Source: Candidatus Micrarchaeota archaeon (lineage in GTDB: Archaea; Micrarchaeota; Micrarchaeia; Micrarchaeales; CABMGC01). Taken from it: 34,501 nt of DNA. The stretch covers positions 1 through 34,501 of the forward strand of contig JASHTX010000020.1 in NCBI GenBank assembly GCA_030040335.1. Reading direction: 5' to 3'. Of the stretch, positions 1-34,501 are shown piece by piece. How positions within the stretch are numbered: the stretch's first letter is position 1; each line of letters opens with the position of its first letter. The translations under genes were made by a program, and so were the position numbers. The notes under the pieces were generated by a model. That model searched no databases. It saw only the letters and a list, made by a program, of their open reading frames with translations, and was not told the DNA's origin.

Positions 1-288
1 TTTGCAGTCAGCAAGCTGGAGCTCAAGAGGAGCCTGACTGTGATGGGAGTGAGCCAGAAAGGGGTTGAGGAGCTGCTCTCCCAACTCAACAAGATGCGAA
101 GACATGTGAACGTCGTGGCCTTTGCCGGCATGCTGCAGAAGGTAGGTTTGAACGCAGACGATGCGGCCAACGTGCTCAGGCGCATCGGGATAGACGACAT
201 AACGATTGCAAGCGTCTTCAACGTGCTCGATGAGGAAAGGATAAAGAGCACATACGGGAGGATAGTGGAGATAGCTGTAACTTCGTGA
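1..288 (+). CDS. hypothetical protein, 3' fragment (5' end lies upstream of the window)
   Basis: Frame 1 is open from base 1 to TGA at 286-288. Track ORF 40..288 is only the part after the first in-window Met. No motif recognised. Confidence 0.45.
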   Translation, partial: FAVSKLELKRSLTVMGVSQKGVEELLSQLNKMRRHVNVVAFAGMLQKVGLNADDAANVLRRIGIDDITIASVFNVLDEERIKSTYGRIVEIAVTS

Positions 289-292
289 TTTA

Positions 293-655
293 TTGAAGAA
301 AACGGTATGCATAATCTGCGGTAATCAGGTGAAGGGCTTGGAGGTGCAGGATGACTACTTCCTTGAGAGCGTGAGATGGTTCAAGAGGAACGTCACGAAG
401 AACCTCCAGGGTAATAGGCTGGTTGTCTGCGAAGCCGATTATCCAAAATACAAGGCCGACAGGAAAAGATTTGAGTCAAGGCAGCACCTTTACCTGGCTT
501 TGGGCACCATGTTCGTCATACTGAGCCTTTTTGTGGCTCCCAGGCTCACGACTCTCGTGGTCGCGCTCCCCATCGGGGTACTGCTCTACCTACTCCCCTT
601 CCTGAACTACACGCCGAAGATAAACATAAACATAAAAAAGCAACATACTCAATAG
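293..655 (+). CDS. small hypothetical membrane protein (N-terminal CxxC-containing segment, two C-terminal hydrophobic helices)
   Basis: 120-aa ORF with TTG start 4 nt after the upstream stop. It has CIIC near the N-terminus and the hydrophobic stretches LALGTMFVILSLFVAP and LVVALPIGVLLYLLPFL. No family recognised. Confidence 0.5.
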   Translation: MKKTVCIICGNQVKGLEVQDDYFLESVRWFKRNVTKNLQGNRLVVCEADYPKYKADRKRFESRQHLYLALGTMFVILSLFVAPRLTTLVVALPIGVLLYLLPFLNYTPKININIKKQHTQ

Positions 656-685
656 ATATGTTTGTTGAGAGGAAGGTGTGAGTGA

Positions 686-1414
686 GTGGCGCAGGAAGAA
701 ACTGAGGCAGAGCCAAAAGTCGAACAGGTTGTCTTCGATGGCAAGCTCCTGACAGACTTCAACGACGTTAAGCAGAAGCTCGCCAACATTCCTTTCTATT
801 CCTTCCAGGTCGCTCCGGACAGGCTCGAAATAGTCAGGGTCGAGAGCAGGAACATACACAAGCGTCCTTTCCTCTTCTACATGATCACAATAAGGCAGGA
901 TTCGCTGGAGCTCATCTACTCAATAGTGCCGGGAAGCAGCGAGAACCTGAGAAGGGCAACGGTGATAAAGGATCTTGCATCATTGCTTTCAGTCACGAAA
1001 GACGGCTTCCAGGTAGACCAGGGAAAGTTCTTCCAGTACATAGATTCGACAATGGACAGCCTGTTAGGCAGTCTCTCCCAGAGCTACAGCACGCTCTTCA
1101 ACAAGTACGATGCGATGCTTAACGATTTCGTGGAATTGAAGAAGCTCGTGACGGACCTGCAGACATCGAACAGGAACCTCACGCTTCAGACAAGCCAGCT
1201 CAACGAAGAGAACAAAGCACTTACAGAAGAGATCAAATCCTTGCAGACCTACTCTGACGAGGCCTTGATGGCGATGGTTCAGGACTGGATAGAGGTGCAC
1301 AACAGTTCCATAGACATAGTAGAGTTCTCCAAGGCCCACAAGGTCTCAGAGCCGAGGGTCGAACAGGTACTGGACAAGATGGTGAGCATGGGCTACATTG
1401 AGCTGAAGAGCTAG
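686..1414 (+). CDS. hypothetical protein with central coiled coil and C-terminal winged-helix-like segment
   Basis: 242-aa ORF with GTG start. A heptad-like region (LKKLVTDLQTSNRNLTLQTSQLNEENKALTEEIKSLQ) is followed by IVEFSKAHKVSEPRVEQVLDKMVSMGYIELK, typical of a wHTH recognition region. A T5 run follows the stop. Confidence 0.6.
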   Translation: MAQEETEAEPKVEQVVFDGKLLTDFNDVKQKLANIPFYSFQVAPDRLEIVRVESRNIHKRPFLFYMITIRQDSLELIYSIVPGSSENLRRATVIKDLASLLSVTKDGFQVDQGKFFQYIDSTMDSLLGSLSQSYSTLFNKYDAMLNDFVELKKLVTDLQTSNRNLTLQTSQLNEENKALTEEIKSLQTYSDEALMAMVQDWIEVHNSSIDIVEFSKAHKVSEPRVEQVLDKMVSMGYIELKS

Positions 1415-1422
1415 GTTTTTAG

Positions 1423-1578
1423 ATGAACTACTACGTGACCATCAACAAGAAGTTCCAGTATGTAAAGGTATTCGGGATCGTAAAAAAGATTAATGAGAAA
1501 ACCAATCCTCTTTCAAAAGCTTTGAGTTCATTTATTGAAGGCATGATCACGAAGAAGGGAAATACGGGACAGGTGTGA
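1423..1578 (+). CDS. possible small basic protein (51 aa), not on the supplied ORF track
   Basis: I translated ATG 1423 to TGA 1576-1578 by hand as MNYYVTINKKFQYVKVFGIVKKINEKTNPLSKALSSFIEGMITKKGNTGQV. It fills the 177-nt gap between two same-strand genes. No homology evidence. Confidence 0.25.
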   Translation: MNYYVTINKKFQYVKVFGIVKKINEKTNPLSKALSSFIEGMITKKGNTGQV

Positions 1579-1591
1579 TGCGGGATTTGAG

Positions 1592-3961
1592 ATGAAGACC
1601 ATCTACAAGATAGGAGTGGGGCTCCTGATCTTCTTAGTCTTTCTGGCTGCGCTATTCCTGTATATTCAGAATGCCCTGAACAACGTAACCAGAACCGTTA
1701 ACGTGACCGCCATCACTACCAACAAGACGCAGACTGGTCCATTGTCATTCTTTGCGAGCGTGGACCAGCACTACGCATTCTACTACAACAATAACTCATA
1801 CACTCCATTAGATTACCTGCTCACTTCATACAGCTCTGCAAATGCAACCTCAGGAAATGTGACGCTCGATGTCTATGCAAGCAATCCCACACAGCAGGTC
1901 TATCTTTTGAACGTAACACAGACCTGCATAGAATGTTTTGAAGAGAATACATTGAGGACTGATCTTGCTTCGACATTGCTCTCGGACGATCTCATAGACA
2001 ATAGCACAAGCCTCAACTACACCAATGTCTCAAGCCTGACATCGACACCCGCAGGATCTGTAATCATCATACCATCTGGCCTGCTGCCAACAGCGCTCGT
2101 GCAAGAGCCACAACCAATACTCTTGACGCTATTGGGAGAAGGAGACACAGTAATTTACATCGGGCAGAGTTTTACCAGACTTATAGACCCTACGGGCCTT
2201 ATCAGGGTGGAACCGCAAGTTGTTTCAGCGCTTGCGGCAAATGGAATCACGGTCATGCAGGGAAACGCCACTTCATCACCGCAAACGGTCGTCACAACTG
2301 ATAACGTCAATTTCAGCAGTTCAACTTTCTACTTTAGTCCGGGAGCCAGGTATGAGGGAGTCCCGTACGTTAGCTTCGAAAACGGAACGCTTGTCGCATT
2401 TTCAAACTATCCCAAGAGTTCTTGGAGTTCACCAGAAGGCATGGCCCAGGACATAGCATCGATTATCGACTCGAGATTCTGGCTTCAGAAGCTTGGTAGT
2501 TCAACGAGCAGCCTTCCGATTGCTTCCCATTCCAGCAGCGCATTGGGAATTTTTACGCTTTTGACCATACCGCAGGGGCAGGGTGTTGCAACCGCGGTAA
2601 ACAATAGTTACTCTCTGCTCACTTTTGTAGCGAGCAATAGCAAGAACTGGACAAAGCGCGAACTGATTGTAAGAAATACGTATAACGCTCCGGGCTTTAT
2701 AGGGATACAACCATCAATAGGCGAGACCCAGTACGTGCCCATATACATACAGATCAAAAACCTCGTCTCCACGCTTATGCTACACATCGACATATACAAC
2801 ATGAATCTTACCTACCTGGGCTCGATTCCGATCGGTACGGTCACAGGCTCCTCGGGCGCACTGCACTATACCTCATTCGCACTGCCTCCAGGATATTACA
2901 TAATAGAACTCAAGGACTTCAGCGACAACTACTACGGAGGGGCCCTCTTCCAACTGGCCAATGCAACGCTGAATCCGGTTTCTCTTGATTTCTCCAATGA
3001 TACGTTCATCTTCTCCGCCTACAGCAATCAGACGCCGCTCAACAACGCCACGTACCAAGTGAACTTGAATGGCGCATACAGCTCCACAGGCACGGTGGAG
3101 GACGGAATAATAGATTATAGGTTGCCAAAAGGAGCTCTAATAAACAACGGACCGCAGAAGTTCAATTTTGTAATATTAAGCACCAACTATCAACTCGTGG
3201 AAGGGAGCACCTTTGTGCCAAGCATTCCTTCGGTTCCGTCGATAGACATAGAGTTCGCGGTTGTGATAATAGTGGTTCTTCTCTTCAACCTCGTCCTCAA
3301 ACCGCCGAACAGAGACGAATACTACATTGACGTGCCGGAATTCTTGCCAAGCAAAAGGGAAAAGGCAGCGGTCCAGAAGAGCATTCTGCTCGGCATATTC
3401 GACAAGGTCAACTACTATTACAGATGGCACTACATGCCGCTGAATCCTGAAGAGATAAAGCGAGGTATCGGAAACAACATCAGGATAAATAACGTGCCCA
3501 TAGCGATAACGACCCAGAATGCCAATTCTGTCATATCAACGCTGGTTGCGGACGGCAGCGTTGTCAGCGCCGCGGGCTACTACGCTCCTAAAGCATGGAT
3601 CAATGCGGCCAAGCATGATGTGGAATACCTGACAATCTTCAGAAAGCTTCGCGACTACTGCGTCCTGCACGCGATGCTCTTCACCGACCTGGACCTGTAC
3701 GACAATGCGGATATGCTAGTAACCAAGAATACGAAACAGCTGGCGGTTTACATCTACACGCAGGATTCGAAGATGAAGAAGATGATTCTTTCAAAAGACT
3801 CGAAGGTTGCGATAGTATTCCTGACAGACGAGGAAATGCGCAACTTCAAGACAGAGCTATACACTTCGTTTGGAAAGGAAGCGGAGGTATTGAAACTAGG
3901 CATAGAGTACAACTACATAAAGTTGGTAGATACAGACCATCTGGATCAGTTGGTGCTCTGA
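1592..3961 (+). CDS. large bitopic, probably N-glycosylated surface protein with cytoplasmic C-terminal domain (hypothetical)
   Basis: 789-aa ORF with an N-terminal hydrophobic helix (IGVGLLIFLVFLAALFLYI). A roughly 530-aa S/T/N-rich segment carries many N-x-S/T sequons (NVT, NKT, NAT, NST, NYT, NVS...). A second TM helix (FAVVIIVVLLFNLVL) is followed by a roughly 200-aa non-hydrophobic tail. Its 3' end overlaps the convergent top6B 3' end by 16 nt. Confidence 0.8.
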   Translation: MKTIYKIGVGLLIFLVFLAALFLYIQNALNNVTRTVNVTAITTNKTQTGPLSFFASVDQHYAFYYNNNSYTPLDYLLTSYSSANATSGNVTLDVYASNPTQQVYLLNVTQTCIECFEENTLRTDLASTLLSDDLIDNSTSLNYTNVSSLTSTPAGSVIIIPSGLLPTALVQEPQPILLTLLGEGDTVIYIGQSFTRLIDPTGLIRVEPQVVSALAANGITVMQGNATSSPQTVVTTDNVNFSSSTFYFSPGARYEGVPYVSFENGTLVAFSNYPKSSWSSPEGMAQDIASIIDSRFWLQKLGSSTSSLPIASHSSSALGIFTLLTIPQGQGVATAVNNSYSLLTFVASNSKNWTKRELIVRNTYNAPGFIGIQPSIGETQYVPIYIQIKNLVSTLMLHIDIYNMNLTYLGSIPIGTVTGSSGALHYTSFALPPGYYIIELKDFSDNYYGGALFQLANATLNPVSLDFSNDTFIFSAYSNQTPLNNATYQVNLNGAYSSTGTVEDGIIDYRLPKGALINNGPQKFNFVILSTNYQLVEGSTFVPSIPSVPSIDIEFAVVIIVVLLFNLVLKPPNRDEYYIDVPEFLPSKREKAAVQKSILLGIFDKVNYYYRWHYMPLNPEEIKRGIGNNIRINNVPIAITTQNANSVISTLVADGSVVSAAGYYAPKAWINAAKHDVEYLTIFRKLRDYCVLHAMLFTDLDLYDNADMLVTKNTKQLAVYIYTQDSKMKKMILSKDSKVAIVFLTDEEMRNFKTELYTSFGKEAEVLKLGIEYNYIKLVDTDHLDQLVL

Positions 3962-5526
3962 TCCTCCTCCTTGAAGAGGTTTTTGTACTTCTTCTCTATG
4001 AGCGACTTCAGCTCCTTCTCGGTCTCCTCCTTCTTCCTGCCGGTTATCTCCTCAAGGTCTGCGGATAGCTGGCTTACGTAGCGGGCTATCGTCTTGTAGC
4101 CACTTTCCTGTAGGCTCTTGTGCCTTTCGCCGCTCAGATACCTTTCAAGCTTCCTTCCGGCGTCCTGCACGGCCAGCTTTATCTCCTCCACTATCTCGTC
4201 CTCCTGCGCTATCGCCTGCTTCCCAACGCCGGAGTAGGGAATGTATACCGAGGAAACATTGACCAAAACACTCACAGGCTCCTCTTCGAACCTGGCTATA
4301 GAATACCTTTTCCAGTCGATGCCGTTCACGGCTTCGGTTATTGCGCAGCTGCCGGTGTCGAAAAGCAGTGGCACTTTGTTGGCGAATCTGAGTATGCTGC
4401 CCGAGACCGTCTCGCCGCTTTGCTTACCTGACTTTCCGCCGTACGCTATTCCGACTTCGACAACAAAAGGAATGCCGCCCTTGAAGACGCGAGGCTTTCT
4501 CTCAACGACAGACACAAACCTCGGATCGAGGATGTTCTTTATCGCCACTTCTATCTGCTGCTCCCCTATGGTTGAAAGGGCATCCAGCTCTGGCGCTATC
4601 CACTTCATCTGCTTAAACGCGTTGACTATCTTCTCAGCATCCTGCCACGTGAGTTCCTTAGGGCTTTTCTCAAAATCCACGTCCTTTGCAAGCTCTGCCG
4701 CCTCCTTTGCCCTTTCGTGGGATACCCGTGAGAACGTGTCTTCCAGGAATGACGTGACCTTTCTGCTCTCGCTTGCCCTAGCGAAATCAAGGAGGTCGCT
4801 GGTCGAGAGGCCAAGAGGGTGCGGCTTTATCTGCCTGGGCTTGGCGGGCATCTTCTCGACAGATCTGGGGAATATCGCCTCACCGCCTTCAGGCTCGACC
4901 AGTTTTATGCTTGCGTGCGGGTTTGAGAGCGCCGTACGCCTCACATACTCGTAGACTCCGTGATCGCTTTTCTCATATTTTGTCTCCCCGAACTCTCCTG
5001 AGATTTCCAGCCCGCGGAAATTCGGCTCGATCTTCTCCAGGTTGTTCACCAATGGCTTGTTGCCCTTTATGTCTATGCTAAGATCGCACTCATACGCCTC
5101 CTTTCCGGTGCTGGACCTCACGCGTATGCCATTTCCTGTTGTTATAAGAGCGAAGATTGTGCAGCCGCCCGCCCCTATGCCCTGCTGGCCGCGCTGCTGC
5201 ATGTACCTGTGAAACTTAGTTCCAGTGAGCACTGATGCGAGCGCCTTGCCCACGTGTTTGGAAGGTATTCCGGGGCCGTTGTCCCTTACATAGATGCTGT
5301 ACCTGCTCTCGCTCACCTCTTTCACCCTGACCTCAATATCGGGAAGGATGTTAGCCTCCTCTGTGGCATCAAGGGAGTTTGTCAGATACTCATGGATTAT
5401 TGTAGTAAGGGACCTGACCTTGCCTGCGTAGCCGAGCATCTGGCTGTTCTTCCTGAAGAACTCGGTGATGGAGTGCTCCTTGAACTCCTTGAATATCTCG
5501 TCTGCTGATTTTGTCTCCTGCATCAC
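3946..5526 (-). CDS. top6B: DNA topoisomerase VI subunit B
   Basis: 526 aa. GHKL/Bergerat ATPase motifs are present: N-box EYLTNSLDA, G1 DNGPGIP and G2 GQQGIGAGG. The N-terminus ...SITEFFRKNSQMLGY... and the length are typical of archaeal Top6B. Confidence 0.95.
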   Translation of the reverse strand: MMQETKSADEIFKEFKEHSITEFFRKNSQMLGYAGKVRSLTTIIHEYLTNSLDATEEANILPDIEVRVKEVSESRYSIYVRDNGPGIPSKHVGKALASVLTGTKFHRYMQQRGQQGIGAGGCTIFALITTGNGIRVRSSTGKEAYECDLSIDIKGNKPLVNNLEKIEPNFRGLEISGEFGETKYEKSDHGVYEYVRRTALSNPHASIKLVEPEGGEAIFPRSVEKMPAKPRQIKPHPLGLSTSDLLDFARASESRKVTSFLEDTFSRVSHERAKEAAELAKDVDFEKSPKELTWQDAEKIVNAFKQMKWIAPELDALSTIGEQQIEVAIKNILDPRFVSVVERKPRVFKGGIPFVVEVGIAYGGKSGKQSGETVSGSILRFANKVPLLFDTGSCAITEAVNGIDWKRYSIARFEEEPVSVLVNVSSVYIPYSGVGKQAIAQEDEIVEEIKLAVQDAGRKLERYLSGERHKSLQESGYKTIARYVSQLSADLEEITGRKKEETEKELKSLIEKKYKNLFKEEDQSTN

Positions 5527-6035
5527 GCACCCCTCATCTTCCTTTTCGCCTTTTCCATGACCGCGTATGCCTTGCTGTGAGTTCCACCCTCGAGCAGTAT
5601 GTCCATGGCAGCCCTCGCGATCTTTATCTCCTCAACACTACCTATGAAGCTCACCGTATCGCCGTAGATGGCAACCTGGGCGCCGCTGACCTGCTGCACG
5701 TAGTTCTTGGTCTTTCCGTCGCTCCCGATTACCCTCGCCTTTATCCTCTTTATCTGTCCCTCATTCTTAAAAAGCTCTTTCATGTCAACGGATTCGAAGA
5801 AGTAGTCATCAGATAGCAGTTTGCAGGCGATATCCAGCTCGAATCCTCTCGCGAACGCCTGCATCACCACTCTGGCGTTGTACTCGTTCAGTGCGTCTCC
5901 CTCTATCACGAGCTCGTTACCGTTCCTTATCTCCATCTTGCACGAGAGCCGCTTCTGCGCTGCGCCGAGGAGCTTTTTGTCATGCAGCAGCTCTGCCCTT
6001 TTTGTCGGTATGAGTATCTGTTGCATCTGCACCAC
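5523..6035 (-). CDS. KH-domain RNA-binding protein, Dim2/Pno1-like
   Basis: 170 aa with a KH GxxG loop (VIGSDGKTKNYV) and a two-KH architecture typical of the archaeal aDim2p-like family. GTG at 6035 or ATG at 6026 (MQQILIPTK) are both possible starts. The stop overlaps the top6B ATG (ATGA, 5523-5526). Confidence 0.85.
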   Translation of the reverse strand: MVQMQQILIPTKRAELLHDKKLLGAAQKRLSCKMEIRNGNELVIEGDALNEYNARVVMQAFARGFELDIACKLLSDDYFFESVDMKELFKNEGQIKRIKARVIGSDGKTKNYVQQVSGAQVAIYGDTVSFIGSVEEIKIARAAMDILLEGGTHSKAYAVMEKAKRKMRGA

Positions 6036-6242
6036 AAAAAGAAGATATACGGATCTTTATTGTTTCAAAAATTTATAATACCTTATTGTTTTTCTTCGGC
6101 TATTGAATTTTATCGTCGTAAAACTCAGAAGTGGGCGGGATTAGCGGAATAGCGGAAGCGATTTGCGTGATTTAAGGGAAGTATACGAATAAAGCGCAAG
6201 CTTTAAATATCTAAATAGTAGCATACATGTGATTGTTTCATG

Positions 6243-6260
6243 ATTCTTTCAAGAAAGAAT
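6243..6260. promoter_or_regulatory. inverted repeat ATTCTTTC-AA-GAAAGAAT, candidate operator upstream of the wHTH gene at 6287
   Basis: Perfect 8-2-8 palindrome read directly from the sequence. It is flanked by TGATTC (6241-6246) and two GAATCA copies (6264-6269, 6275-6280). It lies between a TATA-like TTTAAATAT (about 6202-6210) and the start codon. Confidence 0.3.
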
Positions 6261-6286
6261 TGCGAATCAAGTGGGAATCATCATAG

Positions 6287-6793
6287 ATGGATGGGAGAAA
6301 GATGAACAAGAAACAACTTGAGGAAGTAATAGACGCGCTTACCAAGGGGCTCAACGAGGCCAGGCAGAAGAACTCTGCCAAGCTTCCGGAGAGCGCCAAC
6401 CTAGACGACCTGATAAAGTACATGGTGGGCCAGAGGGAGGAGACGAACAGGATGCTTGCAAGGCTGAGCGAGCGCATGAAGGTGCTTGAGGAGACGGTAG
6501 TGAGCATGGGCAATGACCAGGCTGCCGATGTCTACCCCGAAGCGATAGAGGTTCCGCTCTCGCCTGTGGAAAAGAGGATAATCAACTTTGTGGAAACACA
6601 AAAGGACCAGATGGCCTGCGCAGAAGAGGTTAGGAAGTTCATGGGCTACAAAGGGAACAACGCGGCCTGCACCAAGCTGAAGCGCCTCGAGACGCTCCAG
6701 CTGCTGACAAGATACCAGATGGGCCACAAAGTTTATTACAAAGTTTCTGCTGGCAAGGCGACCATGCCACTGATTTTATCACCTCCACAGTAA
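6287..6793 (+). CDS. hypothetical winged-helix DNA-binding protein with N-terminal helical/coiled region
   Basis: 168 aa. The C-terminal part, VEKRIINFVETQKDQMACAEEVRKFMGYKGNNAACTKLKRLETLQLLTRYQMGHKVYYKV, looks like a MarR/ArsR-type wHTH with wing. An alternative start is at 6302 (MNKKQ). Confidence 0.65.
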   Translation: MDGRKMNKKQLEEVIDALTKGLNEARQKNSAKLPESANLDDLIKYMVGQREETNRMLARLSERMKVLEETVVSMGNDQAADVYPEAIEVPLSPVEKRIINFVETQKDQMACAEEVRKFMGYKGNNAACTKLKRLETLQLLTRYQMGHKVYYKVSAGKATMPLILSPPQ

Positions 6794-6800
6794 GAACTCT

Positions 6801-6828
6801 GGGCCTGTTCTTCCCCCAAGACAGGCCC
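6801..6828 (+). terminator. stem-loop after the stop of the 6287..6793 gene
   Basis: GGGCCTGT (6801-6808) pairs perfectly with ACAGGCCC (6821-6828) around a 12-nt loop, with pyrimidine-rich sequence downstream. Archaeal terminators are usually T-tracts, so the function is uncertain. Confidence 0.3.
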
Positions 6829-6896
6829 TTCTACTTCTTACTTGGCAGCGTTTGCCAGGCTGCTAATTTTTAAGCAGCGGAGCCCAACTATAACCG

Positions 6897-7880
6897 ATGG
6901 ACAACGTTGCGGTATTGTCCCACAAGGCTGACATAGACGGAGTCGGGAGCGCAGCGCTGGTCAAGATGAAGTACGGGATTCCGGCCGCGAACATTTTCTT
7001 CACAGGCTACAGCCTGGAGGACATGGAGTACGCGGAGAAGGGATTGCAGAAGCTGTACAGAAAACGCCTGCTCCTTTTTATAACGGACATCAACCCTGAC
7101 GAGACAACGGCGCAGGTCTATAACAGGATAATCAGAGGGATAAAGTCAAACGGCGGCAGGGTCGTGATACTGGACCATCACCCATGGAAGAAAAGGATGA
7201 TAGGGGAAATCGCACGCAGGTGCGACTTCGCGGTCTTCGGGGAAAACAAGAATGCGTGTGCGACAGAGTTGGTGCAGAGATATACGGGGCTGAAGGGCAC
7301 TTTCGTGGACTCATTCACCTACCTGGTCCATCACGTGGACCTTTTCATAAGGATAAAGGAAAAGAGATACAGGGATCTTGCCGAAACGTACAAGATGAGC
7401 ATTGGATACTTCAACATGAGCAGCAGCTTTGCAGCAAAGACAAGGGACCTGAGGCATCTTGCGGATCTCATAAGCAGGAAGAGATTCTCTGACGCGCGGG
7501 TGAGAAAGGCGGCTTTGAGGTTTGCAAGGCTGAACAGCGAGAGGATAGCGAAGATGCTGGACGGCGTCACATTCGTCTCCGAAGACATGGGGATAGGATT
7601 TTCCAAGCAGATCGACTCGACAGACGCGTGCAGGGCGATAATAGAGAGAAAGCATGTCGACATAGGCATTGTGATAAACACTGACCACATGACCGGCAGC
7701 ATAAGGAGCGAAAGTGCGGATGTGATACGCCTGGCGAACAAGCTCGGCGGCGGAGGGCATCCACATGCGGCAGGCTTCAGCGTAAACGCCAAGAAGTACG
7801 GTTTACTCAGAAGCCAGAATGGCCGAAAAAGGTTGGTCGACCATATAGAAGAGTCGGCAAGAGCGACAGGATATCTCTGA
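6897..7880 (+). CDS. DHH/DHHA1-family phosphoesterase (NrnA/RecJ-like)
   Basis: 327 aa. Motifs are SHKADIDGVGSA (DxD), VVILDHHPW (DHH) and C-terminal GGGGHPHAAGF (DHHA1 GGGH signature). TATA-like AATTTTTAAG lies about 25 nt upstream. Confidence 0.85.
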   Translation: MDNVAVLSHKADIDGVGSAALVKMKYGIPAANIFFTGYSLEDMEYAEKGLQKLYRKRLLLFITDINPDETTAQVYNRIIRGIKSNGGRVVILDHHPWKKRMIGEIARRCDFAVFGENKNACATELVQRYTGLKGTFVDSFTYLVHHVDLFIRIKEKRYRDLAETYKMSIGYFNMSSSFAAKTRDLRHLADLISRKRFSDARVRKAALRFARLNSERIAKMLDGVTFVSEDMGIGFSKQIDSTDACRAIIERKHVDIGIVINTDHMTGSIRSESADVIRLANKLGGGGHPHAAGFSVNAKKYGLLRSQNGRKRLVDHIEESARATGYL

Positions 7881-7882
7881 CT

Positions 7883-8614
7883 TCAGCTTCGCCTGCCTAT
7901 TATTTTCATTATTTTTTCGGTATCTTTCAGGTTTGGAAAGAGGTAATCGGGTTTCTCTCTGGAAAGCTCGCTCATTGAGTTAAAACCGGACGCAACCGCA
8001 ACAACCTTCACTCCCGCAGCCTTTCCGCCTCTGACGTCCAACGGAGAGTCGCCGAAATAAAAAACATCCTTGTCCTTTATAGACCCTAGTTTGTCACGCG
8101 CGTCTTTTATTGCAGACCTTATGACTCTGGATCTGCTCGATTCAGTTCCAAAAGCACCAAACCTGAAATAAGAAGGTTTTATTCCTGCCTTTTTCAGTTT
8201 CATGAAGGCGATTCCCCTTATATTGCCTGTCGCCAACCCCGCAGGATAATTCTCGTCTGCCAACTTTTTTAGGAGAGGCAACACACCAGGGCATAAGTTG
8301 CAGTCGTATTTGCTGAAGTTCCTCTTGAAGTAACCCAATTCCTCACGCCACAGGCTTCTCAGGCGATTCATGGCTGCCCCTTCAGGTATCCCGCCGAGTC
8401 TTGCAAGTTCCAGCATTATTGCCGTATCGGTTCTTCCGGGAAGGGAGAACTTGCCAATGCCGGTCTTCCTGGGGCCGGCAAGCATGGACATGCTTGCATT
8501 CACCCCGAAGACCTTGTTCACCGCAAACGAGAATCTGTTATGTATGACGGGAGTTCCTTTGCCCGACCTTTTTAAGAGGACCTCATCTATGTCGAAAAGC
8601 AAGATTCTGGCCAA
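7883..8614 (-). CDS. HAD-superfamily hydrolase (phosphoglycolate phosphatase-like)
   Basis: 243 aa. HAD motif I is LLFDIDEVL and motif IV is YFGDSPLDVRGGKAAG. The size fits a cap-domain architecture. Confidence 0.85.
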   Translation of the reverse strand: MARILLFDIDEVLLKRSGKGTPVIHNRFSFAVNKVFGVNASMSMLAGPRKTGIGKFSLPGRTDTAIMLELARLGGIPEGAAMNRLRSLWREELGYFKRNFSKYDCNLCPGVLPLLKKLADENYPAGLATGNIRGIAFMKLKKAGIKPSYFRFGAFGTESSRSRVIRSAIKDARDKLGSIKDKDVFYFGDSPLDVRGGKAAGVKVVAVASGFNSMSELSREKPDYLFPNLKDTEKIMKIIGRRS

Positions 8615-8631
8615 TAGATCCCCTTACCTTC

Positions 8632-9852
8632 TCAGTTGATAAGCGTGCCGTATCCTGAAAGCCTCCATCTCTGGCTGAAATTGCGCAGCACTGATATCTT
8701 TGCGGATTTGTCTACGCAGGCAGCGTGCCTCAGCTCAACTGTGAGCGTGTTTCTCTTCACGGTCTTTACGTAGCCGACATTGGTACCGGTCCCGATTCCC
8801 AGAAGCAGCGGCTCCTCTGGCTTGAATCCCTGTTTTGGCAGGTCATCCCTGTTGAGCGACTCATAAGCCATCTCCAAACTGTAGGAGATCTCGGGAAGCT
8901 TGCCCACGTGGCCGACTATCTGGCCCACAAGCGTGTCTGCCTTGCTGAGCGCAGGGTCAAGGCTTGTTCCAAGCGCTATGAGCCCGCCTGCGATCGCCTC
9001 CTGCAGCTTGTCCTTGTCAGCCGAGATGCTCTCGATCTTTGTTATGATCGGTTCGTAGGACTCCCTTTTCTTGTCCTTCGAGACGTTCAGCCCTGGTCTT
9101 ATCTCTATTTCGTCTCCTACCTTGAACTTTCCCCTTATTACAGACCCTCCTATGATACCGCCTTTGAGTTCCTTTATCGTGGCTCCGGGCCTGTTGACAT
9201 CAAATGACCTTGCGATGTACATTATAGGACTTGAGGTTGTGTCGCGCTTCGGGACTTCAAGTTTTGCGAGATGCTCAAGCACCACATCGACATTTATGTT
9301 CCTGTTGGGCATCACTGGTATTATGCTCGCCTTTTCTATGCTGCTGCCCTTTATGAAGCTCTTTATCTGGTTGTAGTTCTTCACTGCCTGGTCCTTGCCG
9401 ACTATATCAACCTTGGTCTGCACTATTATCGCGTTCTTTATACCCAGAGCGTTGATGAGCATGAGGTGCTCCTTCGTCTGCGGCATCGGGCAAGGTTCTG
9501 TAGCCGCGATCACGAAGAGCGCCGCATCTATTATGTTTGAACCAGCGATCGCAGTTGCCATAAGCGTCTCGTGGCCTGGAGCATCGAGCATCGATATCCT
9601 GCGCATCGGTTTTGATTCAGAGCCGTCGCCGCACTTTGCCTCTGTGGTGTAAGATGCTGGCCCATTCTTGTCCCCGCACACCCTGATGGTGGCATCAGAG
9701 TAGCCTAGCTTTATGGTCATGCTGCGCTTTATGCTCTCGCTGTGGACATCGGTCCAGACGTGCGTTATCGCATAGGTGAGCGTGGTCTTCCCATGGTCGA
9801 CATGCCCTAGGGTGCCGACATTGAGTTCGCTCTGCTTGGGTGCCTGTTCCAT
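8632..9852 (-). CDS. eif2g: translation initiation factor aIF2 gamma subunit
   Basis: 406 aa. GTPase motifs are G1 GHVDHGKTTL, G3 DAPGHE and G4 QTKVD. Domain II/III length is typical, and it sits next to rps6e as in many archaea. Confidence 0.97.
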   Translation of the reverse strand: MEQAPKQSELNVGTLGHVDHGKTTLTYAITHVWTDVHSESIKRSMTIKLGYSDATIRVCGDKNGPASYTTEAKCGDGSESKPMRRISMLDAPGHETLMATAIAGSNIIDAALFVIAATEPCPMPQTKEHLMLINALGIKNAIIVQTKVDIVGKDQAVKNYNQIKSFIKGSSIEKASIIPVMPNRNINVDVVLEHLAKLEVPKRDTTSSPIMYIARSFDVNRPGATIKELKGGIIGGSVIRGKFKVGDEIEIRPGLNVSKDKKRESYEPIITKIESISADKDKLQEAIAGGLIALGTSLDPALSKADTLVGQIVGHVGKLPEISYSLEMAYESLNRDDLPKQGFKPEEPLLLGIGTGTNVGYVKTVKRNTLTVELRHAACVDKSAKISVLRNFSQRWRLSGYGTLIN

Positions 9853-9873
9853 AAGCGTAATAAGATAAAGCAG

Positions 9874-10275
9874 CTACTTCTCTTCCTTGCTTTCGGCCTT
9901 TGCCTTCTTCGGGAAGAGTTCCTCCGCGCTCTTTGTTCCGTATTCAACTATCAATGTGTTGATCTGCCCGGTGTCCGCGCTGACAGTGTTGCCGCGTATA
10001 AGCCTCCTCATGCGCTTGCCCTTCTTGGCGCCGACAATTCCGGGGCCGTTTGCGATCAGCATGTAGACCTTGCGGGTCCCGTCAACCTCCCTTCTTGATG
10101 GCGCGCCCATCGTGTCGCTCAGCCCGGTAATCTGCAGTTTGTATCCGTCCATGCCCACGACGCCGCCATCTATCGTCTCTCCTATCTTCTTGCCGAGCAG
10201 CATCGGCTCGTGGTCTTTGGGCACTTCTACCTGCGCAGTCTTGCCGCTCTTCTTGTCAGAATATACTATTTTCAT
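9874..10275 (-). CDS. rps6e: 30S ribosomal protein S6e
   Basis: 133 aa. The sequence MKIVYSDKKSGKTAQVEV...GYKLQITGLSDTMGAPSRREVDGTRKV matches the conserved core pattern of archaeal S6e. Confidence 0.93.
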   Translation of the reverse strand: MKIVYSDKKSGKTAQVEVPKDHEPMLLGKKIGETIDGGVVGMDGYKLQITGLSDTMGAPSRREVDGTRKVYMLIANGPGIVGAKKGKRMRRLIRGNTVSADTGQINTLIVEYGTKSAEELFPKKAKAESKEEK

Positions 10276-10281
10276 ATAAAA

Positions 10282-12441
10282 CTACCTGTACATGCTTTCC
10301 GGCTCTTCCTTGAACCTCTTTATCCTCTCGGCAACCTCCTTGGGCACAGCCGGCTTTATCTCCTGCAACGCTTTCATGAAGTCCTCTTTCCTTACTATGT
10401 TTCTCTTGTTCCTTATGGCATTCATTCCCGCTTCGCGCACTATGTTCTCTATCTCCGCCCCAGTGTACTCCTCAGTCACGGTCGACAGCTCCACGAGGTC
10501 GACATCCTTGTCCAGGGGCATGCGCTTTGTATGAACCTTGAATATCTCGAGCCTGGCTCCGGCATCTGGCATAAGTATCTCAATCACCTTGTCGAACCTG
10601 CCGGGTCTCAGCAGCGCAGGGTCTATGTCTTCGGGCCTATTCGTAGCCGCAAGCACGACCACGTTCTTTAGATCGCTAAGGCCATCAAGTTCCGTAAGGA
10701 GCGTATCGACGACCCTGTCAGACATGGAACCGGAAGTGTCTACGCTCGTGCCCCTTGACCGGCCGAGGGCATCTATCTCATCTATGAGTATTATGCACGG
10801 TGAAGCCATGCGGGCTTTTCTGAAAAGTTCCCTGACCGTCTTTTCACTTTCTCCGACGAACTTGCTGAGTATCTCAGGTCCCTTTATCGAGATCAGGTTT
10901 GCTTCCCGTTCCGTTGCAACTGCCTTGGCGAGCAGCGTCTTGCCCGTACCCGGCGGTCCCACAAGCAGCACGCCCTTTATCGGCCTTATGCCTATTTTCT
11001 CAAACGCCTCAGGATCCTTCAAAGGAAGCTCCACTGCCTCCTTCAGTTCCTGCTTGACCCTTTCCAATCCGCCGATGTCAGACCAGCGCACGTTCGGCCT
11101 TTCGACGAAGACCTCTCGGAGCGCGCTCGGCCTGATGTTCTTGAGCGCCTCGAGGAAATTGTCCCTCGTGACCGTCAGGCTCATAAGCAGCTCTTCGGGT
11201 ATTCTCTTCTTGTCAATTATCTTTGGCCAGACTCCTCTCAGCGAGACCATCGCCGCCTCTTTTGCAAGGGCGCTGAGGTCTGCACCGGTATATCCATGCG
11301 TTATTGCAGCGAGCTCATCCATCTCCACGTCTTTGGAGAGCGGCATGTTCCTCGTGTGTATCTGCATTATCTCCTTTCTCGCGGTCCTGTCAGGCACTCC
11401 GATCTCTATCTCCCTGTCGAATCTTCCCGGCCTGCGCAGCGCGGGATCTATGGCGTCTGGCCTGTTTGTGGCTGCAAGAACTATAACCTGCCCTCTGGCT
11501 GGCATGCCATCAAGAAGCGTCAGCAACTGTGAGACCATCCTGCGTTCCACTTCGTTCGTCGCCTCTTCCCTTTTCGGGGCTATGGCGTCTATCTCGTCCA
11601 TGAAGATGATGCTCGGCGCCTTCTCGTTTGCTTCCCTGAAGAGTTCCCTGAGCTTTTCCTCGCTCTCGCCGACGAACTTGCTGACCAGTTCTGGCCCAGA
11701 TATGGAAATGAAATGTGCATCGCTCTCGTTTGCGACGGCCTTTGCGAGCAGTGTCTTGCCGGTACCTGGTGCCCCGTAGAGGAGCACGCCCCTCGGCGCT
11801 TCTATCCCGAGCCTCTCGAAGAGTTCTGGATAGCGTATCGGGTACTCAACCATCTCCCTTATCTTCTGTATCTCGGTCTTCAGCCCTCCGATGTCCTCGT
11901 AGTGCACATCTGCGACCTTGACCTCAGACTCAGAAACGGGTTCCTCCTTGACAATAAGGGTGGTGTCCTTTGTTATCTTCACGACCCCGTGAGGGGAGAC
12001 CTGGACAACTATGAAGTAGAAGACAAGGCCGAACATGGGAATCGGTATCGAGTCGCCCTTGACCAGCGGCCTGTTCTCAAGCCTGCGCTTCGCGTAATCA
12101 GAGAAATCTGGAGACAGTGGCGGCCTCTGGCTGACCGGCGGTGCGATGGTCACCTTCTCGGCCTCCTTGACCTCCGCCTTTGAAACGAAAACCTTGTCGC
12201 CTATGCCCACGCCTATGTTCTGCCTCAGGTAGCCGTCTATCCTTATGAATCCAAGACCCTCATCGCTGGGGTGCGCCTGCCAGACTATTGCAACTGTAGA
12301 CTTGCTCTTGCCCTTTATCTCGATTACGTCTCCGGACTCCACTCCCAGAATGCCCCTTGCCCTGGAGTCCAGCCTGGCTATGCCCCTCCCGGTATCCGTT
12401 ATAAGGGCGTCACTGACAGTCAATTCGATGCCACTAGCCAC
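10282..12441 (-). CDS. cdc48: AAA+ ATPase Cdc48/VAT (p97-like), two AAA domains
   Basis: 719 aa with GTG start. It has an N-terminal Cdc48_N-like double-psi barrel region, D1 Walker A GAPGTGKTLLAKA and D2 Walker A GPPGTGKTLLAKA, each with a DEID Walker B. The C-terminus ...ESMYR fits a HbYX 20S-proteasome docking tail. Confidence 0.96.
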   Translation of the reverse strand: MASGIELTVSDALITDTGRGIARLDSRARGILGVESGDVIEIKGKSKSTVAIVWQAHPSDEGLGFIRIDGYLRQNIGVGIGDKVFVSKAEVKEAEKVTIAPPVSQRPPLSPDFSDYAKRRLENRPLVKGDSIPIPMFGLVFYFIVVQVSPHGVVKITKDTTLIVKEEPVSESEVKVADVHYEDIGGLKTEIQKIREMVEYPIRYPELFERLGIEAPRGVLLYGAPGTGKTLLAKAVANESDAHFISISGPELVSKFVGESEEKLRELFREANEKAPSIIFMDEIDAIAPKREEATNEVERRMVSQLLTLLDGMPARGQVIVLAATNRPDAIDPALRRPGRFDREIEIGVPDRTARKEIMQIHTRNMPLSKDVEMDELAAITHGYTGADLSALAKEAAMVSLRGVWPKIIDKKRIPEELLMSLTVTRDNFLEALKNIRPSALREVFVERPNVRWSDIGGLERVKQELKEAVELPLKDPEAFEKIGIRPIKGVLLVGPPGTGKTLLAKAVATEREANLISIKGPEILSKFVGESEKTVRELFRKARMASPCIILIDEIDALGRSRGTSVDTSGSMSDRVVDTLLTELDGLSDLKNVVVLAATNRPEDIDPALLRPGRFDKVIEILMPDAGARLEIFKVHTKRMPLDKDVDLVELSTVTEEYTGAEIENIVREAGMNAIRNKRNIVRKEDFMKALQEIKPAVPKEVAERIKRFKEEPESMYR

Positions 12442-12512
12442 TGAGTTTCACCTTAGCAAATCGTATACTCGTTATAATTATAAATACCTTCTGCAATCTT
12501 CTGGGAGAGCGG

Positions 12513-13205
12513 CTAGATTGCAATCCTGTAGAAGGAAGAGAACAGAAATGCGAAGATGAGCCAGAAGATGAGCGCAACAGCAACCGTCACCAGGCCGAGG
12601 ATCGCAACGAGAAGCAGGAATATGACTGCAACAACTGAAAAGTAGATGTACCTGTTCCATCTCAGGATCTTGCTGCCGTCAAGCGGGTAGATGGGAAGCA
12701 TGTTGAAGAACGCGATTATCAGGCTGAAGAACATGACAGAACCAAGCAGCGTCTGCATGAAGCTGCTCTGGTTGGGAATGGCGGCACTGATTCCCAGGAA
12801 GATCACGAAAACTGCGAAGTTTGTCAGCGGTCCGGCCAGGGAGACTATCCCGTCTTCCTTCCTGGTGAAGTGCGGCGCGTAGATCATCGTGGCCCCCGGT
12901 ATCGCAGCCAAAATGCCGAAGAGGCTGCAGGCGAGGGTGATCATCAGGCCGGTATCCGACCTCCTGAAGGCGGCCAAAGCGCCATAGTGCTGGGCTACAA
13001 ACTTGTGCATCAATTCGTGAAGTACGAAAGTGCATGTGACCGCGACGAATGATATCAGGAGGAGGGAGGGAAACAGTGACAGTCCAGCGGAGAACTTGGT
13101 GATGCCTCCCGCCTGCGCAAGCGCAAAGGCGAAAGTCAGCACAGCATCTGCAACAACTATGTCCTCCACTTCCCTGGAAAAGTATCCCCGCTGCTCAACT
13201 TGCAT
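12513..13205 (-). CDS. M50-family (site-2 protease-like) intramembrane metalloprotease
   Basis: 230 aa and polytopic. HELMH (HExxH) lies in a TM segment, and NMLPIYPLDGSKIL provides the NxxPxxxLDG motif. Confidence 0.85.
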   Translation of the reverse strand: MQVEQRGYFSREVEDIVVADAVLTFAFALAQAGGITKFSAGLSLFPSLLLISFVAVTCTFVLHELMHKFVAQHYGALAAFRRSDTGLMITLACSLFGILAAIPGATMIYAPHFTRKEDGIVSLAGPLTNFAVFVIFLGISAAIPNQSSFMQTLLGSVMFFSLIIAFFNMLPIYPLDGSKILRWNRYIYFSVVAVIFLLLVAILGLVTVAVALIFWLIFAFLFSSFYRIAI

Positions 13206-13257
13206 TCAAACGGATTGAATTGGGTGAAAAACATTATTAAGACCATGACAGGCGGAT

Positions 13258-14799
13258 TCATTTCTTCTCAAATATCGTAAGCCCCCCAGCCTCATAATAA
13301 ATTGTGTAGTTGTTTTCAGTGAAGTTGCTGATGTTGAAGTAGGTATCGTTGAAATAGGTATATTCAGATAAGTTTCCATCTACGATTATATATTCGGGAG
13401 CGAACCAGTGAACTGAAATGCTGTCGGATGGAAGAAACGGCAGAAAAGCTATCGGAAAATTCACCGGGTATGGTTCTAGTTGCCTTATGTAGAATAGGTG
13501 CGTGGCTATCGGAGGCTGAGCCAGGACGCTGGCGTTGCTTGGAATCGTCTCAATAGCGCTTTCCACCTGGGTGTAGTTGTAGCCCACTTTCGCCGGAAAG
13601 ATTTGGACTGGAATTGAGAATATCGGAATGAGGGATGTCAGTACGGAAAGAGTTAGCACCAACCTGTATAAAATCGGTGTGAAGTTTTTGGCCAGCTTCC
13701 CAGTCGCTCCGGAGGTTTTTGCTCTCTGCTTTGAAAGTATCAGGAATCCGAGTATGGCCGAGAGGAGGCTTCCCCCAATGACATATAGGTAGTACTCCAT
13801 ATAGAAATTCACAAAAGCATAGTTATGCGCAAGAAGGACTTCGACAAGCCAAGGCGAAAGGATAACCACGCTTAATATCGGGTTCCTCAATGTCGAGAGC
13901 CCGAATCCTATGAAAACCGCGACCAAGCCGAACAGAAGGAGAAGGTATTGATTGTAAGTGATACCGACGCTGTAAATCTGGTCGCTCGGATTTAACACAT
14001 TGGACAGCTGTCCGGACATGTAGTTAATCAGCTTGGTTATGGGAGGCTGCGACGCATAAGAGGCAGTCGCATATGTGTTGATTATGTAGCTCGCAGCTAC
14101 AGAGTAGAACAGGAAGGCAAGAAACGTTAGCAGGAAACCGAGCAAAAGGATTCCCATCCTTTCCCTATGCCCGGCTCTGCCAATGCGATTGCCATTCCCG
14201 TTGTAGAAGTACTCGTACAAGAGCAGCCCAAGCAGCATCGCAAACCCAACCGCGTAGCTAACCTCTGCGATGCTTAACAGAAGCAAATAGCTTATCACAA
14301 AAAACTTCCTGTTGCCCTTGAGATAAAAGTAAAAGGAGAGTATGTAGAAAATCGGTATGAACGCCTCTGCATGAAAATCGAAAAAGAGAGCGCCTCTCAG
14401 CCCCGGATTGATAAGGAAGGCAAAAGCCAGTGCAAATGCTGCCAGCTTGTTCTTCAGCAAGTCCTTGGAAATTACATAAACAACAACTGTGGTAAGAGCC
14501 AGGACAGTTCCCTGTATTGCAAAGAGCGTTATCGGCTGCTGGTAGATTGCGAAGACCGGGGTTATGAGCAGGCAGAAGGGGCAGAGGTGGTTGGAAAATA
14601 CCATGTATTGGAGTATATTGATGTTCTGCAGGCCGTGGAGGTGCCAGTAGAAGCTGTAGACCTCAATACCAAGATCATAGTATGAGGACTGAAAAGTCAC
14701 AAATCTGTAATTTTCAAAAAATATCCAATATGAGAAGTATATTATGGAAAGCAGCACGATTGCAAACAGGTACCTGTCCGTCTTGGTGTCGGAGCTCAT
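13258..14799 (-). CDS. large polytopic membrane protein, possibly GT-C-type/DUF2079-like glycosyltransferase (function weak)
   Basis: I trimmed track ORF 13258..14874 to the internal ATG at 14799 (MSSDTKTDRYLF...), because the upstream 25 codons run through the tRNA-Gln gene and its TATA box. Many hydrophobic helices are followed by a C-terminal soluble domain with N-x-S/T sequons. Confidence 0.75.
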   Translation of the reverse strand: MSSDTKTDRYLFAIVLLSIIYFSYWIFFENYRFVTFQSSYYDLGIEVYSFYWHLHGLQNINILQYMVFSNHLCPFCLLITPVFAIYQQPITLFAIQGTVLALTTVVVYVISKDLLKNKLAAFALAFAFLINPGLRGALFFDFHAEAFIPIFYILSFYFYLKGNRKFFVISYLLLLSIAEVSYAVGFAMLLGLLLYEYFYNGNGNRIGRAGHRERMGILLLGFLLTFLAFLFYSVAASYIINTYATASYASQPPITKLINYMSGQLSNVLNPSDQIYSVGITYNQYLLLLFGLVAVFIGFGLSTLRNPILSVVILSPWLVEVLLAHNYAFVNFYMEYYLYVIGGSLLSAILGFLILSKQRAKTSGATGKLAKNFTPILYRLVLTLSVLTSLIPIFSIPVQIFPAKVGYNYTQVESAIETIPSNASVLAQPPIATHLFYIRQLEPYPVNFPIAFLPFLPSDSISVHWFAPEYIIVDGNLSEYTYFNDTYFNISNFTENNYTIYYEAGGLTIFEKK

Positions 14800-14820
14800 G
14801 CCTTTATAGCAGCAAAAAAC

Positions 14821-14830
14821 ATTATTAATA
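14821..14830. promoter_or_regulatory. TATA-like box ATTATTAATA shared by the divergent tRNA-Gln and membrane-protein genes
   Basis: Its centre is about 27 nt from the tRNA 5' end (14853) and about 27 nt from the ATG at 14799 on the other strand. An A-rich BRE-like run (GCAAAAAAC) lies on the tRNA-upstream side. Confidence 0.45.
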
Positions 14831-14852
14831 CAAGCGTGAAATAACAAAAGGA

Positions 14853-14925
14853 AGCTCCATCGTCTAGTGGTCAAGGATATCAGGCTCTGAACCTGAGGAC
14901 TCCAGTTCGAATCTGGATGGAGCTA
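14853..14925 (+). tRNA. tRNA-Gln (anticodon CUG)
   Basis: Hand-folded cloverleaf. The acceptor is AGCTCCA/TGGAGCT (7 bp) and the D-arm is GTCT/GGAT. The anticodon stem TCAGG/CCTGA holds loop CT-CTG-AA. The T-arm TCCAG/CTGGA holds a canonical TTCGAAT loop. Discriminator is A, total length 73 nt, and CCA is not encoded. Confidence 0.93.
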
Positions 14926-15022
14926 TAATCTCGGTTTCGTGCAAGCAGATCCTATCTCTGTCAGCAGGTATCATAAGTCAAACTTTATTAACAGGGAAAT
15001 ACTCAGGGATTGACAAGATCTC

Positions 15023-15559
15023 ATGTATCAAAAAGCACACGAGGGCGTGACTTTGCAGCACAGAGATGCTGTGCCGCGAACTGCGCTTCTGGTAAGGAGA
15101 CAGGATGACAAATCAAAGGGCAGCCTGTTTGAACTCAGGGAACCTGATGAACTCATCACTGGGTTGAGAGTGGGAACTGGGCAAATAGGATTCTCGTTCG
15201 GGGGCAGCCACCCGCAATACACCGAGGGCGTGAATATCTGCAATGCGCTCGTACTGAAAAGTAAGGGCATCAGCATGCTTTTCCATAATCATCCTGATAC
15301 GTCTGCCCTGCTGGCAGAGTCTTCAGATACCGTTTTGAACGACTTCAGAAGTAACAATCTGCCTACCTCTTTCGACACGGCAACAATCATAGCCTCAAGC
15401 CGCAGTAGCAAGACCGCTCTAAAAAATACCGAGTTATTTGCAAAAAAAGTCGCTCGAGCGTTAAACCCACCTATAGAGAGCGGTTTTGAAGGAATAAGGG
15501 TTGATGTAAGCCAGATCGGGGAGATTTCTGTGATATCCGATTGGGTCTGGGGTTTCTGA
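15023..15559 (+). CDS. hypothetical protein (ORFan)
   Basis: 178-aa ORF. TATA-like CTTTATTAAC about 30 nt upstream fits a leaderless start. It contains LFHNHPDTS, but no complete family signature was recognised. Confidence 0.5.
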   Translation: MYQKAHEGVTLQHRDAVPRTALLVRRQDDKSKGSLFELREPDELITGLRVGTGQIGFSFGGSHPQYTEGVNICNALVLKSKGISMLFHNHPDTSALLAESSDTVLNDFRSNNLPTSFDTATIIASSRSSKTALKNTELFAKKVARALNPPIESGFEGIRVDVSQIGEISVISDWVWGF

Positions 15560-15622
15560 GAAGTGCCACAGCTTGGACACCCACACCGTTATCATATTAA
15601 ATAAGCGGTGAGCTAGAGAGTC

Positions 15623-15988
15623 ATGAAAAAGAGAGGATTCTTGACTATCGTCTCTGCGCTGCTGCCTGTAATTTTAACACTCTATCTCTACTCGGCGATA
15701 ATAGCCCAGACATCTGCTTCTTTGCCGGTCTGTACAAAATCCAGCTCCGGAACAGAGTGCCACAATGCGGCGCCGCCGATATTTAGCCTTACAACCGTGC
15801 TAGGTCTCGTGTATGTAGCTTCCATGTTCTTGTGCCTGATCATTTTCACAGTGAGGAAAGCACTCAGACCGAAGAGCCAGATTCTGCAGACGATCATGCT
15901 CTGCCTGTTCGCTTTCGGGGCTTCAGGGCTCATATGCTCATTTCTGGTTTCATTCGTATTCGAGCATTTCTACTCGATCCCGATATGA
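15623..15988 (+). CDS. hypothetical small membrane protein (about 4 TM helices)
   Basis: 121-aa ORF with four hydrophobic stretches. TATA-like CATATTAAATAAG lies about 25 nt upstream of the ATG. Confidence 0.55.
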   Translation: MKKRGFLTIVSALLPVILTLYLYSAIIAQTSASLPVCTKSSSGTECHNAAPPIFSLTTVLGLVYVASMFLCLIIFTVRKALRPKSQILQTIMLCLFAFGASGLICSFLVSFVFEHFYSIPI

Positions 15989-16039
15989 TAGATAAGAGCT
16001 TTAATTCTGCATGCTGCTATAGGTTAGGAAAGCGAGAAG

Positions 16040-17029
16040 ATGCGAGTCAAGATAGACGAGATAAGAAAACTGTGCGAGAACGCCCTGGTCAAGAAAGGAG
16101 TGCCGAAAGACGAGGCGAAGGTGATCGTGGACGAGTACGTCGAAGGGGATCTTCAGGGAAAGATGACACACGGGCTGATCGCGTTTCCGGCAATGACTGA
16201 AGGCATACACGTGCCCGAAGAGAAGTGGAAGGTTGAGAAGGAAAGCAGCAGCGCAGTCTTCGTCGATGGCAAGGGCAATTTTGGGATGACCGTAGGGAAG
16301 GCGCTTATGGAACCGCTGTGCAAAAAAGCCAAAAAGGAAGGGATCAGCTTTGCCGCAATTTCTAACATCACGACATTCCTCAGGCCGAGAAGCATTGCGC
16401 AGCTGGTTGCAGAAAAGGAGATGATAGGGATGGTGCTGATAAACGGAGGAAGCGAGATGGTAGTGCCTGAAGGCGGGATCGACCGCATGCTTGGCACGAA
16501 TCCCGTCGGGATCGGCATACCGACTGACCGGGGCCCGATGGTCTTCGACCTTGCAACTTCCAAGCGCGCCTATGGCGAGATAACGCTCTCTAAAATGATG
16601 AAGCGGCTGCTGCCGAACGAGACGTTCATAGATAAAAACGGAAACTTCACGACAAACCCAGATGACGCGTACGCGATAGTGCCAATGGGCGGATACAAGG
16701 GATTCGCGCTCGGCTTGTTCTTCGAGATACTTACAGGATCATTGGTTAGCATGCCGATGGGCGTCAGGGGAGTGACTGCAGACTACAGGAAGCGGTACAG
16801 GGGTGCGGTAATCATTGTGATAGACCCCTCATTCTTCACAGATATGAAAGAGTTCAAGGCGAGGAACTCGGAACTGGTGGCTCAGATAAAGGCGTCGAGG
16901 AAGGCCAAGGGAGTGAGCGAGATCATTTTGCCAGGCGAGCATGCGAGAAAGCTCCGGGAAGAGAACCTGAGTAAAGGGTATCTGGAGTTGGATGACGCGC
17001 TTCTAGAGAAAATAAAGAGCATGGGCTGA
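16040..17029 (+). CDS. Ldh_2-family (malate/L-lactate/sulfolactate) dehydrogenase
   Basis: 329 aa. The N-terminus ...LVKKGVPKDEAKVIVDEYVEGDLQGKMTHGL... and the later GTNPVGIGIP and GGYKGFALG segments are characteristic of the type-2 malate/lactate dehydrogenase family. Confidence 0.85.
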   Translation: MRVKIDEIRKLCENALVKKGVPKDEAKVIVDEYVEGDLQGKMTHGLIAFPAMTEGIHVPEEKWKVEKESSSAVFVDGKGNFGMTVGKALMEPLCKKAKKEGISFAAISNITTFLRPRSIAQLVAEKEMIGMVLINGGSEMVVPEGGIDRMLGTNPVGIGIPTDRGPMVFDLATSKRAYGEITLSKMMKRLLPNETFIDKNGNFTTNPDDAYAIVPMGGYKGFALGLFFEILTGSLVSMPMGVRGVTADYRKRYRGAVIIVIDPSFFTDMKEFKARNSELVAQIKASRKAKGVSEIILPGEHARKLREENLSKGYLELDDALLEKIKSMG

Positions 17030-17038
17030 TTCGCAGCA

Positions 17039-17704
17039 TCATGTGTCGTTTTCAGCAATTCCTATGAGCGTCGTAGGATTTACCGAATAACCGGGGTTCT
17101 CCTCCACAAGCGCCAAGACCGCGGTATCGTTCTTCCAGCCGTACAGCGTCTGATACTCTACCGTGGAGTTCTGGTAAGTGCCATAGGTGTAATTGAAGCC
17201 GCCCTGGGCGCCGCTGTACACGGTGCTGGGCGTTATGTTAAGCGATGATGTAGCAGAAGCCCCCAGAAGCTTGGCCATGCTGGTGGTGTTGCTCCCCTCA
17301 ATCGCAAAGTATTCGATGCTCTGGTTGCTGAGAGTGCTGGTTCCGCTGGCGGTGGTCAGCCAGCCGCTGGTTGCGTTGCCGTAAAGCTGCGGTACCGAAC
17401 CCACCAGGTCCGACATGTTGATCGGAGAGTTGGGGTTAAAGAGGTCTGACGTGCTGTAGTTGGTGAGCTGGGAGCTGAAGAGGGTCTGTACCTGTGACGG
17501 GCTCATGTAGATTGGATTGCTGCTTAGCGACTTGTTCTGCGTTATTACCGGGCCGCTTGGACTGGGGTAGAGCAGTATGACTATGACCACTATCGCTACG
17601 ATCGCTATGATGATGTACAGAAGCATGTGGCTGTTGCCTCTGCTCCCTGACTGATTCGAAGGCTGTGTCTGCTGGCTTGGATCTGTGCCCATATCCTGAC
17701 TCAT
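17039..17704 (-). CDS. membrane-anchored, sequon-rich extracellular protein (hypothetical)
   Basis: 221 aa. A polar N-terminus is followed by a single TM helix (LLYIIIAIVAIVVIVILLY) and an S/T/N-rich ectodomain with about 10 N-x-S/T sequons (NKS, NYS, NMS, NAT, NQS, NTT, NIT, NYT, NST, NDT). Confidence 0.65.
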   Translation of the reverse strand: MSQDMGTDPSQQTQPSNQSGSRGNSHMLLYIIIAIVAIVVIVILLYPSPSGPVITQNKSLSSNPIYMSPSQVQTLFSSQLTNYSTSDLFNPNSPINMSDLVGSVPQLYGNATSGWLTTASGTSTLSNQSIEYFAIEGSNTTSMAKLLGASATSSLNITPSTVYSGAQGGFNYTYGTYQNSTVEYQTLYGWKNDTAVLALVEENPGYSVNPTTLIGIAENDT

Positions 17705-17796
17705 AAAATCAGCACCGATTACGCATCAAGATATAAGAGATGCTATTTTTATTCCTTTTGGAATGTTTAGGGTTTTGCGAGGGGCTTGCGGCTCTG

Positions 17797-19578
17797 CTAC
17801 TCTGACTGCGCACCTTGCCAGCCGGCTCCAGCGTCCTTTTCTCGCTTCCTGTCCTTGCTAGGCAACACGGATGCTATCGCGGCTATGAGCGACATCACCG
17901 CACCTGTATACAGAACCACCCTCATGCCGCTTATGAACGGGTCAGAGATCAGGCTCGGGAAGAAGTTTGTGCCGACTATGGTGCTCTCGTTACGGGCCGG
18001 CAGGGAGTTAAGCGTACTGTTCGGAAGGAGCAGCTTCATCGGGTTGTAACCGAGCAGCGCTGCGAAGAGCGCAGAAGTCGGAGGTATGCTTGAGACCTCC
18101 GCAGCGACCGTTGTGTTGACCTTCTGAGCAACCAGGCCGTTGTACAATGTATGCATGAGCGTGGCCGAGATGCCGCCCACAAGCAGGCTGAAGAATATCA
18201 CAAGGCTGAACATGAAGGATATATTGACAAGCGTGGCCCTCATTCCTGACGAAACGCCACGGTACTCGGGAGGTGCCGCGTTCATCACCCACGCCGTGTT
18301 GGGAGATGCGAACATGCCCTGCCCTATGCCGAGGAAGAAGATTATCAGCGCAAACGGTACATAGCTGAAGTTGGCTGGCAATGACGCCAGCGCTATGAAG
18401 CCCGCAACGTTTATGAGCATGCCTGCGGTTGTGAAAGGCCTTGCACCGTACTTGTCAGAGAGGTAGCCGGATATCGGACCTGCCACCAGGAAGCCTATGA
18501 TCAGCGGAGACATGAGTATTGCAGCCTGGAGGGGCGTGTTCTGGAAGCTCACTCCGTGAAGCGGCAGCCAGACGCCCTGCAGCCAGATAACAAGCATGAA
18601 CTGCAATCCTCCTCTTGCCATGCCCGCGAGGAAAAGGCTGAGGTTGCCGGCCGCGAATGCCTCTATCTTGAAGAGCGAAAGGTTGAAGAGTGGAGCTTTG
18701 GCCCTGAGCTCCACGAATATGAATGCGACGAAAAGCAGGAAACCCACAACAATCCCGAGCTGCACTATGGGATCAGACCAGCCCGTACTCTGGGATCCGT
18801 ATGGCAGCAGGCCGTAGGTCAATGAAAGCAGGACAATGCTGACCGATGCAGCAAAGGTTATGTTTCCGAGAGGGTCGAACTTCTGGTTTTTCTTCAGCAC
18901 TGCGATCTCGTGCAACGCGAGGTAAGCCCATATGGCGCCTATGACACCTATCGGCACGCTTATCATGAAGATCAGGTGCCAGTCTATGGCGGCAAGAAAG
19001 CCACCCACAAAAAGGCCTATCAGGCTACCGCCTATGAATGCGATGGAGTTTATTCCGAGTGCCTTGCCCCTTTCGTCTGCTGGAAAGGCGTCGGTAAGTA
19101 TCGCTGCGCTGTTTGCAAAGAGAAACCCGCCTCCGAGTCCCTGCACAAGCCTGAGAACCGTTATTGAGAGAATGCCCGCATCGCCAGTTACGAAGTACGA
19201 GGAGATGTAGATCAGGGTTGATGCGATGGCAAAGACCGCAAAGCCGAGGTTGTATATCTTGACCCTGCCGAACATGTCAGAGAGCCGGCCTATGGTCACC
19301 ACTACAACAGATGTCATTATAGTATAACCAAGAAGAAGCCAGAGAAGCAGGTCGACGTTCCCCGCAACGAGCGGGTTGACACCTAGACCGTTGAAGATTG
19401 CGGGCAGGGAGATCAGCAGGATAGAACCGTCTATCGAGGCCATAAGCGCCCCGATGGTCGTGTTGGAGAGCGCGACCCATTTATAGTGAACACCGAACTT
19501 CGACTCCCGCTCCCGTTCCTCCACGTCGTACCGCGATGCCTCTACGTCGTGTTTTGCCTTGGAACGCTTTGCATCCAT
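17797..19578 (-). CDS. MFS transporter, 14-TMS drug:H+ antiporter (DHA2/EmrB-like)
   Basis: 593 aa. MFS motif A is GRLSDMFGRVKIY after TM2. There are about 14 hydrophobic helices and a long polar N-terminus. Confidence 0.9.
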   Translation of the reverse strand: MDAKRSKAKHDVEASRYDVEERERESKFGVHYKWVALSNTTIGALMASIDGSILLISLPAIFNGLGVNPLVAGNVDLLLWLLLGYTIMTSVVVVTIGRLSDMFGRVKIYNLGFAVFAIASTLIYISSYFVTGDAGILSITVLRLVQGLGGGFLFANSAAILTDAFPADERGKALGINSIAFIGGSLIGLFVGGFLAAIDWHLIFMISVPIGVIGAIWAYLALHEIAVLKKNQKFDPLGNITFAASVSIVLLSLTYGLLPYGSQSTGWSDPIVQLGIVVGFLLFVAFIFVELRAKAPLFNLSLFKIEAFAAGNLSLFLAGMARGGLQFMLVIWLQGVWLPLHGVSFQNTPLQAAILMSPLIIGFLVAGPISGYLSDKYGARPFTTAGMLINVAGFIALASLPANFSYVPFALIIFFLGIGQGMFASPNTAWVMNAAPPEYRGVSSGMRATLVNISFMFSLVIFFSLLVGGISATLMHTLYNGLVAQKVNTTVAAEVSSIPPTSALFAALLGYNPMKLLLPNSTLNSLPARNESTIVGTNFFPSLISDPFISGMRVVLYTGAVMSLIAAIASVLPSKDRKREKDAGAGWQGAQSE

Positions 19579-19659
19579 TTTTTCTTGTCCCTAAGAGTAC
19601 AGGAGTTACAATACACAATATAAATATTAAAACGTTTTACACAATCTCTTAGGGATGCG

Positions 19660-20613
19660 GTGCAAGATGCAAGGAAAGGAGGAAGAGGAGTTCGCAAAGC
19701 CCAATCTGCAATAGAATATCTTTCAATCTACGGCTGGGCGGCGTTGCTGATAGCAATCGTGATGATAGTCCTGTTTGAACTTGGCGTCTTCAATACTCTC
19801 CTTGTAGGTCCGAGGGTGCAGCCAGGCAGCTGCCAGGTGACAAGGCCCAACGGTCCGGGCACCACATATTTCATGAGGATAGTGGGCGCGTGCAACGGTG
19901 CGTTGCCCGAATACGTAATGGTCGCGCATCAGGCAGGAGAGTACGTTGAGGTGGCCAACTCCAGCCATGCATGGAGCCAGCTGAACGTGCTTGGCAACCA
20001 GATAACAGTCGCGGTATGGGTAGACATCTACGGCGCACCATACCACGATGTGGTCGACAAGGAGTATCAGTACGGCATGAAGCTTGATCTTGACAACGAG
20101 CCGAATCCCTGCTTCCCGAGCGACAACACAGGTCTCTGCCTCGAGTGGGACACGTACGACAACTGGGCCGGAGTGGGCCCGAGCGAACCGATACCGGGCG
20201 GCGGCTTTGACAAGTGGATATTCCTGGCAGCGACGATGAATGGAAAGGTCAAAGACTGGTATGCGAATGGAAACTTCATAGGAAGCCAGGACGGCGGCAA
20301 CACGCTGGAATACGTGGATTCCAACCTCTCGATAGGCGCAATTTCAACTGGCTGGACGGGATACGGAGACGCGGAATGGTTCAACGGCACGATAGCAAAC
20401 GTGCAGGTCTACAACACAAGCCTGACTCCAAATGAGATAGAGCAGCTGTATGTAGGCGGGATAGGCTCGCCGCCAATAAGCCTCTCCAACCTGGTCGGAT
20501 GGTGGCCGCTCAACGGCAACGGAAACGACTACAGCGGAAACAACGATAGTGCGCTGACGATAAGCAACGTCTCGTTTACAAACGACTGGACATCGCAATA
20601 CGCCATAACCTGA
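19660..20613 (+). CDS. class III signal peptide (type IV pilin-like) protein with LamG/concanavalin-like domain
   Basis: GTG start. The N-terminus is MQDARKGGRGVRKA|QSAIEYLSIYGWAALLIAIVMIVLF: a charged leader, small residue before Q, E at +5 and a roughly 20-aa hydrophobic helix. The C-terminal half has the LamG signature WFNGTIANVQVYNTSLTPNEIEQLY followed by GWWPLNGNGNDYSGNN. TATA-like AATATAAATATTAA sits at about 19617-19630. Confidence 0.82.
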   Translation: MQDARKGGRGVRKAQSAIEYLSIYGWAALLIAIVMIVLFELGVFNTLLVGPRVQPGSCQVTRPNGPGTTYFMRIVGACNGALPEYVMVAHQAGEYVEVANSSHAWSQLNVLGNQITVAVWVDIYGAPYHDVVDKEYQYGMKLDLDNEPNPCFPSDNTGLCLEWDTYDNWAGVGPSEPIPGGGFDKWIFLAATMNGKVKDWYANGNFIGSQDGGNTLEYVDSNLSIGAISTGWTGYGDAEWFNGTIANVQVYNTSLTPNEIEQLYVGGIGSPPISLSNLVGWWPLNGNGNDYSGNNDSALTISNVSFTNDWTSQYAIT

Positions 20614-20692
20614 TCTGCGAGTTCAGGCAGAGTTACATTTCTTGGCGAAAAGGATTTATATTCGGGCTAAAAAAGGAGTGAGGGAGGTTTGG

Positions 20693-20902
20693 ATGACACA
20701 CGCACGCAAAACCGATGTTGACCTAAGCACCAGCTTGAGCAAGACTACATTCCGCAAATACACTTTGTCAGGCATCTTATCAGCAGGTAAGGGAAATCAG
20801 AAACCCAGCGGTCTTCTCTTTACAGACGCTTCCGGTCTGGAGGAACCGCCTCTGCCTGTTACAAGAGACGGCCAGAAAAAAGTTACGCGGAGAAATGAGT
20901 GA
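20693..20902 (+). CDS. possible small basic protein (69 aa); uncertain
   Basis: This is the in-frame ATG inside track ORF 20642..20902. It is preceded by GGGAGGT (20682-20688) and by a TATA-like GATTTATATT (20653-20662). No recognisable family, and composition alone does not establish coding. Confidence 0.3.
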   Translation: MTHARKTDVDLSTSLSKTTFRKYTLSGILSAGKGNQKPSGLLFTDASGLEEPPLPVTRDGQKKVTRRNE

Positions 20903-20929
20903 CCTTCGCAGAAACGGTGCGGCTGGATC

Positions 20930-21547
20930 GTGACTGAACCGTACAATCTTGCTACTAGCAGAAATACCTTTGCGCCCATGTATTCAGCGATGGAGAAGAT
21001 ACCAAAAACCGCAAAACGGGTCTTCAAGGGAACCATATTTGACGTATACCAGTGGAAACAGAAAACGTTCGACGGTTCCTACGAGCTTTACGAAGCAGTG
21101 AAGAGACTGGATACGGTAATAATAATCCCGACGCTTGGAAGCAGGGTCGTTGTCGTAAAGGAAAGGCAGCCGCGTGTGCCGGAATCGCTTGGGTTCATCA
21201 GCGGGAGGATTGAAAGAAAGGAGAAACCGCTTGATGCTGCGAAAAGGGAACTGTTGGAAGAGACCGGCATGAAAGCCCGTTCCTGGAAACTGCTCAAAGG
21301 CTACGACATGCCTGGCGGCACAAAGATAGCTTGGAAAGGATACCTGTATGCTGCTCGGGAATGCAAAAGAGTCTCTGAACCGATACTCGAACCAGGCGAA
21401 TTGATAGAACCTCGGCTTGTAAGTTTTGAGTTTGCGCTATCAATGCCGGAGAAAATAGTGCGCGCAGATCCTTTCCTGATTGAATATTTCCGCAAAATCA
21501 GGAAAAGCGGCAGGATGAAGGCGTGGTTCAAGAGCCAGCTATTCTGA
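20930..21547 (+). CDS. NUDIX hydrolase (ADP-ribose pyrophosphatase-like)
   Basis: A perfect Nudix box is present: GRIERKEKPLDAAKRELLEETGM (Gx5Ex7REUxEExGU). The start is uncertain: GTG 20930, ATG 20978 and ATG 20990 are all in frame. Confidence 0.85.
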   Translation: MTEPYNLATSRNTFAPMYSAMEKIPKTAKRVFKGTIFDVYQWKQKTFDGSYELYEAVKRLDTVIIIPTLGSRVVVVKERQPRVPESLGFISGRIERKEKPLDAAKRELLEETGMKARSWKLLKGYDMPGGTKIAWKGYLYAARECKRVSEPILEPGELIEPRLVSFEFALSMPEKIVRADPFLIEYFRKIRKSGRMKAWFKSQLF

Positions 21548-21625
21548 AGCTTGTTGCGGCGAGTCTGCGAACGCGTCGACATTTCCTATTTATAGTTTTG
21601 CTCTGAATCTAGTATTGGATGCGGC

Positions 21626-22051
21626 ATGCAGGGAAGCGAACTGACCGACCACATAATCGTCTGCGGATACGGGCTTGTCGGCGAGAAGATCGTGGACATA
21701 CTCAGGGAACACTCGATAAAGTTCGTGGTTGTGGAACAGAACAAGGAAAAGGTGGATTTCCTCAATGAGAGGGGCGTGACCGCGATTCTTGGAGATGCGA
21801 CATCTTCCAAGGTCCTTCGCGCAGCGGGAATAGAGAATGCGAGGGCAATCGCGGTGGCGATGGACGACGATGCGAAGAACATGTTTACAGTGATAACAGC
21901 GAAAAGCCTCAACGAGAAGATAATAATTGCGACCAGGGCAAATGATGAGTTCCTGAAAGACAAGCTCAAGGAAGCCGGCGCGAGGTTCGTCGCAACCCCG
22001 AACAAGTCGGCAAGCGATGAGCTGTTCAAGGAGCTGGCTAAGGGCACGTAG
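21626..22051 (+). CDS. soluble RCK/TrkA-N domain protein
   Basis: 141 aa. It has a Rossmann GxGxxG in IIVCGYGLVGEKIV and a typical TrkA_N sequence (AILGDATSSKVLRAAGIENARAIAVAMDDD). TATTTATA lies at 21587-21594. Confidence 0.88.
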   Translation: MQGSELTDHIIVCGYGLVGEKIVDILREHSIKFVVVEQNKEKVDFLNERGVTAILGDATSSKVLRAAGIENARAIAVAMDDDAKNMFTVITAKSLNEKIIIATRANDEFLKDKLKEAGARFVATPNKSASDELFKELAKGT

Positions 22052-22056
22052 GTTGT

Positions 22057-22827
22057 TTGATGCAGACGAGCAAAGAAGAGACCTTCAACGTCATGACTCT
22101 CGCGCTCATCATGGCTTTCGCGATCTTCATCATGACGATGCTGATACTGTGGGTCGTGACAAAGAACCTCTACCTGGACTACTACTTTACGCTTGAGTCA
22201 TTCTTCAACGCGCAGAACACGGCAGCATCGGAGGCCCTGGCTAGCGTCGCCTTCTCGAAGAACCTCGGCCAGTTTCTGCTGATACTTTTTGTAGTGGTTG
22301 TGGACAACCTGGGCAGGATATTCATAGTCAGCTTCATAATAGCCGCGGTGATTGACTTCCTCAACTACGCAAATGTCGAGGCGATAATAAACGATCTTCG
22401 GGCTGGCGCCTTGAGGAACCACGTGATACTCTGCGGCTACAACGAAATAGCAGACAAGCTTGCCGCTAAGTTCAAGGAGCAGAACATCAGGTTCATAGTC
22501 GTGGAGCCGAAGGTAGGCAAGGGCATAGAGCTTAACGAGAAGAAGATACTCAACGTCGAAGGGGACTTCACGAAGGCCGAGACGCTGAAGACCGCGGGCA
22601 TAGAAAAGGCAAGGGCCATACTCTTCATATCTTACAGCGACATAGACAACGTGGTGGGCTCGCTGGTCGCGAAGAAGCTGAATCCGAAGATAAAGATACT
22701 CAGCAGGATAAGCGAGGAGAGCGTGAGGAAGAAGGTCTATGGGATAGGAACGTACATGGCGGTGATACCCGAGCACCTTGCGGGCATAGAGATGGGAGAG
22801 TACATGGCAAGGCTTTATGGTGCGTAA
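22057..22827 (+). CDS. membrane protein with C-terminal RCK/TrkA-N domain (channel-like, no K+ signature)
   Basis: 256 aa. Two to three N-terminal hydrophobic helices precede an RCK domain (HVILCGYNEIADKLAAKF...VEGDFTKAETLKTAGIEKARAILF). It starts 5 nt after the upstream gene. Confidence 0.78.
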   Translation: MMQTSKEETFNVMTLALIMAFAIFIMTMLILWVVTKNLYLDYYFTLESFFNAQNTAASEALASVAFSKNLGQFLLILFVVVVDNLGRIFIVSFIIAAVIDFLNYANVEAIINDLRAGALRNHVILCGYNEIADKLAAKFKEQNIRFIVVEPKVGKGIELNEKKILNVEGDFTKAETLKTAGIEKARAILFISYSDIDNVVGSLVAKKLNPKIKILSRISEESVRKKVYGIGTYMAVIPEHLAGIEMGEYMARLYGA

Positions 22828-23553
22828 ATGGCCAGGTTGAGGATAATACACATAATTTCGGTCATGCTGATAATAATGATCTTCATAGTCTCGGTCATAT
22901 TCGTGATCCTTTCAGGCTATACCCCGCTTGATGCGGTCATCTTCAGTTTCATGAACGTTATAGGCGCGACCTTCCCTCCCAACTCGGCGCTGCTCGACGC
23001 GGAGAGTCCGCTAATACTCATGACCGTGGCCCTTGGCATCTTCGCGAACGTGGTGCTGACAATCACCTTCACGACAATATTTTACGAGCTGCTTGGCGGA
23101 ATAGACCTGCGCTACATGCTGATGAAAAGGAAACTCAGCGGCCTGAACAAGCACGCGATAATAACGCCGATAAACGGGATGGGGCTGGAGCTGGCCAACA
23201 AGCTGAAGGCTTTCGGAGTGCCTGTCGTCTTTGTGGACAACAACCCAGCGATGATCAGGAAGGCGATAAGGGAGGGCATGCTAGTGGTGCACGGGGACGC
23301 GGAGAATCCCAACAGCCTCACTGACGCGCACATAAACTACGCAATAGGGCTCTACGCACTCTACGACGATGACGTGAAGAACACCTTCATCACCATAGAG
23401 GCAAAGCGGATGGAAAGAAGCATAAGGGTAATAACAAGGATAAAGAGGCTGGAGGACCTGATAAAGATGGAAAGGGCGGGAGCGAACAGGGTCATGCTGC
23501 CCGAAGCAGCGGTGGGCATAGAGATAGGGGATTTCCTCGTTACCAGCACCTGA
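22828..23553 (+). CDS. membrane protein with C-terminal RCK/TrkA-N domain (channel-like, degenerate pore loop)
   Basis: 241 aa. Its ATG abuts the upstream TAA. The layout is TM, then a re-entrant-like segment (DAVIFSFMNVIGATFPPNS), then TM, then an RCK domain (VVHGDAENPNSLTDAHINYAIGL). Confidence 0.75.
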   Translation: MARLRIIHIISVMLIIMIFIVSVIFVILSGYTPLDAVIFSFMNVIGATFPPNSALLDAESPLILMTVALGIFANVVLTITFTTIFYELLGGIDLRYMLMKRKLSGLNKHAIITPINGMGLELANKLKAFGVPVVFVDNNPAMIRKAIREGMLVVHGDAENPNSLTDAHINYAIGLYALYDDDVKNTFITIEAKRMERSIRVITRIKRLEDLIKMERAGANRVMLPEAAVGIEIGDFLVTST

Positions 23554-23587
23554 CCCTTCATTAAAGACCGATCCTCTAGCAAAGAGC

Positions 23588-23600
23588 TATATCTTTTAAT
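23588..23600 (+). promoter_or_regulatory. TATA-like box TATATCTTTTAAT upstream of the pilus-machinery operon
   Basis: Its centre is about 27-29 nt upstream of the ATG at 23623 (MADQPAPNQ...). That fits a leaderless transcript starting at the second in-frame ATG rather than at 23605. Confidence 0.4.
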
Positions 23601-23604
23601 TGCT

Positions 23605-24855
23605 ATGTTACCATGTGTATACATGGCAGACCAGCCAGCTCCGAACCAGCCAGCCGGAGAACAGCCGATAACGACCAGCATCGACGACCTGGTCAAGTAT
23701 CTGAACGAACACGGCGAGACCGACTCTACCACGCTTTCCGGCTCACTGAGGGTTAGCGAGAGGATCATAGAGACGTGGAGCGACGTCCTCGAGAAGGCGA
23801 AGATCGTAAAGATAAACTACAGACTGGGCAAGATGTTCATATCGCCTATGGTTGCGACCAAGGAGGGCGCAGACGTGGCGAAGAAGACCGTGGAGCTCAA
23901 GAAAGGAGTGGCGGAGATGGAGCTCACCACGCAGATAGTCATGATAAACCAGATCAACACCAAGCTCGACGAGTTCAAGAGATACGTTGCAGGGGCAGAG
24001 GTGGCGTTCAAGTCGAAGGCGGGCCAGCTCAAGGACATGCTCGACGAGCTGGAGAAGGTAAGCCAGCAGATAGACAGCTCGTACACGAAACTGAAGGAGA
24101 AGAAGGACTTCGTGGACCAGCTTGCAGGCAAGCTCGACAAGGAGATGGGAGATCTTCAGGAGAGGGCCACCAAAGGCATGGAGATTTCAGGCAATACCGA
24201 GGCGGACTCGAAGAGGCTTCTCTCCGAAACGAAGATGAACCTCGACAACGCGGACAACAGGATAAGGACGCTGAACGAGGAATTCAACAAGAGTATGGAA
24301 AGCAACAGGAAGACATTCGAGGAGAGCCTGAACGGGATAAGGAACGAGATGCGGTCGCTGAGGGAGATAGTGAGCCAGCAGGAGAAGGAGCAGCACGAGT
24401 ATGCGGCGTTCATAAACTCGTACAAGAGGGAATCAGATTCGATAAAGCGGAACGTCGCGAAGGAGAGGAGCAGGATGATGGACGAGATAACAAGGGCGAG
24501 CGGCGAGGTGGGAAAGATGTACGCCGTGGCCGAGGCGCAGATTCTGGGGGCCAAGAGGACGCTCGAAGACATCAAGAGCCAGTTCGGCGGCTATGCTGAC
24601 CTGAGCGACAAGCTGAACGGGATAAAGAACAACATAGACTCGATAACCAGGCAGAAGGACGAGGTGCAGAAGGAGCTCGAGGAGCTTCAGGAGCAGCTGA
24701 AGGCGCTCTCGGCTCTAGACGACACAAAGGTGGCCCAGAAGAGCATGGTGATGAAAAGGATAACTGACAAGGTCTCCAAGGCGGGCAAGAAGATTGAGGT
24801 GCTGGAGAGAGACACGGACACGGTGAAGAGAAACATAGACGATATGGCGAAGTGA
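23605..24855 (+). CDS. wHTH-like N-terminal domain plus roughly 300-aa coiled-coil protein; first gene of the type IV filament operon
   Basis: 416 aa, or 410 aa if it starts at 23623. The N-terminus SIDDLVKYLNEHGETDSTTLSGSLRVSERIIETWSDVLEKAKIVKINY is wHTH-like. The rest is K/E/D/L-rich heptad-like sequence with no TM helix. It ends 4 nt before the ATPase gene. Confidence 0.8.
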   Translation: MLPCVYMADQPAPNQPAGEQPITTSIDDLVKYLNEHGETDSTTLSGSLRVSERIIETWSDVLEKAKIVKINYRLGKMFISPMVATKEGADVAKKTVELKKGVAEMELTTQIVMINQINTKLDEFKRYVAGAEVAFKSKAGQLKDMLDELEKVSQQIDSSYTKLKEKKDFVDQLAGKLDKEMGDLQERATKGMEISGNTEADSKRLLSETKMNLDNADNRIRTLNEEFNKSMESNRKTFEESLNGIRNEMRSLREIVSQQEKEQHEYAAFINSYKRESDSIKRNVAKERSRMMDEITRASGEVGKMYAVAEAQILGAKRTLEDIKSQFGGYADLSDKLNGIKNNIDSITRQKDEVQKELEELQEQLKALSALDDTKVAQKSMVMKRITDKVSKAGKKIEVLERDTDTVKRNIDDMAK

Positions 24856-24859
24856 GCCG

Positions 24860-26377
24860 ATGGAGGAAACGCAACTAAGCCATAGCGAGAAAGTTTACGG
24901 GTCGTACGAGCTTGACGCGCACGGGCTCAAGGTTGCGATAAGAATAGTGGACAAGGGCACTTTCGTACCCATATACGAGGTCACAGTGCCCGGACTGGGA
25001 GACGCTACAAAAGTGCTCCTGATATCGCTCAGGCAGGAGCTCCTTTCGATGGTACCCATAGACCCTTCGCGGGTCGAGGACAAGGATTACGTTGACGAGC
25101 TGACGCAGAAGTACATCGAGGCCTCGAACATAATCATAGACAGGTACCTGCCGGGCTCGTCAGCAGAGACGAAGCGCGTCCTCATCGCTTACATAGTCAG
25201 CTTCATGCTTGGACTCGGAGACCTGGAAGCACCGCTTGCAGACGACAACCTGGAGGAAGTTGCCGTTAATACTTCAAAGGAACCGATATGGGTCTTCCAC
25301 AAGCAATACGGATGGTGCAAGACGAACGTGACGCTGCTTGACGACAACGTGATATACGACGACGCGCAGCAGATCGGAAGGAGGATAGGGAGGCAGATCT
25401 CCAACCTTTCGCCCCTCATGGACGCAGAGCTTCCGGACGGCTCGCGAGTCAACGCTACGCTCTACCCGATATCACAGAAGGGCAACACGCTGACCATAAG
25501 AAAGTTCGGGAAGAACCCGTGGACCATGCCCGCCATGATCGCAAACGGCACGCTCTCCCCGGAGATCGGAGCGCTAATGTGGCTCGGAGTGGAGAACGAA
25601 GTCAGCTTCCTGATATCAGGAGGCACGGCGAGCGGAAAGACGAGTTTCCTAAATGCGATGAGCGTCTTCATACCTGCAAGCCGCAGGGTGATATCGGTGG
25701 AGCAGGACAGGGAACTGACGCTTCCGAACTTCCTTCACTGGGTGCCTATGCTTACGAGGCAGCCCAACCCAGAGGGCAAGGGAGAGATAACGCTCTACGA
25801 CCTGATGATCAACGCGCTGAGACAGAGGCCAGACGTGATGCTGGTTGGAGAGGTGAGAACCAAGAAAGACGCGGAAACGCTTTTCGAGGCGATACACACT
25901 GGTCACGCGGTGTACGGCACTGTGCACGCTGATAACGCGCAGGACACCATCGTCAGGATGACCAACCCGCCCATCGAGGTGCCGAAGCTCATGCTTAACG
26001 CATTCGGCGGGGTCATAAGCCTTTTCAGGCACAGGAGACTGGGGATAAGAAGAGTCCTTGAGGTAGGGGAGATGCTGAGCAGCGGAGACATAAACGTAGT
26101 CTACAGGTGGGACACGAGGAACGATACGTTCGCGCAGATAGCAGAGATTGCGAGGATGAGCGAGACGATAGCGCTCTTCGGAGGCTACACCAAGGACGAG
26201 CTTGCGAAGAACATAGAGGACAAGCAGATAGTGCTGAACTGGATGGTGAAATACAACGTCACAGGAGTGGACGATGCCGGATATGTCATCTCAAGCTATT
26301 ACAGGAATGCTGAGAAAATCCTCAAGATAGTGGGCGAAAACCAGCCCTACTCGAAGGAGCTCATAGAGAAAGTGTGA
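24860..26377 (+). CDS. type II/IV secretion system ATPase (FlaI/ArlI-PilB-TadA family)
   Basis: 505 aa. Motifs are Walker A SGGTASGKTSF (nt about 25619-25642), Asp-box-like ISVEQDRELTL, Walker B PDVMLVGEVR and His box HTGHAVYGTVHA. Confidence 0.93.
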   Translation: MEETQLSHSEKVYGSYELDAHGLKVAIRIVDKGTFVPIYEVTVPGLGDATKVLLISLRQELLSMVPIDPSRVEDKDYVDELTQKYIEASNIIIDRYLPGSSAETKRVLIAYIVSFMLGLGDLEAPLADDNLEEVAVNTSKEPIWVFHKQYGWCKTNVTLLDDNVIYDDAQQIGRRIGRQISNLSPLMDAELPDGSRVNATLYPISQKGNTLTIRKFGKNPWTMPAMIANGTLSPEIGALMWLGVENEVSFLISGGTASGKTSFLNAMSVFIPASRRVISVEQDRELTLPNFLHWVPMLTRQPNPEGKGEITLYDLMINALRQRPDVMLVGEVRTKKDAETLFEAIHTGHAVYGTVHADNAQDTIVRMTNPPIEVPKLMLNAFGGVISLFRHRRLGIRRVLEVGEMLSSGDINVVYRWDTRNDTFAQIAEIARMSETIALFGGYTKDELAKNIEDKQIVLNWMVKYNVTGVDDAGYVISSYYRNAEKILKIVGENQPYSKELIEKV

Positions 26378-27411
26378 ACGTGGAAGAGGCGCCAGACTAC
26401 GAGAAAATGGTAGATATTGTCGACTCCGTAGACCAGGCATCTGCAGAGACAACAATACCCATAGACGTCTCTGATGTTTTCCAGAACAGGATCGAAGTCA
26501 GGGAACTGAAGTACGAGGATGTAGAGCAAATACTCGAGAAGACAGACACGAGAAGATTTGAGGTGCCGCAGATTCAGGCCAGGCAAAGGATCCAACCCCA
26601 GCAGATGCAGCCAAAGGTACAGAGCACGCAGCCGAAAACCAGAATGCAGCCGCAGTTCCAAACGCCGCAGCCGCAGATGCGGGTCAGGGAAACACCACAG
26701 ATGCAGCCTCAGGCCCAGCCTTCCCAACCGCAGCCGCAGGCCGCGCAACAACAGCCTCGCATCGAGCCGCAGAAGCAGGAGACCGGGGAACAGCAGGTGA
26801 CGCAGCAGCCTCAGGCTAAGGCTCCGCAGATGCAGCCAAGGGCCAGGCCTATACTGCAGACTGCGGGTGAGATATTCGGTTCTGGAGGGGGCGCGAAGAG
26901 CACAGCGGGCGGCACCGGAGGGACCGAGTTGGAGAAAGGAGTGAAAGAGCAGATACCAGAGCACAAGCGCGAAGAAGAAGCAATAATGCAGGTGCAGCCT
27001 CAGGCGAGGGCTCCGCAGATGCAGCCCAGAACCAGAGCAACGAAACAGAATATCGGAAACGAGATGGCTGAAGCTGCCGGCAGGCTGAAGAACATGATGG
27101 GCGCGGCCGGAACAGAGTTCGAGAAGGGAGTGAAAAAGGAGATTGTTGAAACGAAAGTGGAAAAGCAGCAGACGGTGATGCCGAAGCTTTCCCTGCAGGA
27201 TCAGGTCTCGGATCTCGAGAAGATAGAGGAGGGCATCGGAGAAGACGCATTCGACGACGAGCAGATAGAAATAATAAAGCAGGAGATCAATGCGCTCAGC
27301 CTCGCAGCTTCAAAGGAGATGATGAGCAGGCTTAGCTGGGAGCAGAAGCAATTGGCTCTGCTGAGAAACCAAAAGATTAAAGAGATAAGACGTGCGTTGA
27401 ATATGAATTAA
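26374..27411 (+). CDS. Q/P-rich low-complexity repeat protein, no TM helix (hypothetical accessory protein)
   Basis: 345 aa. Its GTG start overlaps the ATPase stop (GTGA). An acidic N-terminus is followed by a Q/P-rich tract with five (P)QMQP-type motifs, an internal roughly 62-aa duplication and a helical acidic C-terminus. Confidence 0.75.
   Translation: MNVEEAPDYEKMVDIVDSVDQASAETTIPIDVSDVFQNRIEVRELKYEDVEQILEKTDTRRFEVPQIQARQRIQPQQMQPKVQSTQPKTRMQPQFQTPQPQMRVRETPQMQPQAQPSQPQPQAAQQQPRIEPQKQETGEQQVTQQPQAKAPQMQPRARPILQTAGEIFGSGGGAKSTAGGTGGTELEKGVKEQIPEHKREEEAIMQVQPQARAPQMQPRTRATKQNIGNEMAEAAGRLKNMMGAAGTEFEKGVKKEIVETKVEKQQTVMPKLSLQDQVSDLEKIEEGIGEDAFDDEQIEIIKQEINALSLAASKEMMSRLSWEQKQLALLRNQKIKEIRRALNMN
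26800..27159 (+). repeat. intragenic tandem duplication (two units of about 62 codons)
   Basis: Unit 1 reads QQPQAKAPQMQPRARP...GGTGGTELEKGVKEQI. Unit 2 reads VQPQARAPQMQPRTRA...MGAAGTEFEKGVKKEI. At the DNA level, cctcaggctaaggctccgcagatgcagcc matches cctcaggcgagggctccgcagatgcagcc. Boundaries are approximate. Confidence 0.7.
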
Positions 27412-27428
27412 CCGGGTCGTGTATTCAG

Positions 27429-28589
27429 ATGGGTTTGTTTGGAGGAAGTAAGCAGGCGGCAGACGACGGACAGCAGGGTGATATAATTGGCTTCACAAAG
27501 CCGAAAAAATTCCTGTTTTTCAAGATAAAGTCAAAGCCCATATATGAAAATGCAAAACAAAAGCAGGGGTCGGCACTGGCGCAGCAGCCCTCTCCGCACC
27601 CGCAGAAATCCTCATTCGCAGACAGGATGAAGAACCTGATTCCAAAGCCCAAATCAGCGCAGGCCAGGCAGATGGGCGGCACGACTCAGAGCGCAATGGT
27701 CATGGGACGCGGGAGCCAAGCCCCGGCCGCAGGAACTCAGCTTCCGCCGGGACTCGCAAGGAAGCCCACACAGATGGAGATATACTTCGCGACGGTGGCT
27801 GCGAGGCACAAGGAGCTCGGACCTGCCCTCAGGGCCCAGGGCATAAAGGAAAGCCCGACCGAGTTCGTCAGGAAGATGTTCATGAACGCCATGGTCATAA
27901 CCGTGATGATGACCATCGTGATGGGCATAGCGCTTTACTCGTATGGAGTAAGTGTGATACTTGCGTTGCTCTTCGGGGTGGCGCTCTTCTATGCATTCTT
28001 CAACAAGTTCATACAGTACCCGATAGACAGGAATGCGGTCGTGGGCAAGGAGATAGAGAAGGACATACTCTTCGCTACCAGAGACCTGGTCATAAGCATG
28101 AGATCCGGAATGCCTCTCTTCAACGCGATAACAGCAGTGAGCACAGGCTACGGGGCTGCAAGCCAGGAATTTGCGAAGATCGTCGAGCTGGTGCAGCTTG
28201 GAGCTCCTATAGAGCAGGCGATTGACGATGTCAGCGCTGCAAGCAGGTCCAAGACCTTCAAGAGGGTGATGCTGCAGACAACGGTCAGCCTCAAGGCCGG
28301 AGCCGACGTAGTGGGCGCACTGCAGGAGGTTGTCGACGAGGTCGCACAGGAGAGGGTCATTGAACTGAGGAGATATGGGCAGAGACTAAACGCGCTCGCC
28401 ATGTTCTACATGCTTTTCGGAGTCATATTTCCGAGCATGGGGATAGCTGTTGCGGCAATCCTCACAACATTCATCAGCATATTTACCGTCAACAACAGCA
28501 CGCTTCTTCTCGGTGCCGTATTCATCTTCTTCCTGCAGCTCATATTCCTGAACATGATGAAGTCGTCGAGGCCGACTTTCGCGATGTGA
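27429..28589 (+). CDS. T2SSF-domain platform protein (FlaJ/PilC/TadB-like), first half, with roughly 130-aa disordered N-terminal extension
   Basis: 386 aa. A Q/P/K-rich N-terminus precedes a TM helix. The cytoplasmic T2SSF-type helical domain (ILFATRDLVISMRSGMPLFNAITAVS...LVQLGAPIEQAIDDV...LKAGADVVGALQEV) is followed by C-terminal TM helices. Confidence 0.82.
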   Translation: MGLFGGSKQAADDGQQGDIIGFTKPKKFLFFKIKSKPIYENAKQKQGSALAQQPSPHPQKSSFADRMKNLIPKPKSAQARQMGGTTQSAMVMGRGSQAPAAGTQLPPGLARKPTQMEIYFATVAARHKELGPALRAQGIKESPTEFVRKMFMNAMVITVMMTIVMGIALYSYGVSVILALLFGVALFYAFFNKFIQYPIDRNAVVGKEIEKDILFATRDLVISMRSGMPLFNAITAVSTGYGAASQEFAKIVELVQLGAPIEQAIDDVSAASRSKTFKRVMLQTTVSLKAGADVVGALQEVVDEVAQERVIELRRYGQRLNALAMFYMLFGVIFPSMGIAVAAILTTFISIFTVNNSTLLLGAVFIFFLQLIFLNMMKSSRPTFAM

Positions 28590-28593
28590 TGTT

Positions 28594-29586
28594 ATGAAAA
28601 TAGAGATAGAAAGGCTCATGTCAAGGAACTTTTCAAACTTCCTAAACAGCGAGCTCATGCTTGCCGGCATGAAGATGACACTTGAAAAGCTAATCCAGAT
28701 AGGTTTCGTGGGCGGCATAGCGACGCTTGTCCTGACTCCTATTGTTCTTGTTCTGCTCTTCGGCCTCAGCATCCCGATTTCCTTGGGGATCGGGATTGCT
28801 GCCGCTGCTATCTTCGAGGTTTCGATATACGCTGCGATGGAGTTCAGGATAGAACAGAGGAAGGATTTCATCGAGACGCTGCTTCCAGACTACCTCCAGC
28901 TTGCCGCAGCGAACGTAAGAAGCGGAATAGCGATAGACAAGGCGATGATACTGGCCGCAAGGCCCGAGTTCGGATACTTCTCCGATGACGTGAAGGAGAT
29001 GAACAAGGAGCTTTACAGCGGAGTCACGCTCCAGGCGGCGCTCACCAACCTGGGGAAAAGGTACAGGTCGCTTCAGTTGTCGCACACCGTGAGGATGATG
29101 GTCGAAGGAATACAGTACGGCGGAGGGATGACCGACCTCCTGAACCAGATCTCCAAGGACATAAGGAACCAGCAGATGGTCCAGAAGGAGATATCTGGGC
29201 AGCTATTCATGTACACGATATTCATAGCGTTCGCCTGCCTCCTCGGCGCACCGGTGCTTTATGCCCTGACATCGCAGATGATCGGGGTCACGGATACGGT
29301 CTGGGCTGGGATATTGAAACAGAACCCAGGCGGGCTTCCGACAGTGGGCGTTTCTTTCCTAAGACCTACGCCGCCACAGATAACCATCGACGCCTACCAT
29401 GACTTCGCCATAGCTGCGGTGGTCATGATAACGGGTTTCGGCGCATTCATAGTGAGCGCGATCTCGACAGGCTCTGTCATCAGGGGCATACGGTACGTAC
29501 CCATATTCATAATCATAGGATTGGGCATATTCTTCCTGGTCTCCTCTGCGATAGGCAGCGAGTTCGGAAGCATCGGAGCCGCCTGA
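28594..29586 (+). CDS. T2SSF-domain platform protein (FlaJ/PilC/TadC-like), second half
   Basis: 330 aa. TM helices precede a T2SSF-type domain (LPDYLQLAAANVRSGIAIDKAMILAA...LYSGVTLQAALTNLGKRY...GIQYGGGMTDLLNQIS), followed by three C-terminal TM helices. Confidence 0.82.
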   Translation: MKIEIERLMSRNFSNFLNSELMLAGMKMTLEKLIQIGFVGGIATLVLTPIVLVLLFGLSIPISLGIGIAAAAIFEVSIYAAMEFRIEQRKDFIETLLPDYLQLAAANVRSGIAIDKAMILAARPEFGYFSDDVKEMNKELYSGVTLQAALTNLGKRYRSLQLSHTVRMMVEGIQYGGGMTDLLNQISKDIRNQQMVQKEISGQLFMYTIFIAFACLLGAPVLYALTSQMIGVTDTVWAGILKQNPGGLPTVGVSFLRPTPPQITIDAYHDFAIAAVVMITGFGAFIVSAISTGSVIRGIRYVPIFIIIGLGIFFLVSSAIGSEFGSIGAA

Positions 29587-29587
29587 G

Positions 29588-32251
29588 CTATGTATTTCCA
29601 AGCCCGAGAGCCTGCCACTCGTTCGCAACCGTTGAAATAGTGGATAGCCCAGGCGAATTGTAGTTTCCGGAGAAGTAAGGATAGATGACGTTGTTCGAGA
29701 GCCCATTATTGTTGTAGCCGCTATAGTCAGTTGCGTTACCGTTGAGCGGCCACCAGCCGACCAGGTTTGCGGTTAGAGGCAGCCCGGTTACGCCCTCGGA
29801 ATAGAGCGAATTGAAGGAAGCCTGGGAGAGGACTGAGCCGTAGACCTGTGCGTCGGCGATGTTGCCTGAGAAGTAATAGTTTGTGCCGAACGTCTTGCCT
29901 ATCTCAAAAGTGGTTGCCACATAGGTTATGGTCCCTGTCGTTGCTACGGGCGATCCGACCAGAGCTCCGTTCAGATAGAAGCGGACATTCGCGCCGTCGT
30001 AAGTTACACCAGCCAGATACCAGTTATTCAGAGGAAGCGCGGTGAATGCAGAGGAATCGGCGGTGACCTCGCTTGCACCGTTCCAGAACTGGAAAATAAG
30101 CTCAGTCCTACCACTCGAAAGCATAAGCCTGTACTGGTATGGGCTTGCGCTATCTTTTCCCAATATCTGCTGGTCAGTAGAGCCGCCAAAGGTATTTATC
30201 CAGGCCAGCAGGCTGATGGCGGTGCCGGTTACGTCCAGGGATGTGGTTTGCCCCGGTATGGAGATAAAGGAGGTCTGCCCGTTAAAGTCAGCTGTCTCCA
30301 GATAACCGTTCTGAGGCTCGAGTGGCATGTAACCCAGGTAAAGCTGCTGTATTGTGTTGCTGGCGCACTGCGCGTTAGTGTCGCAGGTAATCCCAGGAAG
30401 CGGAGAGACTGGTGTGGGAACCACATACGAAAATATGCTGTCGCGCGTGTAGTTGATAGGTGGTATGAAGTTCCCGTTTACGAGCGTAACGTTGTTGTTG
30501 TAGCCGCTGTAGTCATGGGCGTTGCCGTTCAGCGGCCACCAGCCTATGAGTCCGTTGTCGCTCAGCGGCAGGCCGGTTATGCCTTCCTGGAATAGCTTCT
30601 GCACCTGTGCCGGCGCTATGGAAGTGTTGTATATCTGCACATCGGAGATGAGACCATTGAAAGGCGCTCCGTTGCCGGGCTGTTCGCCGATAACTATGTT
30701 TGCCGGGCTGCTGTAGCTTATCGCGCTGGGGCCTAGTGTGTTGCCGATCAGGTTTCCATCCACATAGAGCAATAGCTGTTGTGTGCTGCTGTTGTACGTG
30801 CCGGTGAGCATGTGCCACGATCCGATCCCGATTGTGAACCTTGGAGTCCTGTAGGTCTGGCTTGCAGGCCCGCAGATCACGAAGTCGTAGCCATTCGGAG
30901 TAGCACCGTTCTCACTCTCAAGCGCATAGCCGCCGCTCGCGCAGTTGGTAGGCGTCATGCTCGTCGAGGTGACTATCTCACGGGTGGTGTCGCCGCTCAC
31001 CTTGTTGGAGTAGATCCACGCTGAGACTGTGACAGCGGAGGCGGGCGTAAGCACGTTGATCACGTTTACCGCCACCTTGTTGCCAGATACTCCCGGAAAA
31101 CTTCCTACCTGCAGATTGTACGTGCCGAAAGTGAATATGCCGCTCGGGGATTGCGACATCAGGCTGGCCTGGCCCCTCTGCAGATATGATGGCGTGTACG
31201 GGGAGGCGAAGTAGTAGTTGTTGATTACTGCGCTCCTCAGCCCTTCTATGTTTAGCGCATCCATTCCCGGCCCGTAGAGGAGCACGCTTGTGCCGCTCGG
31301 CAGGGTCTTGAGTATTCCGCTTGCATCGGTGTACCTGAGGAACGGAACCGTTGGGAGAGTCGAGGGAGCGTTGTAGGTTATGATTCCTGCAAAGTTATTC
31401 TCGCAGCCTTCGGTATCGAGACCCATGGCATTGAAGGTAACGAGAATTATGTTGCTGGAGTAAGGCTGCGCTGAAAAAGGCGAGGGGATGCTTGTGCACA
31501 ATGCCCCGCTGCTTTGGGAACTCGTCAATGAGAGTGTGGTACCATATGCATAATTCAGTATGTTTCCGGAAACGGCGTAGCCGGTGCCATCTAGGCTGGT
31601 TACGTTTGTAAGGTTGGCGAATTTCAAGGGCCTGAGGATGCCCTGCTGCGCGAAGAAGAGATCTGGCGTGTTGTTGAGCGGAAGGGAAACGTTAACAGGT
31701 ATGTTGTAGCTGTAGTGGTTCCCGCTGGCATTCAGGATTATGCGCTCGATGTAGGAAACCCTTATGTGATAGGGGTCGGTCTGGAATATATTTGGAGTCG
31801 TCTCATTGACGATTACATTCTGGCTCGCGAAGCCGATAAGCGATCCTATAGACTTGTTGTACTGCAGGAACGTCAGATTACCCATCGCGACCGGCGGATA
31901 GCCAGAAGTGTCGTTCGGCACGTTGCCGGTCATCATAAGGTCAGAGAGGTAAAGGCTGGTGTTTGTTATGAAATTGACCTTCCTGAGCGCAGGAACATAC
32001 TCGTAAGTGACCAGAGTTGTCATCGCCTTGCTAAGGCTTCCCTTGGCGAAATTGTTCGCGCTGAGTTTCAGGAGATTTCCGTAGTTGCTGGAGGCGGCAG
32101 AGACAGTCAGAGACTGGACAACGCTGTTGGAGTCTATGTTCAGAAGTGCAAATGCGAAGAGCTCTGCAAGCATCAGCATGAAGAGCAGAAGGGTCAGCAT
32201 GGTCATGAGCTGTCCCTTGCTCGAACCGCCAATAAGTTTCTTTAGCTCCAT
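29588..32251 (-). CDS. giant class III signal peptide (pilin-like) protein with two LamG-type modules
   Basis: 887 aa. The N-terminus is MELKKLIGGSSKG|QLMTMLTLLLFMLMLAELFAFALL. A roughly 340-aa sequon-rich module of unknown fold comes next. Two LamG cores end in ISDVQIYNTSIAPAQVQKLF and NIADAQVYGSVLSQASFNSLY, and each is followed by GWWPLNGNxxDYSGYNNN. Its start overlaps the upstream gene by 10 nt. Confidence 0.85.
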   Translation of the reverse strand: MELKKLIGGSSKGQLMTMLTLLLFMLMLAELFAFALLNIDSNSVVQSLTVSAASSNYGNLLKLSANNFAKGSLSKAMTTLVTYEYVPALRKVNFITNTSLYLSDLMMTGNVPNDTSGYPPVAMGNLTFLQYNKSIGSLIGFASQNVIVNETTPNIFQTDPYHIRVSYIERIILNASGNHYSYNIPVNVSLPLNNTPDLFFAQQGILRPLKFANLTNVTSLDGTGYAVSGNILNYAYGTTLSLTSSQSSGALCTSIPSPFSAQPYSSNIILVTFNAMGLDTEGCENNFAGIITYNAPSTLPTVPFLRYTDASGILKTLPSGTSVLLYGPGMDALNIEGLRSAVINNYYFASPYTPSYLQRGQASLMSQSPSGIFTFGTYNLQVGSFPGVSGNKVAVNVINVLTPASAVTVSAWIYSNKVSGDTTREIVTSTSMTPTNCASGGYALESENGATPNGYDFVICGPASQTYRTPRFTIGIGSWHMLTGTYNSSTQQLLLYVDGNLIGNTLGPSAISYSSPANIVIGEQPGNGAPFNGLISDVQIYNTSIAPAQVQKLFQEGITGLPLSDNGLIGWWPLNGNAHDYSGYNNNVTLVNGNFIPPINYTRDSIFSYVVPTPVSPLPGITCDTNAQCASNTIQQLYLGYMPLEPQNGYLETADFNGQTSFISIPGQTTSLDVTGTAISLLAWINTFGGSTDQQILGKDSASPYQYRLMLSSGRTELIFQFWNGASEVTADSSAFTALPLNNWYLAGVTYDGANVRFYLNGALVGSPVATTGTITYVATTFEIGKTFGTNYYFSGNIADAQVYGSVLSQASFNSLYSEGVTGLPLTANLVGWWPLNGNATDYSGYNNNGLSNNVIYPYFSGNYNSPGLSTISTVANEWQALGLGNT

Positions 32252-34440
32252 GAGTAGACGCCTACCTTGATTGCGTTGGCCACGCCCGTCGTGTAATTAG
32301 TCACAGAAAGAAGGGTGCTGGATTTTGTAACCTCATATGCATTGCTCAGCCCGGGCGGTTTATAGTTCTGCGTGGTGAAACCGACCGGGCCGCTCAAGAA
32401 ACCAGGATTGAAGCCTGCGTAATCATTGGCGTCTCCGGCGAGTGGGTACCACGCCACAAGGCCGTAGCCTTTGAGCGGTACGCCATCGACGCCGCGTAGG
32501 TAAAGCTCGGCCACCTGCGTCCTCAGTATCGGCTTGCTGTATATCTGCACGTTTGCGATATTGCCGGTGAAGTACCTTGTGTCCATGTAGTTGCCTGCTC
32601 CTATTGTCAGGTTTATGTTAGGCGTTGTGGGAAATATGGTGGCAACCGGAGAGTTTACCGTATATGGAGTGTTGCTGTTTATGTACTCGTCGGCATACGT
32701 GCCGTTGAAGACTCCGGTTATCATATACCACCTGTTCTTGTTCAGCACGAGACCGTTGACAGGGATCTGCTGCGTGTGCTGTATGCTGAACTGTATGACG
32801 TTGCTGCTGGTCAGGTAGAAGAACCATCCGCAGTATGTAGAGGGAGAGAGACAGGTGCCGTTGTCTCCGTAATTCAGGAGCTTGGCGCCGCTTGCAGGGT
32901 AAGCGCTGATGTTTATCCAGAAGACCACGCTCACATCTGATGTGTTAAGTGCCTGGATGTTCTTTGCGTCTATGCGCCCCGAAGCCCCGGAGAAGCCTGC
33001 GGTCGTTATCGTCTGTGAGACAGAGTTTGAGACGTAGAGGCTGTAATTCAGCAGCGGATATACGGAGTTGAGCAGGGCGATTCCGCAACCGGTCTGGGAG
33101 TTAAGGTACATAGTTGCCGCTGCGGATAGCAGCGATGCGTAGAGAGGGGAATCACATGTGCCGTACGCGTAGACCTTGTTATTCGCCATTACGTAGAGCC
33201 TGCCATAGGCAAGAGCCATGTACGGCGAGATGTGTACTCTTGGGATCAGAGAGAACCACTGGATCTTGCCTGTCGTGAGGTTCATGGCTGCAAGGCCGTT
33301 GCTCCACAAAGTGTAGACAGATGTGGCAGTCACCACAGGCGTCGCATTTTCCAGTGGTCCGTTATACGAGACCGGCACGATAGTATTCCAGTAGGGAGTT
33401 CCGGAAGGCGACATTGCATTGACCCCTGCGGCCGTCTGGAATACCACGTAATTCTTGAAAGTGGCAACTCCGGTCGGTGCCGACCCGAGCGCAATCGGGA
33501 AGCCGGTAACTACGGTGCCGTTGACATAAATGGCGTTTGCTGATGTTCCGGTGCCCAGGTATGTGACCGTTCCGGAGCCGGCGAGGTTGTTTGTCGGAGG
33601 GTTCCCGGAAGTGTATGTGGTTGAGACGAGCTGCGCGGTAGAGGCACCTGCGCTGAACAGAGTTATAAGCAGCTGGGATGTGGTAAGCTCGATTACGGTG
33701 CCCCTCAACACGGCAAGCGAGATCGGCGCACTGCCGGCTGAGTTCGACCATACCTGGGTTCCGTTGTTTGCATAGTAGGAATACATGCTGCTGCTTGCGC
33801 CGAAGAATATCCTGTTTGCGTAGGCTATTATCGGAGTGGTCACAGGCGTAATGGATTGTATTGACTTTGTGGTCCATATCAGCGCACCGCTCCTTGCGTT
33901 GACTGCGGTGAGGTTTGTCTCGTTTGCGTATATCAGCATTCCTGAGTAGAGTGCGGGCGTAGGGAGGTTCCTGCCGCCGTTTGTACCAACAATCCTGACC
34001 CAGGCGGTCCTGTTTGTCGTTGCGTTTACTGCATAAATCAGCGTGTTGCCGGTGTTGCTACCGGCTCCGAAGTAAAAGTCGCCGTAGTCTGCAACAAGCC
34101 CCATGGTCACTGTGTTGCTGGGGTTGAATACGTAAGAGAGTATCCCTTCTTTAGGGCCCACCAGGTTGCTGCTGTTGGTCTGCGGACCGCCTAGAAACTG
34201 CGGGGATGTCTCATTGGCGCCGAGATACTGGGTTGCTATGGCGCCTGCTAGCGCGCTGCTGTTTTGCAGCGACACAACACTCGTGGAAGAAAGGTATGAA
34301 AGCAGGTCCTGGACGTTGGAGTAATGGATTGCGTAAGGGGTCTGGGCATAGTACTGGAAGTAGAGGAGTATGGAGATGCATAACACCACTATGGCCAGAG
34401 CGAAGACGGAATCCAGCGTAAAGATTATTCCCTTCATCAA
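32242..34440 (-). CDS. class III signal peptide (pilin-like) protein with PQQ-like beta-propeller and C-terminal LamG domain
   Basis: 732 aa. The start is TTG at 34440 or, more likely, ATG at 34437: MKG|IIFTLDSVFALAIVVLCISILLYF. Repeated propeller-blade motifs are LIYAVNATTNRTAWV, LTAVNARSGALIWTT, YSYYANNGTQVWSN, VNAMSPSGTPYWNT and LAAMNLTTGKIQWFS. The LamG tail is FTGNIANVQIYSKPILRTQVAELY followed by LVAWYPLAGDANDYAG. Confidence 0.85.
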   Translation of the reverse strand: MMKGIIFTLDSVFALAIVVLCISILLYFQYYAQTPYAIHYSNVQDLLSYLSSTSVVSLQNSSALAGAIATQYLGANETSPQFLGGPQTNSSNLVGPKEGILSYVFNPSNTVTMGLVADYGDFYFGAGSNTGNTLIYAVNATTNRTAWVRIVGTNGGRNLPTPALYSGMLIYANETNLTAVNARSGALIWTTKSIQSITPVTTPIIAYANRIFFGASSSMYSYYANNGTQVWSNSAGSAPISLAVLRGTVIELTTSQLLITLFSAGASTAQLVSTTYTSGNPPTNNLAGSGTVTYLGTGTSANAIYVNGTVVTGFPIALGSAPTGVATFKNYVVFQTAAGVNAMSPSGTPYWNTIVPVSYNGPLENATPVVTATSVYTLWSNGLAAMNLTTGKIQWFSLIPRVHISPYMALAYGRLYVMANNKVYAYGTCDSPLYASLLSAAATMYLNSQTGCGIALLNSVYPLLNYSLYVSNSVSQTITTAGFSGASGRIDAKNIQALNTSDVSVVFWINISAYPASGAKLLNYGDNGTCLSPSTYCGWFFYLTSSNVIQFSIQHTQQIPVNGLVLNKNRWYMITGVFNGTYADEYINSNTPYTVNSPVATIFPTTPNINLTIGAGNYMDTRYFTGNIANVQIYSKPILRTQVAELYLRGVDGVPLKGYGLVAWYPLAGDANDYAGFNPGFLSGPVGFTTQNYKPPGLSNAYEVTKSSTLLSVTNYTTGVANAIKVGVYSWS

Positions 34441-34501
34441 GACACACCGAAACTTTTGTTCGTCCAGACTATTATCTGCATCTTGGCTGGCACACCGTTC
34501 A
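34437..34501 (-). CDS. possible 3' end of a further upstream gene of the pilin-like operon (truncated by the window edge)
   Basis: The minus-strand frame reads ...NGVPAKMQIIVWTNKSFGVS* with TGA at 34439-34437, sharing one base with the ATG at 34437 (TGATG). Only 21 codons are visible, so this is weak. Confidence 0.3.
   Translation of the reverse strand, partial: NGVPAKMQIIVWTNKSFGVS

What the first reader, a model, noticed from the sequence alone, without database searches (positions are those of the whole stretch)
23605..34501. Atypical archaeal type IV filament cluster: six-gene machinery operon abutting an operon of giant pilin-anchored surface proteins
Seen in sequence: 23605-29586 (+) is a tight operon, with junctions from a 4-nt overlap to a 17-nt gap. 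It encodes a wHTH/coiled-coil protein, a secretion ATPase (Walker A GGTASGKTS, Walker B DVMLVGEVR, His box HTGHAVYGTVHA), a Q/P-rich repeat protein and two separate T2SSF membrane proteins. Convergent to it, 34501-29588 (-) encodes at least two overlapping genes. Their products start with class III signal peptides yet are 732 and 887 aa long, with beta-propeller and LamG modules. Established knowledge: archaeal type IV pilus and archaellum loci have an ATPase plus a FlaJ/PilC/TadC platform as core, and pilins are usually short proteins. Inference: this is a type IV filament or pseudopilus-like display machine whose subunits are themselves lectin/adhesin-sized. Its two cytoplasmic accessory proteins have no counterpart I recognise in the archaellum (ArlCDE/F/G/H/X), Aap, Ups, Epd or Tad-like sets. 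In a small-genome archaeon it would be a plausible host- or surface-attachment device.
Basis: partly seen in the sequence, partly recalled or inferred. Interest (0 to 1): 0.8.

Follow-up and report, generated by a model that had tools for sequence, protein, structure and literature searches.

The report
Micrarchaeota pilus locus with lectin pilins
This is a real type IV pilus gene cluster, conserved across the tiny symbiotic Micrarchaeota, in which huge lectin-bearing pilin-like proteins probably sit at the pilus tip for attachment; the kind of system is already catalogued, but two of its cytoplasmic helper proteins are undescribed.

Summary
The genes are there, but the + strand operon has five genes, not six. 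They encode a winged-helix/coiled-coil protein, a T2SSE ATPase, a Q/P-rich protein and two single-domain T2SSF platform halves. Convergent to them are 887-aa (2x LamG) and 732-aa (beta-propeller + LamG) proteins with conserved class-III-like N-termini.

The contig is Micrarchaeota (DPANN). The arrangement is kept in 25 of 29 species-level loci.

The window cuts the pilin operon. In relatives it has five genes: a small, highly conserved 160-aa pilin, an 1146-aa multi-LamG protein, a 182-aa protein, and then the two giants. So the giants are more likely tip or minor "modular pilins" than the filament subunit.

Nanoarchaeota-like relatives carry the same five-gene order, with a vWA giant.

Split platforms, type IV pili (T4P) in DPANN, LamG proteins linked to T4P loci, and lectin or vWA modular pilins are all published.

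New here:
- The winged-helix domain of the upstream accessory is fused to the ATPase N-terminus in other DPANN, which argues for a physical partnership.
- The Q/P protein was found only in Micrarchaeota.
- Two RCK-domain membrane genes are conserved neighbours.

Verdict: a new variant of a known kind, of moderate interest.

The parts
22057..22827 (+). Membrane protein with a TrkA_N (RCK) domain. Conserved upstream neighbour; membership in the system is uncertain.
   Evidence: Pfam TrkA_N 3e-19. NCBIfam match to the C-terminal part of a Kch-type K+ channel. An orthologue lies upstream of the coiled-coil gene in at least 17 Micrarchaeota loci.
22828..23553 (+). Second membrane protein with a TrkA_N (RCK) domain, abutting the first. 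Conserved neighbour; membership uncertain.
   Evidence: Pfam TrkA_N 8e-21. Conserved position in the same Micrarchaeota loci, and one TrkA_N gene sits upstream of the winged-helix gene in Nanoarchaeota locus L047.
23586..23600 (+). TATA-like element, a possible promoter of the machinery operon.
   Evidence: Read directly from the sequence, CTATATCTTTTAATT, about 25 nt before ATG 23623. Not tested.
23623..24855 (+). Cytoplasmic accessory: N-terminal winged helix plus a coiled coil of about 330 aa (the ORF is open from 23605).
   Evidence: AlphaFold2 model with pLDDT 73.6 shows a winged helix and long helices. Foldseek finds only generic winged-helix folds. 44 orthologue clusters were found, every one that carries a taxon name being Micrarchaeota (one labelled Marsarchaeota). 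Homologues sit upstream of the ATPase in L045 and L047. The domain is fused to related ATPases. No TM segment.
24860..26377 (+). Secretion-superfamily assembly ATPase (T2SSE).
   Evidence: Pfam T2SSE 9e-32. Walker A, Walker B and His box are visible. 64-86% identical to Micrarchaeota proteins. Best PDB matches are afGspE, FlaI and CpaF.
26374..27411 (+). Cytoplasmic Q/P-rich accessory with conserved N- and C-terminal segments.
   Evidence: No Pfam or NCBIfam family. 27 orthologues lie between ATPase and platform, typically 187-216 aa, and this is the longest. Conserved C-terminal motif LSLQDQxS[ED]LEKIxEG. Absent from L044, L045 and L047.
27429..28589 (+). Platform half 1, with one T2SSF domain corresponding to the N-terminal half of a canonical TadC/FlaJ. 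It carries a low-complexity cytoplasmic N-terminal extension of about 145 aa.
   Evidence: Pfam T2SSF 2e-14. Aligns to positions 26-247 of the 484-position UpsF model. TM segments from residue 149.
28594..29586 (+). Platform half 2, with one T2SSF domain corresponding to the C-terminal half of a canonical TadC/FlaJ.
   Evidence: Pfam T2SSF 3e-16. Aligns to positions 198-460 of the 465-position ArlJ model. It is an ancient paralogue of half 1: cross-profile scores are about 27 bits against 310-360 bits to its own orthologues.
29588..32251 (-). 887-aa modular pilin-like protein: class-III-like N-terminus (SKG|QLMT...), a conserved region of about 390 aa, and two LamG modules.
   Evidence: Laminin_G_3 3e-40 in two stretches. 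The N-terminal motif is conserved in about 27 orthologues. The N-terminal region is weakly homologous to the 311/312-aa fifth pilin gene of L045 and L047 (E 1e-9). One TM segment and 15 N-glycosylation sequons.
32242..34437 (-). 731/732-aa modular pilin-like protein: MKG|IIFTLD N-terminus, PQQ-type beta-propeller and one LamG module.
   Evidence: PQQ_2 3e-11 and Laminin_G_3 2e-15. The N-terminus MK[GA][IV]xFT[LM]D is conserved in about 38 orthologues. One TM segment and 18 sequons.
34437..34501 (-). 3' end (last 20 codons plus stop) of the 182-aa-family pilin-like gene, cut by the window edge. Its stop shares one base with the ATG at 34437 of the next gene.
   Evidence: Translation ...NGVPAKMQIIVWTNKSFGVS* matches the C-terminus of the L001 182-aa protein. 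The family has a conserved MK[A/L]|QFWSFD N-terminus.

Best explanation
This is the Micrarchaeota version of an archaeal type IV pilus (type IV filament) system.

Shown:
- A five-gene machinery operon encodes a winged-helix/coiled-coil protein, a hexameric-type secretion ATPase, a Q/P-rich protein, and the N- and C-terminal halves of the membrane platform as two separate genes.
- It is convergent with a five-gene operon of proteins with class-III-like N-termini, of which only the last two and a stub of the third lie in the window.

Inferred mechanism:
- A prepilin peptidase encoded elsewhere trims the short basic leaders. The leaders have the form [KR]-x|Q or MKG|.
- The ATPase, docked on the TadC1/TadC2 heterodimer, extracts the pilins from the membrane.
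- The small conserved 160-aa pilin, or other small pilins encoded in trans, forms the shaft.
- The 182-aa protein and the three modular giants form a priming or tip complex. The giants carry 1-5 LamG modules, and one carries a beta-propeller.
- This complex displays glycan-binding modules for attachment to a surface or to the host cell.
- The winged-helix/coiled-coil protein is a cytoplasmic partner of the ATPase, acting as scaffold, positioner or regulator.
- The Q/P protein is a second, Micrarchaeota-specific adaptor.
For: - Domain content of all seven products.
- Taxonomy.
- Gene order cc-ATPase-QP-TadC1-TadC2 convergent to G887-G732-p182 in 25 of 29 species-level Micrarchaeota loci, at 27-85% protein identity.
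- Full five-gene pilin operon in relatives. The 160-aa member is the most conserved.
- N-terminal motifs conserved over about 35 species. Q at +1 is nearly invariant in the p182 and G887 families, and p160 and G1146 of L006 also carry it. Position -1 varies (A/G/L/V/M/C) in the p182 and G887 families.
- Each giant has a single N-terminal hydrophobic helix and 15-18 glycosylation sequons. The coiled-coil and Q/P proteins have no TM segment.
- The same five-gene order is seen in Nanoarchaeota-like loci. Their first gene hits Pfam Class_IIIsignal, and their giant carries vWA or is 1614 aa long.
- The winged-helix domain lies N-terminal to the ATPase core in 15 of the 150 listed representative relatives, one of them from Woesearchaeota.
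- The two platform genes map to the N- and C-halves of the canonical platform.
- Literature: T4P plus linked LamG proteins and one prepilin peptidase in the micrarchaeon Mia14 (PMC5498576); split platform in Epd/Tad/system 1 (PMC6668835, 10.64898/2026.04.22.720090); tip-located lectin and vWA modular pilins (PMC9934059, PMC8179133).
Against: - No pilus, cleavage or glycan binding has been shown for any of these proteins.
- No prepilin peptidase lies in the window or within 10 kb in relatives.
- The -1 residue of several putative cleavage sites is L, V or M rather than the usual G, A or S.
- p160 and the small pilin-like proteins hit no Pfam or NCBIfam pilin family.
- In about 4 loci the pilin operon is not beside the machinery.
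- Which subunit forms the shaft is inference only.
- The only structure prediction of a giant failed, with pLDDT 30.6.
Confidence: 0.6

Rival explanations
1. Pseudopilus or bindosome-like display. The machinery builds no long pilus. It builds a short membrane-proximal stalk, or merely extracts and positions the pilin-anchored giants, so that LamG and propeller modules coat the cell surface, as the Sulfolobus bindosome does with sugar-binding proteins.
For: - Three of the five substrates are very large.
- Archaeal class-III-signal proteins used for surface display rather than filaments are known (bindosome; 'functionalised TFF' idea in 10.64898/2026.04.22.720090).
- The ATPase gives a sub-threshold match to the BasE model, 138 bits.
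Against: - A small, highly conserved pilin heads the operon.
- The five-member set resembles minor-pilin sets that prime filaments.
- No substrate-binding-protein domains are present.
- BasE scores below FlaI and TadA, and far below its cut-off.
Confidence: 0.2
2. One reading: the giant lectin-sized proteins are themselves the repeating subunits of the filament.
For: Within the window the only class-III-type genes next to the machinery are the 887- and 732-aa proteins.
Against: - The window truncates the operon. Relatives have a 160-aa pilin and a 182-aa pilin-like gene in the same operon.
- The giants evolve fast (27-55% identity) and vary in module number, while p160 is conserved.
- Bulky modular pilins are modelled as fitting only at the tip (PMC9934059).
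Confidence: 0.1
3. Coincidental adjacency. The LamG and propeller proteins are ordinary Sec-exported, N-terminally anchored surface proteins unrelated to the ATPase operon.
For: - LamG proteins are generally expanded in DPANN (PMC5498576).
- Another LamG protein lies 3 kb away in the window.
- In about 4 loci the two operons are apart.
Against: - Convergent adjacency is kept in 25 of 29 loci across deep divergence.
- The N-termini are conserved as short-leader motifs far better than the rest of the proteins.
- A homologous pilin set, including a Pfam Class_IIIsignal member, also sits beside the orthologous machinery in Nanoarchaeota-like loci.
Confidence: 0.05

Closest known systems
T4P locus MIA14_0170-0177 of 'Ca. 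Mancarchaeum acidiphilum' Mia14 (Micrarchaeota), Golyshina et al. 2017, PMC5498576
   Same: Same phylum. The listed order is CpaF-family ATPase (0170), unnamed gene (0171), TadC (0172), TadC (0173), two unnamed genes, and a 'secreted component of T4P-like system' (0176). This fits ATPase-QP-TadC1-TadC2-G887-G732-p182. The paper states that LamG-like proteins are linked to the T4P loci and that key components are shared by many Micrarchaea.
   Different: Orthology is inferred from gene order only, because I could not obtain the Mia14 sequences. The paper does not describe the winged-helix/coiled-coil or Q/P proteins, does not call the LamG proteins pilins, and does not define the five-gene pilin set.
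Archaeal TFF 'system 1' / clade 1, the Epd pilus of Methanococcus maripaludis (Makarova 2016 PMC4858521; Denise 2019 PMC6668835; Sivabalasarma & Albers 2026 bioRxiv)
   Same: T2SSE ATPase plus a platform encoded as two single-T2SSF genes. Several pilin-like genes and large adhesin-like proteins in the loci. Reported in DPANN. Q at +1 of the signal, as in EppA substrates.
   Different: No EppA peptidase, FlaH or MinD-type ATPase in the locus. No ~70-aa major pilin was found. The gene order here is ATPase, then N-half, then C-half. The accessory genes differ. The ATPase could not be placed against EpdL here, and its His box lacks the one-residue insertion seen in CpaF.
Modular minor pilins PilB (vWA) and PilC (concanavalin-A-like lectin) of Streptococcus sanguinis T4P (PMC8179133, PMC9934059)
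   Same: A class III signal and short pilin moiety with a grafted adhesive module. ConA/LamG-type lectin modules occur here, and a vWA module occurs in the Nanoarchaeota counterpart. In S. sanguinis these form a tip complex with a small non-modular minor pilin.
   Different: Bacterial, unrelated in sequence, and about 50 kDa. Here the proteins reach 730-1150 aa with up to 4-5 LamG repeats and a beta-propeller. No structural or binding data exist.
Bacterial Tad pilus (TadA/CpaF, TadB, TadC)
   Same: ATPase followed by two single-domain platform genes. The ATPase shares the R-x-P-N-x-E-G-x-G segment with CpaF, which afGspE and FlaI lack by two residues. NCBI names close homologues 'CpaF family'.
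   Different: No secretin, TadZ, or Flp-type ~50-aa pilin. CpaF scores lower (167 bits) than afGspE (226) or FlaI (188). The order of platform halves differs from tadB-tadC as described in PMC6668835.
PilY1/PilC tip adhesins of bacterial T4aP
   Same: A large beta-propeller-containing adhesin associated with a minor-pilin set at the pilus tip.
   Different: PilY1 is not a pilin and has no class III signal. The 732-aa protein here carries its own pilin-type N-terminus, and its propeller is PQQ/BamB-like.
Cytoplasmic coiled-coil accessories of other archaeal T4P (arCOG07564 in halobacterial subclade 4F; SMC-like neighbours of 4F; ArlX/FlaX)
   Same: A cytoplasmic coiled-coil protein encoded next to the ATPase and proposed as regulator or scaffold (PMC4858521).
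   Different: Homology was not tested, because no arCOG library was available. The protein here has a specific N-terminal winged helix that is also found fused to DPANN ATPases, and it has no TM anchor, unlike FlaX.

Membership tests
Type IV filament superfamily (archaeal T4P) | Secretion-superfamily assembly ATPase (T2SSE) with Walker A, Walker B and His box | tested here: met
   Pfam PF00437 E 9e-32. Motifs visible. PDB matches to afGspE, FlaI and CpaF.
Type IV filament superfamily (archaeal T4P) | Polytopic T2SSF platform protein encoded next to the ATPase | tested here: met
   Two adjacent genes, each with one PF00482 domain. TM segments present.
Type IV filament superfamily (archaeal T4P) | Substrates with a class III signal peptide: short basic leader, cleavage motif, about 20 hydrophobic residues | tested here: inconclusive
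   Motif-level match is conserved in about 35 species. The Nanoarchaeota orthologue of the first pilin hits Pfam Class_IIIsignal. FlaFind was not available. Position -1 is often L, V or M. Cleavage was not tested.
Type IV filament superfamily (archaeal T4P) | Prepilin peptidase (PibD/FlaK/EppA, Peptidase_A24) in the genome | not testable with these tools
   None in the 34.5-kb window or within 10 kb in relatives. Only literature is available: one FlaK-like peptidase in the micrarchaeon Mia14 (PMC5498576).
Archaeal TFF system 1 / clade 1 (Epd-like) | Platform split into two genes, each with one T2SSF domain | tested here: met
   The first gene aligns to the N-half of the UpsF model and the second to the C-half of the ArlJ model.
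Archaeal TFF system 1 / clade 1 (Epd-like) | ATPase branches with EpdL / arCOG01819, sister to bacterial TadA/CpaF | tested here: inconclusive
   No EpdL reference was available. The ATPase lies outside the afGspE+FlaI pair (NJ, 199 of 200 bootstraps), which is an uninformative result on its own. It shares the PNxEGxG segment with CpaF but not CpaF's His-box insertion. The nearest non-Micrarchaeota relatives with a taxon name are Nanoarchaeota, Altiarchaeales and Woesearchaeota.
Archaeal TFF system 1 / clade 1 (Epd-like) | Dedicated EppA peptidase and a secondary ATPase (FlaH/MinD/TadZ-like) in or near the locus | tested here: not met
   No such domains among window ORFs or in L001 and L002.
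Archaeal TFF system 1 / clade 1 (Epd-like) | Very short (~70 aa) major pilin lacking a globular domain | tested here: not met
   The smallest pilin-like genes in the operon are 160 and 182 aa. A motif scan of the window found no short pilin. Trans-encoded genes cannot be excluded.
Modular type IV pilins (sensu Raynaud et al. 2021) | [quoted passage not shown] | tested here: met
   A single N-terminal hydrophobic helix with a conserved leader, plus Laminin_G_3 and PQQ_2 domains. The pilin fold of the moiety itself was not verified, because the model failed.
Archaellum | ArlB archaellins plus ArlH, ArlF/G, ArlC/D/E or ArlX around ArlI/ArlJ | tested here: not met
   FlaI model 246 bits against a 550-bit cut-off. 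ArlJ E 9.5e-4, 18 bits against a 400-bit cut-off. No archaellin or Arl accessory domains.
Sulfolobus bindosome (Bas) | BasE/BasF plus class-III-signal substrate-binding proteins | tested here: not met
   BasE model 138 bits against a 1000-bit cut-off. No solute-binding domains in the pilin-like proteins.

The most novel reading that the evidence does not exclude
The winged-helix/coiled-coil protein, the Q/P adaptor and the two conserved RCK-domain (TrkA_N) membrane proteins may form a DPANN-specific cytoplasmic control or anchoring module for the pilus motor. It would be a scaffold that docks on the ATPase through the winged helix, and it would couple ion or nucleotide state, or even DNA binding, to assembly of a lectin-tipped host-attachment pilus. 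That would be a new class of T4P accessory apparatus, and the molecular handle by which Micrarchaeota and Nanoarchaeota seize their hosts.
Probability: 0.15. Interest if true: 0.65.

Novelty: new variant of a known kind. Interest (0 to 1): 0.4.

Why it matters
How DPANN archaea recognise and hold on to their hosts is an open question, and Micrarchaeota now exist in co-culture.

This locus gives a concrete, phylum-wide candidate. It is a pilus whose tip would carry several LamG lectin modules and a beta-propeller. A parallel version in Nanoarchaeota carries vWA.

It extends the bacterial 'modular pilin' idea to archaea at a much larger scale. It also shows modules being grafted onto a conserved five-pilin scaffold.

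The winged-helix-to-ATPase domain fusion gives a testable partner for an uncharacterised accessory protein.

None of this overturns current views of type IV filaments.

Tried and rejected
- Exact look-up of the window ATPase in public contigs: not on record.
- Rfam and tRNA scans: only tRNA-Gln, irrelevant.
- Foldseek of the coiled-coil model: only generic winged-helix folds at E about 0.02, no specific family.
- Single-sequence AlphaFold2 of the 732-aa protein: pLDDT 30.6, unusable, so no fold search was run.
- PDB sequence searches of both platform halves and both giants: no hits.
- Pfam and NCBIfam on p160, p182 and the N-terminal parts of the giants. Nothing significant. Weak hints to haloarchaeal DUF7266, DUF7285 and DUF7287 were not reproducible across members.
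- TRF on the Q/P gene: no repeats.
- Cluster names for 30 representative ATPases: mostly unnamed, so clade labels could not be transferred.
- NJ quartet test against afGspE, FlaI and CpaF. The result is formally strong but uninformative, because afGspE and FlaI are each other's closest relatives. It only excludes placement inside that pair.
- The word-seeded search with the winged-helix profile returned only short stand-alone proteins. One of them, P0341, sits in an unrelated neighbourhood.
- The NCBIfam TafC hit is only LamG-domain similarity to a Tat-fimbria subunit, so I rejected it as a relationship.
- Archaellum, bindosome and clade 2 (PilB3-like) assignments were considered. PilB3_C is sub-threshold in two relatives and absent in the window protein.

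Full report
**What is in the sequence.**
The + strand between 23605 and 29586 holds five ORFs, not six. The junctions are a 4-nt gap, a 4-nt overlap, a 17-nt gap and a 4-nt gap.

- Product 1 (416 aa as an ORF, 410 aa from ATG 23623) gives only sub-threshold, generic coiled-coil hits in Pfam and NCBIfam. An AlphaFold2 model on 22 orthologues (pLDDT 73.6) has a winged helix at residues 20-75 followed by long helices. Foldseek returns only generic ArsR/MarR/S25-type winged helices.
- Product 2 is a T2SSE ATPase (E 9e-32) with the quoted Walker A, Walker B and His-box strings.
- Product 3 (345 aa) has no family.
- Products 4 and 5 each carry one T2SSF domain. Product 4 aligns to the N-terminal half of the UpsF model. 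Product 5 aligns to the C-terminal half of the ArlJ model.

Convergent to these, with one nucleotide between the gene ends, lie two more genes. One encodes an 887-aa protein with two Laminin_G_3 stretches. The other, overlapping it by 10 nt, encodes a 732-aa protein with PQQ_2 and Laminin_G_3.

The coiled-coil and Q/P proteins have no hydrophobic segment. Each giant has exactly one, at the N-terminus, and carries 15-18 N-glycosylation sequons.

The last 63 nt of the window (34437-34499, minus strand) encode the C-terminus of a further gene...IIVWTNKSFGVS*.

**Organism and conservation.**
The flanking genes are archaeal: Topo VI B, aIF2-gamma, CDC48 and S6e. The ATPase is 64-86% identical to more than 100 protein clusters, and those that carry a taxon name are almost all Micrarchaeota.

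A genome scan with an alignment of the 732-aa family returned 40 species-level loci. All are Micrarchaeota, apart from one labelled Marsarchaeota.

A tblastn map shows the order p182 > G732 > G887 convergent to TadC2 < TadC1 < QP < ATPase < cc. This holds in 25 of the 29 loci that extend far enough.

Median identities to the window proteins are:

| Protein | Median identity |
|---|---|
| ATPase | 72% |
| TadC2 | 62% |
| TadC1 | 58% |
| p182 | 49% |
| QP | 43% |
| G887 | 37% |
| G732 | 35% |
| cc | 34% |

This is conserved synteny across deep divergence, not chance.

**The window truncates the pilin operon.**
In relatives such as L006 the operon has five genes:

| Gene | Size | N-terminus | Modules |
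|---|---|---|---|
| p160 | 160 aa | MR-L\|QSSFELL | none detected |
| G1146 | 1146 aa | KR-L\|QIALEF | 4-5 LamG repeats |
| p182 | 182 aa | MK-A\|QFWSFD | none detected |
| G732 orthologue | 725 aa | MK-A\|IVFTMD | propeller + LamG |
| G887 orthologue | 869 aa | MK-G\|QLMT | 2 LamG |

p160 is the best conserved member, at 57-93% identity.

The N-terminal motifs are conserved across about 35 species far better than the rest of the proteins. In the p182 and G887 family alignments, Q at +1 is nearly invariant while position -1 varies (A/G/L/V/M/C). p160 and G1146 of L006 also carry Q at +1. From my own knowledge, this recalls the QxSxE (DUF361) substrates of EppA.

A further 317-aa LamG protein in the window (19660-20613) begins RKA|QSAIEYL.

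**Beyond Micrarchaeota.**
The exhaustive representative search places the next ATPases at no more than 49% identity. Those that carry names are from Nanoarchaeota, Altiarchaeales and Woesearchaeota.

Nanoarchaeota locus L047 has this layout:
- TrkA_N gene, an 89-aa winged-helix gene, a 264-aa coiled-coil gene, the ATPase and two T2SSF genes.
- Divergent from these, five pilin-like genes. The 137-aa one hits Pfam Class_IIIsignal. Then come a 128-aa gene, a 161-aa p182 homologue (E 2e-12), an 891-aa protein with vWA, and a 312-aa gene.

Locus L045 repeats the order with 138, 128, 166, 1614 and 311 aa. A 386-aa winged-helix/coiled-coil gene lies directly upstream of its ATPase.

The N-terminal ~390 aa of G887 are weakly homologous to the 311/312-aa fifth gene (E about 1e-9).

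The Micrarchaeota giants therefore look like a conserved five-pilin scaffold onto which LamG and propeller modules have been grafted.

**The accessories.**
A profile of the winged-helix domain detects that domain N-terminal to the ATPase core in 15 of the 150 listed representative relatives. Examples are P0237, P0211, P0215 and the 1001-aa Woesearchaeota protein P0201. It detects nothing in the Micrarchaeota ATPases themselves.

This domain fusion argues that the winged helix is an ATPase-associated module rather than, or as well as, a DNA-binding regulator.

The Q/P protein is normally 187-216 aa. The window copy is the longest, because of a duplicated Q/P/G-rich linker. Its conserved part is a C-terminal motif, LSLQDQxS[ED]LEKIxEG. 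It is absent from the non-Micrarchaeota loci.

Two membrane proteins with TrkA_N/RCK domains sit directly upstream of the coiled-coil gene in at least 17 Micrarchaeota loci. One such gene sits there in L047.

**Comparison with what is known.**
- Golyshina et al. 2017 list two T4P systems in the micrarchaeon Mia14. One is MIA14_0170-0177: CpaF-family ATPase, a gap, TadC, TadC, and later a secreted component. They assign it to the Methanococci/Thermococci group, and its order fits this locus. They also report one FlaK-like peptidase and LamG-like proteins 'linked to type IV pili loci'.
- Makarova et al. 2016 describe clade 1 loci with two TadC genes and large adhesin-like proteins.
- Denise et al. 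2019 explain the two single-domain platform genes of Epd-like and Tad systems as a gene fission.
- A 2026 preprint states that system 1, with a split platform, occurs in DPANN. It adds that some DPANN 4A loci also have two platform genes.
- Modular pilins with vWA or ConA-like lectin modules at the pilus tip are established in Streptococcus sanguinis and are widespread in bacteria.

**Placement of the ATPase.**
I could not place the ATPase against EpdL.
- It lies outside the afGspE+FlaI pair.
- It shares the R-x-P-N-x-E-G-x-G segment with CpaF.
- It lacks CpaF's His-box insertion.
- It scores afGspE > FlaI > CpaF.

System-1 membership therefore rests on gene order and on the literature.

**Verdict.**
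The core interpretation, a type IV filament machine with pilin-anchored adhesins in a DPANN archaeon, holds. The claims of atypicality and of giant filament subunits do not.

The most likely mechanism is a pilus with a small-pilin shaft and a tip or priming complex of modular lectin pilins used for attachment.

The undescribed parts are the ATPase-linked winged-helix/coiled-coil protein, the Micrarchaeota-specific Q/P protein, and possibly the RCK neighbours.

Noticed in passing
window 22057-23553 (+): Two abutting genes for membrane proteins with TrkA_N/RCK domains, similar to the C-terminal part of Kch-type K+ channels. The second has a pore-loop-like DAVIFSFMNVIGATFPP. They lie 51-69 nt upstream of the machinery operon. 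The pair is conserved there in at least 17 Micrarchaeota loci, and one such gene is there in a Nanoarchaeota locus.
   Followed up: partly
window 19660-20613 (+): A 317-aa protein with a classical DUF361-type class III N-terminus (RKA|QSAIEYL) and one Laminin_G_3 domain. It is a mid-sized modular pilin candidate 3 kb upstream of the cluster. Only its LamG part has matches in related loci.
   Followed up: partly
window 15623-15988 (+): A 121-aa ORF starting MKKRGFLTIVSALLPVIL (signal or pilin-like). It has no Pfam family and no homologue in any of the 47 fetched loci.
   Followed up: partly
window 26374-27411 (+): The Q/P-rich gene is the longest of 27 orthologues, 345 aa against a typical ~200 aa. 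The extra length is a diverged internal duplication of a Q/P/G-rich linker (...MQPR[AT]R...TE[LF]EKGVK...). No DNA-level tandem repeat was found.
   Followed up: yes
window 27429-27870 (+): The first platform half has a low-complexity cytoplasmic N-terminal extension of about 145 aa. It contains a segment GFTK[PS]K[KR]FLFFKIKSKP[IV]Y that is also present in L001. It may be a docking site for the ATPase or the Q/P protein.
   Followed up: no
Representative ATPase hits, e.g. P0166, P0171, P0172, P0177: Many related DPANN ATPases are about 1000-1400 aa and match the query in two or three separated stretches. This suggests inteins or large insertions in the ATPase gene.
   Followed up: no
L046 8001-8327; proteins P0334-P0342: Micrarchaeota also encode stand-alone ~108-aa proteins consisting only of the same winged-helix domain. 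The one whose context was examined sits in a neighbourhood unrelated to pili.
   Followed up: partly
window 1592-3961 (+) and 686-1414 (+): A 789-aa ORF with no Pfam match and a 242-aa coiled-coil ORF lie at the left end of the window. Neither was examined further.
   Followed up: no
L043 (Altiarchaeales IMC4) 10001-14007: The closest Altiarchaeales ATPase is followed by a single 283-aa T2SSF gene and a MoxR-type AAA ATPase. It has a weak PilB3_C domain and no adjacent pilin set.
   Followed up: no

Follow-up and report, generated by a model that had tools for sequence, protein, structure and literature searches.

Large adhesive modules carried directly on a pilin-type helix are known from bacteria. 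In S. sanguinis the modular pilin PilC, a lectin, belongs to a tip complex (PMC9934059), and in an InterPro survey of modular pilins the combination of a pilin with PF13385 was the commonest architecture, with 229 proteins, while a single protein joined a pilin to PQQ repeats (PMC8179133). For archaea, a role as PilY-like tip adhesins was predicted for the large DUF2341/LamG-like proteins of clade 1 pilus loci (PMC4858521), and the bindosome proteins of Sulfolobus need a dedicated PilB/PilC-like pair for their surface localization (PMC4371748). The micrarchaeon Mia14 possesses one A24 prepilin peptidase, and its pilus loci are linked with LamG proteins (PMC5498576). Adhesive pilin-like subunits of the kind analyzed here thus have described precedents in bacteria and were foreseen for archaea. 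In concept the step is a modest one, since the principle of the design is published and so is the hypothesis of PilY-like proteins in archaeal pilus loci. As to the attachment of DPANN archaea to their hosts, we know of no adhesin identified so far in Micrarchaeota.

The window analyzed comprised 34,501 nt, contig JASHTX010000020.1 (GCA_030040335.1), of a Candidatus Micrarchaeota archaeon, a tiny symbiont. The mechanical ORF call gave 732 codons on the minus strand (32242..34440), starting from a TTG at 34440. The homologues start with MK and the TGA of the upstream gene overlaps an ATG at 34437 (TGATG), therefore the true start is the ATG at 34437 and not the TTG. The ORF of the preliminary description was real, but it began one codon too early. 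The CDS of 731 aa plus stop occupies 32242..34437 on the minus strand, and the protein begins with MKGIIFTLDSVFALAIVV. Its order is a 3-residue leader, a hydrophobic helix, a short stalk, an eight-bladed BamB-like propeller, a helical linker and a LamG jelly roll. The AlphaFold2 model, obtained on an alignment of 43 sequences, reached pLDDT 87.6 and pTM 0.86. Charged residues account for only 6.4% of the protein. The numerous N-x-S/T sequons reported earlier are present, with 18 compared to 12.1 ± 3.0 in composition-preserving shuffles, but 86 of 2000 such shuffles attained 18, therefore the enrichment is modest. The homologues contain 9-21 sequons each. Together with a conserved Cys pair, the low charge and the enriched sequons give the protein what reads as an extracellular signature.

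The leader M-K-G (34429..34437, minus strand) represents a putative prepilin-peptidase site, and cleavage would occur after residue 3. PibD reportedly takes 3-residue leaders. The 43 family sequences displayed the leader consensus M-[KR]-[GAL]; residue 2 was Lys or Arg in 43/43, and residue 3, the putative -1 position, was Gly in 21, Ala in 18 and Leu in four. The following residues 4-27, IIFTLDSVFALAIVVLCISILLYF (34357..34428, minus strand), form a putative alpha-1N assembly helix. The hydrophobic stretch covers about 23 residues, of which the model shows residues 8-26 (about 19 residues) as helix, followed by a break of low confidence at 26-37 and two short helices. The stalk, residues 28-99 (34141..34356, minus strand), consists of this low-confidence linker, the short helices 39-51 and 62-72, and coil. 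Neither an extended alpha-1 helix of about 50 residues nor a pilin head domain was recognizable in the AlphaFold2 model.

The N-terminal 26 residues were the most conserved segment of the family. Their top-residue frequency was 0.74 compared to 0.43-0.60 in the other regions of the protein, and the best-conserved window of 25 residues begins at residue 1. F6, T7, D9 and F12 were invariant across the 43 sequences, with identities down to 27%. The acidic residue of the helix is the invariant Asp at +6 (residue 9), whereas Glu at +5, which marks bacterial and EppA-type archaeal pilins but not every archaeal pilin, is missing. When the N-terminal 60 residues were scanned with Pfam and NCBIfam, no pilin or class III model was retrieved (Pfam E <= 10), and PF04021, PF07790 and IPR012902-type models were not matched. 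The N-terminus aligned in register with that of p179, the protein encoded next to it (hhalign E 5.7e-5). The conservation, the invariant Asp and the alignment with p179 support that the N-terminus behaves as a class III (prepilin-type) signal rather than as an ordinary anchor, in line with the archaeal class III-like start proposed in the preliminary description. Its likeness to the bacterial G/FTLIE consensus was superficial: the helix has Asp at +6 instead of Glu at +5, and the HMMs of pilins and class III signals gave no match.

Residues ~100-427 (33157..34140, minus strand) fold into a PQQ/BamB-like beta-propeller, modelled with confidence, according to Pfam, AlphaFold2, Foldseek and profile searches. 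PQQ_2 was matched with E 3e-11 (43.8 bits, cut-off 27.6). The model contains 30 strands of at least three residues over about residues 100-425; seven blades would account for at most 28, so the count points to eight. The preliminary description had proposed such a propeller and had left its blades to be counted. Of the at least five repeats it had read from the sequence, five hairpins resembling A-x-N/D-x-x-(S/T)-G/N-x-x-x-W were found by eye near residues 135, 177, 221, 341 and 384, but the strict regular expression matched only once and a relaxed one twice. The best Foldseek matches were the eight-bladed BamB (E 7e-17, TM 0.75), tetrathionate hydrolase and YxaL. Profile searches of the PDB retrieved PQQ_2-type/BamB-like matches with E down to 7e-28, and also quinoprotein dehydrogenases, which were weaker than the BamB matches. 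The eight-bladed PQQ_2-type fold is the same as in BamB, YxaL and archaeal cell-surface PQQ-like propellers, at identities of 13-18%. BamB is an outer-membrane lipoprotein of the bacterial BAM complex, and its likeness to the protein studied here concerns the scaffold fold only.

A two-helix linker, residues 428-462 (33052..33156, minus strand), carries the nearly invariant Cys428 and Cys451, which likely form a disulfide. It is followed by a LamG/concanavalin-A-like jelly roll (Laminin_G_3) at residues ~463-650 (32488..33051, minus strand), which was recognized by Pfam (E 2e-15, 57.6 bits, cut-off 27.6, profile positions 2-151 of 151), by the model, in which the jelly-roll strands span 465-650, and by profile searches, whose matches include an S-layer LamG, an arabinanase CBM and pentraxins. 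The LamG domain assigned earlier is therefore correct, and among the domains of the family it varies most. NCBIfam matches naming the fimbrial protein TafC were not taken as an assignment; they merely reflect the common LamG domain of this Tat-dependent haloarchaeal fimbria subunit. The C-terminal beta-strand region, residues 651-731 (32245..32487, minus strand), contains the conserved motif GLVAWYPLxGDxNDYAG and the invariant Trp730.

The family was detected at about 100 loci, nearly all in MAGs of Micrarchaeota (DPANN), where its members are named 'PQQ-binding-like beta-propeller repeat protein' or 'BamB'. One and the same N-terminus was joined to four cargo types: propeller and LamG (~720 aa), propeller and two LamG (~920 aa), LamG without a propeller (P0132, 594 aa), and propeller, LamG and a second propeller (P0130, 1402 aa). 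A phmmer search with the N-terminal 60 residues against 1.84 billion representatives found 59 proteins. All of those checked or of matching length were members or domain variants of this family, and among the 59 there was neither an unrelated cargo family nor a match clearly outside the family. A constant pilin-type N-terminus with varying C-terminal modules, which is how modular pilins are recognized, is thus a property of the family.

The protein shares with the bacterial modular pilins (S. sanguinis PilC, a lectin, and PilB, with vWA; PMC8179133, PMC9934059) the arrangement of helix, linker and bulky adhesive modules, an unusually short pilin moiety with a class III-type N-terminal helix, an encoding together with small minor pilins, which stabilize the modular ones, and a location in a tip complex, predicted or shown. 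Fusion of an adhesive module directly to a pilin helix, which had been presented as new, is this published 'modular pilin' design (PMC8179133), so the novelty was overstated. The protein differs from the bacterial modular pilins in being archaeal, in matching no IPR012902 or PF04021 HMM, in its 3-residue leader and its Asp at +6 instead of Glu at +5, and in its cargo of an eight-bladed propeller plus LamG on a pilin part that seems to be the helix alone.

The gene is the fourth in a conserved cassette of five, all encoding proteins with class III-like N-termini: p160, a LamG protein of ~1100 aa, p179, the propeller protein and a LamG protein of 887 aa. In the window the p179 homologue is truncated by the contig end, and its 3' end (...NGVPAKMQIIVWTNKSFGVS*; 34437..34501, minus strand) has its stop overlapping the ATG of the propeller gene. 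On the other side, the ATG of the 887-aa gene (29588..32251, minus strand; N-terminus SSKG/QLMTM..., two LamG) overlaps the stop of the propeller gene by 10 nt. With overlapping stop and start codons on both sides, the gene is translationally coupled within the cassette. p179 was located directly upstream in 71 of 77 loci. The N-termini of all five proteins display [KR]-[GAL] and, after a next residue that is Gln or hydrophobic, a hydrophobic helix. Gln at +1 occurs in three of the five, as in EppA-type archaeal pilins (PMC4371748); p160 and the ~1100-aa protein are also acidic at +5, where the residue is usually Glu, while p179 has Asp at +6 like the propeller protein. A sub-threshold match to PF04021 (E 0.03) was found in the ~1100-aa protein only. 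The model of p179 (pLDDT 87) shows an N-terminal helix of 56 residues (2-57) and a head of a four-stranded sheet. Foldseek with this model found no significant match to solved pilins, and its weak matches were spurious ribosomal uS3 chains; therefore, the predicted pilin fold of p179 is drawn from topology alone.

An operon on the plus strand converges on the cassette. It encodes a conserved coiled-coil protein of 416 aa (23605..24855), a type IV pilus/archaellum-type secretion ATPase (T2SSE, 24860..26377), a conserved Q/P-rich protein of 345 aa (26374..27411) and two TadC/PilC-type platform proteins (T2SSF, 27429-28589 and 28594-29586). The ATPase and two TadC genes converged on the cassette, downstream of the propeller gene, in 50 of the 56 loci whose flank reached at least 9 kb and were absent nearby in the other six. 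This gene order was kept down to 26-27% identity. A screen of the window and of the ±10 kb flanks of 84 loci detected no A24 prepilin peptidase, defined by the GxGD motif and at least 4-5 transmembrane segments. Of three candidates, one was a TadC and the other two were copies of the same unrelated membrane protein with multiple passes. No major pilin was found in the window or in the same flanks; a screen of the window for small pilins gave one doubtful ORF of 121 aa (15623-15988). An ATPase with two TadC, several minor pilins with class III signals and large proteins with concanavalin-like domains are also the components of the clade 1 loci of Methanococci, Methanobacteria and Thermococci (Makarova, Koonin and Albers 2016, PMC4858521), and the orthologous-looking locus MIA14_0170-0177 of Mia14 was assigned to the clade 1 group (PMC5498576). 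However, the domain found here is Laminin_G_3 and not the DUF2341 of clade 1, which was matched weakly in one family variant only, and the study of clade 1 pili described no propeller-bearing member (PMC4858521).

We consider it fairly probable that the protein belongs to a type IV pilus system of Micrarchaeota, as a modular, pilin-like minor subunit. It probably sits in a tip or priming complex, where the propeller and LamG would be its adhesive cargo, and a role as a tool for host attachment is plausible. After insertion of the protein in the membrane, the single A24 prepilin peptidase would clip off M-K-G, and the ATPase/TadC platform would pull the helix out of the membrane. The helix would then pack with the alpha-1 helices of p160, the ~1100-aa LamG protein, p179 and the 887-aa LamG protein to form a priming/tip complex, and a major pilin, whose gene would lie elsewhere, may polymerize on it. 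The bulky propeller and LamG would fit only at the distal end, past the S-layer, where they could bind glycans or proteins on a host (Thermoplasmatales-type) surface or in a biofilm matrix. The variable LamG domain may set the ligand specificity, and the propeller may serve as a non-enzymatic scaffold or as a second binding surface. Several observations count against a minor subunit: the N-terminus without an HMM match, Asp at +6, Leu at -1 in four of 43 homologues, the short helix with its break, the missing pilin head and the six of 56 loci without machinery. The failure of p179 to match a pilin in Foldseek and the flanks without a major pilin or peptidase gene belong here as well.

The five cassette proteins could also constitute by themselves a short, surface-embedded structure, comparable to the bindosome or a pseudopilus, instead of the tip of a long pilus. 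The propeller protein would still be processed by the prepilin peptidase and handled by the ATPase/TadC machinery. Bindosome sugar-binding proteins of Sulfolobus are likewise large non-pilin globular proteins with a class III signal, and the reduction of the pilin part to a helix alone resembles the bindosome subunits that 'hijacked' the machinery (PMC4371748). Such a structure would also agree with the cassette and window having no major pilin gene and with the big cargo on four of the five members, or on three if only large ones are counted. We regard it as rather unlikely, since thin pili-like filaments were observed on a cultivated micrarchaeon (PMC11329633), archaeal clade 1 systems typically have the major pilin in a small, stand-alone gene at another site (PMC4858521), and p179 and p160 resemble ordinary small pilins. 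The bindosome carries a solute-binding protein for uptake and not a propeller with a lectin-like domain, and the cassette, unlike the bindosome, includes small pilin-like proteins. Still less probable is an uncleaved N-terminal signal anchor, by which the protein would be a membrane-tethered type II surface glycoprotein independent of the pilus machinery and its gene neighborhood a mere co-regulation of surface functions. Such anchors are normally poorly conserved, while here the N-terminus is the best conserved part, has an invariant Asp in the helix and is in register with the pilin-like p179; the order relative to the machinery also persists in distant homologues. The class III signal without HMM support, the short helix followed by a flexible linker and the six loci without adjacent machinery would fit an anchor. 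Leu at position 3 in four of 43 homologues points in the same direction, but the neighboring Gln+1 (EppA-type) N-termini often have Leu at -1 as well, therefore it appears to be a lineage trait.

Two further explanations concern the propeller. A surface enzyme, either a PQQ-dependent dehydrogenase or similar to tetrathionate hydrolase, with LamG as a carbohydrate-binding module, would suit acidic, sulfur-rich habitats; it is suggested by the tetrathionate hydrolase and quinoprotein dehydrogenases among the Foldseek and profile matches and by the public family name. We judged it very unlikely, because the best matches (BamB, YxaL, archaeal cell-surface propellers) are non-enzymatic, variant P0132 has no propeller, and PQQ biosynthesis was reported as incomplete in Mia14 (PMC5498576). 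The neighborhood is that of a pilus cassette and not of a redox or sulfur gene cluster. PilY1/PilC of bacterial type IVa pili presents the same theme, a large propeller protein with a set of minor pilins and a proposed tip adhesin. The PilY1 propeller is seven-bladed with a calcium site. It belongs to a different family (IPR008707/PF05567), and PilY1 docks on the minor-pilin complex without being a pilin, whereas the protein studied here has its own pilin-type N-terminus. The preliminary description had considered an analogue of PilY1; a true, divergent homology is extremely improbable, as PF05567/IPR008707 was unmatched at E <= 1, the best 60 of 96 PDB profile hits and the top 50 of Foldseek contained no PilY1 chain, and the propeller, with its eight blades, is of the BamB-like PQQ_2 type. 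Only the common association of a beta-propeller with a type IV pilus speaks for homology; some PilY1 proteins also bear PF13385 modules (PMC8179133 Dataset S2).

As a modular adhesin displayed on a pilus, the protein would extend the 'modular pilin' concept, surveyed so far in bacteria only, to archaea. The labels 'PQQ-binding-like beta-propeller repeat protein' and 'BamB' mask this likely role of the family, which would offer targets in the cultivated Ca. Micrarchaeum harzensis, Ca. Mancarchaeum acidiphilum and ARM-1. More tentatively, the five-gene cassette may build a pilus tip specific to DPANN that serves Micrarchaeota as a host-recognition device. A five-helix, pilin-like bundle would then display one propeller of eight blades together with LamG lectin domains, at least five in number. 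The latter evolve fast and would determine which host glycans of Thermoplasmatales or Sulfolobales are bound, and retraction or anchoring would make the cell-cell contact needed for symbiosis.

A simpler protein of the pilin plus LamG type is encoded in the same neighborhood. This stand-alone protein of 317 aa (19660..20613, plus strand) has an EppA-type class III signal, RKA/QSAIEYL, with Gln at +1 and Glu at +5, followed by one LamG.

The propeller-LamG gene occupied a single long ORF on the reverse strand (32242..34440 (-), 732 codons starting at TTG). Nearly all of its 43 full-length homologues start with M-K. The last 64 nt of the window hold the end of an upstream coding sequence (C-terminus …NGVPAKMQIIVWTNKSFGVS), and the TGA stop of this upstream gene shares bases with the ORF's second codon (TGATG). 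For these reasons, the real start was placed at the ATG at 34437, which gives a protein of 731 aa opening with MKGIIFTLDSVFALAIVVLCISILLYF. The stop of this gene and the ATG of the next one, encoding a LamG protein of 887 aa, overlap by 10 nt. From the stop/start overlaps at both ends, the gene is predicted to be translationally coupled with its upstream and downstream neighbours. The window is the entire contig and is archaeal, since eIF2-gamma, ribosomal protein S6e, Cdc48 and topoisomerase VI-B are encoded on it. It also contains a 789-aa ORF without a Pfam match (1592-3961 (+)).

The preliminary description had read the protein as a pilin-like N-terminus joined to a propeller and a LamG domain, and this observation was confirmed. 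Pfam detected PQQ_2 (43.8 bits, cut-off 27.6) and Laminin_G_3 (57.6 bits, over the full profile length). The AlphaFold2 model, built on a 43-sequence alignment, was confident (pLDDT 87.6, pTM 0.86). It displayed an N-terminal helix (residues 8-26), a low-confidence break (26-37), two short helices (39-51 and 62-72), a beta-propeller (~100-425), two helices within 436-459, a jelly roll (465-650) and further strands up to residue 730. The propeller had 30 strands of at least three residues, while the maximum for seven blades is 28, and hairpins with the blade motif recurred eight times. The top Foldseek matches were likewise eight-bladed propellers, namely BamB (E 7e-17, TM 0.75, ~360 columns), tetrathionate hydrolase and YxaL. 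The repeated blade motif itself was less regular than first described: five instances could be found by eye, but a strict pattern matched once and a relaxed one twice.

A search of all PDB sequences with the family profile agreed with Foldseek in finding the propeller BamB-like, with BamB and archaeal cell-surface PQQ-like propellers matched at E down to 7e-28. For the jelly roll, the matches were S-layer LamG, an arabinanase CBM, pentraxins and the lectin-like domain of botulinum Hc. The protein contained 18 sequons against 12.1 +/- 3.0 expected, a number reached in 86 of 2000 shuffles. Only 6.4% of residues in the family are charged and the Cys428/Cys451 pair is nearly invariant, which would fit an extracellular protein of an acidophile.

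The 43 homologues, down to 27% identity, shared the N-terminal consensus M-[KR]-[GAL]-[IVF]-[VI]-F-T-[LM]-D-[AS]-x-F-[AS]-L, in which F6, T7, D9 and F12 were invariant. Conservation along the protein peaked at residues 1-26 (top-residue frequency 0.74, compared with 0.52 in the propeller and 0.43 in the LamG domain), and the best-conserved 25-residue window began at residue 1. A simple pilin assignment was weakened because the N-terminus matched none of the Pfam pilin or class III models, Asp at +6 takes the place of Glu at +5 as the acidic residue, position -1 is Leu in four homologues (Gly in 21, Ala in 18), and the helix is short, with no pilin head following it in the AlphaFold2 model.

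Related loci were collected by distant-homologue look-ups and a scan of species-representative genomes. A total of 84 loci were returned, labelled nearly all as Micrarchaeota, Micrarchaeia or Micrarchaeaceae. The conserved order of the cassette was [CBS protein] – p160 – ~1100-aa LamG protein – p179 – propeller-LamG protein – ~887-aa LamG protein, followed by a convergent operon of TadC – TadC – Q/P-rich protein – secretion ATPase – coiled-coil protein; the window displayed the same arrangement. The gene for p179 was directly upstream of the propeller-LamG gene in 71 of 77 loci, and the ATPase and both TadC genes were identified in 50 of the 56 loci for which 9 kb or more of downstream sequence was available. 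Three consecutive TrkA_N (RCK-type) genes (21626-23553 (+)) are located directly before the pilus machinery operon, as they are in the related locus L001, and may encode nucleotide-sensing regulators of the pilus system. The ATPase is flanked by a 416-aa coiled-coil protein (23605-24855 (+)) and a 345-aa Gln/Pro-rich repetitive protein (26374-27411 (+)), both kept in ~50 loci and without family assignment.

Class III-like N-termini were present on all five cassette proteins: [KR][LAG]/QSSFELL in p160, [KR][LAGS]/QIALE[FY] in the ~1100-aa LamG protein, MK[ALG]/QFWSFDVIF in p179, MK[GAL]/[IV][VI]FT[LM]D in the propeller-LamG protein and [KR][GA]/[QILF]LMT in the 887-aa LamG protein (slash, putative cleavage site). 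In the literature, EppA-type archaeal pilins are recognised by Gln at +1 together with Glu at +5 (PMC4371748). Across L001 and the 80+ related loci, Leu at -1 was common in the Micrarchaeota motifs, occurring as K-L-Q in p160, the ~1100-aa LamG protein and p179. Since it recurs in several cassette proteins, it was regarded as a lineage trait and not as evidence against processing. It departs from the usual Gly/Ala rule of prepilin peptidase sites, and to judge from these motifs the peptidase of Micrarchaeota may have an unusual specificity.

The p179 family (L001:9462-10001, 179 aa) is annotated only as hypothetical. It was modelled with high confidence (pLDDT 87) as an N-terminal helix of 56 residues leading into an alpha/beta head built on a sheet of four strands. 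The profiles of p179 and the propeller-LamG family aligned in register across 48 columns, beginning at residue 1 (hhalign E 5.7e-5, probability 66%). Because Foldseek gave no significant match of the model among solved structures in the PDB, the assignment depends on topology, by which p179 appears pilin-like.

The first 60 residues of the propeller-LamG protein were searched against 1.84 billion representatives. Going by length and eight Pfam scans, all 59 proteins matched were assigned to the same family, as members or domain variants. Among these were proteins with a propeller and one LamG (~720 aa) or two LamG domains (~920 aa), one with two LamG domains and no propeller (P0132, 594 aa), one with a Gly-rich insertion (P0163) and one that carries a further propeller of lactonase/YncE-like type (P0130, 1402 aa). 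Keeping the N-terminal module constant while the adhesive cargo varies is precisely how modular pilins are built.

Such designs are known from other systems. Modular pilins are widespread in bacteria; their commonest architecture is a pilin with PF13385 (229 proteins), one pilin with PQQ repeats was listed, and PF13385 also occurs on some PilY1 proteins (Raynaud et al., PMC8179133). The crystallised lectin modular pilin PilC of S. sanguinis has an unusually short pilin moiety, is stabilised by PilA and was placed in a tip complex (PMC9934059). In archaea, clade 1 pilus loci encode an ATPase, two TadC and several minor pilins, as well as large LamG-like proteins (DUF2341) that were proposed as PilY-like tip adhesins (Makarova et al., PMC4858521). 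Locus MIA14_0170-0177 of Mia14, with an ATPase, two TadC and a secreted component, was put in this group, LamG proteins were linked to the Mia14 pilus loci, and one A24 peptidase was reported (Golyshina et al., PMC5498576). By analogy, the propeller-LamG protein may work like bacterial modular pilins or archaeal pilus adhesins, although it fails the sequence-model tests for both bacterial and archaeal pilin N-termini. The concept of a modular pilin or tip adhesin was already anticipated in print. The protein would be a new, uncharacterised and phylum-wide archaeal member of the modular pilins and pilus-associated adhesins, with a propeller plus LamG cargo not described before in archaea.

We consider it probable that the protein is a modular pilin-like minor subunit, cleaved and bundled with the cassette proteins in a priming or tip complex. 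Once the A24 peptidase of the lineage had taken off the leader, the helix would be extracted by the ATPase/TadC platform and would bundle with the four remaining cassette proteins. Below this complex, a major pilin from a gene located elsewhere would polymerise, and the propeller and LamG domain would lie exposed outside the S-layer, where they could bind ligands of the host or the matrix. Domain architecture, conservation and synteny are observed here, whereas cleavage, assembly, position at the tip and the ligand are predicted. The family is a good candidate for the host-attachment apparatus of Micrarchaeota.

A bindosome-like short surface assembly is possible but unlikely. An uncleaved, signal-anchored surface protein seems less probable still; conservation centred on the N-terminus is what a pilin assembly helix should show, and not what would be expected of a generic membrane anchor. 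A surface enzyme is highly improbable, as the best matches are BamB-like, a family variant without the propeller exists, and a lack of PQQ synthesis was reported in Mia14. True homology to PilY1 can hardly be entertained. The interpretation as a PilY1-like tip adhesin proposed earlier is partly supported; the protein is not a member of the PilY1 family.

Two other ORFs in the window have pilin-like starts. A 121-aa ORF (15623-15988 (+)) begins with the class III-like MKKRG/FLTIVSALLPVIL..., has no family hit and may, from its sequence, encode a small pilin-like or membrane protein. A stand-alone 317-aa protein (19660-20613 (+)), ~4 kb from the machinery operon, carries a textbook EppA-type signal (RKA/QSAIEYL) followed by one LamG, and represents a minimal pilin plus LamG protein.

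The motif [GN]L[IV][GA]W[WY]PLxG[DN]xxDY[SA]G was found after every LamG domain in three proteins of the window, at residue 659 of the propeller-LamG protein (region 32245-32487 (-)), residues 567 and 829 of the 887-aa protein (29588-32251 (-)) and residue 277 of the 317-aa protein (19660-20613 (+)). In Laminin_G_3 domains, this motif normally makes up the first strand. Because the final copy in each of these proteins is left as a C-terminal orphan, the LamG domain may have undergone circular permutation, or a neighbouring subunit may receive the strand.
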